Part shown: positions 1-64,000 of the stretch, piece after piece
How the letters are laid out: every line of letters starts with the position of its first letter
Numbering within the stretch: position 1 is the stretch's first letter
Source of the DNA: Desulfarculia bacterium
Lineage (GTDB): Bacteria; Desulfobacterota; Desulfarculia; G963662305
Assembly: GCA_963662305.1 (NCBI GenBank)
Contig: OY759352.1
Coordinates: forward strand, 2,013,620 to 2,077,619
Length of the DNA stretch: 64,000 nucleotides
Reading direction: 5' to 3'
Notes under the pieces: model-generated
Told to the model about the DNA's origin: nothing
The model's input: the letters and a program-made list of their open reading frames with translations, nothing else
The model's database searches: none
Made by a program: the position numbers and the translations under genes

Positions 1-9048: not shown

Positions 9049-10242
9049 ATGATCAAAGGGAACCTTTCAACAGTTCGTGAGAACCGAGGTAGACCAGGCA
9101 TGGGGATATTGGTTGAGTGTCCAAACTGCAAGAAGAGGCTATCGGCCTCGGCTACCGTCTGCCAGAGCAGGGGCGGTAAGGGATGCGGTGCAAAGATACC
9201 ACCGGCCCAACGGATATACTGGATCGAATGGATGAACCCGGCCGGGCATAAACGATCCAAGAAAATAGGTCCTAATCGGAAGCTGGCCGAAGACACACTC
9301 TCCAAGCTGAAAAGTGATATTGTCCGGGATGTCTACCTTGACCCCAGGAAGCGGCCGAAGGTCCTGATTGGTGACTTCATCGAGAAGAAATACAAACCCT
9401 GGTGTGAGGCCAATAACAAAGGCTATGCGAACAAGCGCTATTTCATCGACCTGATCAAGAAACGTTGGGGAGGGGTTCTCCTTGATGAACTGAGCATCGA
9501 GGATATAGACCTATACCGGGCCGAGTCGAGCGAGACGGGACGGGTACAGTTTAACCGAGTCCTGGCCACACTCAACCATATGTACACCAAGGCCATTGAG
9601 TACGGCGACGCAGAAAAACATCCTATCCCCACCCTGCTTAAAATGAGGTTCAAGGAGTCTAAGGGCCGGGAAATATTTCTTACCCCGGAGCAAGCAGAAA
9701 CCTTGATTCAGGCCTGCACCGACCACCTCCGCCCCATTGTCATTACCGCCCTTCATACCGGAATGAGAAAAAGCGAGATCCTACAGCTACGGGTTGGGGA
9801 GAACGTAGACCTTGCAGGCAGGCGGATCATTCTGCACGAGGGAATGACCAAGACCGGCCAGCGGCGGGAATTGCCTATTGATGACACCCTTGCAGAGTCC
9901 CTTAAGGGGGTTTTGGCGGGGAAACAGGTGGGAGATTATGTATTCTCCACCAAGGCCGGGAAGCCCTACGGGAACATCAAGAGAGCCTTTGCCTCTGCCA
10001 AGAAAAAAGCTGGGCTGGATGACCTGAGCTTTCACGATCTGCGGCACACCTACGCAAGCCAGCTGGTTATGAGCGGGGTTGACTTGTACGCGGTGGGGCG
10101 GTTATTGGGCCACACAAATGCTAAGATGACCCAGAGATACGCTCACCTGAGCCCCGATTACATGGCCAAGGCGGTATCTGTTCTTGACCGGGTGATGCCC
10201 GGGAAGCCGAAGAGGCCAAACCTGGAGCTGGTCAAGTCGTAG
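9049..10242 (+). CDS. Tyrosine-type site-specific integrase/recombinase
   Basis: C-terminal catalytic signature ...HDLRHTYASQL...LLGHTNAKMTQRYAHL (R..H-x-x-R...Y); N-terminus carries a Cys4 zinc-ribbon-like segment (CPNC...CQSRGGKGC). Confidence 0.9.
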   Translation: MIKGNLSTVRENRGRPGMGILVECPNCKKRLSASATVCQSRGGKGCGAKIPPAQRIYWIEWMNPAGHKRSKKIGPNRKLAEDTLSKLKSDIVRDVYLDPRKRPKVLIGDFIEKKYKPWCEANNKGYANKRYFIDLIKKRWGGVLLDELSIEDIDLYRAESSETGRVQFNRVLATLNHMYTKAIEYGDAEKHPIPTLLKMRFKESKGREIFLTPEQAETLIQACTDHLRPIVITALHTGMRKSEILQLRVGENVDLAGRRIILHEGMTKTGQRRELPIDDTLAESLKGVLAGKQVGDYVFSTKAGKPYGNIKRAFASAKKKAGLDDLSFHDLRHTYASQLVMSGVDLYAVGRLLGHTNAKMTQRYAHLSPDYMAKAVSVLDRVMPGKPKRPNLELVKS

Positions 10243-10320
10243 GGTCTGGGGTTGTTTTATTCGGGAAGCGACCTATTAGCGACCTTACCCAAAAAACAAA
10301 CTTTATGATGGACTTTAACC

Positions 10321-10370
10321 CCTGAATGGGGTTCAGGGGGCCGCTGGTTCAAATCCAGTCGTCCCGACCA
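10321..10370 (+). tRNA. tRNA 3' half (anticodon arm with GGG anticodon = Pro-like, T arm, acceptor 3' strand, CCA); 5' half absent - probable att-site remnant
   Basis: CCTGA-ATGGGGT-TCAGG anticodon hairpin (U33, anticodon GGG, purine 37), T arm GCTGG-TTCAAAT-CCAGT, then CGTCCCG-A-CCA. Upstream sequence cannot form a D arm or pair with the acceptor 3' strand. Confidence 0.5.
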
Positions 10371-10890
10371 TTTTTAGATAATAATTTGGGGGAGTTAGGA
10401 GATATTTCTGGCTCCCCTTAAATTATTTCTCCTGATAACCATATATAATTATACCCAATTATGGTGGCTGAATATACTGCTATCGCCATCTTAGCGGTCT
10501 GGAACACTATTTTGATGTTCCCCTAAGACCTCCTCCCGGTTCTCTGAAAGAGAGTTGTAACGGGTGAGATAAACCGACTCCAGGGGCGGTCTCAGGTCCG
10601 ATCCGGCATTTTCCCGGGCCAAAAGCAGGGGGGTAAGGCCGAACAGCAGCAGATTTGCCGCCAGAGCGAAAGAAATATCGCTATCCGGATCAGAAAGCGG
10701 ATCACCACTCCGGTGTGGGCGGCCCTGTCCGCCACGATGCCCGCCCCGACCATCAGGCTGGCGGTGGTCGCGGTCTTGGCCCGGCGGTCCAGCCAGGGCT
10801 CCTCCTGGGCCGGGTCTTTGAGGAGGTTTGAAAGGCAGGTCCGAGGGGTTGGGATTTAAGTGCCCTGGAAGGACCGCTCTCGGGGTGGAT

Positions 10891-12087
10891 CTACCGGCTC
10901 TGCAGCTGATCCAGCAGGGCCAATTCGTCTTCAAAGGAGGCCAGGCCCGAATGCCGGCCTGTTTTTAGGCTCAGGACCATGCGCCCCTGGTCCAGAGCCC
11001 GGCGGATGAGGTGCTCCACGGCCCAGGTATCCGGAGCCAGGGGGTAGTCGGCCTGGATCAGGATCTCGGCTTGTTCAATCATCCTCCAGGTCGCCTCGAG
11101 TTTCTCAGGCCCGGCTTCCCTAAAGGGTTCGCAGCCCACAATTCTGGCCCCCACAGCCTGGGCCACCTGAAAATCCAGATCGTGTTTCTGCAGGGGGCCG
11201 GTTAGGATGGGAAAGCCACGCTTGGCCAGGAGCCGGAACAGGCCCGCCCCGGAGCCGCCCCCGGCGGCCACGAACACCTTGGGCCGGCCCAGACGCTCGT
11301 CCGGGTCTTCGCTCTGTTCCAGGACACCCAGCCGGGGGTTGTAGGTGGCCCGTTTCAGCTCAAAGGTCCGGCGGACCGAGTCCTGATCCAGAACCCGCTC
11401 CGGCGGCCCCCAGGCCCTGACCCGGCCGTCTTTGACCAGCGCCACCAGGTCCGAGACCCGGGCCGCCGTGTCCAGGTCGTGGAGGCTGGCGATGATGGTC
11501 AACCCCTCGCGCAGACAGAGCCTTCTCAGAATGCCCATGATCTCCAACCGGTGCTTCAGGTCCAGGTGGATGGTGGGTTCGTCCAGAATGATGATCCGGG
11601 GCGCCTGGGCCAGGGCCCGGGCCAGGAAAATCTTCTGCCGCTCGCCGTCCGAGAGGCGGTCGAAGACCCGGTCGGCCAGCTCCGCCGCGCCCACCAGCTC
11701 CAGGGACCGCTCCACCGCGGCCTTGTCCTCCCGGCTCAGCCGGCCCAGGAGACCGGTGTGGGGATGGCGGCCCAGGCCCACCAGCTGCCAGGCGGTGAGC
11801 AGCCCCAGGCGGGGCCGCTCCGTGAGCACCACGGCCTGGAACCGGGCCAGCTGGGCCTGGCTCAGCCCGGCCAGATCGTGCCCCTCCAGATAGACCGCCC
11901 CCTTGAGGGGCGGCAGGAGCCGGGCCAGGGTCCGCAGCAGGGTGGTCTTGCCCGCTCCGTTGGGGCCCAGCAGAGAGACGAATTGGCCCGGTTCCACGCT
12001 CAGGTCGATCCGGCCTATAACCTCCCTGGTTCCGTATCCCACGGAGAGGTTTTCTATCTTTATCAACGGGATATCCGCGGTGCTCAA
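10891..12087 (-). CDS. ABC transporter ATP-binding protein (Fe3+-siderophore/B12/heme importer type) with ~140-aa C-terminal extension
   Basis: Walker A GPNGAGKTT, signature LSDGERQ, Walker B IIILDEPT, H-loop; the N-terminal part of ORF 10891-12546 is a spurious extension; start assigned to TTG at 12087 (GGAG 9 nt upstream) overlapping the permease stop. Confidence 0.8.
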   Translation of the reverse strand: MSTADIPLIKIENLSVGYGTREVIGRIDLSVEPGQFVSLLGPNGAGKTTLLRTLARLLPPLKGAVYLEGHDLAGLSQAQLARFQAVVLTERPRLGLLTAWQLVGLGRHPHTGLLGRLSREDKAAVERSLELVGAAELADRVFDRLSDGERQKIFLARALAQAPRIIILDEPTIHLDLKHRLEIMGILRRLCLREGLTIIASLHDLDTAARVSDLVALVKDGRVRAWGPPERVLDQDSVRRTFELKRATYNPRLGVLEQSEDPDERLGRPKVFVAAGGGSGAGLFRLLAKRGFPILTGPLQKHDLDFQVAQAVGARIVGCEPFREAGPEKLEATWRMIEQAEILIQADYPLAPDTWAVEHLIRRALDQGRMVLSLKTGRHSGLASFEDELALLDQLQSR

Positions 12088-13100
12088 AACGACTTGCTCC
12101 GTCTGATCAGCAGCCCGATGACGATGGGCGCCCCGAAAAAGGCGGTCACGGCCGAAAGGGGCGTCTCCACCGGGGAGAAGAGCATCCGGGCGATAAGGTC
12201 GCACAGCCCGGTGACGATGCCGCCGATAAGGGCCGTGATGGGGATGAGGAGGCGGTTGTCCGCCCCGGACAGGCTCAGCCGGGCGATGTGGGGCACGGCC
12301 AGGCCGATGAAGGCCACCGGACCGGCCGTGGAGGTGACCAGGGCGGCCAGGCCGCAGGCCAGGAAGACCACGGCCACCCGGAAGAAGCGGACGTTGACCC
12401 CCATGGTGGCGGCGTACTCCTCGCCCATGAGAAAGGCGTTGAGCTGCTTGGCCAGCAGAAAGGCGCCCAGCATCAAAGCCCCGCCCCCGATGACCACGGC
12501 CCCCACCTCGGACCAGCGGTATCCGGCGAAACTGCCCAGGGTCCACAGCTTGAACCCCTTGATCTTCTCCGCGTCGGCAAAGGCGATGAGGATGGCCGTG
12601 ACCGCATTGGCCAGATAGCCGATCATCAACCCGGTGATGAGCAGGGTCACCCCGCCCGAGACCCGGGTGGCGATGAGGGTCACGGCCAGCATGGCCGCCA
12701 CGGCCCCCACAAAGGCGGCTCCGGTGGTCAGAAAAGGCCCCAGGGCGGTGAAGCCCACGGCCGCGGTGGTGAGCATGACCAGCCCCACCATGAGGGTCGC
12801 CCCGGAGGAGATTCCCAGAATAAAGGGCCCCACAATGGGATTGCGGAAAAAAACCTGGAGCAGCAGCCCGGCCACGGCCAGGCAGGCCCCGCCCCAGGTG
12901 GCGGCCACGGCCCGGGGCAGCCGGATCTTCCAGACGATGAAGCCATAAGTATCCTCCGGCCCCTCCATCCCGTTAAACACGGTGGCCATGATCTTGGCCA
13001 GGGGGATATCCAGGGAACCGATGACCAGATTCAGATAGAAACTGGCCACCAGCCCCAGGGAGCAGAACAGAAAGAGGAGTTTTGTTCTTCGGGCGGACAT
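12084..13100 (-). CDS. FecCD-family ABC importer permease (BtuC/FhuB/HmuU-like)
   Basis: 338 aa, multi-TM, typical FecCD sequence pattern (LLAGxxLALAGxxLQ, GxxxFIGLxxPHIARxL). Confidence 0.85.
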   Translation of the reverse strand: MSARRTKLLFLFCSLGLVASFYLNLVIGSLDIPLAKIMATVFNGMEGPEDTYGFIVWKIRLPRAVAATWGGACLAVAGLLLQVFFRNPIVGPFILGISSGATLMVGLVMLTTAAVGFTALGPFLTTGAAFVGAVAAMLAVTLIATRVSGGVTLLITGLMIGYLANAVTAILIAFADAEKIKGFKLWTLGSFAGYRWSEVGAVVIGGGALMLGAFLLAKQLNAFLMGEEYAATMGVNVRFFRVAVVFLACGLAALVTSTAGPVAFIGLAVPHIARLSLSGADNRLLIPITALIGGIVTGLCDLIARMLFSPVETPLSAVTAFFGAPIVIGLLIRRSKSF

Positions 13101-13103
13101 TTC

Positions 13104-14177
13104 TCAACGGTCCTTGAGCTGGAGGAAATAACGGAGTTTATGGTCCGGGAACAGTTCCGGGTGGATGATGGCGGCCAACTCCCTTATCACCCGGTCCATC
13201 TCCCCGGCCGACTGATAGTAGACCGCCTGGGGCACGAACATCCTTCCTTTAGTCATGGGCCTGATCCCGGCCAGCATGGGGTTGACCCGGGCCAGATCGG
13301 CCTTGGAATGGATGCCCGTCTTGTCCGATCTATAGGTGAACATGACATCCGCCTTGCGTCCGCTGGAGAAGAACCTCTCCAGTGTTACCTCCAGTCAGGA
13401 GGAGCCGGCGATGTCGTCGAACAGATAATCGCCGCCCACGGCCTTGATCAGCTGGGCCGCCCAGGAGTGGCCCGGCTCCACCAGGACCCGTTTCTCGTAG
13501 ATGTCGCCCCAGATGGCCTTGGGCCGACGATCAGCTTTCTTGGTTACGGCCCTTACCTCCTCCAGGACCGCCATGGACCGCTCCACGAACTCCAGGGCCC
13601 GCTCCTGTGCCCCGAAAAAGGGGGCCAGGAACCGGGTCAGGTTGATGTAGGTCTCCAAATCGGCCGCGGTCTCGCCGTAGGTGATCACCGTGGGGATGCC
13701 CAGCTCGCTCATCTTGGGGATGATGGACTCGTCCCAGGTCAAAACCAGCTCCGGCTTGAGCCGGATCAGCTTCTCCAGGTCTATGCTGGAGCTCAAACCC
13801 AGACCGGCCACCCGGCCCGAGGCCAACCCCTCCGCCACCTGGGGCAGGGTCCAGTCCTCAGGGTGGCCGGTGACGCCCACAATGGCTCCGGCCGCGCCCA
13901 GGACGTCCAGGAACGAAGCGTCCCGGCCCGAGTAGACCACCGCCCTCTCCACCGGAATGCGGACCACCTCATCCGGGGCCAGGCCCGGAGGAACCTCCCG
14001 GTCCCGGGGAACCAGGGTCAGCATCCGGCCCAGCCCGTCGGTGAGTTCATACAGGCCTTGGTCCAGGGAACGGACCGAGAACTCGCCCAGGACCAGGAAG
14101 TCCTCGCCCCTGGCGGGCCAGGGAAAGGAGGCGACCAGAAATAAGAGGATGAGAAGATGTATTTTAAGCCGGCCCAT
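13104..14177 (-). CDS. Periplasmic substrate-binding protein of iron-siderophore/B12/heme ABC importer; reading frame interrupted by a single in-frame TGA at 13395-13397 (candidate Sec codon or nonsense mutation)
   Basis: ORFs 13395-14177 and 13104-13343 are in the same frame (coordinates congruent mod 3) separated by one TGA; joined product ~357 aa with signal peptide and two-lobe PBP-like sequence. Confidence 0.65.
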
Positions 14178-15003
14178 GGGCTTGCTCCTTTGGTCCGCTC
14201 CGGGCGTTTTTTCTGAGGGTCTGGATCAGGTAGCCGGTCAGCCCCAGCACGAACAGGCCCACCCCGGCGAAGAATCCGCCCACGCCCGGGTCCTTCCTGA
14301 CGATCAGGTTGGCCCAGCCGGGCCGCCCGGCCCGGTTCCTGGTCTGGGGCTGGTAGTTTTTGATGTGCACGCTGAAACCCCGGTAGCGGACCGGTTTGTT
14401 GATGCCCAAATGCCGGACCGTCTCCCGGCCCCGTGGGTCGGTGAAGGCCAGGGTCAGGTCCTGATCAATGGCCCGGTTTTCGAAAAAGGAGAGGCGGCGG
14501 CCCTGGTAGTACTCCACCTCCATCTTTTCCAGGCGGAGCCGGTGGCCGGTTTGGGCCAGATCCACGGTTCGGCCCGGGGAGAGGATGTTGTTGCGCAGAT
14601 TGACCCCCACCACGTAGCTGGCCAGCATGGAGACCAGCAGGACCAGGAAGGCTAGGTGCATCAGGTGGGGCGAGAAGCGGAGCAGGTAGTCCAGCCGGCC
14701 GGTCTCCCCGGAGCGGATGCGGATCAGCCCGGCCACCCGGTTGATGGTGCAGACCGAGGTGTTGAGCACCAGGAGGAGCATGAGCCCCATGAAGACGAAG
14801 AACCACCAGGTCTCGGCCAGATGGAACCGGCCGTAGGTGGTTATCCAGTCCCACAGCATGAGCCGGTCCAGGGGGCCGAAGAGCTGGGGCTCGGCTCTAA
14901 AATGAAAGAACCCGGCGCACAAATCCGCCACCAGGGCCAGGAGGACATAGAGGGTCAGGTCGGCCCGGCCCAAAAAACTCCAGATCGCCTTGGCAGCCCT
15001 CAT
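14164..15003 (-). CDS. Membrane protein, ResB/Ccs1-like (cytochrome c biogenesis-type)
   Basis: Real start at MRAAKAIW (ATG 15003, ATGA overlap with upstream stop); the N-terminal 89 aa of ORF 14164-15270 are spurious; several TM segments; family assignment tentative. Confidence 0.45.
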   Translation of the reverse strand: MRAAKAIWSFLGRADLTLYVLLALVADLCAGFFHFRAEPQLFGPLDRLMLWDWITTYGRFHLAETWWFFVFMGLMLLLVLNTSVCTINRVAGLIRIRSGETGRLDYLLRFSPHLMHLAFLVLLVSMLASYVVGVNLRNNILSPGRTVDLAQTGHRLRLEKMEVEYYQGRRLSFFENRAIDQDLTLAFTDPRGRETVRHLGINKPVRYRGFSVHIKNYQPQTRNRAGRPGWANLIVRKDPGVGGFFAGVGLFVLGLTGYLIQTLRKNARSGPKEQAHGPA

Positions 15004-15767
15004 ATCAGGAACCTGGGCATGAGGAACTGCCCGGTCTCGGGCAGGTAGGCGAAATAGAAAAGCAGGGCCAGCCCGGCCAGGGCGAACCAGGCCTGCCGGC
15101 CCAGGGACCAGCTCTGGAGCAGATAGAGGTGCAGAAAGGCGCCGTAATAGAACCACACGGCCATGACCGAGGTCATGATGTACTCCCGCCAGACCACCGG
15201 GCTGGTCCAGCCCAGATAGGACCAGGTGTCGGCCGCAAACAGGGACAGGGTGAAGGAGATGAAGCCCCACACGGCCAACCGGCCGAAAAGGCGGGGCCGC
15301 AGGGGCCTGACCCCTTTTTTGCGGCGGCGCAGAAACAGGGCCGCCTCCACCCCGGCGGCGCAGAACAGGGCCTTGCCCAGTCCGCTCAAAAGGACCATTA
15401 GATGGGCGAACACGGTCCTGGAGCGGGGAAAGGGGAGGTAGTCGCTCTTGGGGAACAGGGCCGTGTACAGGGCCAGAAAGGCGATCACAGGGAGCAGCCC
15501 TCGGACCAGATCCCGCTTCCCGGACAGGAGCACCCCCAAACCCAGCCCGGCCAGGCAGAGGACCAGCCAGAAGGGCTCCTGGTGGGGGGCCTGCATGGGC
15601 CAGGAGCCGTAAAGCTTGATCCCCACCGAGGCCAGGTTGGCCGAGAACCCCAGGGCCAGGAGCAAACCCGACAAACGTTCAAAGCGTAGCGCGGCCAGGG
15701 CCAGCACATAGAACCCGGCGGCCAGGTAAAAGGCGTTGAGGGTCCACTGGTTCAGGAGCAGGGTCAC
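15000..15767 (-). CDS. Membrane protein, cytochrome c assembly (CcsA/CcmC-like) family
   Basis: 255 aa polytopic protein with Trp-rich segment DTWSYLGWTSPVVW resembling the WWD heme-handling motif; tentative. Confidence 0.45.
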   Translation of the reverse strand: MTLLLNQWTLNAFYLAAGFYVLALAALRFERLSGLLLALGFSANLASVGIKLYGSWPMQAPHQEPFWLVLCLAGLGLGVLLSGKRDLVRGLLPVIAFLALYTALFPKSDYLPFPRSRTVFAHLMVLLSGLGKALFCAAGVEAALFLRRRKKGVRPLRPRLFGRLAVWGFISFTLSLFAADTWSYLGWTSPVVWREYIMTSVMAVWFYYGAFLHLYLLQSWSLGRQAWFALAGLALLFYFAYLPETGQFLMPRFLI

Positions 15768-17251
15768 GCCCGCGTCTCCCCCCGGGGGGCCAGGAGCAGC
15801 TCCCGGTCGATGCGTTCCTGAAAGTTCCGTTGGCGCAGGGGACCGGTGTCCAGATCCAGGGAGAGCAGCCCCTTTTTATCCGCCTGGATCTCGATCCAGG
15901 GCTGGTGGCCCTGGGGCGGCAGGGAGGCCAGGGCCAGGTTGGTAAAGGCCCCGGCCAGGGCGATCTTTTCCACGGCCTTGACCGAGAGGATGGTCTGCTC
16001 CGGTTCCTCCAGACGGCCTCCGGACACGGCCAGCAGATCGCAGCCCCGCTTGGCCAGGGCCGCGGCCAGCTCCGGATGGAGAGCCGCCTCCTGTTCGGCC
16101 AGCCCGATCCGGGCCGTCTCCAGGTCCACCATTGCCGGTTCGGTCATCCGGGCCGGGTGGAAGATTTTGATTCCTCCAGGCCGGGCCAGAACCAGGCAGG
16201 AAAAATCGCCGTCTTCCAGTTGGGTAAAAATCGCCCCTGATATTTCCCGGGCCAGGCGGACCAGGCCCTCGGCGGTCCACCGCGGTTCTTGCAGCCGGGG
16301 CAGGATGACCAGCCCGGCTTTTTCCTTGTCCAGCCTGGCGGAAATTTCGGTCGGCGACATCGCCCCGGCCAGGGCCCGGACCCGGAGCAGGCCGGGCTCG
16401 GGCAGGGGGAAAAAGGCGGTGGGGTTCTGGATCATACCCACATCCGCGCAGAGGTAATGGTACAGCTCCGGGGTCCGCCCGGCCAGGCGGGCCCGCCGGG
16501 GCGCGGGGTCCAGGCGGCCCTGCTTCAGGGGCAGTTCCGCCGTAATCACCAGGGAATCCGGGCCGGAGCCGCTCTGGAGCAGCTCTCCCCGGCTGTTGAA
16601 CAGGGCCGAGCGGGCCGGGGTGCAGTCCATGGTCCGGTCCTGCCCGGTGCGGTTGGCCGCGGCCAGGTTGAGTCCGTTCTCCAAGGCTCTGGCCCGCCAC
16701 AGTTTCAGGGGGTCCAGCCCGGCGGGCGGCCAGTTGGCCGGAACCAGGAGCAGATCCACCCCCTTGAGGGCCATGGACCTGACCAGCAGGCCGTAGTAAC
16801 TCTCCGAGCAGATCAGGACCCCCAGCCGGCCCCAGGGGGAATCCAGGGTGTCCTCCTGGCGGGCCGGGCCCGGGCAGGCCCACTTGGATTCGGCCGAGAC
16901 CTTGCGCCGTCTAACCCTTTGTCCCTCCGGAGAAAGGATAAAGGCCGAGTTGTAATAGAGCCCAGTGCGGGGGTCCTCCTCGGCCAGGCCCAGGCAGATG
17001 TAGACCTCTCTTTGGGCCGCGATCTCGCTTAGGGCGGTGAGGGTGGGGCCCCGGGCGGTCTCCACATGGGGGGCGATCTCGGCCCGGGACTCGAAGGAGT
17101 ACCCGGAGACGGACATCTCCGTGGACAGGATTATCTTGGCCCCGTTTTGAGCGGCTTGCGCCACCAGTCGGATCATCTCCACCCGGTTGGCCTCGTTTCG
17201 ACCGTGCTCCAGCCGGGGGTGGATCAGGGCCAGTTTCAAACTTTTTTCCAT
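15764..17251 (-). CDS. Carbon-nitrogen hydrolase (nitrilase superfamily) protein, possibly two tandem domains
   Basis: Start at MEKSLKLALIHP (ATG 17251); conserved E...K...C triad context (ILSTEMS..., ICSESYY, LLLVPANWP). Confidence 0.7.
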   Translation of the reverse strand: MEKSLKLALIHPRLEHGRNEANRVEMIRLVAQAAQNGAKIILSTEMSVSGYSFESRAEIAPHVETARGPTLTALSEIAAQREVYICLGLAEEDPRTGLYYNSAFILSPEGQRVRRRKVSAESKWACPGPARQEDTLDSPWGRLGVLICSESYYGLLVRSMALKGVDLLLVPANWPPAGLDPLKLWRARALENGLNLAAANRTGQDRTMDCTPARSALFNSRGELLQSGSGPDSLVITAELPLKQGRLDPAPRRARLAGRTPELYHYLCADVGMIQNPTAFFPLPEPGLLRVRALAGAMSPTEISARLDKEKAGLVILPRLQEPRWTAEGLVRLAREISGAIFTQLEDGDFSCLVLARPGGIKIFHPARMTEPAMVDLETARIGLAEQEAALHPELAAALAKRGCDLLAVSGGRLEEPEQTILSVKAVEKIALAGAFTNLALASLPPQGHQPWIEIQADKKGLLSLDLDTGPLRQRNFQERIDRELLLAPRGETRA

Positions 17252-17316
17252 TTTCAAAGCTCGTCCGTTTTCACTATCCAATATGGTTTGATGTCATACG
17301 GTAAATCTCTTCAATC

Positions 17317-18135
17317 CTAACGGGCCAGTTCCAGGAGCAGGTCGGGCCGGTCCGACGAGACCACCTGGGCCCCCAGGTCCACGGCCCGCCTGGCCCGGCT
17401 CAGAAGGTCGTGCTCGCCCCACAGAAAGACCATCACCCTGGCTCCGGCCTCCCTGGCCTCGGCAAAGCCCCACCGGGGGAAAAACCACTCCGAGGCGAAC
17501 AGGGCCTGGGCTTCCAGGGCCTTGGCCGCAAAGGAGGGCAACCCCTCGATCTTCCACCAGGTCAGCAGGTCCACGCAGATCTTCAGCTCCGGATCCACCT
17601 TTCTGATGGCTCTGATCGTCTCCACCTTCTGGGGGGCGTCGATGGAAAAAATAACCCGGTCGCGGATATCCGAGGCCGCCACCTCTTGGGCGACCTTGGC
17701 AGGGTCCACAGCCTTGAGGTCCAGGGCCAGCTCAAAGCCGGGCCTGGTCGCCGCCAGCTCCAGGACCTGGGCCAGGGTGGGCGGGGCCTCCTTGGTGACC
17801 CGGCCCTGCTTGTCCTTGAGCCGCAGCTTTTTCACCTGGGCCAGGTCCATCTCCTTGACTTGGCCGGTCCCGTCGGTGGTCCGGTCCACCGTGGGGTCGT
17901 GCATCAGGACCAAGGCCTTGTCCCTGGTGGTGCGGAGATCGATCTCGGTTCCCAGCAGGCCCAGGTCCAGGGCCGCCTTTACCGAGGCCAGGGAGTTCTC
18001 CGGGTGGTGGAGACAGAAGCCCCGGTGGGCGAACAGCCCCGCCTCCCCGGCCCGGGCCTGACCGGCCAGTCCCAGCAGAATCAGCAGGGCCAGGACGATT
18101 GCCGGGCCGCCTTTTCTTATTTTTGACAACATCAT
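17317..18135 (-). CDS. Glycerophosphodiester phosphodiesterase (GDPD) family protein, secreted
   Basis: Start at MMLSKIRK (18135) giving signal peptide; GDPD signature FAHRG...HPENSL...EIDL...VLMHD. Confidence 0.7.
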   Translation of the reverse strand: MMLSKIRKGGPAIVLALLILLGLAGQARAGEAGLFAHRGFCLHHPENSLASVKAALDLGLLGTEIDLRTTRDKALVLMHDPTVDRTTDGTGQVKEMDLAQVKKLRLKDKQGRVTKEAPPTLAQVLELAATRPGFELALDLKAVDPAKVAQEVAASDIRDRVIFSIDAPQKVETIRAIRKVDPELKICVDLLTWWKIEGLPSFAAKALEAQALFASEWFFPRWGFAEAREAGARVMVFLWGEHDLLSRARRAVDLGAQVVSSDRPDLLLELAR

Positions 18136-18142
18136 CTCCCGC

Positions 18143-21100
18143 TCACTTCCCCGAGGCGGACCTATCCTCCAGGCGCCAGCCCCGCTGCCATTTCTCCACC
18201 TGGTCCGCGGTGAGGACCTCCACCTGGGAGCCCTGAAACTCGCCCTCCACCCGGCCCATGGACTCCTCCATGTCGCCCTCCACATCTAGGGAGGCGGACT
18301 GGATCCGGGCCAGGACCTCCGGGTCCGGGGACCACAGCCCCCGGGAGGCGGCCTCCAGGAGCCGCCGGGTGATCTCCTCCAGGGCATAGGGGTTCTCCTG
18401 GCGGAGCCAGGCCAGGTTGTATCGGTCCAGGATCAGCTTCCCGGCCAGGGCGTCCAGGATACGGCCCTCCACCTGCCCGGTGGTGGCCGACCACTTGAAC
18501 AGGCTGCTCACCTGGGCCATGACCCTGGCCGCGCCCTGGAAGCCCTCCTTTTTCATGGCCTCGATCCAGTTCTGGTTGAGGACCTTGGCCCGGGCCGAGG
18601 CCTCCAGGCTTTCCCGGAAGTCCCGGACCTGGGGCTTGCCGGCCGAGGGGTCGTCCATCCAGTAGAGCCGGGCCTTTTTGCCGGAAAGGGCCTCCGCAGC
18701 CACGGCCATGCCGCCCAGAAAGGAGGCGTAGCAGCCGCACCCGGTCAGGTCGTACTCCGGGGAGTACTGGCGCATGGCCGTCACGTCCACCTGGGCCAGC
18801 ATGGCCGCAAAGTGATCCTGGGCCAACTGGCCGTGGTCGTCTCCGGACCCCAGGGCGTAGCCGCCGTGCTCGATGTAGGTCTCGGCCAGTTCGGTGCGCT
18901 CGTTCCAGGCCGAGGCGTCCAGGACCAGCCCCACCCCCAGGGTGTGGCTTCCGGGACGGGCCGAAAAGACCCGGTACCCGGCCCGGCGGAACAGCCCGGC
19001 CGACTGCCCCTCCATCTCCTCTTCCAGGGCGGCCAGCCGCTCCAGGGTGTGGGCCCGGATGTGGTTGTTCTGGAGATCTTCGTCCAGCTCCGAGGCGGCC
19101 AGGGCGGCCCGGTCGATCAGGTCGATGAAGTTGGGCAGCATGTCCCGGACCAGGCTGCTGGTCTGGACCACCACGTCGACGCGGGGCCGGGGGTTTCCGT
19201 CCAGGAGCAGCTCGGCCAGTGGAAGAGGCTCCACCTTCCGGCACTGCCCGTCCCCCTCCCAAACCGGTTTGAAGCCCATGAGATAAAGAATCTGGCAGCA
19301 GACTTCGCCGTCGGACTTGAACCCGTCGGAACTCCACAGGCTCAGCCCCACGGTGCGGGGGAAGGAGCCCTCGTCGGACAGGTATTTGCGCAGGAGGCGG
19401 TCGGCCAAATCCCGGCCCGCGGCCCAGGCCGCCTGGGTGGGCAGCCGGGTCACGTCCAGGCCGAAGAAGTTGCGTCCTGTGGGCAGGGTCTGGGTCTGGC
19501 CCATGAGCAGGGACCCGGCCGGGCCCGGCGGGATGAAGCCACCCCGAAGGCCGTGGAGCAGGGCCGCCATCTCCTGGTCGGAGCGGGCCAGCAGCCCGGC
19601 CGTCTCGCGGCACCACCCCCGCAAGGCTTGTCCTTCCTCCCCGGGCCAGAGAGCTTCCCAGTCCGCCTCGCTCCCTTCCAGAGCGGTCCGGACTACCTCC
19701 CCGGCCCGGTCGAACTGCTCTCCCCGTGAGGTTCCATGATCGGCCACCTCCTCCAGGGAGGGCCGCCCGGGCGATTCCCGGCGGAGGATGGAGGTAAGCA
19801 TCATCACCGTCTCCTCCAGGTCCGGGCCCCGGCCCAGGCAGTGCAGGCCGGTGGGGGCCAGGGTCTGTTTGGCCTGGGCCAGGGCCCGGGCGGCCAGGTC
19901 CAGGGTCTCCTCCTCCCGGTCGGAGCCCGGCTCCACCTCCTCCGCCTTGGCCCGGAAAAATCCCAGCCTGGCCAGCAGAGGCCGCAGCTCCCGGGCCAGG
20001 TCGGCCGCCCGGGCCGGTTCGTCCATGGCCCTGGCCCGCTGGTACTGGACCAGGAGGTCCTCCGTCCGGGCCGCCTCCCCATCCAGGAGGGCGGGGCGAA
20101 AGGCCGGGCCCAGGTGGTCCACCAGCACGGCCCGGCCCCGCCGCTTGGCGATCAAGCCCTCGCCCACCACGTCCATGATGTAGAGGTAGAGGTTGGGCAG
20201 CCCGTTTAAGGTTATATCCGGGAAGCACCGCTCCGAGAGCCCGCCCCGCTTTCCGGGCAGGTATTCCAGGGCCCCTTCGCAGCCGAAGTGGATCACCGCG
20301 TCCGAGGTCCGGTCGATGTAATGGTAGGTGGCCAGCCAGTGGTGGGGCGGGCTGATCAGGGGGTCGTGGAGGATGCGGCAGACCTCGCCGTTGCACTTGG
20401 CCCCGTAGCAGCCCCGCTTGGGCTGGACCATGACTTTGGTCTTGCCCAGTTGAATCCCCGTGACCAGGAGGGTCGGCTCCCCCTCCCGCTCATAGACCAT
20501 GGCCTCTCCCGGGAACTGGTCCCAGTCTTCATTGACCTTGGCCCGGACCGGTTCCGGCAGGGTCTCTTGATAGGCTTGGTACTCCTCCCGGGTGGTGTAG
20601 TGAAGGACCCCGCCCTTGGTGACGATCTCGTCCGGAGTGGTCCAGCGAAATTCGCTCACGGCCTTGCGGGAGAGGATCAGCGCCTTGAGCTCCGCCCCGT
20701 CGGCGGGCGGATGGCCCACGTCGTAGCCCTCCCGGTCCATGGCCCGGAGCAGCCGGGCCAGGCTGTCGAACACGTTGAGCCCCACCCCGGTGCCGATGGT
20801 GGCCTCCACCCCCTGACAAGGCGCGTTGTGGAGAACCACGGTCACCCGCTTGTCCTGGTTGGGCTTCCGGGCTAGGGCCAGCCAGCGCCCCAGCCTGCGG
20901 CAGAGCAGCTCGATCCGCTCCGGGATGGGCTCGTAGCACAAGGCCTCGTTGCCGGGCCTGCGGGCGGCGAAGACCGTGGGTTCGATAGCTCCGGCCATCT
21001 CCGGCTGGGCCAGGCCGTAGACCAGGGAGGCGGCGTTGAGCCCATACCCGTCCTCCAGCCATTCCTTAGGCGTCTGGTGGTGCACCCGGATCAGCTGGAT

Positions 21101-21886
21101 CAGGGGCCGGTCCAGCTCCTTTAAAAGCCCGATCTCGTCCTCCTGGGAGAGGAACCGGGCCGCCAGCAGGTTCAGCAACGCCGCCGGTTTTTCCCCCGAA
21201 TCCAGGAAATTGCGGAACCAGGAATGGCGCTTATCCGGCGGCTCCCCGGTCTCGGACGGGCTCTCGCAGAAGACGCACAAAGGCCGGAACCCATGCTCCT
21301 CCAGGGCCAGGATAAGGGCCTCTATCTCGGCCGTGTTGCCCTCCGCCACCTGGGCGTAGTGGCAGACCAGGCCGATCAGGGGCCGGCCGGGGTCCAGACC
21401 CCGGTCCAGGGCCAGCCAGCGAAGGTACTCCTTCCGGTCAATAAAAACCTTATCAGCGGCCGGGTGGAAGATACCTTCGGTTTGCACCTCCTGGGGGGGC
21501 TGGTAGTCGGTATCCGCCCCGCAGGCCGAGGCCGCGAACCTGATCCCGTGGAGGTAGTTCTCCTCCGAGACCCTGGCCAGATAGGCCCGGAACAGGGCCA
21601 GGTCCTGGGCGGAGAGGCTGGACCATCCGGCCGGGATGTCCTGGCCCAACCCGATCCGGTGGGCCGCCCGGTCCGCCTGTTCCATGATCTGGGCGAACCC
21701 CTCCTGGCCCTGGGACAGCTCGGCCAGGAGCAGATCCACCCGCCCCGAGGCCAGTTCCTCGGCGGCCTTCTCCCATTTCAGCTGGGGGATGAGGACCAGG
21801 TCCAATCCTTCCCCGGCCAGCCGCTTTGCGACCCTGGCCCAGGTGAGCTGGTTGAACATGAGGGAATGGACGTAGATAATTCTCAT
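18143..21886 (-). CDS. CobN/Mg-chelatase large-subunit family protein (paralog 1)
   Basis: 1247 aa; CobN/ChlH-type conserved blocks throughout (e.g. LHYIDRTSDAVIHFGCEGALEYLPGK, GFIPPGPAGSLLMGQTQTLPTGRNFFG). Confidence 0.85.
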   Translation of the reverse strand: MRIIYVHSLMFNQLTWARVAKRLAGEGLDLVLIPQLKWEKAAEELASGRVDLLLAELSQGQEGFAQIMEQADRAAHRIGLGQDIPAGWSSLSAQDLALFRAYLARVSEENYLHGIRFAASACGADTDYQPPQEVQTEGIFHPAADKVFIDRKEYLRWLALDRGLDPGRPLIGLVCHYAQVAEGNTAEIEALILALEEHGFRPLCVFCESPSETGEPPDKRHSWFRNFLDSGEKPAALLNLLAARFLSQEDEIGLLKELDRPLIQLIRVHHQTPKEWLEDGYGLNAASLVYGLAQPEMAGAIEPTVFAARRPGNEALCYEPIPERIELLCRRLGRWLALARKPNQDKRVTVVLHNAPCQGVEATIGTGVGLNVFDSLARLLRAMDREGYDVGHPPADGAELKALILSRKAVSEFRWTTPDEIVTKGGVLHYTTREEYQAYQETLPEPVRAKVNEDWDQFPGEAMVYEREGEPTLLVTGIQLGKTKVMVQPKRGCYGAKCNGEVCRILHDPLISPPHHWLATYHYIDRTSDAVIHFGCEGALEYLPGKRGGLSERCFPDITLNGLPNLYLYIMDVVGEGLIAKRRGRAVLVDHLGPAFRPALLDGEAARTEDLLVQYQRARAMDEPARAADLARELRPLLARLGFFRAKAEEVEPGSDREEETLDLAARALAQAKQTLAPTGLHCLGRGPDLEETVMMLTSILRRESPGRPSLEEVADHGTSRGEQFDRAGEVVRTALEGSEADWEALWPGEEGQALRGWCRETAGLLARSDQEMAALLHGLRGGFIPPGPAGSLLMGQTQTLPTGRNFFGLDVTRLPTQAAWAAGRDLADRLLRKYLSDEGSFPRTVGLSLWSSDGFKSDGEVCCQILYLMGFKPVWEGDGQCRKVEPLPLAELLLDGNPRPRVDVVVQTSSLVRDMLPNFIDLIDRAALAASELDEDLQNNHIRAHTLERLAALEEEMEGQSAGLFRRAGYRVFSARPGSHTLGVGLVLDASAWNERTELAETYIEHGGYALGSGDDHGQLAQDHFAAMLAQVDVTAMRQYSPEYDLTGCGCYASFLGGMAVAAEALSGKKARLYWMDDPSAGKPQVRDFRESLEASARAKVLNQNWIEAMKKEGFQGAARVMAQVSSLFKWSATTGQVEGRILDALAGKLILDRYNLAWLRQENPYALEEITRRLLEAASRGLWSPDPEVLARIQSASLDVEGDMEESMGRVEGEFQGSQVEVLTADQVEKWQRGWRLEDRSASGK

Positions 21887-21957
21887 GGCTGTTCTCCCCA
21901 GCGGGCCGAGGGCTTATAATGGCCCCCATGGACTCCGCACCTGAGAGGATTGAACAA

Positions 21958-23136
21958 ATGATTCTGGGCACCTTTTACGATTCCCTGGAGATCCGCCGGG
22001 AGGAGAAGATCATCCTGGCCAGGTTTCTGGAGCCCCACCGGGTCGTCTCCACCTGCCGGGCCGCGGGCGGGATCTCCGACCGGCTGGACTTCGTCTACAA
22101 CCACCAGGTCTGCGAACCCACCAACCACACCCACGGCCTGCCGCCCTCGGCTTTGTCCGACCCCCTGGCCTATCGGGAGCTGATCTGCGGCCGCCACAAT
22201 CTTCCCCCGGACAAGTGCGCCACCTGCGGCACCGCGGCCAACATGAACCAGGCCGCCTTGGTCTCGGAGAAGTTCCGCGACCTGGAGGTGGTGGCCCTGT
22301 GCACAGGCGGGGTGGAGACCAACGCCGGCCGGGTGGGCGATCCGGCCACGGTCTTCGAGGGCCCGGAGGGGTTCGAGAAGCTGGGCCCGGCCGACCCGCC
22401 GGGGGAGGGGACCATCGTGACCATGGTCTTCATCAGCCGGGAACTGGTCCCCGGGGCCATGGTCCGGGCGGTGATGACCGCCACCGAGGCCAAGACCGCC
22501 GTACTCCAGGAACTGGGCGTGGGCTCCTGCTACTCGGACGGCCCGGCCACGGGCACGGGCACGGACCAGATCGTGGTGGCCAGCCGGTTGGGAGAGGGAA
22601 AGCCCCTGACCTGCGCGGGCAAACACTGCACCTTGGGAGAGCTTATCGGCCGGGCGGTCCAGAAGGCCATCGCCCAGGCCCTGGCCGCCCAGAACGGCCT
22701 CACCCCGGCCCGGCAGTGCTCGGTCACGGCCCACCTGGCCCGTTTGGGGGCCGGCCGGGAGTCTCTGATAAAGGGCGTGGGGGCCCATCTGGACGAGAGC
22801 GGAAAACAACTCCTGGCCGACAACTGGGACTGCCTGGACACCGACCCCCTGACCGTGGCCGCGGCGGCGGCCCTGGTCCATCTGCGGGACAAGCTGGCCT
22901 GGGGGGCCCTCTCCCCGGAGGTCCGGCCCGAGGTGCTGGTCTCCTTCGGGGCCCAGCTCTCCGCCGCCGTGTCGGGCAAGAACGGGCTTCTGCCCTGGTT
23001 CAATGAACAGCTGAGCCGAACCCGGCCCGGAGAATCCAACCGGGACTTTCTGAAGCTGGTCCACCGGGCCCTGGGCCTGGGCTTCGGCCGCAAGTGGCTC
23101 TGGCCCGGGGAAGGGGAGCCCGGGGCGGCGGCTTAA
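21958..23136 (+). CDS. CbiZ-like adenosylcobinamide amidohydrolase family protein
   Basis: Sequence blocks VVSTCRAAGG, VALCTGGVETNAG, TGTGTDQIVVA resemble CbiZ; start placed at internal ATG (MILGTFYD); the long antisense ORF 21883-23160 is low-complexity and rejected. Confidence 0.5.
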   Translation: MILGTFYDSLEIRREEKIILARFLEPHRVVSTCRAAGGISDRLDFVYNHQVCEPTNHTHGLPPSALSDPLAYRELICGRHNLPPDKCATCGTAANMNQAALVSEKFRDLEVVALCTGGVETNAGRVGDPATVFEGPEGFEKLGPADPPGEGTIVTMVFISRELVPGAMVRAVMTATEAKTAVLQELGVGSCYSDGPATGTGTDQIVVASRLGEGKPLTCAGKHCTLGELIGRAVQKAIAQALAAQNGLTPARQCSVTAHLARLGAGRESLIKGVGAHLDESGKQLLADNWDCLDTDPLTVAAAAALVHLRDKLAWGALSPEVRPEVLVSFGAQLSAAVSGKNGLLPWFNEQLSRTRPGESNRDFLKLVHRALGLGFGRKWLWPGEGEPGAAA

Positions 23137-23166
23137 GCAATATGGCGGCTTACCTTTCATCAGTCC

Positions 23167-24951
23167 TCAAAAGGAGTAAATCATTCCGGCCATGAGGGTG
23201 AAGGGCGGGGCCGGATAGCCGTCGCAGTAGAGGTATTCCCGGTCCAGAAGGTTATCTATGCGCAGGTACGCTCGCCAGCCCTCCCAGACATATTCGGCCC
23301 GCAGGTCGAAGAGGTGATAGGAGGGGGCGGTCTCGGTGTTGTCCGAACGGGAATAGGATTCGTCCTGAAAGGTGAAGGACAGGGCCACCATCAACCGCTT
23401 CAGGGGCCGGAGCCGCAGGTCGGCCTTAATTTTGTGCTTGGGCTTGCACGACAACCACAGATCGTTGGTCTCGTCCCGGGCCTCCAGATAGGTATAGGAG
23501 CCGTGCAGCTCCAGCCAGTCCCAGGGTTTGAATTCCAGGGAGGCGTCCACTCCGCGATAGTAGGCCCGGCCGATGTTCCGGTACTGGCCCAGGTTGCCCT
23601 CGGTGTTGATGTAGGTTATGCGGTCGTCGATGAGGTCGTAGAACAGGGAGGCCCCCATGCGGAACATCTTGGAGGGTTCATAGGCCGCCCGGAGGCTCAG
23701 GTTGACGGACTGCTCCATGTCCAGGTCCGGATTGGGGATCAGGGTGGAGCTCTCGTAGTAACGTTGCCTTAAAGTGGGCACATTGTTGGACATGGAGGCC
23801 GAAAAAATGAACTCCAGGGGCGCGGGGGCGTGGCGGACCTGCAGCTCCGGGTTCACCGCCGCATCGAACTCGGAATATAAGCTGGCCCTGAGCCCCAGGC
23901 TGACCCCCAAGGGGGCGAAATCGAACTCCAGCTGCTTCTTGGCGAACAGCCCCAGGGTCTGCTCGTCCCGGTTCTCCATCTTGTTGCCCTGGCCGTGGAT
24001 GTTCTCCGTCTCCAGTCCCAGGGAGAGACGCCCCACCAGGGGCAGCCCCACCTGGGCCCGGACATCCTGCTTCACCTTCCAGCCGGTCATGAGGGTCCGG
24101 TAGTCCGCCCCCTCGGTCCAGGAATCGTTCTCAAAGTGGAGATAGTGGGTCCCGGCCTTGATCTTTTTCCAGCCGTAGGCCAGGGAGGCCCGCAGGGTCT
24201 CGTCCCGGGAGCGGGAATCCGGGGTGGGATACTCCCGGTAACCCGGGTTGCCACTGGTCCGTTTGGCGTAATCCAGGGACAGGACCACGGGCTGCCAGGC
24301 GGTTTTCCCGGCCGGGGAGGCGTCGCCCTCCCCTTCCGGGGGCGCGCTGAAGTCGTAGCCCGCCTTGAACCCGGCCTGGACGGTCTCCTTGTCCCCGTTG
24401 TTGCGGTACCCGTCGGTGCGGCAGTACTCCCCGCTGGCGGCCAGGGACCAGGGCCCGGCCGAGGCGGACAGGTTGGCCCCGGCCTTGGCCGAGCCCAGGT
24501 TGCCGCCGCCGGCCTCGATCCGGCCGCTGACCGCCTTCTTGGTCTTCTTGGTGTAGAACAGGACCACCCCTCCGGAGCTGTCGTCGCCGTAGTCCACGGC
24601 CCCGCCGCCCTTGATGATCTTCACCTTTTCCAGGCTGGCCAGGTTGACCAACCCCAGCTTGACCTCGCTGTGGGAGGAGACCGGGTTCTTCAGGGGCGCG
24701 CCGTCCAGGAAGACCTTCACCGCATAGGAGCCCCGGATGCCCACCGTGGTCTCCGAGGCCTTGACCCCGGGGACCAGGTTCAGCAGCTCCACCACGGAGT
24801 AGACGTTGAGCTTCTTTATCTCCTGGGCGGTTATGACCACCACGTCGCCGTGGTCCTGGTCTTCTTCCCCGGCCACGGCCGGAAAGGTCGAGCCGAACAG
24901 AAAGAAAGTTGCCAGCAGAGCCGAGATAAAGAGCGTGGATTTCTCGAACAT
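23167..24951 (-). CDS. TonB-dependent outer-membrane receptor
   Basis: Start at MFEKSTLFISALLATFFLFG (signal peptide); plug-domain motifs (VVVITAQEI, VPGV, IRG), beta-barrel region, C-terminal aromatic residue (F). Confidence 0.85.
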   Translation of the reverse strand: MFEKSTLFISALLATFFLFGSTFPAVAGEEDQDHGDVVVITAQEIKKLNVYSVVELLNLVPGVKASETTVGIRGSYAVKVFLDGAPLKNPVSSHSEVKLGLVNLASLEKVKIIKGGGAVDYGDDSSGGVVLFYTKKTKKAVSGRIEAGGGNLGSAKAGANLSASAGPWSLAASGEYCRTDGYRNNGDKETVQAGFKAGYDFSAPPEGEGDASPAGKTAWQPVVLSLDYAKRTSGNPGYREYPTPDSRSRDETLRASLAYGWKKIKAGTHYLHFENDSWTEGADYRTLMTGWKVKQDVRAQVGLPLVGRLSLGLETENIHGQGNKMENRDEQTLGLFAKKQLEFDFAPLGVSLGLRASLYSEFDAAVNPELQVRHAPAPLEFIFSASMSNNVPTLRQRYYESSTLIPNPDLDMEQSVNLSLRAAYEPSKMFRMGASLFYDLIDDRITYINTEGNLGQYRNIGRAYYRGVDASLEFKPWDWLELHGSYTYLEARDETNDLWLSCKPKHKIKADLRLRPLKRLMVALSFTFQDESYSRSDNTETAPSYHLFDLRAEYVWEGWRAYLRIDNLLDREYLYCDGYPAPPFTLMAGMIYSF

Positions 24952-24962
24952 ATATTCCCCCC

Positions 24963-27900
24963 TCAGCCAATTCCGTCCTCGATGTCGCCTTCGATGTCCA
25001 GATAGATGGATTCCAGCCGTTCCTTGGTTTCCTGGTCGGTGTTCCACATCTCCCGGCTGATGGCCTCCAGGAGGCGTTCGGCGATGTTCTGAAGGGCGTG
25101 GGGGTTGACCTCCTTGAGCCATTCCCGCATCTTGGGATCAAAGGCGTATTTCTCGGCCAGGCCCTCGTACATCCAGTCCTCCAGGACCTTGGAGGTGGCG
25201 TCCCAGTGAAAGGCGTTGTCCACCTGGCGGGAGAGATCCCCGGCCCCCTTGAACCCGTGTCGCATGAGGCCCTCGATCCACTTGGGGTTGAGGATGCGGG
25301 AGCGGAAGACGTGCTTGGCCTCCTGGTGGAGGGAGCGGTTCTTGACCCGCTCCGGATCCGAGGCGTCGCCGATGTAGGCCCGGGGCAGACTCCCGGAAGT
25401 GGTTTTGACCGCGCAGAAGAACCCCCCGAAGTAGGCGTTGTAGTCGTCCGAGCCCAGGATGTCGTACTCCCGGGAGTCGTCGCTCTTGAACAGGAGCTTG
25501 ATGTCGGAAAGCCTGCGGCGCAGTTCGTCCTTCATGGGGGCGCCGTATTCGCCCTGGCCGTAGCCGTACCCGGCCCAGGACAGCCAGACCTCGGTCAGGT
25601 CCTCGGCCGTCTCCCAGGCCTTGGCGTCGATGGCTGCGGCCACCCCGGCCCCGTAGGTCCCGGGCGGGTCGGAGTAGATCCGGAAGGAGGCCTTGCGGAC
25701 CGCGTCCTCGGGGCTGAGCCCCTGCTTCTCCAGCTCGGCCGCCTCCCGCATCACGTTGCGCCGCAGGAAGTTGGACTCGGGCGGCTCCTTGAGGGCGGCC
25801 ACCATGCGGGCCGCCTGGTCCAGCATCTCCATTAAATTCGGGAAAACATCCCGAAAAAGCCCGGTGGTGCGGAAGGTGATGTCGATGCGGGGGAACTTCA
25901 GCTCCGCCAGGGGGATCACCTCCACCCCCTCCACCCGGCCGCTGCGCTCGTTCCAGACCGGCCGCAGACCCATCATGTACAGGGCCTGGGCCAGTTCCTC
26001 CCCGTGGGTCCTCATGTTGGAGGTGGCCCAGATGAGCATGCCCACGTTGTCCGGCGGGGAGCCGGTCTCCCGGCGGTAGCGCTCCACCAGGTCGTCGCCC
26101 AGGGCCTTCCCCACCTTCCAGGCCGAGGTGGTGGGCAGCTTCTGGGGGTCCACCGAGTAGAAGTTGCGGCCCGTGGGCAGGACATCGGTCTGGCCCCGGG
26201 TGGGCGCGCCCGTGGGTCCGGGGCGGACGAATCCGCCGTTGAGGGCATGAACCACGGCCTCCATCTCGTCCGTGGTCCGGGCCAAATTGGGCAGCAGGGT
26301 CTCCTTGAGAAACTCGACCACCTTGCCTATCCCGGGATTTTCCCTTGCCAGGGGGTGCTCCCGGCCGGCGATTGTGGCGGCCACGATCTCCATGCAGGTC
26401 CGGTGGACCGCCTCCAGGACCGTGGCATAGGTGGGGTGTCTACCGGAAGGATCGGCCTTGCCCCGCTGGGCCAGGAGTTCGTCATAGTCGTAGCCCCAGT
26501 GCCGGGCCACAGACTCCCGCAAGGAGGGCACCGGGCCGTTGTTGATCCGGACCATCTGGGTGGTGAGCTCGGTGAGCGCGTCCCCCTGGGGCGGAATACC
26601 CAGGATGTGGAGCCCGTCGGAGATGGCCGTGTCCGCGCACTCGCTCAAATAGGAGTGGAGCTTCTCCAGGAACTCCTCGAAGTTGTCCAGGGCCTGGTCC
26701 TTTTCCATCTCCAGGTCCCGCTGGAGATTGGCCTGTTCCACGGCCTCCCAGATCTGGTCCCGGACCACGGGCAGCCGGGTGGGGTTGGTGGCCTTGGTCT
26801 GAATATACTGGAGGACCAGGTTGTCCACCTCGGCCAGGCCCTCGTATTTTTCGGCGTTGGTCATCACCGGGATAAGGTGGTCGATCAGGGCGCAGTAGGA
26901 GCGCCGCTTGGCCTGGGTGCCTTCTCCTGGGTCGTTGACGATGTAGGGGTAGATGTTGGGCAGGGTGTTGATGGCCAGATCCGGGTAGCACTCCGGACCC
27001 AGGGCCACGCTCTTGCCGGGCAGCCACTCCAGGGAGCCGTGCTTGGCGATGTGCATCACCGCATCGGCCTGGAACACGTCCCTGATCCAGCGGTAGTAAT
27101 AGAGATAGTGCCAGGAGGGGGACATGTAGGGGTCGTGGATCATCTCCGGCCGCTCCACAAAACCCCGGGGCGGCTGGATGCCCACGTAGACGTTGCCCAG
27201 GATCAGTCCGTTGATCAGAACCTGGTCCTCGTGAACGAACAGCTCGCCCGGGCTCTCCCCCCAGTCCTCGGCCATGGCCCGGGTGTTCTTTTCCGGTAAC
27301 TCCTTGTTCCAGGCCTGGTGGTGGATTGCTCCGGCCCGGTCAGCGGCCCGGGCGGCCATGTCCGCCGGGGTGAGCCAGCGCTGGTCCACGGACAGCCCGG
27401 CCACCATGGCCTCGGCCAGCTCCTGGCAATCTGCCAGGGAATGCTCCACCCCGTAGCCCTCCTCCTTGAGCCTGCCCAACAGGTCGAACACGCTGGCGAA
27501 CGTGTCCAGGCCCACTCCGCAGCCGATCTTGTCGTTGCGGGGCGGGTAGTTGTGGAAAATGATGGCCACCTTCTTTTCGGAGTTGGGCTTGATCCGAAGC
27601 CGGGCCCAGTTGATCGCCAGGGCCGCCGCCTTGCCGATCCGCTCGGGCAGGGGCACGCTCCGGACCAGCTTGGCCCCGGTAAGGGGGTCCTGGCCCAGAT
27701 CCTCCTTGACCGAGGAGGGCACGGCGATGAGGTTGCCGTCGAACTCGGGCGCGGCCACGGACATGCTCACGTCCATGGGGTTCACGGCCTGATCCGTGGT
27801 CTCCCAGAACTCCTTGTCCGAGGTCAGGGGCATGGCCTGGAGCACGGGCACGTCCAGCTTGTTCAAAAGGGCCGCCTCCTGGGGCCGGAGCAGGGACAGG

Positions 27901-28685
27901 GAGAACATCATGGGGTTGATCAGGCAGTGGATTATGGTCTTGTCCTTGATTTTGAAATAGTTCTCGATGACCCAGGCCGTGTCCCTGGACTCGATCAGGG
28001 GATGGGGATAACGGCGGTAGAAACAGCCCACGGGAATGGCGCCCTGGTCCTCCACGGCCCGGACAATGGCGTCCATGGCCTCCAGGTCCCCCTCCTGAAA
28101 CAGGTAGCTGGGAAACCAGATCCCGATCACCGGCCTGGTGGGCCGGGTCAGGTCGGTCTCGGTCAGGCCCAGACCCTCCAGGTAGGAGTTCAGGTCCTCC
28201 CGCACCCCCAGGTCCGGATGGTAGAGCCCCTGGCTGGGCAGGGGGGCCGGAGGCCGGGCCTCCAGGCTTAGGGCGGCCCGCAAAAACTGGTAACGGTTCT
28301 CATCCCCGCCGTGGAGCAGGTACTGGACCCGGTCTTCGTAGACCTGGTCTCCGAACCCGGTGGAATGCTCCCGGGAGAGGAGGGTCTCCTCGTCGTCCCC
28401 GGGATGGACGTATATTTCGGTTCCGCCTTGCTTTGCAGCCTCAATCAGGCGGGCGAAGAAAGGGCAGGAGGATTTGCCGCCGTGGAGCAGGATCACAACC
28501 AGGTCGGCCGAGGCGGCCTCCCGGAGAAAGGTCTCCACCTCCTGGTCCGTGGTCAGGTCCTCCCCGGAGCGGGCCAGCAGGTTCAGCCCCCCGGGAAACT
28601 CCTCCAGCAGCCTGGTGGCGGCCCGGCTCCAAGAGCCCAGGCCCAGGCTTCCGGCGGCGTACATGACGATATTCTTAGCAGGCAT
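24963..28685 (-). CDS. CobN/Mg-chelatase large-subunit family protein (paralog 2)
   Basis: Start at MPAKNIVMYAAG (ATG 28685, AAGGGA upstream); CobN-type blocks (HYLYYYRWIRDVFQADAVMHIAKHGSLEWLPGK, GGFVRPGPTGAPTRGQTDVLPTGRNFY). Confidence 0.85.
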   Translation of the reverse strand: MPAKNIVMYAAGSLGLGSWSRAATRLLEEFPGGLNLLARSGEDLTTDQEVETFLREAASADLVVILLHGGKSSCPFFARLIEAAKQGGTEIYVHPGDDEETLLSREHSTGFGDQVYEDRVQYLLHGGDENRYQFLRAALSLEARPPAPLPSQGLYHPDLGVREDLNSYLEGLGLTETDLTRPTRPVIGIWFPSYLFQEGDLEAMDAIVRAVEDQGAIPVGCFYRRYPHPLIESRDTAWVIENYFKIKDKTIIHCLINPMMFSLSLLRPQEAALLNKLDVPVLQAMPLTSDKEFWETTDQAVNPMDVSMSVAAPEFDGNLIAVPSSVKEDLGQDPLTGAKLVRSVPLPERIGKAAALAINWARLRIKPNSEKKVAIIFHNYPPRNDKIGCGVGLDTFASVFDLLGRLKEEGYGVEHSLADCQELAEAMVAGLSVDQRWLTPADMAARAADRAGAIHHQAWNKELPEKNTRAMAEDWGESPGELFVHEDQVLINGLILGNVYVGIQPPRGFVERPEMIHDPYMSPSWHYLYYYRWIRDVFQADAVMHIAKHGSLEWLPGKSVALGPECYPDLAINTLPNIYPYIVNDPGEGTQAKRRSYCALIDHLIPVMTNAEKYEGLAEVDNLVLQYIQTKATNPTRLPVVRDQIWEAVEQANLQRDLEMEKDQALDNFEEFLEKLHSYLSECADTAISDGLHILGIPPQGDALTELTTQMVRINNGPVPSLRESVARHWGYDYDELLAQRGKADPSGRHPTYATVLEAVHRTCMEIVAATIAGREHPLARENPGIGKVVEFLKETLLPNLARTTDEMEAVVHALNGGFVRPGPTGAPTRGQTDVLPTGRNFYSVDPQKLPTTSAWKVGKALGDDLVERYRRETGSPPDNVGMLIWATSNMRTHGEELAQALYMMGLRPVWNERSGRVEGVEVIPLAELKFPRIDITFRTTGLFRDVFPNLMEMLDQAARMVAALKEPPESNFLRRNVMREAAELEKQGLSPEDAVRKASFRIYSDPPGTYGAGVAAAIDAKAWETAEDLTEVWLSWAGYGYGQGEYGAPMKDELRRRLSDIKLLFKSDDSREYDILGSDDYNAYFGGFFCAVKTTSGSLPRAYIGDASDPERVKNRSLHQEAKHVFRSRILNPKWIEGLMRHGFKGAGDLSRQVDNAFHWDATSKVLEDWMYEGLAEKYAFDPKMREWLKEVNPHALQNIAERLLEAISREMWNTDQETKERLESIYLDIEGDIEDGIG

Positions 28686-28687
28686 AA

Positions 28688-29746
28688 TCAGATCCCTTGT
28701 TCCAGGCAGCGGTGCAGGTTGCGGCGCAAAAGACACTCCGAGGGCGAGGGCTCGTCCGGGCGGCCGGTCTCGGCCAGCCGTCGGGAGGGGCAGCCGCCCC
28801 GGCATATTTTGACCGTGGGGCAGTCCGAGCATTCCGGAGGCAGGCCCCACAGCCGGTCCTTTCCGGACAGCTTTTCCGGTTCCGGTTCCCAGATCGTTCC
28901 GGCGGCCAGTTCCTCCCGGCCGGCCAAAGAGGCGCAGGGCCACAGCCGCCCCTTGGCGTCCACGGCCGCGGCCAGGCCGCAGGCGGCCAGGCAGTAGGGC
29001 TGGACCTCCTTTTCCCGGCTGCGGCGGAGAACCTGGTCCACCTCCCGGACCTTCAGCGGCGGAAAGCGCCGGGAGTTGATAAAGGCCAGGGTCCTGACCA
29101 GCCGGGGCGCGGTCTCCTCGATCTGCTCCGGCAAAGGAGCCAAGTCGCTCTCAGCCGCCCGGCCCAGGGGGCGGACCAGGTCCAGGTTGAGCACCCGGAT
29201 TGAGGCGCGCCCGGCGCAGAAAAGCAGAAACTCGGGCAGGTGCTCCAGGTTGTGTCTGGTCAACACCACGGTCAGGTTCACCCCGGCCCCAGATTCATCA
29301 AGCAGATCCAGGGCCTCAAGCGTCTTCCCGGTCCGGCTCCGGGTCAGCTCGTTGACCTGGGGCAGGCCGTCCAGACTGAGCCCCAGCCCGACCTTGTGCT
29401 CCAATAAAAAGCTTAGTTTTTCCCGGTCCAGGAGCAGCCCGTTGGTCTGGAGGGCCAGCCGGGGCCGGGGCTCCAGCTCCGAGGCCCGCTCCACCACCTC
29501 CTTGACCGCGGGAAAGACGGTCAGGGGCTCGCCCCCGGTCAGCTCCACGGTGAGCCGGCCTTGGCCCTTATCCGAACCCAGGGGTTGGGGCGAGCAGGAC
29601 CTGATGGCCAGGAGGGCCGTTTCCGGGTCCAGCTCCGCCCCTTCCTGCCCGGCCTCGGCGTAGCAGTAGGTGCAACTGAGGTTGCACTTCTCGGTCAGGG
29701 TCAGGACCAGGAAGTTGGCCCTGATCGCGGCAAGGGTTTGCGTCAC
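28688..29746 (-). CDS. Radical SAM enzyme with C-terminal SPASM/twitch-like Cys-rich domain
   Basis: CxxxCxxC (CNLSCTYC), LTGGEP; C-terminal cysteines CLAACG...WPC...CSDCPTVKICRGGCPS; start overlaps ChlI-like stop, stop abuts CobN-2 start. Confidence 0.75.
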   Translation of the reverse strand: MTQTLAAIRANFLVLTLTEKCNLSCTYCYAEAGQEGAELDPETALLAIRSCSPQPLGSDKGQGRLTVELTGGEPLTVFPAVKEVVERASELEPRPRLALQTNGLLLDREKLSFLLEHKVGLGLSLDGLPQVNELTRSRTGKTLEALDLLDESGAGVNLTVVLTRHNLEHLPEFLLFCAGRASIRVLNLDLVRPLGRAAESDLAPLPEQIEETAPRLVRTLAFINSRRFPPLKVREVDQVLRRSREKEVQPYCLAACGLAAAVDAKGRLWPCASLAGREELAAGTIWEPEPEKLSGKDRLWGLPPECSDCPTVKICRGGCPSRRLAETGRPDEPSPSECLLRRNLHRCLEQGI

Positions 29747-30762
29747 TTCCCGGCGGCCCCGATGTCCTCAAAGGGCAGCCGCCGCATGCGGTGGGGCAGG
29801 GCCATGGCCGCGGCCCGCTCCACGTCCTTTTCCTCCACCGTGGTCCGGCCCTCCCAGGCGGCCAGGGTCTTGGCCGCCTTGAGGATAATGATGTCGGCCC
29901 GGTGGCCCTGGACCTCGGCGGCCAGGCACATCTCGGCGATGCCGGTCAGCGCGGCCTTGTCTGCCTCCACCTTATCCAAAAGCCCGGCCGCCTCCCTGAT
30001 CCGTTCGGTGATCTTTTGGTCCTCCTCCTGCCACTGGCGGCTGAAGGCCTCCGGGTTCTCGTCAAAGGCGGCCCGGCGGACCATGATCTCCACCCGGTCC
30101 TGGGCCTTGCGCAAACCCGCCACCTGAACGCACAACCCGAAGCGGTCCAGGAGCTGGGGCCGCAAGTCCCCCTCCTCCGGGTTCATGGTGCCCACCAGGG
30201 TGAACCGGGCCGGATGGGTGAAGGAGACCCCTTCCCGCTCCACGGTGCTGGCCCCCATGGCGGCGGAGTCCAGGAGCACGTCCACCACGTGGTCGTCCAA
30301 AAGGTTGACCTCGTCCACATAGAGGATGCCCCTATGGGACCCGGCCAGGAGCCCGGGCTCGTAGTGCTTCTCGCCCTCCTTGAGGGCCCGCTCCAGGTCC
30401 ATGGTCCCCACCACCCGGTCCTCGGTGGCGCCCACGGGCAGCTCCACCACCCGGACCCGGCGGGAGACCAAGGGCACCTCCTCCCCTGCCAGGACCTTGG
30501 CCCGGCACTCGGCCCTGGGGCAGTCTTGGCAGGTGGGGCCGCCCAGTTCATCCGGACCCAGTTGGAAGGGACAGTGCTCCACGGTCTTTATCTCCGGCAG
30601 GATGCGGGCCAGGGCCCGCACCGCGGTGGACTTGGCCGTGCCCTTTTCGCCCCGGACGAGCACCCCGGACAGGGTGGGGTTGATGACGTTGAGAATGAGC
30701 GCAAGTTTAAGCTGCTCCTGGCCCACCAGGGCCGCGAAGGGGTAGTTGCTGGTTTCAGACAA
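29743..30762 (-). CDS. AAA+ ATPase, Mg-chelatase subunit I (ChlI/BchI/CobS-like) family
   Basis: Walker A VLVRGEKGTAKST, Walker B ILYVDEVNLLDDH, sensor/arginine-finger regions. Confidence 0.85.
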   Translation of the reverse strand: MSETSNYPFAALVGQEQLKLALILNVINPTLSGVLVRGEKGTAKSTAVRALARILPEIKTVEHCPFQLGPDELGGPTCQDCPRAECRAKVLAGEEVPLVSRRVRVVELPVGATEDRVVGTMDLERALKEGEKHYEPGLLAGSHRGILYVDEVNLLDDHVVDVLLDSAAMGASTVEREGVSFTHPARFTLVGTMNPEEGDLRPQLLDRFGLCVQVAGLRKAQDRVEIMVRRAAFDENPEAFSRQWQEEDQKITERIREAAGLLDKVEADKAALTGIAEMCLAAEVQGHRADIIILKAAKTLAAWEGRTTVEEKDVERAAAMALPHRMRRLPFEDIGAAGK

Positions 30763-32805
30763 TTAGCTGTTCCTCCTGGCTATCTCCACCAGTTCCTGGG
30801 CTTTTAGATCCTCTATCTTGAAGTATTCGGCCCCCAGTTCCCGGGCCAGGCGGGCGGCCAGGCCCAGACGGACGATCCCCTGGGGCTCGGTATCCACCAC
30901 CACGAACTTGGCCCGTTCCTCCCGGCCCAGCCGCCCAGCCATGGCCAGGGCCTCCTGGAGGGGTTCCATCTCGGTCCCCAGGCCGGAGTTGGCCTTGCCG
31001 TCGGTGATGACGACGACGATGGGCCGGGCCTCGGGCTCCTTGCTCAAATGGTTGCTCAGCTGGCGGTGGGCCTCGGCCAGACCGGCCGAGACCGGGGTCC
31101 GGCCGCCGATGGGCAGCTCCTTGAGCAGCCGGGCGGCCAGGTCGATGGACGAGGTGGGCGGCAGGTTCACCTGGGCCTCGGTCTTGCGGAAGGTCACCAA
31201 ACAGACCTTGTCCCGCTTCTGGTAGGCGTCCAAAAGCAGGGACAGGATGGCCCCCTTGGTGGCGATCATCCGGGCCCGGACCCCCATGGACCCGGAGGCG
31301 TCCACCACGAACAGAAGAAAGCTGCCGATCCGCTTTTCCCGGACCTTGGTCCGGATGTCCTGGTCGTGGACGCAGACTTGCAGGCCTGATGAACCCTTGC
31401 GCCGGAGCTGGTAGGGGGCCGCGGCCCGGAGGGTGGCGTCCAGGGCCAGGTCGTTGTTCTCCCGGTTGAGATCGGCCTTGACGTAGCGGCCCTGTTTCTG
31501 GCTGGTCCGGGTGGGGGAGCGGCGGCCCGAGCCCCGGCGCAACCGGCGGTCCTTGGGCTGGCGCAGGGTCTTGACCTTAAAGGTCTGGCCCACCTCGAAG
31601 ATCTGCTCCTCCTCCCCGTCATCCGTGTCTTGGTCCTGGGGGGGCTCGGGCGGTTCGGGCAGGGGCAGGTCAAAGGGCTCGTCCAGGTCGTCGTTTTCCT
31701 GGTCCTCCTCCTGGTCCTGGTCGTCGGGCGGGGTCTCGGGCGGCTCCTCCGGTTCCTGGTCCTCCTGCTCCTCCGGCGGCGGAGGGGGCGGCGGGGGCGG
31801 AGGCAGGGGATCCCGGCGGCGGTGGAGCAGGGCCAGGGGGGCCACCCGGATGACCAGGTCCTCGCCGACCTCGGTCCGGCCCTCATAGGCGGCCAGGGCC
31901 CGGGCCGCCTCCCGGATGACCAGGTCGGCCCTGTGCCCGGCCACGTTGTTCTCCAGGCACAGCGAGGAGATGAACCCCTCCACCCGCCGCTCCAGTCTGA
32001 TTTTGGGCAGCAGCTCCCGGGCCCGGACCACGGCTTGGGCCAGCTTCTCCTCTTCCTGGGCGAATGAGGCGGCAAAGCCCTCCGGGTTGTGGTCGTATTT
32101 CTCCTTGCGTTCCATTAGCTCCACCCGGTCGCCCACCTCGGGCTCGCCCTTGACCTCCACGGCCAGGCCGAAGCGGTCCAGGAGCTGGGGCCGCAGCTCC
32201 CCCTCCTCCGGATTCATACTGCCCACCAGGATGATCCGGGCCGGGTGGCGGAAGGAGATCCCTTCCCGCTCGATCACGTTGACCCCCGAGGCGGCCGCGT
32301 CCAGGACGATGTCCACCAGATGGTCGTCCAGGAGGTTGACCTCGTCCACATAGACGAACCCCCGGTTGGCCCGGGCCAGCAGGCCCAGGGAGATGAGCCT
32401 TTGTCCGGTCCTGACCGCCCCGGTGAAGTCCAGCCCGCCCAGGACCATGTCCTCGGTGGCGTTGAGGGGCAGGTCCACCACCCGCACCGGTCGCCTCTCC
32501 CGTTCCCGGGGGTGGCCGTTGGAACGGCAGTCGGAGCAGAACAGCTCCGGGGCCTCCGGGTCGCAGCCGAAGCGGCAGCCCCGGACCACCTCTATCTCCG
32601 GCAGCAGCCCGGCCAGGGAGCGGACCGTGGTGGACTTGGCCGTGCCCTTCTCCCCCCGGATCAGAACCCCGCCCACACCAGGGTGGACGGCGTTCAAAAT
32701 CAGGGCCAGCTTCATCTCCTCCTGGCCCACAATGGCGCTGAAGGGAAAGGCCCGGTGCATGGACCGGATCGGGAACTGGATAGGTTGGGCTTGGGGTTGG
32801 CTCAT
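30763..32805 (-). CDS. Mg-chelatase subunit D-like protein (AAA+ N-domain, Pro/acidic linker, C-terminal vWA domain)
   Basis: Start at MSQPQAQ (ATG 32805); N-terminal ChlI-like AAA+ (IRGEKGTAKST), polyproline-acidic linker (PPPPPPPPPPEEQEDQE...), vWA MIDAS-like motif FVVDASGSM. Confidence 0.85.
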   Translation of the reverse strand: MSQPQAQPIQFPIRSMHRAFPFSAIVGQEEMKLALILNAVHPGVGGVLIRGEKGTAKSTTVRSLAGLLPEIEVVRGCRFGCDPEAPELFCSDCRSNGHPRERERRPVRVVDLPLNATEDMVLGGLDFTGAVRTGQRLISLGLLARANRGFVYVDEVNLLDDHLVDIVLDAAASGVNVIEREGISFRHPARIILVGSMNPEEGELRPQLLDRFGLAVEVKGEPEVGDRVELMERKEKYDHNPEGFAASFAQEEEKLAQAVVRARELLPKIRLERRVEGFISSLCLENNVAGHRADLVIREAARALAAYEGRTEVGEDLVIRVAPLALLHRRRDPLPPPPPPPPPPEEQEDQEPEEPPETPPDDQDQEEDQENDDLDEPFDLPLPEPPEPPQDQDTDDGEEEQIFEVGQTFKVKTLRQPKDRRLRRGSGRRSPTRTSQKQGRYVKADLNRENNDLALDATLRAAAPYQLRRKGSSGLQVCVHDQDIRTKVREKRIGSFLLFVVDASGSMGVRARMIATKGAILSLLLDAYQKRDKVCLVTFRKTEAQVNLPPTSSIDLAARLLKELPIGGRTPVSAGLAEAHRQLSNHLSKEPEARPIVVVITDGKANSGLGTEMEPLQEALAMAGRLGREERAKFVVVDTEPQGIVRLGLAARLARELGAEYFKIEDLKAQELVEIARRNS

Positions 32806-32807
32806 GC

Positions 32808-33542
32808 TCACAGACTCGCTTTCCGGACGCAACGCCCGGCCCAATAGAAAAAGACCAGACCGAAAAGAACCAGGACCAGCAGGGAAATCCACGGAAAGGG
32901 TCTGTCCAGGGCGGCGGCCCGGATGCACTGGCTGGCGTGGGTCAGGGGCAGGGCCTTGACCAGCCAGGCGGCCCACTGGGGCAGGCTTTCCAGGGAAAAA
33001 AAGGTGCCGCACAGAAAGGTCATGGGGGTGATGATGAAACTGTTGAGGCTGGACTGGTCGGCGTGGGACTTAACCTTCATGGCCCCCACCACCGAGGCCG
33101 CGGCGAATACGAAGGTGTTCAGCCCCAGGGAGAGCAGCAACAGGGGGCTGGGGTCGATCCGGACCCCGCCCAGCAGGGCCAGGAGGGCGATGATGGCCGC
33201 GCCCAACAATCCCCGGACCATGCCGGCCAGGACCTCCCCCAGGGTGATGGCCAAATGGTGGAGAGGCGCGGTCTGGAATTCCTCAAAGGTCATCCAGTAG
33301 AACCGGGCGATGTTGATGTCCATACCGATGGACCAGGCCTGGCTCATGGAGGTGAGGGACATGAGGCCGGGGATCATGAAGGTCAGGTAGTCCACCCCCT
33401 CCATGGTCACCGACCGGCCCAGCCCCCAGCCAAAGGCGATCAGGAACAGGGCCGGGCCGATGGCGTAGCTGATCAGGGTCTTGACCATCCGCCGTCTGAG
33501 GATGGCCATCTCCCGCCAGAAAACCGCGTAAACCGCCTTCAT
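32808..33542 (-). CDS. ABC-2 type transporter permease
   Basis: 244 aa, six predicted TM segments, ABC-2 family pattern; start overlaps upstream ATPase stop. Confidence 0.7.
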   Translation of the reverse strand: MKAVYAVFWREMAILRRRMVKTLISYAIGPALFLIAFGWGLGRSVTMEGVDYLTFMIPGLMSLTSMSQAWSIGMDINIARFYWMTFEEFQTAPLHHLAITLGEVLAGMVRGLLGAAIIALLALLGGVRIDPSPLLLLSLGLNTFVFAAASVVGAMKVKSHADQSSLNSFIITPMTFLCGTFFSLESLPQWAAWLVKALPLTHASQCIRAAALDRPFPWISLLVLVLFGLVFFYWAGRCVRKASL

Positions 33543-34408
33543 GGCCGCACCCTCCGCCCGGTGAGCCGGATGAATACATCCTCCAGGTTGGCCGTCCGGA
33601 TGAGTACATCGCCGGACATATCGGCCGCATGGGCCGCGGCCCGGTCACGGTCCTCGAAAAAGGTCATGCCGTCCTCCTCCCCGGCGCACTCCACCACCAC
33701 CCGGCCCACCCGCTCCAGCAGGGCGGCCGGGGTGTCCAGGGCGATGATCCGGCCCTGGTCGATGATGCCCACCCGGTGGCAGAGCTTCTCGGCCTCCTCG
33801 ATGTAGTGGGTGGTCAGGAAGATGGTCGCCCCGGAGCGGAGGCTGGCCTGGATCAGTTCCCACAGCCGCCGCCTGGTCTGGGGGTCCAACCCCACGGTGG
33901 GTTCGTCCAGGAAAAGGATCCTGGGTTGGTGAAGCAGGGCCCGGGCGATCATCAGCCGCCGCTTGAGTCCGCCGGAGAGGACCTTGGCCTGGGCCTTGCG
34001 GCGGTCGGACAGGCCGGTGAACTCCAGCAGCTCGTTGATCCGGGACTCACGCCGGGGCGGGTCCATGCGGTGGAGCAGGCCGTGGAGTTTCAGATTCTCG
34101 TATACCGACAGTTCGGCGTCCACGTTGGTGTGCTGGGGACAGACCCCGATCAACCCCTTGGCCGCCACCGCCTCCCGGACCACGTCGTGGCCGAAGACCC
34201 GGGCGGTTCCCTTGTCCGGCTTGGTCAGGGTGGTCAGGATCCTGACCGTGGTGGTCTTGCCCGCCCCGTTGGGGCCCAGGAACCCGAATATCTCCCCCGG
34301 CCGGACGGTCAGGCTGAGGCCGTCCACGGCCTTGACCTGGCCGTAGTGCTTGACCAGATTCTCTATCTCGATGGCCGGTCCGTCCATGTTTCCTCTCGAT
34401 TCAGTCAT
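33539..34408 (-). CDS. ABC transporter ATP-binding protein (ABC-2/DrrA-like)
   Basis: Walker A GPNGAGKTT, signature LSGGLKRR, Walker B ILFLDEPTVGLD. Confidence 0.8.
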   Translation of the reverse strand: MTESRGNMDGPAIEIENLVKHYGQVKAVDGLSLTVRPGEIFGFLGPNGAGKTTTVRILTTLTKPDKGTARVFGHDVVREAVAAKGLIGVCPQHTNVDAELSVYENLKLHGLLHRMDPPRRESRINELLEFTGLSDRRKAQAKVLSGGLKRRLMIARALLHQPRILFLDEPTVGLDPQTRRRLWELIQASLRSGATIFLTTHYIEEAEKLCHRVGIIDQGRIIALDTPAALLERVGRVVVECAGEEDGMTFFEDRDRAAAHAADMSGDVLIRTANLEDVFIRLTGRRVRP

Positions 34409-35216
34409 GATTCCGGGTATCTCCCCCGGAGGGGATCTCCTCCGGGGGCAGGGGGGCCTCCACCCGGATCAGGGGCCGGCCCCGGGAGTCCAAATCCACC
34501 CGGGCCCTGACCCCGTAGACCCGGGCCAGGTTCTCCGGAGTCAGGACCAGGGCCGGCTCGCCCAGGGCCGCCACCCGGCCCTGGTGGAGCAGGACCAAAT
34601 CGTCGGCGTACCGGGCGGCCAGGTTCAGGTCGTGGAGGCTCACCGCCAGGCAGAGCTGCCGGGACTCCTTCAAGCCGGTCAACAGGTCCAGAACCTCCAG
34701 CTGGTGGCGCAGATCCAGGTTGCTGGTGGGCTCGTCCAGGAGCAGAATCCGGGTCTCCTGGGCCAGGGCCCGGGCCAGAAGGGCTTTTTGTTTTTCTCCC
34801 CCGCTGAGCTCGTCGAAATAGCGTTCGGCCAGCCCGGTCAAACCAAGCGCGGCCAGGGCCTCCTGCACAGCCCGGCGGTCCTCCGGCCCCACCCGGAAAC
34901 GGAGATGGGGCCGCCGGCCCAACAGGACCACCTCGGCCACCGTGGCGGCCACGGACTGGGCCCCGTTCTGGGGCACGTAGCCGATCTCCCGGGCCAGGGC
35001 CCGGGCTGATAGGCGGGCCAGGTCTCGGCCCTCCAAGAACAGGCTGCCCTGGCCGGGTTTGAGAATCCGGTCCAGACAGCACAGCAGGGTGGACTTGCCC
35101 GACCCGTTGGGGCCTATCAGCCCGGTGAGTCGCCCCGGACGGAGATGCAGGGAGACCCGGTCCAGGACCCGGCGACTGTTGTAGGAGAACTCAATGTTTT
35201 CGGCCCGCAGGGTCAC
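34401..35216 (-). CDS. ABC transporter ATP-binding protein (Fe3+-siderophore/B12/heme importer type)
   Basis: GTG start at 35216 overlapping permease stop (GTGA); Walker A GPNGSGKST, LSGGEKQ, ILLLDEPT; the upstream part of ORF 34401-36110 is a spurious extension. Confidence 0.8.
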   Translation of the reverse strand: MTLRAENIEFSYNSRRVLDRVSLHLRPGRLTGLIGPNGSGKSTLLCCLDRILKPGQGSLFLEGRDLARLSARALAREIGYVPQNGAQSVAATVAEVVLLGRRPHLRFRVGPEDRRAVQEALAALGLTGLAERYFDELSGGEKQKALLARALAQETRILLLDEPTSNLDLRHQLEVLDLLTGLKESRQLCLAVSLHDLNLAARYADDLVLLHQGRVAALGEPALVLTPENLARVYGVRARVDLDSRGRPLIRVEAPLPPEEIPSGGDTRNHD

Positions 35217-36250
35217 GACAGCCAGTCCTTCCTGCGCCGGGCCAGGAGATAGAGGAAAAAGGGTCCGCCCAGAAGGGCGGTCATGATTCCCACCGGCATC
35301 TCCACCGGCCAGACCAGGCTCCGGGCCGCCGTGTCCGCAGCCAGGAGCAGCCCGGCCCCCACCAGGGCCGAGGCCGGGACCAGGAAACGGTGGTCCGAGC
35401 CGATGAGGCTGCGGGTGATGTGGGGGGCCATGAGGCCGATGAAGTTGATGGCCCCGGTAAAGGAGACCACCGAGGCGGTTAAAAGAGTCGACAGGAGCAG
35501 GGTCGCAAGCCTCACCCGGCCCACCCTGACCCCCAGGCTGTGGGCCGTCTCCTCGCCCGCGCCCAGGGCGTTGAGGTCCCAGGCCAGAAACATGAGGGCG
35601 AGGAGGCCCAGGAGGACCACCGGAGCCAGGAACCAGACCGTCTCCATCTGGGCGTCCCACAGGGAGCCCATGAGCCAGAAGACAACCTCCCGGAGGTCCT
35701 CCTCTTTGGCCACATACTGGAGCAGGGAGACCAGTCCGGAAAAGATGTAGCCCACGGCGATGCCGCTGAGGATGATGGTCTCCCGGCTGGACTTGGCCAG
35801 CCGGGCCAGCACGTAGGCCAGAATCATGGCCGCCGAGGCGGTGACAAAGGCGTTGGCCACCACCAGGTAGCGTCCCAGGCCCAGGATATCCACCCCCAGG
35901 ACCAGGGCCAGGGCCGCGCCGAAAGCCGCTCCGGAGCTGATGCCCAGCACGGCCGGGCTGACCAGGGGATTCATCAGCACGGCCTGGGTGCCGGTGCCGG
36001 CCAGGGCCAGGCCCGCGCCGGCCACCAGGGCCAGCAGCACCCGGGGCAGCCGCAGCTCGAAGACGATCACCGCCGCCTGGGCCGAGGGCTCCCGGGCCGG
36101 GCTGAGCCACTCCCAGAAGACCCGGGCCACGGTCTTGAGTCCGTAACCGGACAGCCCCACCGAGGCTCCCAGGAGGATAAGAGCCAGCAACGCCGCCCCT
36201 AGGACGGCCAGGACAAACACTTTTCGGGAATGGCTGATGCTTTTGGTCAT
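35213..36250 (-). CDS. FecCD-family ABC importer permease
   Basis: 345 aa multi-TM FecCD-type sequence. Confidence 0.85.
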   Translation of the reverse strand: MTKSISHSRKVFVLAVLGAALLALILLGASVGLSGYGLKTVARVFWEWLSPAREPSAQAAVIVFELRLPRVLLALVAGAGLALAGTGTQAVLMNPLVSPAVLGISSGAAFGAALALVLGVDILGLGRYLVVANAFVTASAAMILAYVLARLAKSSRETIILSGIAVGYIFSGLVSLLQYVAKEEDLREVVFWLMGSLWDAQMETVWFLAPVVLLGLLALMFLAWDLNALGAGEETAHSLGVRVGRVRLATLLLSTLLTASVVSFTGAINFIGLMAPHITRSLIGSDHRFLVPASALVGAGLLLAADTAARSLVWPVEMPVGIMTALLGGPFFLYLLARRRKDWLS

Positions 36251-37287
36251 GGAATAAAGTAGGTCCCGTCCATCTCCAGGCCGAAGAACCGGCCCAGCAT
36301 CTCCCGGTGGATGGCCCGGGGGTCTACCTCGGCCATTTTCCCGGGATGAAAAACTTTGGCCAGGTGCAGCGCTCCGATGAGGTTACGCAGCCCGTATCCG
36401 ATGCGACTGTTGTAGAGGTAGACCCGTCCCCGGGCCGTGCACTTCAGGCCGCGGATGCCCGGCCGGTTCATGGCCTCCTCCCTCAGGGCGGCCATGTACT
36501 CCCGGTCCGGCACCTTGAAACCCACCCCGGTGAGGTCCGCGGACAGGGCCAGATGGTCCGGGGCCTGGTCCACGATCCACTCGGCCGAAACCCGCTGATA
36601 GGGCAGGGGCAGGGCATCGGAGATGTTCCTGCCTCCGGCCAGGGGGATAATCTGGCGGCCCCTCTTGTCGTTGGAGGTGAAATACAGCTGGCGGCCCGAT
36701 CCCAGAAAGACCCGGGGCCGCTCCTCCGGGGTCAGGTCGCCCAGGCGCCGGTCCAGCAGCCGGACCTGACGGTCCAGAAAGCCGTTCAGCTCCTGACCCC
36801 GCTCCTCCTGCTGAAACAGCTCCGCCAAGGCCTTGACCATGCCCTTGATCCGGCCCTGGAAGTAGCCGTTCATGAACACCACCGGGATGCCCAGGGATTC
36901 CATTTTTTCGGCGGTGTTGAAAAAATGGGTGTCGGCGATGATCAGATCCGGCTTCAGCTTCCAGATCAGCTCCAGGTTGGGATGGACCACCGAGCCGATG
37001 GAGGGCCGGGCCTCCAGGGCCGGGGGCCAGTTGGTCCAGTCGGAGCGGGCGATGATCCGCTCTCCGGCGCCCAGGGCCCAGACCGTCTCCGTGGCCGCGC
37101 CGCCCAGGACCATGGCCCGCCGGATCGGCCGCTTCACCTCCCGCTCCCGGCCCATCATGTCCGCCACCTTGAAGAACCCGGGGCGTACCTGGAGGACCTG
37201 GGGATCCGGGTCAAAGCCGCACCAGGCCGGAGCGGTCCAAAGCGTCGCAGCCACAAGGATCATGGTTAATGACAGACGGTTCGCCAA
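36247..37287 (-). CDS. Periplasmic substrate-binding protein (iron-siderophore/B12/heme ABC importer)
   Basis: 346 aa, signal peptide, two-lobe PBP pattern; operon with permease and ATPase. Confidence 0.8.
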   Translation of the reverse strand: MANRLSLTMILVAATLWTAPAWCGFDPDPQVLQVRPGFFKVADMMGREREVKRPIRRAMVLGGAATETVWALGAGERIIARSDWTNWPPALEARPSIGSVVHPNLELIWKLKPDLIIADTHFFNTAEKMESLGIPVVFMNGYFQGRIKGMVKALAELFQQEERGQELNGFLDRQVRLLDRRLGDLTPEERPRVFLGSGRQLYFTSNDKRGRQIIPLAGGRNISDALPLPYQRVSAEWIVDQAPDHLALSADLTGVGFKVPDREYMAALREEAMNRPGIRGLKCTARGRVYLYNSRIGYGLRNLIGALHLAKVFHPGKMAEVDPRAIHREMLGRFFGLEMDGTYFIP

Positions 37288-37351
37288 ACAGGCAACTCCC
37301 TCAAACAGGCCCCCGGTCGGGAAATCCGGCCGGGGGAATCGGGTTGTTTAT

Positions 37352-38911
37352 CTATGAGGCCGGGATGCCCAGGACCTCGCATTTGCGCCAGAAGGTGCAG
37401 TTGTTGGTAAAGGAGCTGAGCAGGCCGGCCCGGGTGCCCTCGCCGCCCAGATAGGCCAGGTAGGTGGCCAGCTGGTCGGCCGAGGCGTCCACCCCGTAAA
37501 AGACCTGGAAGAGGATGTTGATGTACTGCTCGTCGGTGGTGTTGCGGGCCTGGAAGGTGCTGCCGTTGAGCAGCATGGAGGCCATGCTGGTGGCGGTGAG
37601 GGAACCGCCCTGGAGAGCCGCGGCCAGTTGGCTCAGTTCATCGTCGGCGCCTTCCCGGTCCAGAACCTGGATGTACCAGGTGGCCAGCCAGGCCTTCAGG
37701 GCCCCCGCATCGGCGCAGAAGGAGATGGTCAACGGGATCAGGTTGGTGTCGACCGTCTCATCGACCGCCCCGGTGGCGGAATTGTAGATGAGCGCCTGGG
37801 AGTCGGTCCGGTTGGTGATCCAGAGCAGGCCGTTCTTGTCCACGCCCACTCCGCCGGAGGTGGAGACGGTGCAGTTCTTGTTGTCCATGGCGCTCACCGT
37901 GGCCCCAACCTCGCCGGTGCCGGGGTTGAAGGAATGGACGGTGGTGTCGTCGGTTCCGTGGTAGCCCACGAAGTAGCCCAGGGTGGGGGAGATGATCTGG
38001 AGGCTGCCGATGGCCCCGTAGGGATGGTTGTTGGCGTCGCCGTCCTCCACCACCGTGGCCACCTCATAGGTGTTTACGTCGATGCTGACGATGCCGCCGG
38101 TGTACTCGTACCCGGTCGTCTCCCCGTAGGGATAGCGGCCCGCAGCGCTGATAAAGAGCTTGCCCAGCTCAGGCACGTAGACCACGGCATTGGGGCTCTT
38201 CACCGGCAGGGTGATGCCCTTGGCTCCGTCGGCCGCGCCCTTGCCGGTGTCGATCTCGGTGTCCGTGGCGGTGTCGAACACGGCCACGTAGGAGTTGTTG
38301 GTGGGCCACCAGGAGCTGTCGCGGTTGAGCCGCTGGATCAGGACGAACAGCTTGCCGTTGACCACGATGCCCTCGTGGGCCTCGGGAATGCCGTCCGAAT
38401 CCTGGTAGGAGCTGATGTCCAGGGTTCCGGTCTTGAACTCGGCCTCTGTGGCGGCGTTCAGATTGACCACCCAGATGCCGCTGCTGCCGTACATGGGCAT
38501 ATAGGCCTTGGAGGCGTTGAGAAATATCAGGTCGTGGGGGTTGTTGGAGACCTGGTCCGGCGAGTCCAGGGTGGAAAACTGCCACAAAGGCGTTTTCGGA
38601 TCAGAGATGTGGAACTTGGCGATGCTGTCGGACTTGTAGCGTTCGATGCGGTAGAAATACTCGCCGTAGGAACGCATGATCAAATCCGAGATGGAGGTGG
38701 GGAGAATGTCAACCTGGCTGCCCCGGGGTCCGCCCACCGGGTCCACGTCGATCAGGACCGTGGCCCCGGAGGTGTAGTCGGCCGCGCCGGTGCACAGGGT
38801 GGCCGTGTCGGCCAGGGCCGAACCGGCCAGCCCAAAAACAAGGGCCGCGATCAGAAAAGCATGGATCAGGGATAATCTAAATCCGCAACTAAAAATCGAA
38901 CGGGGTTTCAT
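37352..38911 (-). CDS. Secreted protein, unknown function (beta-rich; C-terminal DUF4214-like segment)
   Basis: 519 aa with N-terminal signal peptide; Thr/Gly/Asp-rich beta-like repeats; lies between the TonB receptor and the binding protein. Confidence 0.5.
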   Translation of the reverse strand: MKPRSIFSCGFRLSLIHAFLIAALVFGLAGSALADTATLCTGAADYTSGATVLIDVDPVGGPRGSQVDILPTSISDLIMRSYGEYFYRIERYKSDSIAKFHISDPKTPLWQFSTLDSPDQVSNNPHDLIFLNASKAYMPMYGSSGIWVVNLNAATEAEFKTGTLDISSYQDSDGIPEAHEGIVVNGKLFVLIQRLNRDSSWWPTNNSYVAVFDTATDTEIDTGKGAADGAKGITLPVKSPNAVVYVPELGKLFISAAGRYPYGETTGYEYTGGIVSIDVNTYEVATVVEDGDANNHPYGAIGSLQIISPTLGYFVGYHGTDDTTVHSFNPGTGEVGATVSAMDNKNCTVSTSGGVGVDKNGLLWITNRTDSQALIYNSATGAVDETVDTNLIPLTISFCADAGALKAWLATWYIQVLDREGADDELSQLAAALQGGSLTATSMASMLLNGSTFQARNTTDEQYINILFQVFYGVDASADQLATYLAYLGGEGTRAGLLSSFTNNCTFWRKCEVLGIPAS

Positions 38912-38981
38912 TGCCTTCCTCCCTTAGTGGTTTTTATTCCGCCTTATTGTTGTCGATGGTTTTTTCCATTTGTTTTCAATT

Positions 38982-41090
38982 TCAGTAGTCGTAGCTTAAG
39001 CTCAGCCAGAAGGACCGGCCGGCCGAGGGGTAGCCGTTGAAGTCCTCGTACTGGTCGTCGCCCACGTTGCGGACCTCGAAATCAACGGTGGCGCCCCAGA
39101 GCTTGTAGGACAGGCCCACGTTGAACACGTTCTTGTCCTCGGCCGGGAGCAGGTTGGCCGTGTCGTAGTACATCCCCTTCTGGGCCTGGTACTCACCGTA
39201 GACCTTCAGGCCCTCCCACAGAAACTCCAGCCGGCAGAAGTATGACTGGTTGAACCGGCCGGGCAGTTCCTTGCCCTCAAAGGCTTTCACATCGCCGTGG
39301 TTGATGGCCTCCTGGAAGGTGGCGTTGCCGCTGAACCGGAAATACTCCAGGAAATCCACATTGAGCTGAAGCTCCACGCCCTGGATGTCGGCGTGGGCGA
39401 TGTTTTTGGAAGTGCCCACCCCGTAGGAGTCGTAGACCCGGATGATGATGTCGTCCACGTCGCTACGGAAATAGGCCGCCCGGGCGAAAAGACGGTCCAG
39501 GCAAAATACCTTGGGGGTCAGGCTGACCTCCAGCCCCACATCGAAGTTGATTCCGGACTCGGCCTCCAGATCCTTGTTGGCGGCCAGGAATCCGCGGTCG
39601 CCGAAGAGCTCGTAGAAGTTGGGCTCGCGGACGTACTGGGAAAAATTGGATTTAAGGGCCAGCCAGTCCAGGGCCTGAAATTTCAGCCCGATCTGGGGGT
39701 TGACGTACTGCTCCTGCCGCTTCCGGCCCTCCAAGACCGAACCCCAGGAGCTGACCGCGCTCTTGAGGTGGTCCTTAAGCCGGGTGTAGCGCAGGGCCGG
39801 GGTGATGGTCAGGCGCTCGTCCAGCAGGACCAGGCTGTCCTGAAGGGCCGCCGAAATGGAGGTCCGGTCGGAGGAGGGGGGGGTGTCCACCCCCAGCTTG
39901 TCCACGGGCAGATAATCCTCGTAGCGGATGTCGGCGCTGACCGCCGCAGTGTGGTAGCGGGTGGGCCATTCCACGAACAGGTTGGCCCCGTAGCGGTCGG
40001 TGTTGTAGATGTTGAGCTGCCTGCCCAGGCCGATGCCGTCGTGGCGGTCGTCGTACTCCTCCTCCTGCCACAGGTAATCCAGGCGCAGGGCCGCGTTGAG
40101 GTGGAGGCTGGTCAGGTTGTCCTTGCTCAGGCGCAGGGTGGAGATGTTGCGCTTGGTGGTCAGGGAGGCGTCGGTCTTGGTGGAGTTGTTCCAGGAGGAC
40201 AGGCCCTGATCCTTGTAAAAGAACTGGTTCATCCCGTCCAGGCGAAAGCCGCCTCCCAGGTCGTATCCGGCCTTGACCAGAACGTTGGCCTTGTCGTATT
40301 GGGCGTTGTTGCGGTCCTCGTAGCGGTCGTCGTCCTTGTTGAACTGGGTCCCGTTGTCGTTGAATATCTCAAAATCGTTGTCGCTGGCGGAATAGTCGGC
40401 GGAGATCAGATAATCGAACCGGCCCAGGTTGTGGTTAAGGTAGGCCGAGGCCTGGCGGGTGTTGAAGGAGCCGTAAGCTGCCGAGGCCGAGGCGTTGAGG
40501 CCCTCTTGGACCTTGAGGGTTTTGATGTTGACCACTCCGCCGATGGAGGCTTTGCTGAAATTGGCCGGGGTGGTCCCTCGGTATATCTCCAGGGATTCCA
40601 CGTCGCTCAAGGAGATGTTGCCCAGGTTGACCCCGCCCCCGGAACCGTCGTTGAGCAGGATGCCGTCCAGATAGATCATGACCTGGTCGCTGGAGGAACC
40701 CCGCAGAGACACGGTGGAGAACCCGCCCAGGCCGCCCTGCTGGCGGACCTGGACCCCGGCCTCCTTCTCGATCACGTCGGCCACGTTCTCCATCCGGCCC
40801 TGGAACTGGGACCGGTCGATGACCGTGAAGAAACCGGGCGAAACGGTCAGATCCACCTGTCCGGTCTCGATCTTTTCGGAGGTGACCTCCACCTCCTCCA
40901 GGACGGTCTCTTTTCCCTCGGACTCCTGTGAGACGTCTTCCTTGGAGCGGTCTTCCTCCGCTGTGATTTCAAGGGAATGGCCGCTTTCTCCGGCCCGGAC
41001 AGGACCGCCGGCACCCCCCCAGATCAGGAGGAATGAAAGGATAATGAACGGAATGCGCCGCCGAGATTTATCCAGAGTGGCCGTGATCAC
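38982..41090 (-). CDS. TonB-dependent outer-membrane receptor, BtuB-like (downstream of cobalamin riboswitch)
   Basis: GTG start at 41090 with AGGGGGAG upstream gives signal peptide VITATLDKSRRRIPFIILSFLLIWGGAGGPVRA; plug and barrel regions, C-terminal Y; the ORF-track ATG at 41153 lies inside the terminator palindrome. Confidence 0.85.
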   Translation of the reverse strand: MITATLDKSRRRIPFIILSFLLIWGGAGGPVRAGESGHSLEITAEEDRSKEDVSQESEGKETVLEEVEVTSEKIETGQVDLTVSPGFFTVIDRSQFQGRMENVADVIEKEAGVQVRQQGGLGGFSTVSLRGSSSDQVMIYLDGILLNDGSGGGVNLGNISLSDVESLEIYRGTTPANFSKASIGGVVNIKTLKVQEGLNASASAAYGSFNTRQASAYLNHNLGRFDYLISADYSASDNDFEIFNDNGTQFNKDDDRYEDRNNAQYDKANVLVKAGYDLGGGFRLDGMNQFFYKDQGLSSWNNSTKTDASLTTKRNISTLRLSKDNLTSLHLNAALRLDYLWQEEEYDDRHDGIGLGRQLNIYNTDRYGANLFVEWPTRYHTAAVSADIRYEDYLPVDKLGVDTPPSSDRTSISAALQDSLVLLDERLTITPALRYTRLKDHLKSAVSSWGSVLEGRKRQEQYVNPQIGLKFQALDWLALKSNFSQYVREPNFYELFGDRGFLAANKDLEAESGINFDVGLEVSLTPKVFCLDRLFARAAYFRSDVDDIIIRVYDSYGVGTSKNIAHADIQGVELQLNVDFLEYFRFSGNATFQEAINHGDVKAFEGKELPGRFNQSYFCRLEFLWEGLKVYGEYQAQKGMYYDTANLLPAEDKNVFNVGLSYKLWGATVDFEVRNVGDDQYEDFNGYPSAGRSFWLSLSYDY

Positions 41091-41134
41091 AGCTCCCCCT
41101 TTAATAGGCCGGCGGCCAGGGGCGGATCCGCTGG

Positions 41135-41174
41135 TAAAAAAAAGTCCCCCCATCCCTTAAGGGATGGGGGGACT
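41135..41174 (-). terminator. Intrinsic-terminator-like hairpin (perfect 32-nt palindrome followed by U8 on the minus strand); probable riboswitch expression platform
   Basis: 41143-41174 AGTCCCCCCATCCCTT/AAGGGATGGGGGGACT is a perfect palindrome; on the minus strand it is followed immediately by eight U; sits between the riboswitch aptamer and the receptor start codon. Confidence 0.55.
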
Positions 41175-41294
41175 GCACCCAGCTTACTTGGTCTCCCCAA
41201 AGGCGCTTTTAATTATCTAAACAGCGCCCGGCCTCGGTCCGGTCTTTCGCCGGCCTTGGTTATGAGCAGATGGCGGGTCTTCTGACTCCCGGAT

Positions 41295-41450
41295 CATCCT
41301 CCGGCCGCCCCTTCCCGCCGCCTTTTTTGACGGCAGTGGCTTATCGCGACCTTTGTCCCCGGTTACAGCGGCGGGACCGTGCCGGACTTGCACCGGCTTC
41401 CCCATTGAGCCTTACGGCACCGATCTACATTATGCCTCTACTAATAAAGG
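41295..41450 (-). promoter_or_regulatory. Cobalamin (AdoCbl) riboswitch aptamer
   Basis: Minus-strand RNA reads ...AAUGGGGAAGCCGGUGCAAGUCCGGCACGGUCCCGCCGCUGUAACCGGGGACAAAGGUCGCGAUAAGCCACUGCCGUCAAAAAAGGCGGCGGGAAGGGG..., matching the conserved cobalamin-riboswitch core (GGGAA..CCGGUG..AAGUCCGG..CCCGCC.CUGU...GCCACUG...GGGAAGG, i.e. the B12 box). Confidence 0.8.
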
Positions 41451-41468
41451 CGTACCCGGTCCCTGTCA
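41440..41468 (-). promoter_or_regulatory. Candidate sigma-70-type promoter for the riboswitch leader (-35 TTGACA, 17-nt spacer, -10 TATTAG)
   Basis: Motifs read directly on the minus strand immediately 5' of the aptamer; not experimentally anchored. Confidence 0.35.
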
Positions 41469-41924
41469 ACCCCTAACTGTCTTGGAACCCTGTCTGAATT
41501 TTATTGGGATAGACCGGAGTAACGTATCCGGGGAACCGACTTTCTCCTTCCAGGCAGATTATCCGGATGTTATTAAAAAGAAATTGAGCGGAGAGCTTCG
41601 TTTTGCCTGATCCGCAGGTCTTTGTTAAGCTCCTTTCGATTGCCTTCTCTCATGGACAACAGTCCACCGGGTTTCAATACCCGGCCAGGTTCCCCCAGGT
41701 TCGCCTTTTGCCCCGGCGATTCACCAACCTGGAGTCCGCCCCGCCTGCGCCCGCCGCCGGGCCGGTCCATAATAATACCTGGTGTACTCAGGGAACAGGT
41801 CTGATAAGATACGATCAAACTAGTTTCCACGGACCCGAAGAAAGCTCGGGCCGGACCATGGAACGCCGCTGGTTCAAATAATGGTAGGCTGGTTTTCGCC
41901 ACATGCTGTTCAGGTGATTCACTA

Positions 41925-44090
41925 ATGCTGTTCAGACCTGCAGAAGATCAATCACGACATCCCAGATTCAGAAAAGGCGCCCTCCTTTTTATCGCCGTTT
42001 TCCTGATGGTGGTTGTTGTTGTAGGCCTGGAATTGAGCGTGAGGGCGGACCGATCACTGACCGACACCCTCTGTCGCCAGTTTAATGAGCAGCAGCTCAT
42101 AACAGCCCGAAACGCCAAGGACCTTATCGAGCGGGAGCTGGATTTGGTCAAAGGGGAGATCCGGATCGTTACCAGACAGGTATCTCTGGCCCCGGACAGA
42201 CCGGAGGACCTTAAGGCGATAATCGAGAACAGCATGCTGCGGATCGCCGGCGGAGGCGTCCGCAAGGTGGAGGTCATAGACCCCAAGGGAAAGAAGGCTC
42301 TTGTATACGCCCCCCACCGCCACGCTGTGGCTGAAAAAACGGCGGATGAATCCAGCCTGAGCTACCTAGACGTATCTTCCTTATCCAGCGGGAAAATATG
42401 GGTATCCCGGCCCAGGGTCGAGCACGGTCGGATAATCATGTTCATGGCTACCGCAGTGGAAGGGCCGGGGCCTCGGCTGCTGGTTTTTGAAATAAATGCC
42501 ACTTTGCTGGTCAGGCCTTTTTTGAAAAATATCCGCTCCGGCCAGGTTGGGTATGCCTGGCTGATCGACGAAAAGGGCCGGTTTATTTATCATTATGTCA
42601 CTGAATTCATAGGCAAGGAGTCCTTCCAGGCGCGCCGCGACCGGAACCCGGATATCTCTTACGAGGAGATCAACCGCATCCAGAAGGAAAAAATGGTTCA
42701 GGGGCGGGAAGGGACCGGGTATTACTATTCCGGTTGGCATCGAGGCACAACCGGACGGATCAAGAAACTGATCGCCTTTACTCCTGTCTCCATCTCCTCC
42801 TCGCCGTCCCAGAGATGGTCGGTCGCCGTGGTTTCGCCCTTCTACGACATGGAGAATGTGGTCAACCACCGGCACACCGGGCAATTTATCCTGGTTATTT
42901 TTTTCATATCGATAATCGTGATCTCATTCGGCACTCTCGTCTATTGGGAGATGCGATGGTCCCGTACTCTGTCCCGGCGGGTCGAGGTCCGCACCGAAGA
43001 GCTGCGGCGTTCGGAGGAGAGGTACCGCCTTCTTGTCGAAAGCGCGGAAGACTATATTTTTACCATCGACCTGGACAAAAAACTGCAGTCCATGAACAAC
43101 TACACCGCCAAGTTTTTCGGTGGAAGCCCCGAAGACCTGGTGGGAAAGGGGTTCGGCCATCTTTTCCCCGGCCCTGTTGCCGCCCGGCTGGAAAGAGAGG
43201 TGGACAAGGTCTACCTCTACGGCAAGAGCCGGCGCGACGAGTTCGAATTGGACGTCGAGGAGCATCAGATCTGGATCGATATCCATCTCATGCCCATAAA
43301 GGAAAAGGGGGGGGCGGTCACCCGGGTTTTGTGCATCGCCCGCGACATAACTGAAAGCAAGGAGCTCGCGAGGAACCTGATTAACACTGAAAAGCTGGCC
43401 TCCCTGGGCACTCTTGCCGCGGGGGTGGCCCACGAGGTCAACAACCCCCTGGGGGTCATCTTGGGCTTCTGCGATATCCTGATAAAAAACGCCCGTCCCG
43501 GCAGCCAGGAGTTGGAAGATTTGGAGATCATCCGTCGCCAGGGTGATCACTGCAAGGAGGTGGTCGCCAACCTGTTGACCTTTGCCCGCCAAGATGACCT
43601 GGAGGAGGAGTACTGCGATTTGAACGCCTGCCTGCTTGAGATTTTGCAGGTCTGCCGGCACAGCCTGGAGATGAACAGCATTGAATTGACGATAAAAACA
43701 GGGGAGGGCCTGCCTCCGGTTTTGGGCCATAAGCGAAAACTGCAACAGGTTTTCCTGAATTTGATGAACAATTCCCTGGCGGCCCTGGGAGAAGGCGGGG
43801 AGGTGACGGTTAAAACCGGATATGACCGCAGCAGCCGAAGGGTGACGGTTCTTTTCCGGGATAACGGCGAAGGCATCGCCCAAAAGGACCTCAAACGTAT
43901 TTTCGATCCTTTCTTCACCACCAAGTCCATCGGCGAGGGCACAGGCCTGGGATTGTTCGTTACCTACGGCATTATCAAACAATACGGCGGAACCATAGAG
44001 TGCCTCAGTTCAGGCCTGGACCAGCCGGAAAAACCCAGCGGGACCCAGTTTATTATCAAACTCAAACCAAGGACGGCAGGACAGCCATGA
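41925..44090 (+). CDS. Sensor histidine kinase (periplasmic sensor domain, PAS, HisKA, HATPase_c)
   Basis: H-box AAGVAHEVNNPLGV; N, G1, G2 boxes (NLMNNSLAAL, DNGEGI, GEGTGLGL); N-terminal TM plus extracytoplasmic domain. Confidence 0.85.
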   Translation: MLFRPAEDQSRHPRFRKGALLFIAVFLMVVVVVGLELSVRADRSLTDTLCRQFNEQQLITARNAKDLIERELDLVKGEIRIVTRQVSLAPDRPEDLKAIIENSMLRIAGGGVRKVEVIDPKGKKALVYAPHRHAVAEKTADESSLSYLDVSSLSSGKIWVSRPRVEHGRIIMFMATAVEGPGPRLLVFEINATLLVRPFLKNIRSGQVGYAWLIDEKGRFIYHYVTEFIGKESFQARRDRNPDISYEEINRIQKEKMVQGREGTGYYYSGWHRGTTGRIKKLIAFTPVSISSSPSQRWSVAVVSPFYDMENVVNHRHTGQFILVIFFISIIVISFGTLVYWEMRWSRTLSRRVEVRTEELRRSEERYRLLVESAEDYIFTIDLDKKLQSMNNYTAKFFGGSPEDLVGKGFGHLFPGPVAARLEREVDKVYLYGKSRRDEFELDVEEHQIWIDIHLMPIKEKGGAVTRVLCIARDITESKELARNLINTEKLASLGTLAAGVAHEVNNPLGVILGFCDILIKNARPGSQELEDLEIIRRQGDHCKEVVANLLTFARQDDLEEEYCDLNACLLEILQVCRHSLEMNSIELTIKTGEGLPPVLGHKRKLQQVFLNLMNNSLAALGEGGEVTVKTGYDRSSRRVTVLFRDNGEGIAQKDLKRIFDPFFTTKSIGEGTGLGLFVTYGIIKQYGGTIECLSSGLDQPEKPSGTQFIIKLKPRTAGQP

Positions 44091-45511
44091 CCGGCAGGAT
44101 TTTAGTTATCGATGATGAGAAGGACATGCTCTTGCTGCTGAGCCGGATTATCACCGAAGAGGGCGCATACCAGGTAGTCACCGAATCGGATCCGCTCAGG
44201 GCGATGGCCCTGTTCAAGGAGCAGCCCTTCGACCTGGTTCTCACTGATCTGAAGATGCCCAAAATGAACGGCATCGAAGTCCTGGAGCAGGTCAAGCGGA
44301 CCAGCCCTGACGTATCCGTGATCATCCTGACCGCCTTTGCCACCATTGACAACGCGGTGGCCGCAGTTCACAAGGGTGCCTACGACTATCTGACCAAGCC
44401 TTTTCAAAGGGAGCGGCTGCTCCTGACCATTGAGAAGGTGATGGCCTTGCAGGAGCTGGTCCGGGAGAACATGACCCTCCGCCAGGCCCTGGCCAAAAAG
44501 GAAGAACAGACGCCCATAGTCGGCTCCTCGCCTTTTGTAAAAGATATGGAGCAGCGCATCCGTCAGGTGGGCCCGACCATGGCCACGGTCCTTATCACCG
44601 GCCCCAGCGGCACCGGAAAGGAGCTGGTCGCCCGGGCGGTCCATGAACACAGCCAGCGCCGGAACAACAAATTTGTGACGGTCAACTGTACGGCTCTGCC
44701 GGCCGGTGTTCTGGAGAGCGAACTTTTCGGCCACGTCAAGGGAGCCTTTACCGGCGCGTTAAGAGATAAAAGGGGGTTGGTGGAAGAGGCGCACGGGGGC
44801 AGCCTTTTCCTGGACGAGATCGGAGATTTGAGCCCCATGATCCAGACCACCCTGCTGCGGCTTCTTCAGGAAGGCGAGTATAAGCCGGTGGGCAGCGTGG
44901 TTACCAAAAAGGCGGACGTCCGTTTCATTGCCGCCACCAATCACAATCTCAAGCAGGACATCAAGGATAAGAATTTCCGGGAGGACCTCTACTACCGCCT
45001 GAACGTGATCCACCTTGAGATGTCGCCGCTGACCGAGCGAAGACGGGACATTCCCCTGTTGGCCTATCATTTTCTGAAAAAATACAGTCAGCTGAATAAA
45101 AAGCAGATCCAGGCCATCTCCCCGGCCACCCTTCAGGTGCTGATGAACCTGGACTACCCCGGTAATATCAGGGAGCTGGAGAACATTATCGAGCGCGGGG
45201 TCATTTTTTGCCAAACCAACACCCTGGGTCTGGCCGATTTGAGGCTGGAGGATCAGGACCCCATTTTTTCCGAACTGCGGGACGACATCTTCCGAATGTC
45301 CTTCAAGGAGGCCAAGGAGAGAGTCGTCCAGGCCTTTCACTATCGCTACATCGGCTATCTGCTGGCCGAAACCGGCGGCAACATCTCCCAGGCCGCGGAG
45401 ATGGCCGGGATTCAACGCCAATATCTCCATCGGCTGATGAAGGATACCGGCATAAGCACGGAAGAGTATAAGAAGGGCTTTCAACAGCCCGACAGAGAAA
45501 CCGAGGATTAG
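44087..45511 (+). CDS. Sigma-54-dependent response regulator (NtrC family: REC, AAA+ sigma-54 activator, HTH)
   Basis: ATG 44087 overlaps kinase stop (ATGA); REC Asp in LVLTDLKMP; Walker A GPSGTGKE; GAFTGA sigma-54 contact motif; C-terminal Fis-type HTH. Confidence 0.9.
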   Translation: MTGRILVIDDEKDMLLLLSRIITEEGAYQVVTESDPLRAMALFKEQPFDLVLTDLKMPKMNGIEVLEQVKRTSPDVSVIILTAFATIDNAVAAVHKGAYDYLTKPFQRERLLLTIEKVMALQELVRENMTLRQALAKKEEQTPIVGSSPFVKDMEQRIRQVGPTMATVLITGPSGTGKELVARAVHEHSQRRNNKFVTVNCTALPAGVLESELFGHVKGAFTGALRDKRGLVEEAHGGSLFLDEIGDLSPMIQTTLLRLLQEGEYKPVGSVVTKKADVRFIAATNHNLKQDIKDKNFREDLYYRLNVIHLEMSPLTERRRDIPLLAYHFLKKYSQLNKKQIQAISPATLQVLMNLDYPGNIRELENIIERGVIFCQTNTLGLADLRLEDQDPIFSELRDDIFRMSFKEAKERVVQAFHYRYIGYLLAETGGNISQAAEMAGIQRQYLHRLMKDTGISTEEYKKGFQQPDRETED

Positions 45512-45514
45512 GCC

Positions 45515-45910
45515 TCAGCGGCCACCCACCATCCGGCGGATCAACACCGCCCCCGCCAACCCGGCTCCCAGCCAGGTGAGGATCACCAGCGCGGTAATCG
45601 CAACGGTCAGCCTGCGGTCAGGGGCCAGGGCCTGACCGGCCTCGGCGCGACACTCGGCCAGAATCTCGTCCGGGATGAGGCGGACAACCAGATAGAGACC
45701 CAAAGGCACCAGGATCAGATCGTCCACGTAACCCAGAATGGGGATGAAATCGGGGATCAGGTCTATGGGGCTCAAGGCGTAGGCAACCACCAGGGCGGCC
45801 GCGACCTTGGCCAATCGGGGCGTCTTTGGGTGGCGGCTGGCCAAGAGGAGGGTCAGAACCTCCCTCTTGAGCCGCCCGGCCGCCTTTTGCCAGGAACGAT
45901 AAATTCCCAA
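45515..45910 (-). CDS. DUF1232 (YkvA-like) membrane protein
   Basis: 131 aa with characteristic [15 protein letters not shown] segment. Confidence 0.6.
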
Positions 45911-46066
45911 TGAGTTCCTTCCAGACTCTCCGGTCCAAACTCGTCTGAACCATCGAACCTTCTCCGCCCCTTAGACTGGCCTATCCAATAGATTCGGCAG
46001 ACCGTTTGAGCACAGCCTGCCGGAGTGGTCGGCGGCAGCCCATCCGTCCAGGGAGGGAGATTTTTA

Positions 46067-46993
46067 TTACATCATAAGGTAGACCAGGATACCGCCTATG
46101 GCCAGCCAGATATTGGTGATGTTTGATACGGTAATGTTGAGAACCGCCGCCAGAGGCCTGCCTCTCCGGAACAGGGAGATGCATGATTTGAACTCCGGCC
46201 AGCTGGTCAAGGCCGACAGAACAAAAAATCCGATCACACCCTTGGGGGCGTGCGAGTGTTCCGCGGAGAAGCTGACCACCGGGTCGAGCAGATAGCCGGC
46301 CACAATAAGGACCACAAAGGCGGGAATGAACCAGACCCGGGAAACGGCTTCGGCGTCCTCGTCCTCGCTGGGCTCATCCGGCCGCAGGCGGAACAGGATG
46401 GCCGAAACCACCAGGGTCACCACCGCCCAAAGGAGGTAGTAGCTTGAGGGAATGAAAAAAAACCCGCCGGCAAAAGAGGCGGTGATGAGGATGCAGGTCA
46501 CGGTGTAGAGAGGGTGGGTTTTGATCGTTCTTAGAAAATTGGCGGTGATAAGAGAGGAGATGATCAGCATCACCGGGTTCATGAAATTGGACCCCAGGGG
46601 CGTGCTGGCAGCGAAAAGAATATTGCCCGAGATGAGGCCCACAACCAGGCAAAGCCCTTCCGGTCCGTTGGTGATGAATCCGACCAACGTGCCCAGCCCC
46701 TTCACGTCTTTCAGGCTTTCAATGATCAGCTCCACTGAAATCCCGACGAAGAACATGATGAAAATCACGCCCAGCGCCCCGACAAGAGACATCTTCATAT
46801 CGCCGCCGCCCACCAGGGAGGAGATGCTGAAAAAGAGCAGAACCCCGACCCAGATTCCGATGTCCAGCGGTTCGAAGAGACTCACCTCTCCGATCTTCCA
46901 CCCCTTTTTCTCATCAGGAACCGGCATCATCATTTCATCGGCGGTAACGGCTTTCGGGGAGCCGGTGCGGGGGTTGTCCGTGTGATTGCTCAT
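46067..46993 (-). CDS. Polytopic membrane protein, possible cation antiporter (CaCA-like); function uncertain
   Basis: Start at MSNHTDNP (ATG 46993, GAGGTG 7 nt upstream); ~10 TM segments; internal repeats reminiscent of Na+/Ca2+ exchanger alpha-repeats (GNILFAAST..., LTSWPEF). Confidence 0.45.
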   Translation of the reverse strand: MSNHTDNPRTGSPKAVTADEMMMPVPDEKKGWKIGEVSLFEPLDIGIWVGVLLFFSISSLVGGGDMKMSLVGALGVIFIMFFVGISVELIIESLKDVKGLGTLVGFITNGPEGLCLVVGLISGNILFAASTPLGSNFMNPVMLIISSLITANFLRTIKTHPLYTVTCILITASFAGGFFFIPSSYYLLWAVVTLVVSAILFRLRPDEPSEDEDAEAVSRVWFIPAFVVLIVAGYLLDPVVSFSAEHSHAPKGVIGFFVLSALTSWPEFKSCISLFRRGRPLAAVLNITVSNITNIWLAIGGILVYLMM

Positions 46994-47097
46994 GGTGGAA
47001 CACCTCATTTCTTAAATTACGCTTCATGTAATCACAGGGCGCATCGGCCCCGGCAGGCCCGGTCCGTGTCCCGGCCCCTGTCGGCTTTCGAACTTCC

Positions 47098-47304
47098 TTA
47101 ACGCACCCCCAACTCCTGCAAGGCATCCTGGAAGAGGACCATGCCCACGGGCCTGCCCCGGTCGATTACGACGATCCGGTCGACTCCGTGGATGGCCATC
47201 AGTTCCAGAGCGTAGGCGATCCTGTCGGTCATTATCACCGAAGGGGTGGATGGAAGGCTGGTCGCCAAGGGATGTACGATCTCCTTCACCGTTCTGCGCC
47301 TCAT
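47098..47304 (-). CDS. Small CBS-domain protein
   Basis: 68 aa; single CBS-like segment (VDRIVVIDRGRPVGMV). Confidence 0.4.
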   Translation of the reverse strand: MRRRTVKEIVHPLATSLPSTPSVIMTDRIAYALELMAIHGVDRIVVIDRGRPVGMVLFQDALQELGVR

Positions 47305-47848
47305 ATCACCACACCCCGCCGCTTACAGATAAATTTGAAGGAAGCAACGAGGGTGCCAGTTTACACGGCCCAAGAACAGGTGCGGCGATGTTGTCCTAAC
47401 TATGGGTTGTCATAGCTCATTATCAGTGGGCCTCTCTGAAATTTCCCTGCTCCCCGGAACCCGAGGGCCTCTCCCCCTCGGAGGATGGGGCTATATCTGT
47501 CAACGGGAGGTGACAGATTTGGGGGGAGGTGTCCACAAAATAGTTCCACTCCAGATCCGATCCTTCCCCGGCGATTGGAAATTGTTGCGAATTAACTAAT
47601 AAAAAAATGGGGTTAAGACACACCCTCGACTTGTTCAAATTGGCACAATCTTTGATTCACCAATCGATCAAGCAAAAGCGATGGTACTTAAGCGGGGATC
47701 AATGATTTCCGACAAGACCAAGGAAGGTGGGTGAGAAAGTTAATCCTATTATTGAAAGTTCGACTCGGCCTAATTATGGAGTTAAACCGTCCGCAAAATA
47801 AGCCCTCATTAATCAAAAGAACGAGGGGCAAAAAAGGAGTGGAAAATT

Positions 47849-48895
47849 ATGGCATCACCGAAAAAGGTTCGAGCTGCCGGATGGGAGGTAGCCCAGGAGT
47901 TGGAAATAAAAAAGCGAACCATTTTCGAGCGCCTTATCCCGGAATGGCGGCATGTACGGGCGGCCCTCGGCGGCATAGCCGTCTTTTTTATTGTGTTCCT
48001 GATCGGCATCTGGCTGGCTGGGAACCCATTTGAGGCAACCCAGCGTATTGCCTCAAAAGCCGTTGTCAACGCCGGTTTGGCCGGCACAAACGACTGGACC
48101 ATCTTCTGGGGCGTAATGTTTATGGCCATGTTCTTCGAGTTCATGGACGCTTCGGCCGGGATGGGGTTCGGCACCGCCCTGACGCCTCTTCTGCTGGTTG
48201 TTGGCTTTGATCCTAAACAGATCGTGCCGGTGGTTATGGTTCAGCAGGGAGTGGCCGGCCTGGTCGGAGCCTTCCTCCACCGGGAATTCGAAAACGTGGA
48301 GTGGAAATTTAAACCCATGTCCGAAACGGTCAAGCTGTGGATGATCATCGGACTGGTCGGTTGCCTGGCCGTGACGTTTTCCATTACCGCGGTCTATGCC
48401 TACCTTAAGGTGGCCAAGATCTGGATTAAACTGTATGTGGCCGTTCTGCTGCTGATGATGGGCGTCATCTCGCTGATTCAGGCCCGCAAGGAGCGTCCCT
48501 ACAGACCTTGGAAGATGCTCGGGTTCGCCGCCCTGGCCGGATTCAATAAAGGCGTGGGCGGCGGCGGTTACGGCCCCGTGGTCACCGTGGGCGGGCTGAT
48601 CTCCGGCGTACCCATCAAGAGCATGCTGGCCGTGACGGCCATCAGCGAGGGTACGGTCAGCACCTTTGCCATATTGGTCTGGCTGGCCCTGCTCACCTCG
48701 GGGGTAACCATAGACTACGTCTTGTTGCCCACGTTCATGCTGGCGACCATGTTCTCGGCTATTGCCGCGCCCTATGCCACCAGGGTTTTCCCCGAAAAAC
48801 TGTGGAAGGTGGTGGTTCCGGGCTACTGTGTGGTGGTGGCGGCCATCTGTTTCTACAAGATTGTCCCGGACGTTATTTCTAAGCTGGGCGGTTGA
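47849..48895 (+). CDS. TauE/SafE (DUF81) family membrane transporter (sulfite/anion exporter type)
   Basis: 348 aa; two-repeat polytopic membrane protein with Gly-rich TM segments; AAGGAG RBS upstream of ATG. Confidence 0.7.
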   Translation: MASPKKVRAAGWEVAQELEIKKRTIFERLIPEWRHVRAALGGIAVFFIVFLIGIWLAGNPFEATQRIASKAVVNAGLAGTNDWTIFWGVMFMAMFFEFMDASAGMGFGTALTPLLLVVGFDPKQIVPVVMVQQGVAGLVGAFLHREFENVEWKFKPMSETVKLWMIIGLVGCLAVTFSITAVYAYLKVAKIWIKLYVAVLLLMMGVISLIQARKERPYRPWKMLGFAALAGFNKGVGGGGYGPVVTVGGLISGVPIKSMLAVTAISEGTVSTFAILVWLALLTSGVTIDYVLLPTFMLATMFSAIAAPYATRVFPEKLWKVVVPGYCVVVAAICFYKIVPDVISKLGG

Positions 48896-49022
48896 TTCCT
48901 GGGAAGATTGGCAGGATAACCGCAAGTCGACAACCCCAACCGCAGGAAGGAGCAGGATGGGTCTAGTGTCGAAAGCGCTGCCGCTGGGCGAGGCGGCATG
49001 AGAAACGGTACAAGAGACGGCG

Positions 49023-49045
49023 CCCCGGACCTGATCGGTCCGGGG
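49023..49045 (+). terminator. Stem-loop (9-bp stem CCCCGGACC/GGTCCGGGG) downstream of the TauE-like gene; possible terminator
   Basis: Inverted repeat read directly; T-tract is not immediately adjacent, so assignment is weak. Confidence 0.3.
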
Positions 49046-49096
49046 TGTCCGGCTCCTTTTAAGATAAGGACGCCTTGACTCGAAACTGACAACGGG

Positions 49097-49645
49097 ATGG
49101 AAAAACGGAGGCTTGTTATGTGGAATCGGGGTACACCTTACCCGGCGTCCCGGGAGGAGAAGGCCCTGAACGGGTATATCAATCGGCGGGTCCGCGGATT
49201 CGGCCTGACCCTGATCGTCATGGGCCTGAGTTTCGGGTTGTACTACCTGGGCCTGTTCGGGGGAGTATCAGGCCCGCTGACCCCCGAAAATATAGGAGAT
49301 CTCCTGGTCGGCCTGGGGGTGACCAGGTTCCATCTGGCCATCGCCCTGTCAGGTGCGTTTGTCTGCGCCCTGACCTGGAACTGGGTTTTTAACCTGATCT
49401 GCCGGGCCGCGGGCCGCCGCCTGACCTGCGCCAAAACCCTGAATAAAAGCGGGAGAATCTGCGGCGCCGCGGTCAAGACCGTGAAACTTAAGGGCGAGAC
49501 ATCGGACCGGCCGGTCAGGCAGTACGTCTGCCAACAGGGGCATAAACTGAGCACGGCCCATTTCCACCCGCTGGAAAAGGGTGTGGTCGGCCACACCGTC
49601 TGGTTGGTTACGCTGGCTTTTTTCCTGATTTTCCTGGCGGTTTGA
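49097..49645 (+). CDS. Hypothetical membrane protein
   Basis: 182 aa; three hydrophobic segments, Cys-containing loop (CAKTLNKSGRICGAA...CQQGH); no family recognised. Confidence 0.4.
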   Translation: MEKRRLVMWNRGTPYPASREEKALNGYINRRVRGFGLTLIVMGLSFGLYYLGLFGGVSGPLTPENIGDLLVGLGVTRFHLAIALSGAFVCALTWNWVFNLICRAAGRRLTCAKTLNKSGRICGAAVKTVKLKGETSDRPVRQYVCQQGHKLSTAHFHPLEKGVVGHTVWLVTLAFFLIFLAV

Positions 49646-49764
49646 GGAGAGGCTGTTGAAACCGCCACAATAAACCGGCCGTGAGGCGGCGGAGGGATTT
49701 AGGATTTTTGAGTCGATAATGGGATCTGTTTTTGGAAAATCAACTATCCGCAAAAGGGGGCGGC

Positions 49765-50607
49765 ATGAGTTCCGAAATCCGGGTCCTGCTGGTCGATGAC
49801 GAGGAACGGTTCGTCACCAACATGGCCCGCCTTTTGGCCGCCCGCGGATTTAAGGTCTCCATTGCCGGAGACGGGGTGGAGGCCGTGGAACAATACCGTC
49901 TCTCCGGCGGGATGGATGTTGTGGTCATGGATGTCAACATGCCCCGTCTGGACGGCCTTCAGGCCCTGAAGCGGATAAGGGCCCAAGATCCCGAAGCCCA
50001 GGTCATAATCCTGACCGGGCACGGCAGCACCGAGGACGGCATCAAGGCCATCCGCCTGGGGGCCTTCGACTATCTGGCCAAGCCCTGTCCCCTGGAGGCG
50101 TTGGTCGACAAAATCCGTCAGGCCGATGAGGTTGAGCGGATCAGGGAAAAGCCGGTGCTCTGGACCGGCAACAAGGTCAAGGCCGTTCTTGACCCTGAAT
50201 TTCTGAGGCTGCCGCCGGAAAGCGGAGCGGCCCAGGGTCTGGCTTTGCTGGCCGAGGGAAAAGACCCGGATCCCGGCCCGGTCCTGTTCGTAACGGATGA
50301 CCGGAACGTTCCACTGGGTTGCCTCAACCGCCAGGACCTGCTCCGCGAAGCCTGGAAAAATCATCCGGGCCGGCAGATCACCTGGGACGAACTTTGCCGC
50401 TGTCCGGAGAACTTGCCCGAGACCAGGCTGGACAGAATTATGCAAAGGGATATCGTAACCGCCGATCCGGAAGAGGGGCTGCCGGAGGTGGCTCACGCCA
50501 TGATGGCCCACAATCTGAGCACAATACCTGTAGTCGAAGAGGGCCGGATGATCGGTCAAGTCCATCTTAAGGATATTCTTGCCTATATCGAGAGGCAGAC
50601 CGAATAG
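49765..50607 (+). CDS. Response regulator with receiver domain and C-terminal CBS pair
   Basis: Start at MSSEIRVLLVDDEE (ATG 49765, AAAGGGGG upstream); REC motifs (DVVVMDVNMP, ILTGHG, KPC); CBS segments at C-terminus. Confidence 0.75.
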   Translation: MSSEIRVLLVDDEERFVTNMARLLAARGFKVSIAGDGVEAVEQYRLSGGMDVVVMDVNMPRLDGLQALKRIRAQDPEAQVIILTGHGSTEDGIKAIRLGAFDYLAKPCPLEALVDKIRQADEVERIREKPVLWTGNKVKAVLDPEFLRLPPESGAAQGLALLAEGKDPDPGPVLFVTDDRNVPLGCLNRQDLLREAWKNHPGRQITWDELCRCPENLPETRLDRIMQRDIVTADPEEGLPEVAHAMMAHNLSTIPVVEEGRMIGQVHLKDILAYIERQTE

Positions 50608-50625
50608 GATCCGAGGTGTAACGCC

Positions 50626-52266
50626 ATGCCTGAAATCTCCGGTTCACCCTTGCTTCGCTGGAAAAACGACTACCCCTATTTCCGGCAGCTTCGCCGCCGC
50701 CTGATTCTGATCCTCGCGGCGGTGGTGGCCGTCCCCCTGCTGGTCCTGGCCGGAGCAGCCTTTTTCCACCAATACTCAACAATCAACAGCCGGGCCGAAC
50801 AGTCGCTCCAGAGGACGGCCGAGGAGCTTAAGGAGAAGATCGACCTTCACCTGAACGGACAATTGGCTCTCCTGAGGCTGACCGCTTCCTGCCTGGAACA
50901 ACCGGAACCGCTCCAGCCGGGCCGGATTAAGGCGGAACTCATCCGGTTGAGAGGCTCAGATCCGTTCCTCGGCCTGGCAGTCTATGATCAACAGGGCCGC
51001 CGTCTGGCCGGCTCAGGCTCCTCCAGAGAGTTTGAAGGGCCCGAGACCCTGCCCCGGCTTCCAACCGGCTTCCTCGGCGCCAGTTGCGGCTTTGGAGAGA
51101 CCACTGCCGATTCCGAGGGCTCGGCCCTTTACTACACCGCCTTCTGCCGCATCAGGGGAGAGGAGGGCCGTATCCTCCGGGCCGTTTTCGGGGTGGGCCC
51201 CATCCTGAAATTATTGTCCGGTCCTGATTCCGACCCGGCTGAAACATTCCTGGTGGGCCGCACCGGAGTCTTTCGGAACAGACCCAAGGCGTCCCCGTCT
51301 CCACCGGCCTCCAGCCCCCCTCCGGAACGAAGGTCGAGCGGCGCAGACGGTTACCTGGAGGCTTCAATACAACTGGATACCGCTCCTTGGCAGTGTCTGG
51401 TTCGGCGGCCCAGGGAATCGCTGAACCGGGAATTGAGCCGAATCCGGAACATGGGCCTGATTATCCTACTTCCGTTGCTGGTTCTGGCCGTGGCCGCCGC
51501 CATCCTGACCGTCAACTATCTGGTGGGCCGACTGGAGGCCGACCACCGCCTGATCAAGAACCTGGACCGGCAGCTCAAAAGGGCGGGCCGTCTGGCCAAC
51601 TCGGTCCATCTGTCCCACGGTCCGGTTCACGAACTGAAAAATACCCTGGTCAATATTGATACCACCGTAACCTGTCTGCAGGACGCTTTGGACCAGGCCG
51701 ACAGCCAACTGGGGGGCGAAGAGGCTTTTTTCCGGAAGATCCGGGAGGAACTGAACTACGGGCAGGTCATGGTCGAAAGACTTCACGGCAACATAAGAGT
51801 CTCGAACCTGGAATCCATTGTCAGCGAATTGGATCTGAACTCCCTGTTAAAAGATCTGGTCGAGCTCTTGGGCCTGGAACTCTACCTGAACAGGATCGTG
51901 GTGGAAACGTCCTTTCAGGACGGGCTGCCCTTGATTTTGGGCGACCCGGTTCAGATCCGTCAGGTTTTCATGAATATCCTGCTCAACGCGGTTTCGGCCG
52001 TGGATTCGGACGGTAGGATCACGATCCTTACCTCCGCCGAGAATGATGATATAGTGGTGACGGTCATTGATGACGGACCCGGCATACCGACCGGGCAAGA
52101 GGATCTGATTTTCGATCCCCTGTTCACGACCAGAAGGGGCAGCAGCGGAATGGGGCTGTCCATCTGCGTCAGCATCCTGGAAAAGATGGGCGGCCGGATC
52201 CAGGTCCGCAACGATCCCGAGCGGGGAGCATCTTTTACTGTCTGGCTGCCCCGCAGGATGAAATAG
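50626..52266 (+). CDS. Sensor histidine kinase
   Basis: Two TM segments flanking a periplasmic domain; HisKA H in HELKNTL; HATPase_c boxes (NILLNAVSA, DDGPGI, GMGLS). Confidence 0.8.
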   Translation: MPEISGSPLLRWKNDYPYFRQLRRRLILILAAVVAVPLLVLAGAAFFHQYSTINSRAEQSLQRTAEELKEKIDLHLNGQLALLRLTASCLEQPEPLQPGRIKAELIRLRGSDPFLGLAVYDQQGRRLAGSGSSREFEGPETLPRLPTGFLGASCGFGETTADSEGSALYYTAFCRIRGEEGRILRAVFGVGPILKLLSGPDSDPAETFLVGRTGVFRNRPKASPSPPASSPPPERRSSGADGYLEASIQLDTAPWQCLVRRPRESLNRELSRIRNMGLIILLPLLVLAVAAAILTVNYLVGRLEADHRLIKNLDRQLKRAGRLANSVHLSHGPVHELKNTLVNIDTTVTCLQDALDQADSQLGGEEAFFRKIREELNYGQVMVERLHGNIRVSNLESIVSELDLNSLLKDLVELLGLELYLNRIVVETSFQDGLPLILGDPVQIRQVFMNILLNAVSAVDSDGRITILTSAENDDIVVTVIDDGPGIPTGQEDLIFDPLFTTRRGSSGMGLSICVSILEKMGGRIQVRNDPERGASFTVWLPRRMK

Positions 52267-52299
52267 GGCACCCTGTGGGGGGATGCGGTCTGAATCCAG

Positions 52300-54639
52300 A
52301 TGTTGAAGCGGGAGCACATAAAGAGAGCCATCGACGCCATCTCGGCCCGTAATCGCCAAGTCGGCTACACCCTCAACGATATGCTGGGATCCGGAAGCAT
52401 CGACGTTCTGCCGGATTCCGACCCGGCCGCCTCACCCCGGGAGTTCGCTTTTCTGTTCAACCACGAGCCTGTTCATGTGCCTGTTTTCCGGTACTTTCAC
52501 GAGGGCACCACCCCCTTGGAGGAACGGCTCCTGGTCAAGTATGGGGAGTTGGTCAGGCGGCAGGAGTACCTGACCGGAAGCCAGCCCTACAACTTTCGCC
52601 GGGCCGCGGAGGATATTCACAAGGCCGGGCTCCGCTTTTTGGTCGAGTACGAGATCTCCCTCGCCGCGGAAAGGCTGGCCCGCAAGGGTCAGAAGAACGG
52701 TTTGCCGTATCGCGATTTGGCGGGGCGCCTTGAAAGTATCCTGGATCCGGGCTCCGCATCTCTGCTGCCCCAGACCGAAAATGATCCCGGAGTGCTTTTC
52801 CGCGGCGTAGTGGATAAGGACACCCCGGCCTATTTTCTTAACTTCCCCTTTTGCCTTGATTCCCTGCAGCAGGCGGCCGATCTTAATCTTGAATTCTTCG
52901 GTATCCGGTTTCTCTTGGATTGTCTGGTGAACGGTTTGGCCGAAACCGTCTTTTGCTGCCTGGTGAACCGGAAGATCGTGGGCCTGGTCCAGTCCGGACC
53001 CAAGACGAGTCTTTCCGGCCGCGACCTGGAGATCAAGTATATCGCCACCAGCCGGGGCAAGCGTACCCAAGCGGAGCTGCCGGCCCTTAAACCCCCCAAG
53101 GGCTGCGGCACGGTGCTGGTGGCCGGGGCCTGGATGCTGTGGAAAGGCCGGTTCGGCGGGAGAGGGGAATTGGTGCTGGATTCGGAGATAGGCTCCATCC
53201 GGTTCTACCAATCCATCGGTTTTCGGAAAAAGCAGGCTTACGGCTACACGCTCAAATCGCCCCAAGGCTACCTTCTGCGGAACATCCTGGCCATGACTGA
53301 ACACTTGCCTCAGGTGGAGGAGGGGGTGGTCCGCTCGGTCAAGGAGCTGATCAAAGGCCAGGTCAAGCTTTTGCGGAAAAAGCCGAAAGGCGGCAAGGAC
53401 CTCAAACAGCGCGAAACGGCCGTCGGGTTTATCCGGGACTGTCTGGCCACCGAACAGCACAGGGAACTGGGCCGGACCGCCATCGGGCTGCTGGCCCGAT
53501 ACCGGACCGAAATTCCCGAGGCCGACCAGTTGTTGGACCAGGCCATTGCCAGCGGTCTGGTCCAAATTCCGGTAAAGCTGAAAAAGGATTGGAACCCGGT
53601 CCTGACAGTCTTTGACGATCGCTACGCCCGCCATCTGGAGGGGATTTTTCATCTGGAGAGCGCCAAGCGGGCCAAGGCCATGCGGACCATCCTGGAGGAC
53701 GAGACCCTCACGGGCAGGTGGTCGGCTCTGGTTCCGCGCCTGGCCCGGGTGGAGGAGCTGGCCTATGTCCACACCGCCGAGCACATAGAGTTCATCGCTT
53801 CCACAGAGGGGCGGCCCCTGAGCTCCATAGACCTGGATACCCAGACCAGTGAGAGAACTTACGAGGTGGCCCGGTTGGCTGTGGGCGGGGTCTTTTGTCT
53901 GCTGGATGAGATCTGGTCCGGGGTCTCCCCCCGCGGATTCGCCTTTGTCAGGCCGCCGGGGCACCATGCCGAACCGAACAAGGCCATGGGTTACTGCATC
54001 TTCAACAACGCGGCCCTGGGAGCCAGGTACCTTCAGGAAAAACACGGTCTGGACAGAATCATGATCGTGGACATAGACGCCCATCACGGCAACGGCACCC
54101 AGTCGGCTTTTTACGAGACCGACCGGGTGCTGTATTTCTCCATGCACCAGTTTCCGTTCTATCCCGGCACGGGCGGTCTGGGCGAGTCCGGGTCCGGCCG
54201 GGGCGAGGGCTTCACCGTCAACGTGCCCCTGCCCACGGGAGAGACGGATGCCACCTTCGCCGATATCATCAACTATCTGGTCCGCCTCCTGGCCCGGCAA
54301 TATGGACCTGAGATAATTTTGGTCTCCTGCGGATTCGACCTCTATCACCACGACCCCAGCAGCCGGATGAGGGCCACCCCGGAAGGCTACGGCATGATGG
54401 CCAGCCTGTTGATAGAGATAGCCGAAGAGGTCTGCGGGGGACGGATTGCCTTTATTATGGAGGGCGGCTACAGCCTGACCGGCATCCGCGAGTGCGGTCT
54501 TCGGGTCATGAGGGAGCTGTGCGGTCTCAAGACTTTTGATCCCGCCAGGATGGAGAAGATGAAAAAACCGAACGGCCGCAGGATTCCGGCGCTCAATAAA
54601 ATCCTGGAGGTCCAAAAAGCCTATTGGACAATCCAGTAA
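52300..54639 (+). CDS. Fusion protein: N-terminal domain of unknown function (possibly GNAT-like) + C-terminal histone-deacetylase/acetoin-utilization (HDAC) family domain
   Basis: C-terminal HDAC hallmarks (PPGHHAE, CIFNNAA, DIDAHHGNGTQ, FYPGTGG); N-terminal ~400 aa contains GNAT-like strand SIRFYQSIGF. Confidence 0.7.
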   Translation: MLKREHIKRAIDAISARNRQVGYTLNDMLGSGSIDVLPDSDPAASPREFAFLFNHEPVHVPVFRYFHEGTTPLEERLLVKYGELVRRQEYLTGSQPYNFRRAAEDIHKAGLRFLVEYEISLAAERLARKGQKNGLPYRDLAGRLESILDPGSASLLPQTENDPGVLFRGVVDKDTPAYFLNFPFCLDSLQQAADLNLEFFGIRFLLDCLVNGLAETVFCCLVNRKIVGLVQSGPKTSLSGRDLEIKYIATSRGKRTQAELPALKPPKGCGTVLVAGAWMLWKGRFGGRGELVLDSEIGSIRFYQSIGFRKKQAYGYTLKSPQGYLLRNILAMTEHLPQVEEGVVRSVKELIKGQVKLLRKKPKGGKDLKQRETAVGFIRDCLATEQHRELGRTAIGLLARYRTEIPEADQLLDQAIASGLVQIPVKLKKDWNPVLTVFDDRYARHLEGIFHLESAKRAKAMRTILEDETLTGRWSALVPRLARVEELAYVHTAEHIEFIASTEGRPLSSIDLDTQTSERTYEVARLAVGGVFCLLDEIWSGVSPRGFAFVRPPGHHAEPNKAMGYCIFNNAALGARYLQEKHGLDRIMIVDIDAHHGNGTQSAFYETDRVLYFSMHQFPFYPGTGGLGESGSGRGEGFTVNVPLPTGETDATFADIINYLVRLLARQYGPEIILVSCGFDLYHHDPSSRMRATPEGYGMMASLLIEIAEEVCGGRIAFIMEGGYSLTGIRECGLRVMRELCGLKTFDPARMEKMKKPNGRRIPALNKILEVQKAYWTIQ

Positions 54640-55079
54640 CCAGGAAGTGTCAACCAGTTGTTGACAAAATCCGGTGGGCCGCCTCCGTCCATACCGGAAA
54701 AGCCTTTTGGACCTCGAAACAGGCCGGCCCCCGGCTTGTTGAACCGGGACCTTTTGCGGCCTCGGCATGGCCTCCTAAACCGGTCCATAAAGTCAACCCC
54801 TGTTAATCATAACCTTTTTCCGCTCAATGGACCATCCGTCAAACTAATCCGGGTTTCTGACCCAGAATGTTTTCAAGGATGGAAAACCATCCGGGATTAC
54901 CGAGTTGTGGAATCTGACGGTGGGGTGGACGGGCTGGCATGCTTGTTGAATTGTTATTTATCAAAGGGCTTCGAAGCCGAATCCGGGCAGAGCCGAAAGC
55001 GAGGTTCGGGGCTTACGGCCGACAGAACCAGGGAACAGACCCAGTAATCAACCCGGACATATATTGATCGGCGAGGGAC

Positions 55080-56864
55080 ATGGATACAAATCAGGACAGC
55101 CGGGATTACCGGGCCGACAACGAGTCGATGCCGGAGCGGCAGGCGAGCTACCGGCGCCTCTTCCGCAGGTTTATCTTGTACACCATGGTCTGCTCCGTGG
55201 TCCCCATCCTGCTGGTGGGGTGGGCCATCAAAATCAACTATACTAATTTTTCCATAGATCGCATGACCCGCAGTTTTATGTCTCAGATAGACCACCACCG
55301 CAAAGTCATCCAGATGTTCATCAACGAGTGCCGGTCCAAACTCCTTCTGATCGCCGCCACCCATAAGATGGAGGACCTGGTGGCCGGCGGCAAACTGGGG
55401 GAAGTGTTCGAGATGATCAACCGGGATCACATGTCGATCACCGATCTGGGGGTGATCGACGACCAGGGCAATCATCTCAATTATGTGGGCCCCTATGACC
55501 TGATCGACAGCAACTATTCCCAGGCCCTCTGGTTTAAGGAGGTCATGGCCGAGGGGATCTATATCAGCGATATGTTCATGGGATTCCGGCAGGAGCCTCA
55601 TTTTATAGTGGCCGTCACCAGAACCGAAGAGGGCCGGAAGTGGATTCTCAGGGCCACTATCGACACCGATTTCTTTCGCTCTCTGGTGGAGAATGTCAAA
55701 ATCGGTCGGACCGGTGAGGTCTATCTGGTCAACCGGGATGGTATTTTCCAGACCAGCCCCAGATTCAACGGCAAAATCATGGGCAAAGCCATATTCGAGG
55801 TACCGCCCAGGCAGCCCGGGGTGTCCATCCGGGTCGCTCCCGCCGTCGTCTCCGACGGAAACCAAAAGATTCCGTCCAAAATCGTCTGCCAAACCTGGCT
55901 GGACGAGCCCAATTGGATGCTCATGGTCCAGCAGGACTACAAGGAGGCCTTTGACGACGTCAACCACGCCAACAAGGCCGCCCTCATCTTCCTATACCTC
56001 TCGGCCGCGGCGATTCTGATCGTCACCATTCTTATCACCCGGCACATGATCGCCATTATCAGGCGACGCGATTTGGAGATGGACCAGTTGAACCGCCAGC
56101 TGCTCCAGGCCGGCAAAATGGCCTCCATCGGCGAATTGTCGGCCGGAGTGGCTCATGAGATTAACAACCCCCTGGCCATTGTCCTGACGGAGAGGCAGAT
56201 CCTGCTGGATGCCTTCCAGGGGAGGCTGGACGACGACGAATTGGAGGAGCAATTCCTGGACTCCATGAACCAGATCGATATCCAGGTTCAACGCTGCAAG
56301 AGGATCACCCACAATCTGCTCAGATTTGCCCGGAGGACCGAATCGGTCATCGAACCGGTGGACGTCAATGCGTTTCTCCAGGAGGTGGCCGAATTGATGG
56401 AACGGGAGGCCCGGGCCAACGGAATAGCATTTGTGACCGACCTGGACGAAGATATTCCTTTTATCAACTCAGACCCGTCCCAGCTTCAACAGGTTTTTCT
56501 AAATCTTATCACCAACGCCATAGATGCCCAGAACCAGAAGATGGACGGGATGATCAAGATAACCACCCGGGCCGAGCCCGGAGAAAAGGGCCTCTGGCTG
56601 ACTATCGCGGATACCGGCTCCGGGATCAGCCCCGAAAACCTGTCCAAAATTTTCGATCCGTTTTTTACCACCAAGCCGGTGGGCAAGGGGACCGGTCTGG
56701 GTCTGTCCATCTGCTACAGCATCATCAAGCGGCTGGGCGGGAAAATATCGGTAACCAGCGAGGTGGGCCAAGGCACTGAATTCGTAATATTTCTTCCCGA
56801 GGAGCTGCCTGAGGGCGCCTCCGGGGGCGTGGCCGAAGCCGAAACAGCGCACAATTTTCAGTAA
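55080..56864 (+). CDS. Sensor histidine kinase with extracytoplasmic Cache-like sensor domain
   Basis: H-box [15 protein letters not shown]; HATPase_c boxes ([23 protein letters not shown]). Confidence 0.85.
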
Positions 56865-56876
56865 TGGAGGGCAACC

Positions 56877-57347
56877 ATGAAATTAGCCAAAGTTCTCTTT
56901 GTGGACGATGAAACCAGATATGCCGAAAACATGGCCAAGCTTCTGGGCAACCGCGGCTATCGGGTGGTTACGGCCAACAGCGGCGACCAGGCTTTGCAGA
57001 GGCTGGAGGAGGAGGACTTCGACATCATTGTTCTGGATTTGAAAATGCCCGGACTGGACGGCATCGCCACCCTGAAAGAGATCAACGAACGAGAGCTGCT
57101 GACCGAGACCTTGATCCTGACCGGCCACGGTTCCATTGATACGGCTTTGGAGGCGACCAAGATAGGAGCTTTCGATTATCTGACCAAACCGTGCGAGGTT
57201 CAGGATCTGGTTGATAAAATCGAGGAAGCCTGGAATAAGAAGAGCGAGGTGGAACAGGCCGAGCGGAATGAAAAGATAAAGAAGATTATCGAATCCCCCT
57301 CGGCCGTCTTCTCCATGATGAAGAAACCGGGCTCCAAAAAAGAATAA
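56877..57347 (+). CDS. Single-domain response regulator (REC)
   Basis: KVLFVDDE, IIVLDLKMPGLDG, ILTGHG, KPC motifs; 156 aa. Confidence 0.85.
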   Translation: MKLAKVLFVDDETRYAENMAKLLGNRGYRVVTANSGDQALQRLEEEDFDIIVLDLKMPGLDGIATLKEINERELLTETLILTGHGSIDTALEATKIGAFDYLTKPCEVQDLVDKIEEAWNKKSEVEQAERNEKIKKIIESPSAVFSMMKKPGSKKE

Positions 57348-57671
57348 GGCTATCGGCCTCGGGCGGAAGTTCGGATGTCTTTCGGAAATCGGAGGGCTTC
57401 AACCGGTTCCGGGGAAAAAAGGACTCTCTGAGCCGGATCTCCGCCTTTATCTGTGGTGATGGCTCCAATTATGTTTTAACTCGGGTGCCGGAGGCGGCAC
57501 CCCGGCCTCATGTTTCGCTTTTTTAGAAAGGCCATTTGAGCGCTCGCTCTGAACCGGGCGCTCCGAAATGGGTTCGGCCCATAACTTGGGGCCGGGGTTT
57601 GGCACCCGGCCCCGGGTGCGGTTTCCAGGGGCGCAGGCCCTATCAGGCCCGCTCCCGTGGCTTTGCGGCGG

Positions 57672-58523
57672 CTAGACGCTCTTGCCTGCGCCGGCCTTGC
57701 CCTTGCGGACCAGAGCCCGCTCCGCTTGGGGCAGAGGCGGCGGCACGGGCGCTCCGGAGATCTGCTGCACCGCGGCGAAACGGGGCGGGCAGGCCTCGAA
57801 ACAGGTCCCGCACTTGATGCACCTGTCCTGGTCGATCACGTGGATCTGGTTCTTTCCTCCCTCGATGGCTTCCACCGGGCAGCGCCGGGCGCAGATGCCG
57901 CAGGCCTGACACTTCTCCGGGGCGATGTGATAGGAGGTCACCTCGCGAAACAGTTCCTCCATCTCCTCCAGGGTGAACAGGCCGTCATACTCGTCCTTGG
58001 AGGTGAGGCGGCGCTCCAGCTTCTCCCTTTTGGCGATCTTGATGTAGGGCACCAGCTTGATGACTTCCTTTATCTTCTCCTTCAACTCCCGGCGGTCCAG
58101 CCCCTCTTTTTGCCCCAGAGGACCCAGCTCCCTGACCTCCTTGGTGAAATCGTCCACCACCTCACTGAACAGGATGCCGTCCCCGGAGGACATGAAGGCG
58201 ATGCGCAACCGGTCCTGGTTCAGGCCCAGATGCTCCAGGATTCTTTTGGCCAAAAGGACCATGGTCAGGGCATGGTAGTTGCCGTGGGTCACGTAGTTGC
58301 ACTCGTTGAGCTTGCACCCGCCCACGAAAACCCCGTCCATTCCGTTCAGGAAAGCCCGGAGCACGAACTCCAGATCCACCCGGCCGGAACACATGACCCG
58401 GATGATCCTTATCTCACTGGTATACTGTAGTCTGGAAACTCCAGCCATATCGGCAGCGCCGTACGCTCACCAATGGCACAGAAAGCCCAGGATCCGGGGC
58501 TTGAAACTCTTTGCCGCGCTCAT
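57672..58523 (-). CDS. MvhD-like (methyl-viologen-reducing hydrogenase delta subunit) domain fused to 2x[4Fe-4S] ferredoxin; selenoprotein with in-frame UGA at 58467-58469
   Basis: ATG 58523 preceded by AAGGAGGTG; translation MSAAKSFKPRILGFLCHW-U-AYGAADMAGVSRLQY...: TGA sits where MvhD homologs have the second Cys of the CxWC motif; downstream CQACGICARRCP and CIKCGTCFEACP clusters. Confidence 0.75.
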
Positions 58524-58574
58524 ATGCCTTCACCTCCTTCCCCGAAAATCAGATCCCCCTTAGGGGGCGTTTTC

Positions 58575-64000: not shown

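Follow-up and report, generated by a model that had tools for sequence, protein, structure and literature searches.

Bifunctional writer/eraser enzymes, such as GlnE, GlnD, Rel/SpoT, HPr kinase/phosphorylase, AceK and the GGDEF-EAL proteins, combine opposing activities in one polypeptide and have their balance set by regulators, but no acetylation equivalent of them was found in the reviews and full-text literature searched. How the opposing enzymes of bacterial protein acetylation are regulated is itself poorly understood. Not until 2026 was a mechanism first published for an eraser of the HDAC type: the AcuB of Bacillus responds to adenine nucleotides or Ap4A by binding AcuC and inhibiting it, which gives the control of an HDAC-type deacetylase by a CBS protein a precedent (PMC13121692; PMC13039410). 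In Bacillus subtilis AcuA, AcuB and AcuC, which act with AcsA, are a GNAT writer, a CBS protein and a zinc-dependent HDAC-family eraser encoded together. In the Pat (YfiQ)/CobB system and among the lysine acetyltransferases of classes I–III and types I–V, acetyl-CoA-dependent GNATs inactivate Acs through acetylation of the catalytic lysine and a dedicated deacetylase reactivates it, and the classification as summarised in PMC11254643 holds no type with a deacetylase domain. Within the deacetylases, the motifs RPPXHH and XGGY are the marks of the acetyl-specific cluster-1 enzymes (PMC11532494), the classical deacetylases of the HdaH/HDAC6 type (Graf et al. 2024) that are of concern here. A link between two-component signalling and the assimilation of acetate by way of acetyl-CoA synthetase is also known, namely in the control of acsA by CrbS/CrbR (PMC5436829). 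Nothing relevant to a GNAT-deacetylase fusion, or to an acetylation system of the Desulfobacterales, was found within the literature searched.

The window analysed here, a 64-kb stretch of DNA, contains a single open reading frame in which a GNAT-like module precedes a deacetylase domain, set in a cluster of two-component genes (Table 1). The original prediction had proposed this combination of acetyltransferase and deacetylase amid sensor genes, and sequence comparison and structure modelling support it; the three histidine kinases and three response regulators that it counted in the vicinity are all present. We put at roughly one in two the probability that the fusion acts as both writer and eraser of a reversible N-epsilon-lysine acetylation, steered by the sensor relay encoded around it.

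Table 1. Features of the fusion gene and its neighbourhood (positions in the window)
Feature	Residues	Position	Strand	Remark
PAS histidine kinase		41925-44090	+	upstream, often syntenic
NtrC-type sigma-54 activator (response regulator)		44000-45511	+	upstream, often syntenic
TauE-family permease		47849-48895	+	usually upstream of module
u182, conserved small membrane protein		49097-49645	+	usually upstream of module
REC-CBS, response regulator REC + CBS		49732..50607	+	without DNA-binding domain
HK1, histidine kinase		50626..52266	+	two transmembrane segments flanking periplasmic sensor, HATPase_c
GNAT-module/HDAC fusion, whole ORF	1-779	52300..54639	+	779 aa; ATG start; stop codon 54637-54639
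N-terminal module	1-160	52300..52779	+	helices and beta-hairpin, long helix 99-133
Modelled GNAT-fold core	161-335	52780..53304	+	b1-a1-a2-b2-b3-b4-[18-residue insert]-a3-b5-a4-b6-b7
PKGCGT	266-271	53095..53112	+	GNAT motif A, pyrophosphate-binding loop
LDSEIGSIRFYQSIGF	293-308	53176..53223	+	strand b5 and motif B; includes SIRFYQSIGF
C-terminal helical bundle of GNAT module	336-420	53305..53559	+	
Linker	421-432	53560..53595	+	low pLDDT
Predicted class-II zinc deacetylase domain	433-779	53596..54636	+	cluster 1, HdaH/HDAC6-like
RPPGHH	551-556	53950..53967	+	tandem catalytic His and RPP foot-pocket motif, invariant
DIDAHHGNG	591-599	54070..54096	+	zinc ligands Asp and His
CGFD	677-680	54328..54339	+	third zinc ligand Asp680
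EGGY	721-724	54460..54471	+	catalytic Tyr724
HK2, histidine kinase		55080..56864	+	dCache_1 + HisKA + HATPase_c
REC2, single-domain response regulator		56877..57347	+	REC only; last gene of + strand cluster

The start codon of the fusion can be taken as correct because its N-terminus (MLKREHIK) agrees with the family consensus MIKREHIKQ; the first ~35 residues are very strongly conserved across the family. A 778-aa frame on the opposite strand (52432-54768) was dismissed as a shadow ORF of the GC-rich fusion gene. The relatives of the fusion, all from metagenome-assembled genomes, bear on the suspicion that a lost stop codon or an assembly frameshift has joined what are really two genes, since the relatives found in the first search are mostly split and the pair is fragmented in the closest locus (L001). 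L001, however, is frameshifted in many genes and evidently error-rich. Since public data include an identical 779-aa protein (P0056), and since some 40 independent homologues of 753-855 aa are likewise fused over their full length, the fusion did not arise by an accident of assembly. Fused in frame are 19 of the 45 non-redundant loci, and at the 50% identity level it is the fused lineages that show the greatest diversity, which makes an artefact extremely unlikely; by the family tree, fusion or fission must have occurred several times. In every locus with downstream sequence an HDAC follows the GNAT gene, most split pairs overlapping by 10-35 nt or lying a few bases apart, and the linker occupies the place at which the stop and start of the two genes overlap in split relatives. 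The two halves always occur together, either fused or as coupled neighbours. Recoding or selenocysteine at an in-frame TGA between the genes, considered for three loci (L012, L015 and L029), is unsupported, other split loci having TAG or overlapping frames. The full-length structure model reached a pLDDT of 89 and a pTM of only 0.61, and a fixed geometry between the two domains was therefore dropped.

That the C-terminus belongs to the HDAC family, as first proposed from PPGHHAE (residues 552-558; nt 53953-53973) and DIDAHHGNG, was borne out by Pfam PF00850 Hist_deacetyl, a family of the arginase-deacetylase fold, over residues 451-738 (E = 4.9e-88; 295.7 bits, cut-off 27.9). Across 43 fused homologues RPPGHH, D-x-D-x-H, GFD and EGGY do not vary, nor does the catalytic set as a whole (H555/H556, D593/H595, D680 and Y724), so this half is well supported, by its sequence, as a complete class-II zinc deacetylase. 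The closest solved structures in a PDB comparison were HDAC6 CD1/CD2, FB188 HdaH, PA3774 and the PrpH/DmhA hydrolases, with E-values of about 1e-54 to 1e-59 for HDAC6/HdaH, about 1e-47 for HDAC10 and 3e-38 for ApaH. RPPGHH, EGGY and these nearest relatives all place the domain in cluster 1, of the HdaH/HDAC6 type, with which it also shares the Leu-type gatekeeper of the family: after CGFD, at least 90% of the relatives have Leu, as in HDAC6 CD2 and different from the polyamine-type Glu, although the protein in the window has Ser (S687). It differs from HdaH and HDAC6 in being attached to, or in split loci adjoining, a 430-aa GNAT module within a two-component operon. Some bacterial HdaH relatives hydrolyse small molecules, e.g., propanil and dimethoate. 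AcuC-like as a specific identity was rejected given these cluster-1 neighbours, and the AcuC-like database names that homologues carry appear to be generic labels.

The N-terminal half is far more divergent, with a GNAT core of only ~175 of its ~420 residues. The model shows a mixed beta-sheet in the order b1-a1-a2-b2-b3-b4-a3-b5-a4-b6, which is that of the GNAT fold, and a structure-based search, the kind of test that had been named for an acetyltransferase fold in this region, recovered by Foldseek the GNAT core with protein acetyltransferases as its nearest structures. The motif A loop (Q/R-x-x-G-x-G/A before helix a3) is present as PKGCGT, in the family form [KR]-G-[VC]-G-[TA], with G268 and G270 invariant, and aligns with the RTGVGT loop of 8osp_A; an 18-residue insert of low confidence (251-268) lies before it. 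The segment SIRFYQSIGF (residues 299-308; nt 53194-53223), originally compared to the acetyl-CoA-binding strand, does belong to the GNAT domain, but it forms motif B (alpha4 to beta6) and not the pyrophosphate-binding loop. In motif B a Gly replaces the usual Asn and F302, Y303, G307 and F308 are invariant; the acidic D294/E296 of b5 are conserved. Neither Pfam nor NCBIfam gave a GNAT match to the fusion protein at threshold, the relatives having sub-threshold matches only (PF13673 in 36/44 and PF13508 in 23/44; best E 4e-4), and no family match was found for residues 1-160 or for the 85-aa bundle at 336-420. Whole-model searches, which the GNAT core dominates, assigned a fold to neither of these two parts.

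Such divergence, below every Pfam GNAT threshold, together with the P-loop insert and the large extra modules on either side, would suit a module that does not catalyse at all and serves the deacetylase as an acetyl-CoA-sensing or substrate-recruiting regulatory subunit, and there would be a use for a deacetylase able to sense the pool of its product. However, D294/E296 and Tyr303, which stand where we take many GNATs to have their general base and acid, are invariant in addition to the CoA-binding glycines. The invariance of these acidic residues and of the tyrosine lends indirect support to the acetyl-CoA binding and acyl transfer that the GNAT half would perform, and we regard a non-catalytic module as quite unlikely.

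A further question is whether the substrate would be a protein. A polyamine, an amino acid or a xenobiotic amide might instead be acetylated and deacetylated in a sensed metabolic or detoxification pathway, given that acetylpolyamine, propanil and dimethoate hydrolases are found among the cluster-1 relatives, that small amines are substrates of many GNATs and that the TauE permease, and in some related loci an MFS transporter, are linked to the module. However, the HDAC half is nearer HDAC6/HdaH than HDAC10 or ApaH, it carries RPPGHH where the xenobiotic hydrolases carry RPAGHH, the PEG/PIS polyamine motif is absent, and the Foldseek neighbours of the other half act on proteins; moreover, a writer and an eraser of a metabolite in one polypeptide would make a futile cycle of no obvious use. 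The motifs and the PDB ranking likewise make a polyamine deacetylase less likely, and we consider small-molecule turnover by this enzyme very unlikely.

The genes on either side of the fusion encode proteins that retain what two-component signalling needs: an H-box with HATPase_c in HK1 (VHELKNTL at 334-341; its periplasmic sensor is a dCache in orthologues) and in HK2, and intact phosphorylation pockets in REC-CBS (DD22-23, D67, T95 and K117) and REC2 (DD10-11, D54, T82 and K104). REC-CBS and its kinase stand immediately upstream of the GNAT/HDAC module in 36 of 37 informative loci, and HK2-REC2 downstream of the fusion in all 17 fused loci with enough sequence. The presence of the fused or coupled pair in two-component operons of the Desulfobacterales suggests a sensor-controlled protein-acetylation switch. 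In 13 split loci the module is followed directly, on the same strand, by a gene for an AMP-forming acetyl-CoA synthetase (ACS) with the canonical PKTRSGKIMRR motif; none was found within the window, nor in any of the nine informative fused loci over at least 6.5 kb of downstream sequence, and Acs as the target rests for this reason on the split relatives. The distribution of linked genes could also be read to mean that the signalling proteins are themselves the targets, the enzyme acetylating and deacetylating the neighbouring regulators or kinases and so feeding acetyl-CoA status into the phosphorelay instead of being controlled by it. REC-CBS and the kinase are the only universally linked genes, whereas ACS is absent from the informative fused loci, and acetylation of response regulators such as CheY, RcsB and PhoP is established (reviewed in PMC8556138). 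Nevertheless, the adjacency of ACS in split loci fits the classical Acs paradigm, no conserved candidate lysine was identified, and regulators with no other obvious output fit better with action on the enzyme; targets of this kind appear unlikely.

[quoted passage not shown] Because REC-CBS and REC2 have no DNA-binding output, they must act via protein contact, and we propose that by binding the enzyme they decide which of its halves prevails, so that no futile cycle would arise; such control would resemble the inhibition of AcuC by the CBS protein AcuB in Bacillus. An external signal, plausibly acetate or a different carboxylate, would enter through the Cache kinases, and a signal of energy or adenine-nucleotide status through the CBS pair. 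The bolder statement, that this may be the first single-polypeptide writer/eraser of lysine acetylation, with its direction set by a His-Asp phosphorelay through docking response regulators and post-translationally linking two-component sensing, adenine-nucleotide status and acetyl-CoA metabolism, is tentative and we think it less likely than not.

The likeness to AcuABC, seen in the co-encoded GNAT writer, zinc HDAC-family eraser and CBS protein and in the 13 related loci that adjoin an ACS gene with the acetylatable RSGK motif, is one of analogy and not of orthology. No sequence relation to AcuA could be detected for the GNAT module, which measures ~430 aa and includes two extra modules, and orthology with either AcuA or Pat was rejected on the lack of any sequence signal; AcuC is of cluster 2c and class I-like, whereas the HDAC of the fusion is of cluster 1 and class IIb-like; AcuB has a CBS pair and an ACT domain, whereas the linked CBS protein combines REC with CBS, lacks ACT and has a paired histidine kinase; and in the window the writer and eraser are fused with no acs gene adjacent. 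Class I Pat enzymes differ in having a large NDP-forming acyl-CoA synthetase-like domain fused to the GNAT, and CobB in being a sirtuin and not a covalently attached zinc hydrolase; the fusion has neither that domain nor a cAMP-binding or ACT regulatory domain. The GlnE, GlnD and Rel/SpoT type of enzyme differs in its chemistry. CrbR acts on transcription, unlike the two regulators of the module, which lack a DNA-binding domain and are linked to genes for modifying enzymes.

The family offers a natural experiment in which an obligately coupled and often fused writer/eraser is wired to two sensor kinases and two response regulators that show no further output. If our reading holds, the catalogue of bacterial lysine acetyltransferases would gain a family missed by sequence models and a type outside the current classification, and direct control of acetylation by a phosphorelay would be possible. 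In anoxic sediments the Desulfobacterales play a key part as complete oxidisers, and the module would provide a handle on acetate/acetyl-CoA control in these acetate-oxidising sulfate reducers. About 40 fused proteins now named histone deacetylase/AcuC-like or hypothetical could be re-annotated, along with stand-alone 430-aa hypothetical proteins. As for other regulatory elements, no RNA elements were found in the intergenic regions around the fusion gene, and the single Rfam match, to a cobalamin riboswitch, is unrelated. The idea that the operon has a shared sigma-54 promoter was rejected, as the site count was not above chance and the sites of relatives lie elsewhere; the window has one exact TGGCAC-N5-TTGCT at 47343-47358 (- strand) and a site with one mismatch at 47641-47656 (+ strand).

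The product of the gene at 52300-54639 joins a module of GNAT fold, whose cofactor motifs are intact, to a zinc deacetylase of the acetyl-specific type that has its full catalytic set, an obligate pairing within a conserved two-component operon; that the architecture joins a GNAT fold to an active-type HDAC is almost certain. The possibility of an artefactual fusion was rejected, given that a public protein (P0056, on a 2.6-Mb contig) of 779 aa is 100% identical to the window protein and that approximately 40 independent full-length fused homologues (753-855 aa) were found, which bears out the single polypeptide with HDAC-family and GNAT-like regions proposed in the original prediction. In the closest locus (L001) the GNAT/HDAC pair is in pieces, and because adjoining genes are fragmented as well, its assembly is evidently error-rich; there the genes for the upstream response regulator (REC-CBS), kinase, GNAT and HDAC are each broken, with 71-91% protein identity to the window cluster, and the breaks probably reflect frameshifts from sequencing errors, not a biological state. 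A 778-aa ORF opposite the fusion gene was discarded as a shadow ORF.

The Zn-dependent deacetylase foreseen in the C-terminal half was confirmed by PF00850 (histone deacetylase, Pfam), spanning residues 451-738 (E 4.9e-88), by the presence of both motifs quoted for it (PPGHHAE, 552-558; DIDAHHGNG, 591-599), and by residues that never vary among 43 aligned fused homologues: the tandem His (H555/H556), D593/H595/D680 as zinc ligands and the catalytic Tyr724. RPPGHH and EGGY are also invariant in that alignment, and Graf et al. 2024 (PMC11532494) give these two motifs as the foot-pocket signature of the acetyl-specific 'cluster 1' deacetylases. Among solved structures, the two HDAC6 catalytic domains and bacterial HdaH enzymes are the best relatives. 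The family's gatekeeper residue is Leu, like that of HDAC6 CD2 (DPLGG), and differs from that of HDAC10, a polyamine enzyme with Glu there, and from bacterial ApaH with PIS; the window protein itself has Ser687. The HDAC motifs and the ranking of the matches make action of the pair on a small molecule less likely.

Residues 1-440 had no match in Pfam or NCBIfam and belong to a compact orphan family, with 55 homologues in a word-indexed search and only 104 clusters at E <=0.001, many of them fragments, when a profile was run against 1.84 billion representative proteins; full-length members have about 430 or about 750-810 aa. The sequence signal for a GNAT is weak but consistent: sub-threshold Pfam matches to PF13673 and PF13508 occur in 36/44 and 23/44 members, respectively, and weak PDB matches are GNATs in 8 of 11 cases with the full profile and 12 of 12 with the GNAT-core profile, all sharing one alignment region, the motif A/B stretch. 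An AlphaFold2 model from a 44-sequence alignment (mean pLDDT 84, pTM 0.85) returned only GNATs among the top 50 Foldseek matches (E down to 1.6e-4, target-normalised TM 0.5-0.6), headed by the protein N-terminal acetyltransferases archaeal Ard1, Naa50 and Naa30, so that the structure-based search upheld the acetyltransferase fold. In the predicted models the core (~160-335) has canonical strand and helix order. The pyrophosphate loop of the family is [KR]-G-[VC]-G-[TA], represented here by PKGCGT (266-271); therefore SIRFYQSIGF (299-308), correctly taken as a GNAT segment beforehand, is not that loop but motif B (alpha4 to beta6). There is no variation at G268, G270, E296, F302, Y303, G307 and F308, and D294 is nearly invariant. 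The region is unusual in three respects: about 18 residues of low model confidence (251-268) are inserted ahead of the P-loop, after beta4; the N-terminus bears a 160-residue module, built of helices and a hairpin, in which the first 35 positions rank with the best conserved of the whole protein; and the C-terminal end is a helical bundle of 85 residues. Since the window protein keeps 95/105 (GNAT family alignment) and 164/169 (fused alignment) of the columns conserved at >=90%, it looks functional from its sequence.

Gene order was derived from gene-level views of five contigs, a tblastn survey (49 loci and the window) and a count. It runs [PAS kinase, NtrC-type activator] ... TauE permease, u182 (a small membrane protein), REC-CBS, Cache kinase HK1, GNAT module, HDAC, [dCache kinase HK2, REC-only regulator REC2], [AMP-forming acetyl-CoA synthetase, MFS transporter], and the three histidine kinases and three response regulators counted previously around the gene were recovered. 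In 36/37 informative loci the GNAT gene is immediately preceded by REC-CBS and a kinase, the exception being the decayed second copy L047, and an HDAC gene follows in every locus with downstream sequence. Of 45 non-redundant GNAT-HDAC pairs, 19 are in-frame fusions; most of the split ones show an overlap of 10-35 nt or a spacing of a few bases, six show gaps of 56-393 nt, and L001 is in fragments. Three split loci have same-frame genes separated solely by a TGA, for which no evidence of read-through or selenocysteine was found, and other split loci have TAG or overlapping frames. Fused forms occupy the deepest branches of a rough GNAT-module tree (neighbour-joining, midpoint rooting) and recur within the split clade, so fusion or fission occurred more than once. 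HK2-REC2 is downstream in each of the 17 fused loci whose sequence extends far enough. Thirteen split loci have a synthetase downstream in the same orientation, nine of them immediately and four after HK2-REC2; none of nine informative fused loci, window included, has one. The enzyme has the canonical PKTRSGKIMRR motif, and the literature assigns the classical acetylation site to the lysine in it. In synthetase loci a second, convergent HDAC-family gene (33-34% identical) was observed beyond the synthetase-MFS pair.

We propose, with a probability of about one half, a protein acetylation writer/eraser pair under relay control. The GNAT half would transfer acetyl from acetyl-CoA to protein lysine, as suggested by motif conservation (the acidic beta5 residues, Tyr303) and by its closest structural neighbours being protein acetyltransferases, although the module could also be a non-catalytic acetyl-CoA sensor or adaptor. 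In the writer/eraser reading, the HDAC half would remove the same modification, to which obligate pairing and fusion point. REC-CBS and REC2 have intact phospho-acceptor pockets and no DNA-binding output, and must therefore signal via protein contact; they may set the writer/eraser balance, as the two enzymes are the conserved core's only non-signalling proteins. The CBS pair may provide a nucleotide input by analogy with the CBS+ACT protein AcuB, an inhibitor that binds AcuC in a manner dependent on AMP or Ap4A (PMC13121692, PMC13039410), and the periplasmic Cache domains of the kinases would respond to a ligand from outside, with carboxylates such as acetate as plausible candidates. Acetyl-CoA synthetase is the candidate preferred target, being adjacent in 13 loci and having the universal Pat/CobB and AcuA/AcuC precedent; as the main target in this organism it is rather doubtful. 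Alternatively, the pair's substrates could be the regulators or kinases, a reading favoured by their universal linkage and by the lack of a synthetase near fused genes. A full-length model (pLDDT 89.2, pTM 0.61) does not pin down how the halves are placed relative to each other and so does not help among these readings.

Bacillus AcuA/AcuB/AcuC with AcsA comes closest in function, but none of its defining components is matched: the GNAT module is not AcuA-like by sequence, the deacetylase belongs to cluster 1 instead of 2c (AcuC), the CBS protein carries REC in place of the ACT of AcuB, and the window has no acs gene. Nor is the module of the Pat type. The classification of bacterial lysine acetyltransferases (three classes, five types), as summarised in PMC11254643, includes no deacetylase fusion, and in the literature searched we found no description of a GNAT-deacetylase fusion or of this orphan family. 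The pair would be of a known kind, a gene pair for writing and erasing acetylation, here fused, with an orphan GNAT family and embedded in a phosphorelay.

With one genome scanned per species, 43 loci emerged, all from metagenome-assembled genomes, with host labels nearly all Desulfobacterales, Desulfobacteraceae, Desulfatibacillum, Desulfosarcina, Desulfococcaceae or 'Deltaproteobacteria'; the Hdr/Mvh-type genes adjoining the window cluster fit such a host. Their minus-strand block is convergent with the signalling cluster, which therefore ends at REC2. The sigma-54-type sequences, whose count is not above chance, sit in an 840-nt gap between a divergent Na/Ca-exchanger-like gene and the TauE gene, with an NtrC-type activator nearby; relatives of the locus carry such sites elsewhere, after REC2 or before HK2. 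The first ~8 kb have 33-45% GC, against 55-70% elsewhere, and positions 1-10242 look like an integrated island, possibly defence-related.

Features of the window and of related loci
Feature	Position	Strand	Remark
nSTAND1 NTPase with HEAT repeats	4052-6901	-	
Radical-SAM-like gene	6891-8120	-	
Phage-type integrase	9049-10242	+	
62-70% GC block	10000-41440		contains TonB-dependent receptors, ABC ATPase
CobN-type chelatases (two)	18143-21886, 24963-28943	-	
ChlI/D-like AAA+VWA protein	30763-33012	-	
tRNA-Arg(gcg), 97 nt (ARAGORN)	32505-32601	-	within AAA+VWA coding sequence; probably false positive
Cobalamin riboswitch RF00174	41255-41440	-	109.7 bits, strong; upstream of receptor gene 38982-41153
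Sigma-54-type -24/-12 sequences	47343-47358 (-), 47641-47656 (+)		one exact, one with 1 mismatch
u182	49097-49645	+	~three hydrophobic segments, Cys-rich stretch; no family match; between TauE and REC-CBS in most related loci
HK1	50626-52266	+	divergent in its group; Pro/Ser-rich low-complexity stretch; only HATPase_c detected; orthologues have dCache_1 and are closer to window HK2
GNAT-HDAC fusion	52300-54639	+	ATG start, 779 aa
ORF	57657-58430	+	rejected as shadow ORF
Mvh/Hdr-type block	57672-63923	-	
MvhD/FlpD-ferredoxin gene	57672-58448	-	
HdrA-like gene	58575-61409	-	
CCG-domain HdrD-like gene	61976-63256	-	
Broken cluster	L001 3851-8128		
Second, decayed module copy	L047 8400-10625		same MAG as L046; GNAT gene intact, kinase fragments, HDAC fragment (residues 6-75), no REC-CBS
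TGA between GNAT and HDAC genes	L012 5004-5006; L015 9417-9419; L029 10290-10292		
Second HDAC-family gene	L002 12393-13163; L014 15797-16444; L018 12095-12742; L026 17748-18395	-

Follow-up and report, generated by a model that had tools for sequence, protein, structure and literature searches.

In Geobacter metallireducens, BamF carries Sec19 next to the F1 [2Fe-2S] cluster, and formation of a selenenylsulfide has been proposed (bioRxiv 10.64898/2026.04.10.717634). Geobacter BamF (Gmet_2083, of the complex Bam[(BC)2DEFGHI]2) is described as having F1 as its sole cluster, followed by a C-terminal second Rossmann-fold domain together with a winged helix-turn-helix that docks BamI; an "HTH motif" in the protein was also reported (PMC1924859). 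For the C-terminal ferredoxin-like domain of BamH, a role as acceptor site for external reduced ferredoxin has been described. MvhD/VhuD is a listed selenoprotein family with the motif CxxU (PMC13188914). In archaea, MvhD and VhuD link HdrABC to a [NiFe] hydrogenase or formate dehydrogenase. In the HdrA of M. maripaludis, a Cys-Sec pair sits between FAD and an Fe-S cluster (PMC13518236). Several Sec-MvhD genes (mvhD1/2/3/5) lie beside HdrA/HdrL in Desulfobacterium autotrophicum (PMC2702500), and the five UGA genes reported for Desulfococcus multivorans include BamE, not BamF (PMC5109826).

The window, by which we mean the whole 64-kb stretch of DNA analysed, carries on its minus strand a reading frame of 284 codons that extends from ATG 58523-58521 to TAG 57674-57672, with one internal TGA only, at 58469-58467 (codon 19). 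Around this codon the frame reads MSAAKSFKPRILGFLCHW*AYGAADMAGVSRLQY..., which gives the context FLCHW-U-AYGAADMAG and the TGA-spanning peptide ILGFLCHW-U-AYGAADMAGVSR. An earlier, sequence-only reading had placed the start at ATG 58523 behind a ribosome-binding site, had assigned Sec to the second Cys of a CxWC motif, and had remarked that the ORF track reports only the part after the UGA. Each of these points was borne out: the frame opens at this ATG, with GGAGG upstream of it (Table 1), the mechanical ORF list gives 57672..58448 alone (258 aa), and in the alignment with MvhD chain 5odc_D the C16/U19 pair stands opposite C13/C16 of the chain's CNWC. We conclude that bamF translation begins at ATG 58523 and that UGA 58469-58467 occupies the place of the second Cys in the C-x-x-C motif of the MvhD fold. 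The genetic code is the standard one, since 14 of the 29 Pfam-supported genes in the window end normally in TGA.

Table 1. Coordinates in the window of bamF, its parts and the neighbouring genes.
Feature	Position	Strand	Basis
bamF-like CDS, 283 residues plus stop, predicted Sec at residue 19	57672..58523	-	translation; Pfam FlpD and Fer4
In-frame UGA predicted to be read as Sec19, motif C16-H-W-U19	58467..58469	-	frame translation; TGA in 80/80 loci; aligns with Cys16 of 5odc_D
Shine-Dalgarno GGAGG, 9 nt 5' of ATG 58523	58533..58537	-	sequence inspection
Candidate SECIS, U-G-G-[CUGG]-AGUUU-[CCAG]-A-C-U-A	58428..58447	-	codon entropy and RNAalifold
MvhD/FlpD Rossmann-like domain, aa 11-134; C16, U19, C45, C70, C75 conserved; presumed [2Fe-2S] site	58122..58493	-	Pfam, 5odc_D alignment
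Helical linker, aa about 135-195	57939..58121	-	homologue model
C-terminal 2x[4Fe-4S] ferredoxin domain, aa about 196-255	57759..57938	-	Pfam Fer4; motifs
bamE-like, double HdrA, 1041 aa, predicted Sec72 in NDC69-S-M-U72	58575..61700	-	translation
bamE candidate SECIS hairpin, GCUGGUCG-AGGU-CGGCCGGC	61451..61470	-	folding and conservation
bamD-like, HdrD/HdrBC-like, two CCG domains plus 4Fe-4S dicluster	61976..63127	-	domain content
bamC-like, cut by window end	63456..64000	-	match to 4z3w_E

If the UGA were a true stop, the protein would start at Met26 (ATG 58448) or Met44, and the 18 upstream codons would be a leader peptide or non-coding. Gene callers give exactly such products. Public protein P0001, 100% identical to the bamF product, is called from Met44 (240 aa), and of the 120 closest database homologues 117 have a start no earlier than the counterpart of Met26; the energetic weakness of the bamF hairpin, described below, points the same way. 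The DNA argues against a true stop. The TGA is present at the codon 19 position in 80 of 80 related loci, each from a different species, and the 18-codon N-terminus upstream of it is conserved throughout, with amino acids kept while synonymous sites vary freely (Pro -10, Leu -7, Val -4). A conserved internal start is lacking, as 41 of 79 species have Leu in place of Met26, and inspection of the sequence ahead of ATG 58448 found no Shine-Dalgarno, whereas one precedes ATG 58523. Homologues with Cys in place of Sec run uninterrupted through the Sec19 position, and truncation would cost the product Rossmann strand 1 as well as two of its five conserved Cys/Sec positions. We consider a true stop very improbable. 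Homologues that start after the UGA had been named beforehand as the outcome that would speak against recoding. This outcome is what the closest database proteins show, but all 80 loci extend upstream of the TGA in their DNA, so the test would mislead. Judged by the DNA of these loci, the short database homologues are gene-caller truncations at the same UGA.

Recoding at codon 19 was also weighed against a sequencing error or a pseudogene mutation of a Cys codon. A single substitution turns TGC or TGT into TGA, and Cys-type homologues exist. Nevertheless, the same TGA is found in the separate metagenome contig L001, which is 99.85% identical to window 47673-64000, as well as in every species-level locus; the remainder of the bamF frame is intact, a second conserved TGA stands in neighbouring bamE, and the hairpin-specific codons described below accompany TGA-bearing genes only. 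The probability of an error or a decayed gene is, in our judgement, close to nil. The two forms of the protein differ in signature, C-H-W-U-[AGV] in the Sec type versus C-N-W-C-C in the Cys type, and bamE is likewise uninterrupted in both Cys-type operons examined in full (L082 and L088), reading NDCSMC in L082.

Across the 80 loci, the stretch GCTGGAGTTTCCAGACT is nearly invariant 24-41 nt 3' of the TGA. Entropy at codons +8 to +12 (GCT GGA GTT TCC AGA) is 0-0.33 bit versus 1.9-2.25 expected. Six Cys-type genes use other codons at these positions, and their Arg is never AGA. In the core stem, 58444-58441 pairs with 58435-58432 (CUGG/CCAG, loop AGUUU), which places the loop GU at nt 31-32 counted from the U of UGA. 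RNAalifold recovered an invariant 4-bp stem from 79 sequences and, on -45..+120 nt, nothing past this 4-bp core. Pairing is possible in 97.4% of cells of the stem with zero compensatory changes; with a stem that never varies, the covariation test came out negative. By folding energy alone this short hairpin (4-8 bp) does not stand out: its z-score is -0.03 for a 73-nt fold, -1.06 for a 50-nt one and -1.94 when the 25-nt core is folded alone (-6.8 kcal/mol). SECIS prediction on the nucleotides 3' of the UGA was a check that the sequence-only reading had proposed. A conserved GU-loop hairpin is present there; judged by energy alone it is weak, and the minimum-energy structure of its 50-nt surroundings is a different one. 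Rfam gave chance matches and none of SECIS type, both when the whole window was scanned at the gathering threshold and when 57600-61800 was scanned with E up to 10.

In the alignments, the GU-loop hairpin is frozen at synonymous sites in UGA-bearing genes only, not in the Cys-type homologues, and this freezing is consistent with a SECIS hairpin carrying GU in the loop. The criteria of Zhang and Gladyshev from 2005 for bacterial SECIS elements are said to be a stem-loop no more than a few tens of nucleotides 3' of the UGA, within the coding sequence, with G or GU in a small apical loop. The bamF hairpin agrees with these in position and loop, having its CUGG/CCAG stem inside the coding sequence and GU in the AGUUU loop. 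SelB and Sec-tRNA would bind this hairpin, leading to insertion of Sec19. The genes selA, selB, selC and selD are absent from the 64-kb window, and ARAGORN found no tRNA-Sec there.

The neighbouring gene bamE ends 51 nt upstream of bamF. It had been described beforehand as an HdrA-type gene, and it is indeed a double-HdrA gene with an in-frame UGA of its own at 61487-61485 (NDCSM-U-ILSPK). A gene caller splits it into products of 71 and 935 aa, and the NCBIfam HdrA models score its product under their cut-offs. The TGA is kept in all 61 Sec-type loci that contain the site. The bamE hairpin folds at -14.0 kcal/mol (z -4.2), with GU at nt 28-29 from the UGA. Its synonymous sites are invariant in most loci, and the stem changes seen in L060, L063 and L079 preserve pairing.

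The BamF product was proposed to be an MvhD-ferredoxin fusion, and its domain content confirms this. Pfam FlpD matches residues 11-134 over the full profile (1-123 of 123; E 1.2e-46, 158 bits, cut-off 22.3); the match spans the TGA, so the domain needs the part before it. The alignment with MvhD homologues that had been recommended was carried out, and the best solved relative by sequence is MvhD chain 5odc_D (E 3.6e-40). BamF scores 133.6 bits against the NCBIfam VhuD model NF045873, below its cut-off of 215. The C-terminal part has two CxxCxxCxxxCP motifs (C205/208/211/215 and C235/238/241/245), and among solved sequences this stretch comes closest to RnfB (9eri_B, E 9e-17) and to the ferredoxin domains at the C-terminus of HydB/NuoF-type bifurcating subunits. 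A structure model built on a shallow alignment was unusable (pLDDT 55.5). The AlphaFold model of the Cys-type homologue P0112, which is 64% identical to BamF, drew on a deeper alignment of Cys-type homologues and reached pLDDT 88.8. In a Foldseek search with the P0112 model, the MvhD chains retrieved have E-values from 6e-15 to 1e-13 and a TM of 0.88-0.92 normalised to the target. HydB/NfnB/StnB-type chains occupy ranks 5-12 with an rmsd around 15 A, so the likeness to HydB-type proteins extends no further than individual domains. In the P0112 model the linker, which no Pfam family matches, folds into five helices within residues 144-193. The new BCRII PDB entries (29QY and others) are absent from the matches of the sequence and Foldseek PDB searches.

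Gene order at the locus is bamB-C-D-E-F, with bamB just past the window end and read from contig L001. BamC matches 4z3w_E of G. metallireducens (E 8e-87, 70% identity), and BamB matches 4z3w_A of the same organism (1262 bits, 80.7% identity over 652 aa). The BamB value agrees with the 79% identity reported for D. multivorans BamB2, which is predicted in that paper to be the active subunit (PMC5109826). Among the related loci, tblastn detected BamD in 60, BamC in 49 and BamB in 47, the remaining loci being cut by contig ends. The bamE-bamF pair follows bamB-bamC-bamD here and in every Sec-type locus with enough flank. Past bamF, 57 kb of the window showed no bamGHI genes (NuoE/F/G-like), and none of 87 loci has a NuoF-type motif within about 6 kb; strain NaphS2 has its bamGHI elsewhere in the genome (PMC2988823).

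The Sec-containing MvhD-ferredoxin protein could instead serve a generic HdrA-type bifurcation, for example in sulfate reduction or beta-oxidation, with the Bam context being incidental. Double-HdrA and MvhD-ferredoxin pairs do occur without bamBCD, adjoining mycofactocin-type genes in L086 and acyl-CoA dehydrogenase and thiolase genes in L087. The D. autotrophicum Sec-MvhD genes next to HdrA/HdrL can be read in the same way, as can the result that the 57 kb of window examined holds no other aromatic-catabolic genes. The constant position of the pair behind bamB-bamC-bamD and the similarity of BamB to the crystallised G. metallireducens enzyme both argue against a generic role, which we judge improbable. 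We conclude from gene order and sequence similarity that the module is the predicted BamDEF electron-bifurcation part of a class II (W/Se) benzoyl-CoA reductase cluster, bamBCDEF. The Sec-dependent Hdr/MvhD-type electron-transfer module of the sequence-only reading thus stands as regards the pairing of HdrA-type and MvhD genes, both with a UGA, and is refined as regards its identity, BamDEF in place of generic Hdr/Mvh.

Going by published descriptions rather than a sequence alignment, BamF of the window has in common with Geobacter BamF an MvhD-like N-terminal domain with a [2Fe-2S] site (presumed in the window protein), Sec at residue 19, a gene directly after bamE in a bamBCDE cluster, and a length more than 100 aa above that of plain MvhD. 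Unlike the Geobacter protein as described, it ends in a helical linker and a 2x[4Fe-4S] ferredoxin domain, and its gene is without adjacent bamGHI. The G. metallireducens preprint reports a Cys59-Cys62 disulfide, apparently in BamE, where the window BamE has C69-x-x-U72. Methanogen MvhD/VhuD (5ODC chain D, PF02662) shares with BamF the fold, the Cys pattern, Sec at the second position of CxxC and an HdrA-type flavoprotein partner, the last judged here by gene adjacency; it differs in being about 140 aa long and without a ferredoxin domain. The table in PMC13188914 gives two Sec for the MvhD/VhuD family entry versus one in the window BamF. As here, the sulfate reducers D. autotrophicum and D. 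multivorans have a UGA-split mvhD adjoining Sec-containing HdrA-type genes, but the loci described are Hdr/Mvh loci and not a BamF-ferredoxin fusion (PMC2702500, PMC5109826). HydB/BamH-type subunits and RnfB have a ferredoxin domain like that of the window BamF; in the latter its fusion partner is MvhD instead of an FMN/NADH-binding subunit.

Taken on its sequence, bamF is a genuine Sec-containing electron-transfer gene for the MvhD-like BamF subunit of a W/Se benzoyl-CoA reductase, with Sec insertion predicted. It very probably encodes a Sec-containing BamF-type protein that acts as the MvhD-like adaptor subunit of the class II, ATP-independent enzyme (bamBCDEF). By homology with the G. metallireducens cryo-EM structure and methanogen MvhD, the BamF N-terminal domain would hold a [2Fe-2S] cluster, with Sec19 beside it and able to form a selenenylsulfide. 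Sec19 would help turn one-electron input into two-electron reduction of the bifurcating FAD of BamE, which would supply the matching C69-x-x-U72 pair. BamE would then send a low-potential electron via BamC to the tungsten cofactor of BamB, the site of ring reduction, and a high-potential electron via BamD. More tentatively, the extra C-terminal 2x[4Fe-4S] domain might be a wire into the [2Fe-2S]/Sec site, fed by reduced ferredoxin or by a BamGHI-type module whose genes lie elsewhere. A further proposal, which we hold to be rather doubtful, is that MvhD-ferredoxin BamF defines a simplified class II reductase, BamBCDEF, working without the NADH/ferredoxin confurcation of BamGHI. The fused 2x[4Fe-4S] domain would in that case take electrons directly from reduced ferredoxin and pass them through the [2Fe-2S]/Sec19 site to the BamE FAD, with Sec19 and Sec72 forming a selenol relay.

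This kind of selenoprotein is already known, and public databases systematically mis-annotate it by ending it at the recoded stop. NCBIfam has neither a Bam-specific model nor a fitting Sec exception model. Since databases mostly hold the N-terminally truncated products and NCBIfam is without a suitable model, Sec-containing BamF is missed when selenoproteomes are counted or metabolism is reconstructed for Desulfobacterota and for some Chloroflexota and Bacillota MAGs. Class II benzoyl-CoA reductase performs one of the lowest-potential reductions in biology and is central to the anaerobic breakdown of aromatic compounds and pollutants. A ferredoxin-fused BamF without adjacent bamGHI raises the question of the route by which the enzyme receives electrons in sulfate reducers and syntrophs. 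The role of the Sec or Cys beside the MvhD [2Fe-2S] cluster is debated in structure papers of 2026, and Sec-type (CHWU) and Cys-type (CNWCC) operons, which switch BamE and BamF together, offer a comparative set for the contribution of selenium. If the BamGHI-independent reading were true, the CHWU-[AGV] and CNWCC signatures would reflect tuning of the selenol relay.

The bamF-like gene is read on the minus strand as one frame whose sole break is a TGA at codon 19 (58469-58467; MSAAKSFKPRILGFLCHW-TGA-AYGAADMAGVSRLQY). The frame re-read from the window agrees exactly with the coordinates and peptide of the sequence-only reading. The ORF listing gives only 57672..58448, beginning at the ATG of Met26, an internal codon with no ribosome-binding site before it. 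A reassigned genetic code is excluded because TGA is the ordinary stop in 14 of 29 Pfam-supported genes of the window. The identical TGA is present in an independent contig (99.85% identity).

Nearly all of the best 120 database proteins start at MAGVSRLQY or later, and only three, all Cys-type (Cys at the site of the UGA), include the N-terminus. Such late starts had been named in advance as evidence against recoding, yet they are a gene-calling artefact, since the DNA of all 80 related loci, from 80 species-level genomes (chiefly Desulfobacterota, plus some MAGs of Chloroflexota and Bacillota), has TGA at the codon 19 equivalent and a conserved peptide ahead of it, M-S-x-G-x-K-F-K-P-[RK]-I-L-G-F-V-C-H-W. 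The codons for this peptide drift synonymously at Pro -10 (CCA/CCC/CCG/CCT), Leu -7 (TTA/CTG/TTG/CTT) and Val -4 (GTA/GTC/GTG/GTT), a signature of translated sequence. At the Met26 position 41 of 79 species have Leu, which leaves no internal start that is conserved.

When Cys is substituted for the UGA, residues 11-134 align to profile positions 1-123 of 123 in Pfam FlpD (PF02662, "methyl-viologen-reducing hydrogenase delta subunit"; E 1.2e-46), a domain that would be incomplete without the 18 codons preceding the UGA. Among solved structures the closest are MvhD chains from methanogen Hdr complexes, led by 5odc_D (E 3.6e-40) with 7bkb_F and 8rvu_F next. The alignment begins at residue 4-6 and sets the UGA opposite Cys16 in the CNWC motif, bearing out the proposal that the UGA stands at the second Cys of a CxWC-type motif. 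In an AlphaFold model of a Cys-type homologue (64% identical to the bamF product, not that product itself; pLDDT 88.8), residues 11-16 form the first strand of a Rossmann-like sheet, and Foldseek recovers the same MvhD chains with this model (E ~1e-14). The stretch before the UGA belongs to the BamF protein, and we consider it highly probable that the gene is of BamF type and Sec-decoded.

Nearly all 79 sequences use GCT GGA GTT TCC AGA for A-G-V-S-R downstream of the UGA. Entropy at these codons is 0 to 0.33 bit, the lowest among 124 codons examined; codon usage for those amino acids within the same genes would predict 1.9-2.25 bit. Six Cys-type genes encode the peptide with different codons (GCC or TGT, GGG/GGA/GGC, GTT/GTG/GTA, TCC/TCT, CGT/CGC/CGG), and AGA is never used for that Arg. 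A SECIS element had been anticipated here, and a conserved candidate hairpin is found (core CUGG-AGUUU-CCAG) with GU in its loop at nt 31-32 counted from the U of UGA, although it is energetically weak (-6.8 kcal/mol, z -1.9), its invariant stem contains no compensatory change, and Rfam has no match to it. The case for the candidate therefore rests on synonymous-site invariance specific to UGA-bearing genes. Synonymous variation is also moderately low well past the hairpin, at codons +19 to +27 (~58385-58412, minus strand; ATC, AGG, CGC, GTC, TGT and TCC, 0.5-0.8 bit against 1.0-2.25 expected), where RNAalifold over -45..+120 nt found no structure accounting for the reduction.

The adjoining bamE is a second predicted selenoprotein gene, with a hairpin much stronger than that of bamF. 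Its UGA is kept in 61/61 Sec-type loci, the hairpin GU lies at nt 28-29, and stem changes in three loci (L060, L063 and L079) preserve pairing.

Gene order was read in L001, a contig 99.85% identical to window 47673-64000 that runs past the window end. BamB and BamC match chains of the Geobacter metallireducens BamBC crystal structure full-length (4z3w_A, 1262 bits, 80.7% identity over 652 residues; 4z3w_E, E 8e-87, 70% identity), and we accordingly assign the cluster, from its sequence, as bamBCDEF of a class II ATP-independent tungsten/selenium benzoyl-CoA reductase, with the gene under study as bamF. For comparison, BamB2 of D. multivorans, the predicted active copy, is 79% identical to Geobacter BamB (PMC5109826). 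The bamBCDEF order was found in every related locus with sufficient flank. The Sec-dependent Hdr/MvhD-type electron-transfer module originally proposed with the HdrA-type gene is thereby supported and refined to BamDEF of this reductase. The 51-nt bamE-bamF spacer holds a GC-rich hairpin that may act on the transcript, attenuating or stabilising it, or be due to chance. Transposase genes lie ~800 bp upstream of bamB and no further aromatic-catabolic genes were seen nearby, which suggests that the bamBCDEF block may be mobile.

Features of the bam cluster and of other parts of the window
Feature	Position	Strand	Description
bamB	L001		AOR-family protein, 669 aa
bamC	L001		Fe-S protein, 182 aa
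bamD	L001		CCG/dicluster protein, 383 aa
bamE	58575-61700	minus	double-HdrA protein, 71 + 935 aa (split at UGA by gene caller)
bamE UGA	61487-61485	minus	Sec72 in C69-S-M-U72
bamE predicted SECIS hairpin	61451-61470	minus	GCUGGUCG-AGGU-CGGCCGGC, -14 kcal/mol, z -4.2
Spacer hairpin	58555-58567	both	CCCCC-TAA-GGGGG, T-rich tail; terminator-like
GGAGG before bamF	58537-58533	minus	nine bases upstream of ATG 58523
bamF start codon ATG	58523-58521	minus	preceded by AAGGAGGTG
bamF frame	ATG 58523 to TAG 57674-57672	minus	284 codons; 283 aa, last of five in L001 order
bamF candidate SECIS hairpin	58447-58428	minus	eight pairs in window, one bulged A
Two transposase genes	L001 1-1560		Transposase_mut; DDE_Tnp_1/DUF772; beyond window end
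Cobalamin riboswitch	41255-41440	minus	109.7 bits
TonB-dependent receptor	38985-41153		preceded by riboswitch
ChlD-like AAA/VWA coding region	30766-33012		
ARAGORN tRNA-Arg (gcg)	32505-32601	minus	97 nt; probable false positive
CobN/Mg-chelatase genes	18146-21886; 24966-28943		very large
Second TonB receptor	23170-25122		
Tyrosine recombinase/phage integrase	9049-10239		
STAND NTPase	4055-6901		949 aa, HEAT repeats

The suggested ferredoxin fusion is present. Whereas Geobacter BamF, by its published description, ends in a second Rossmann-fold domain together with a winged helix-turn-helix, the window protein has a helical linker (~135-195) and a C-terminal ferredoxin domain with two CxxCxxCxxxCP motifs. 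Among solved sequences, the ferredoxin stretch comes nearest to RnfB (E 9e-17) and to the ferredoxin domains at the C-terminus of HydB/NuoF-type bifurcating subunits; such subunits also fill Foldseek ranks 5-12 (E ~1e-4), a likeness at domain level only. The BamH version of this domain has been described as accepting external reduced ferredoxin. No bamGHI was found after bamF in the window, where a divergent response regulator and histidine kinase come next and the other 57 kb hold corrinoid/cobalt-related genes, regulators and mobile-element genes, and none of 87 loci has a NuoF-type motif within ~6 kb. In strain NaphS2, bamB-F and bamG-I form two clusters set apart from each other (PMC2988823), so a bamGHI missing from the vicinity may still be present elsewhere in the genome. 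In some species etfB/etfA-like electron-transferring flavoprotein genes follow the bamF-like gene (L056, 7228-9039; L034, 9667-11549), with tblastn matches in 12 loci.

A search with a Cys-type query returned >100 full-length proteins (275-290 aa), every one with C-N-W-C-C. Motifs were compared across loci L002-L081 and database proteins P0121-P0237: the Sec-type motif is C-H-W-U-[A/G/V], with His in 77/79 loci and variants CDT-U and CHY-U, while the Cys-type motif carries an extra Cys after it. These differences possibly reflect co-adaptation around the selenol. In locus L088 a PaaX-type regulator is followed by a complete bamBCDEF cluster that is all-Cys, and in L082 BamE and BamF both carry Cys, the Sec/Cys status of the two switching jointly within one operon. 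In L086 and L087 only the double-HdrA and MvhD-ferredoxin pair is present, in other genomic contexts, and the pair is thus a module used outside Bam clusters too.

Elsewhere in the window, the riboswitch is followed at 18146-41153 by its TonB-dependent receptor and, beyond that, by a periplasmic binding protein, ABC ATPases, the second TonB receptor, the two CobN/Mg-chelatase genes, a radical-SAM gene and ChlI/ChlD-like AAA-VWA genes; taken together they resemble a large locus for corrinoid or metal-chelatase uptake. The ARAGORN tRNA call is probably false, lying inside a coding region with no Rfam tRNA there at gathering threshold. At the far end of the window from bam, the STAND NTPase and integrase genes suggest a mobile or defence island (4055-10239).

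Published work already covers this kind of selenoprotein, its Sec position and the role proposed for it: MvhD/VhuD with CxxU is a listed prokaryotic selenoprotein family (PMC13188914), and Sec-MvhD genes adjoining Sec-HdrA genes have long been known from sulfate reducers (PMC2702500). Models for Bam are absent from NCBIfam, and with its VhuD "exception" model the bamF product reaches 133.6 bits where the cut-off is 215, leaving an annotation pipeline without a cue to translate past the UGA. The protein's public copy has 240 aa and starts at Met44. The modest novelty lies in an unannotated family member, a truncation that is systematic in 80 species, and a ferredoxin-fused BamF variant.

A cryo-EM preprint (2026, bioRxiv 10.64898/2026.04.10.717634) describes G. 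metallireducens BamF as an MvhD-homologous adaptor whose one [2Fe-2S] cluster (F1) takes single electrons and hands them on towards the bifurcating FAD of BamE. Methanogen MvhD has a Cys near the cluster, with a regulatory disulfide; the G. metallireducens equivalent is Sec19, for which the authors propose a selenenylsulfide intermediate, and the residue number is identical in the window protein. In their description a Cys59-Cys62 disulfide, apparently belonging to BamE, also serves as relay from FAD to cluster E3 or back. C69-S-M-U72 of the window BamE corresponds to this pair and matches the Cys-Sec197 pair of Methanococcus maripaludis HdrA (PMC13518236). By homology, the window BamF would act as an MvhD-like adaptor passing electrons via its [2Fe-2S] cluster and Sec19 towards the BamE FAD, and we infer that its fused ferredoxin domain may be the point of electron entry, from ferredoxin or a distant BamGHI.
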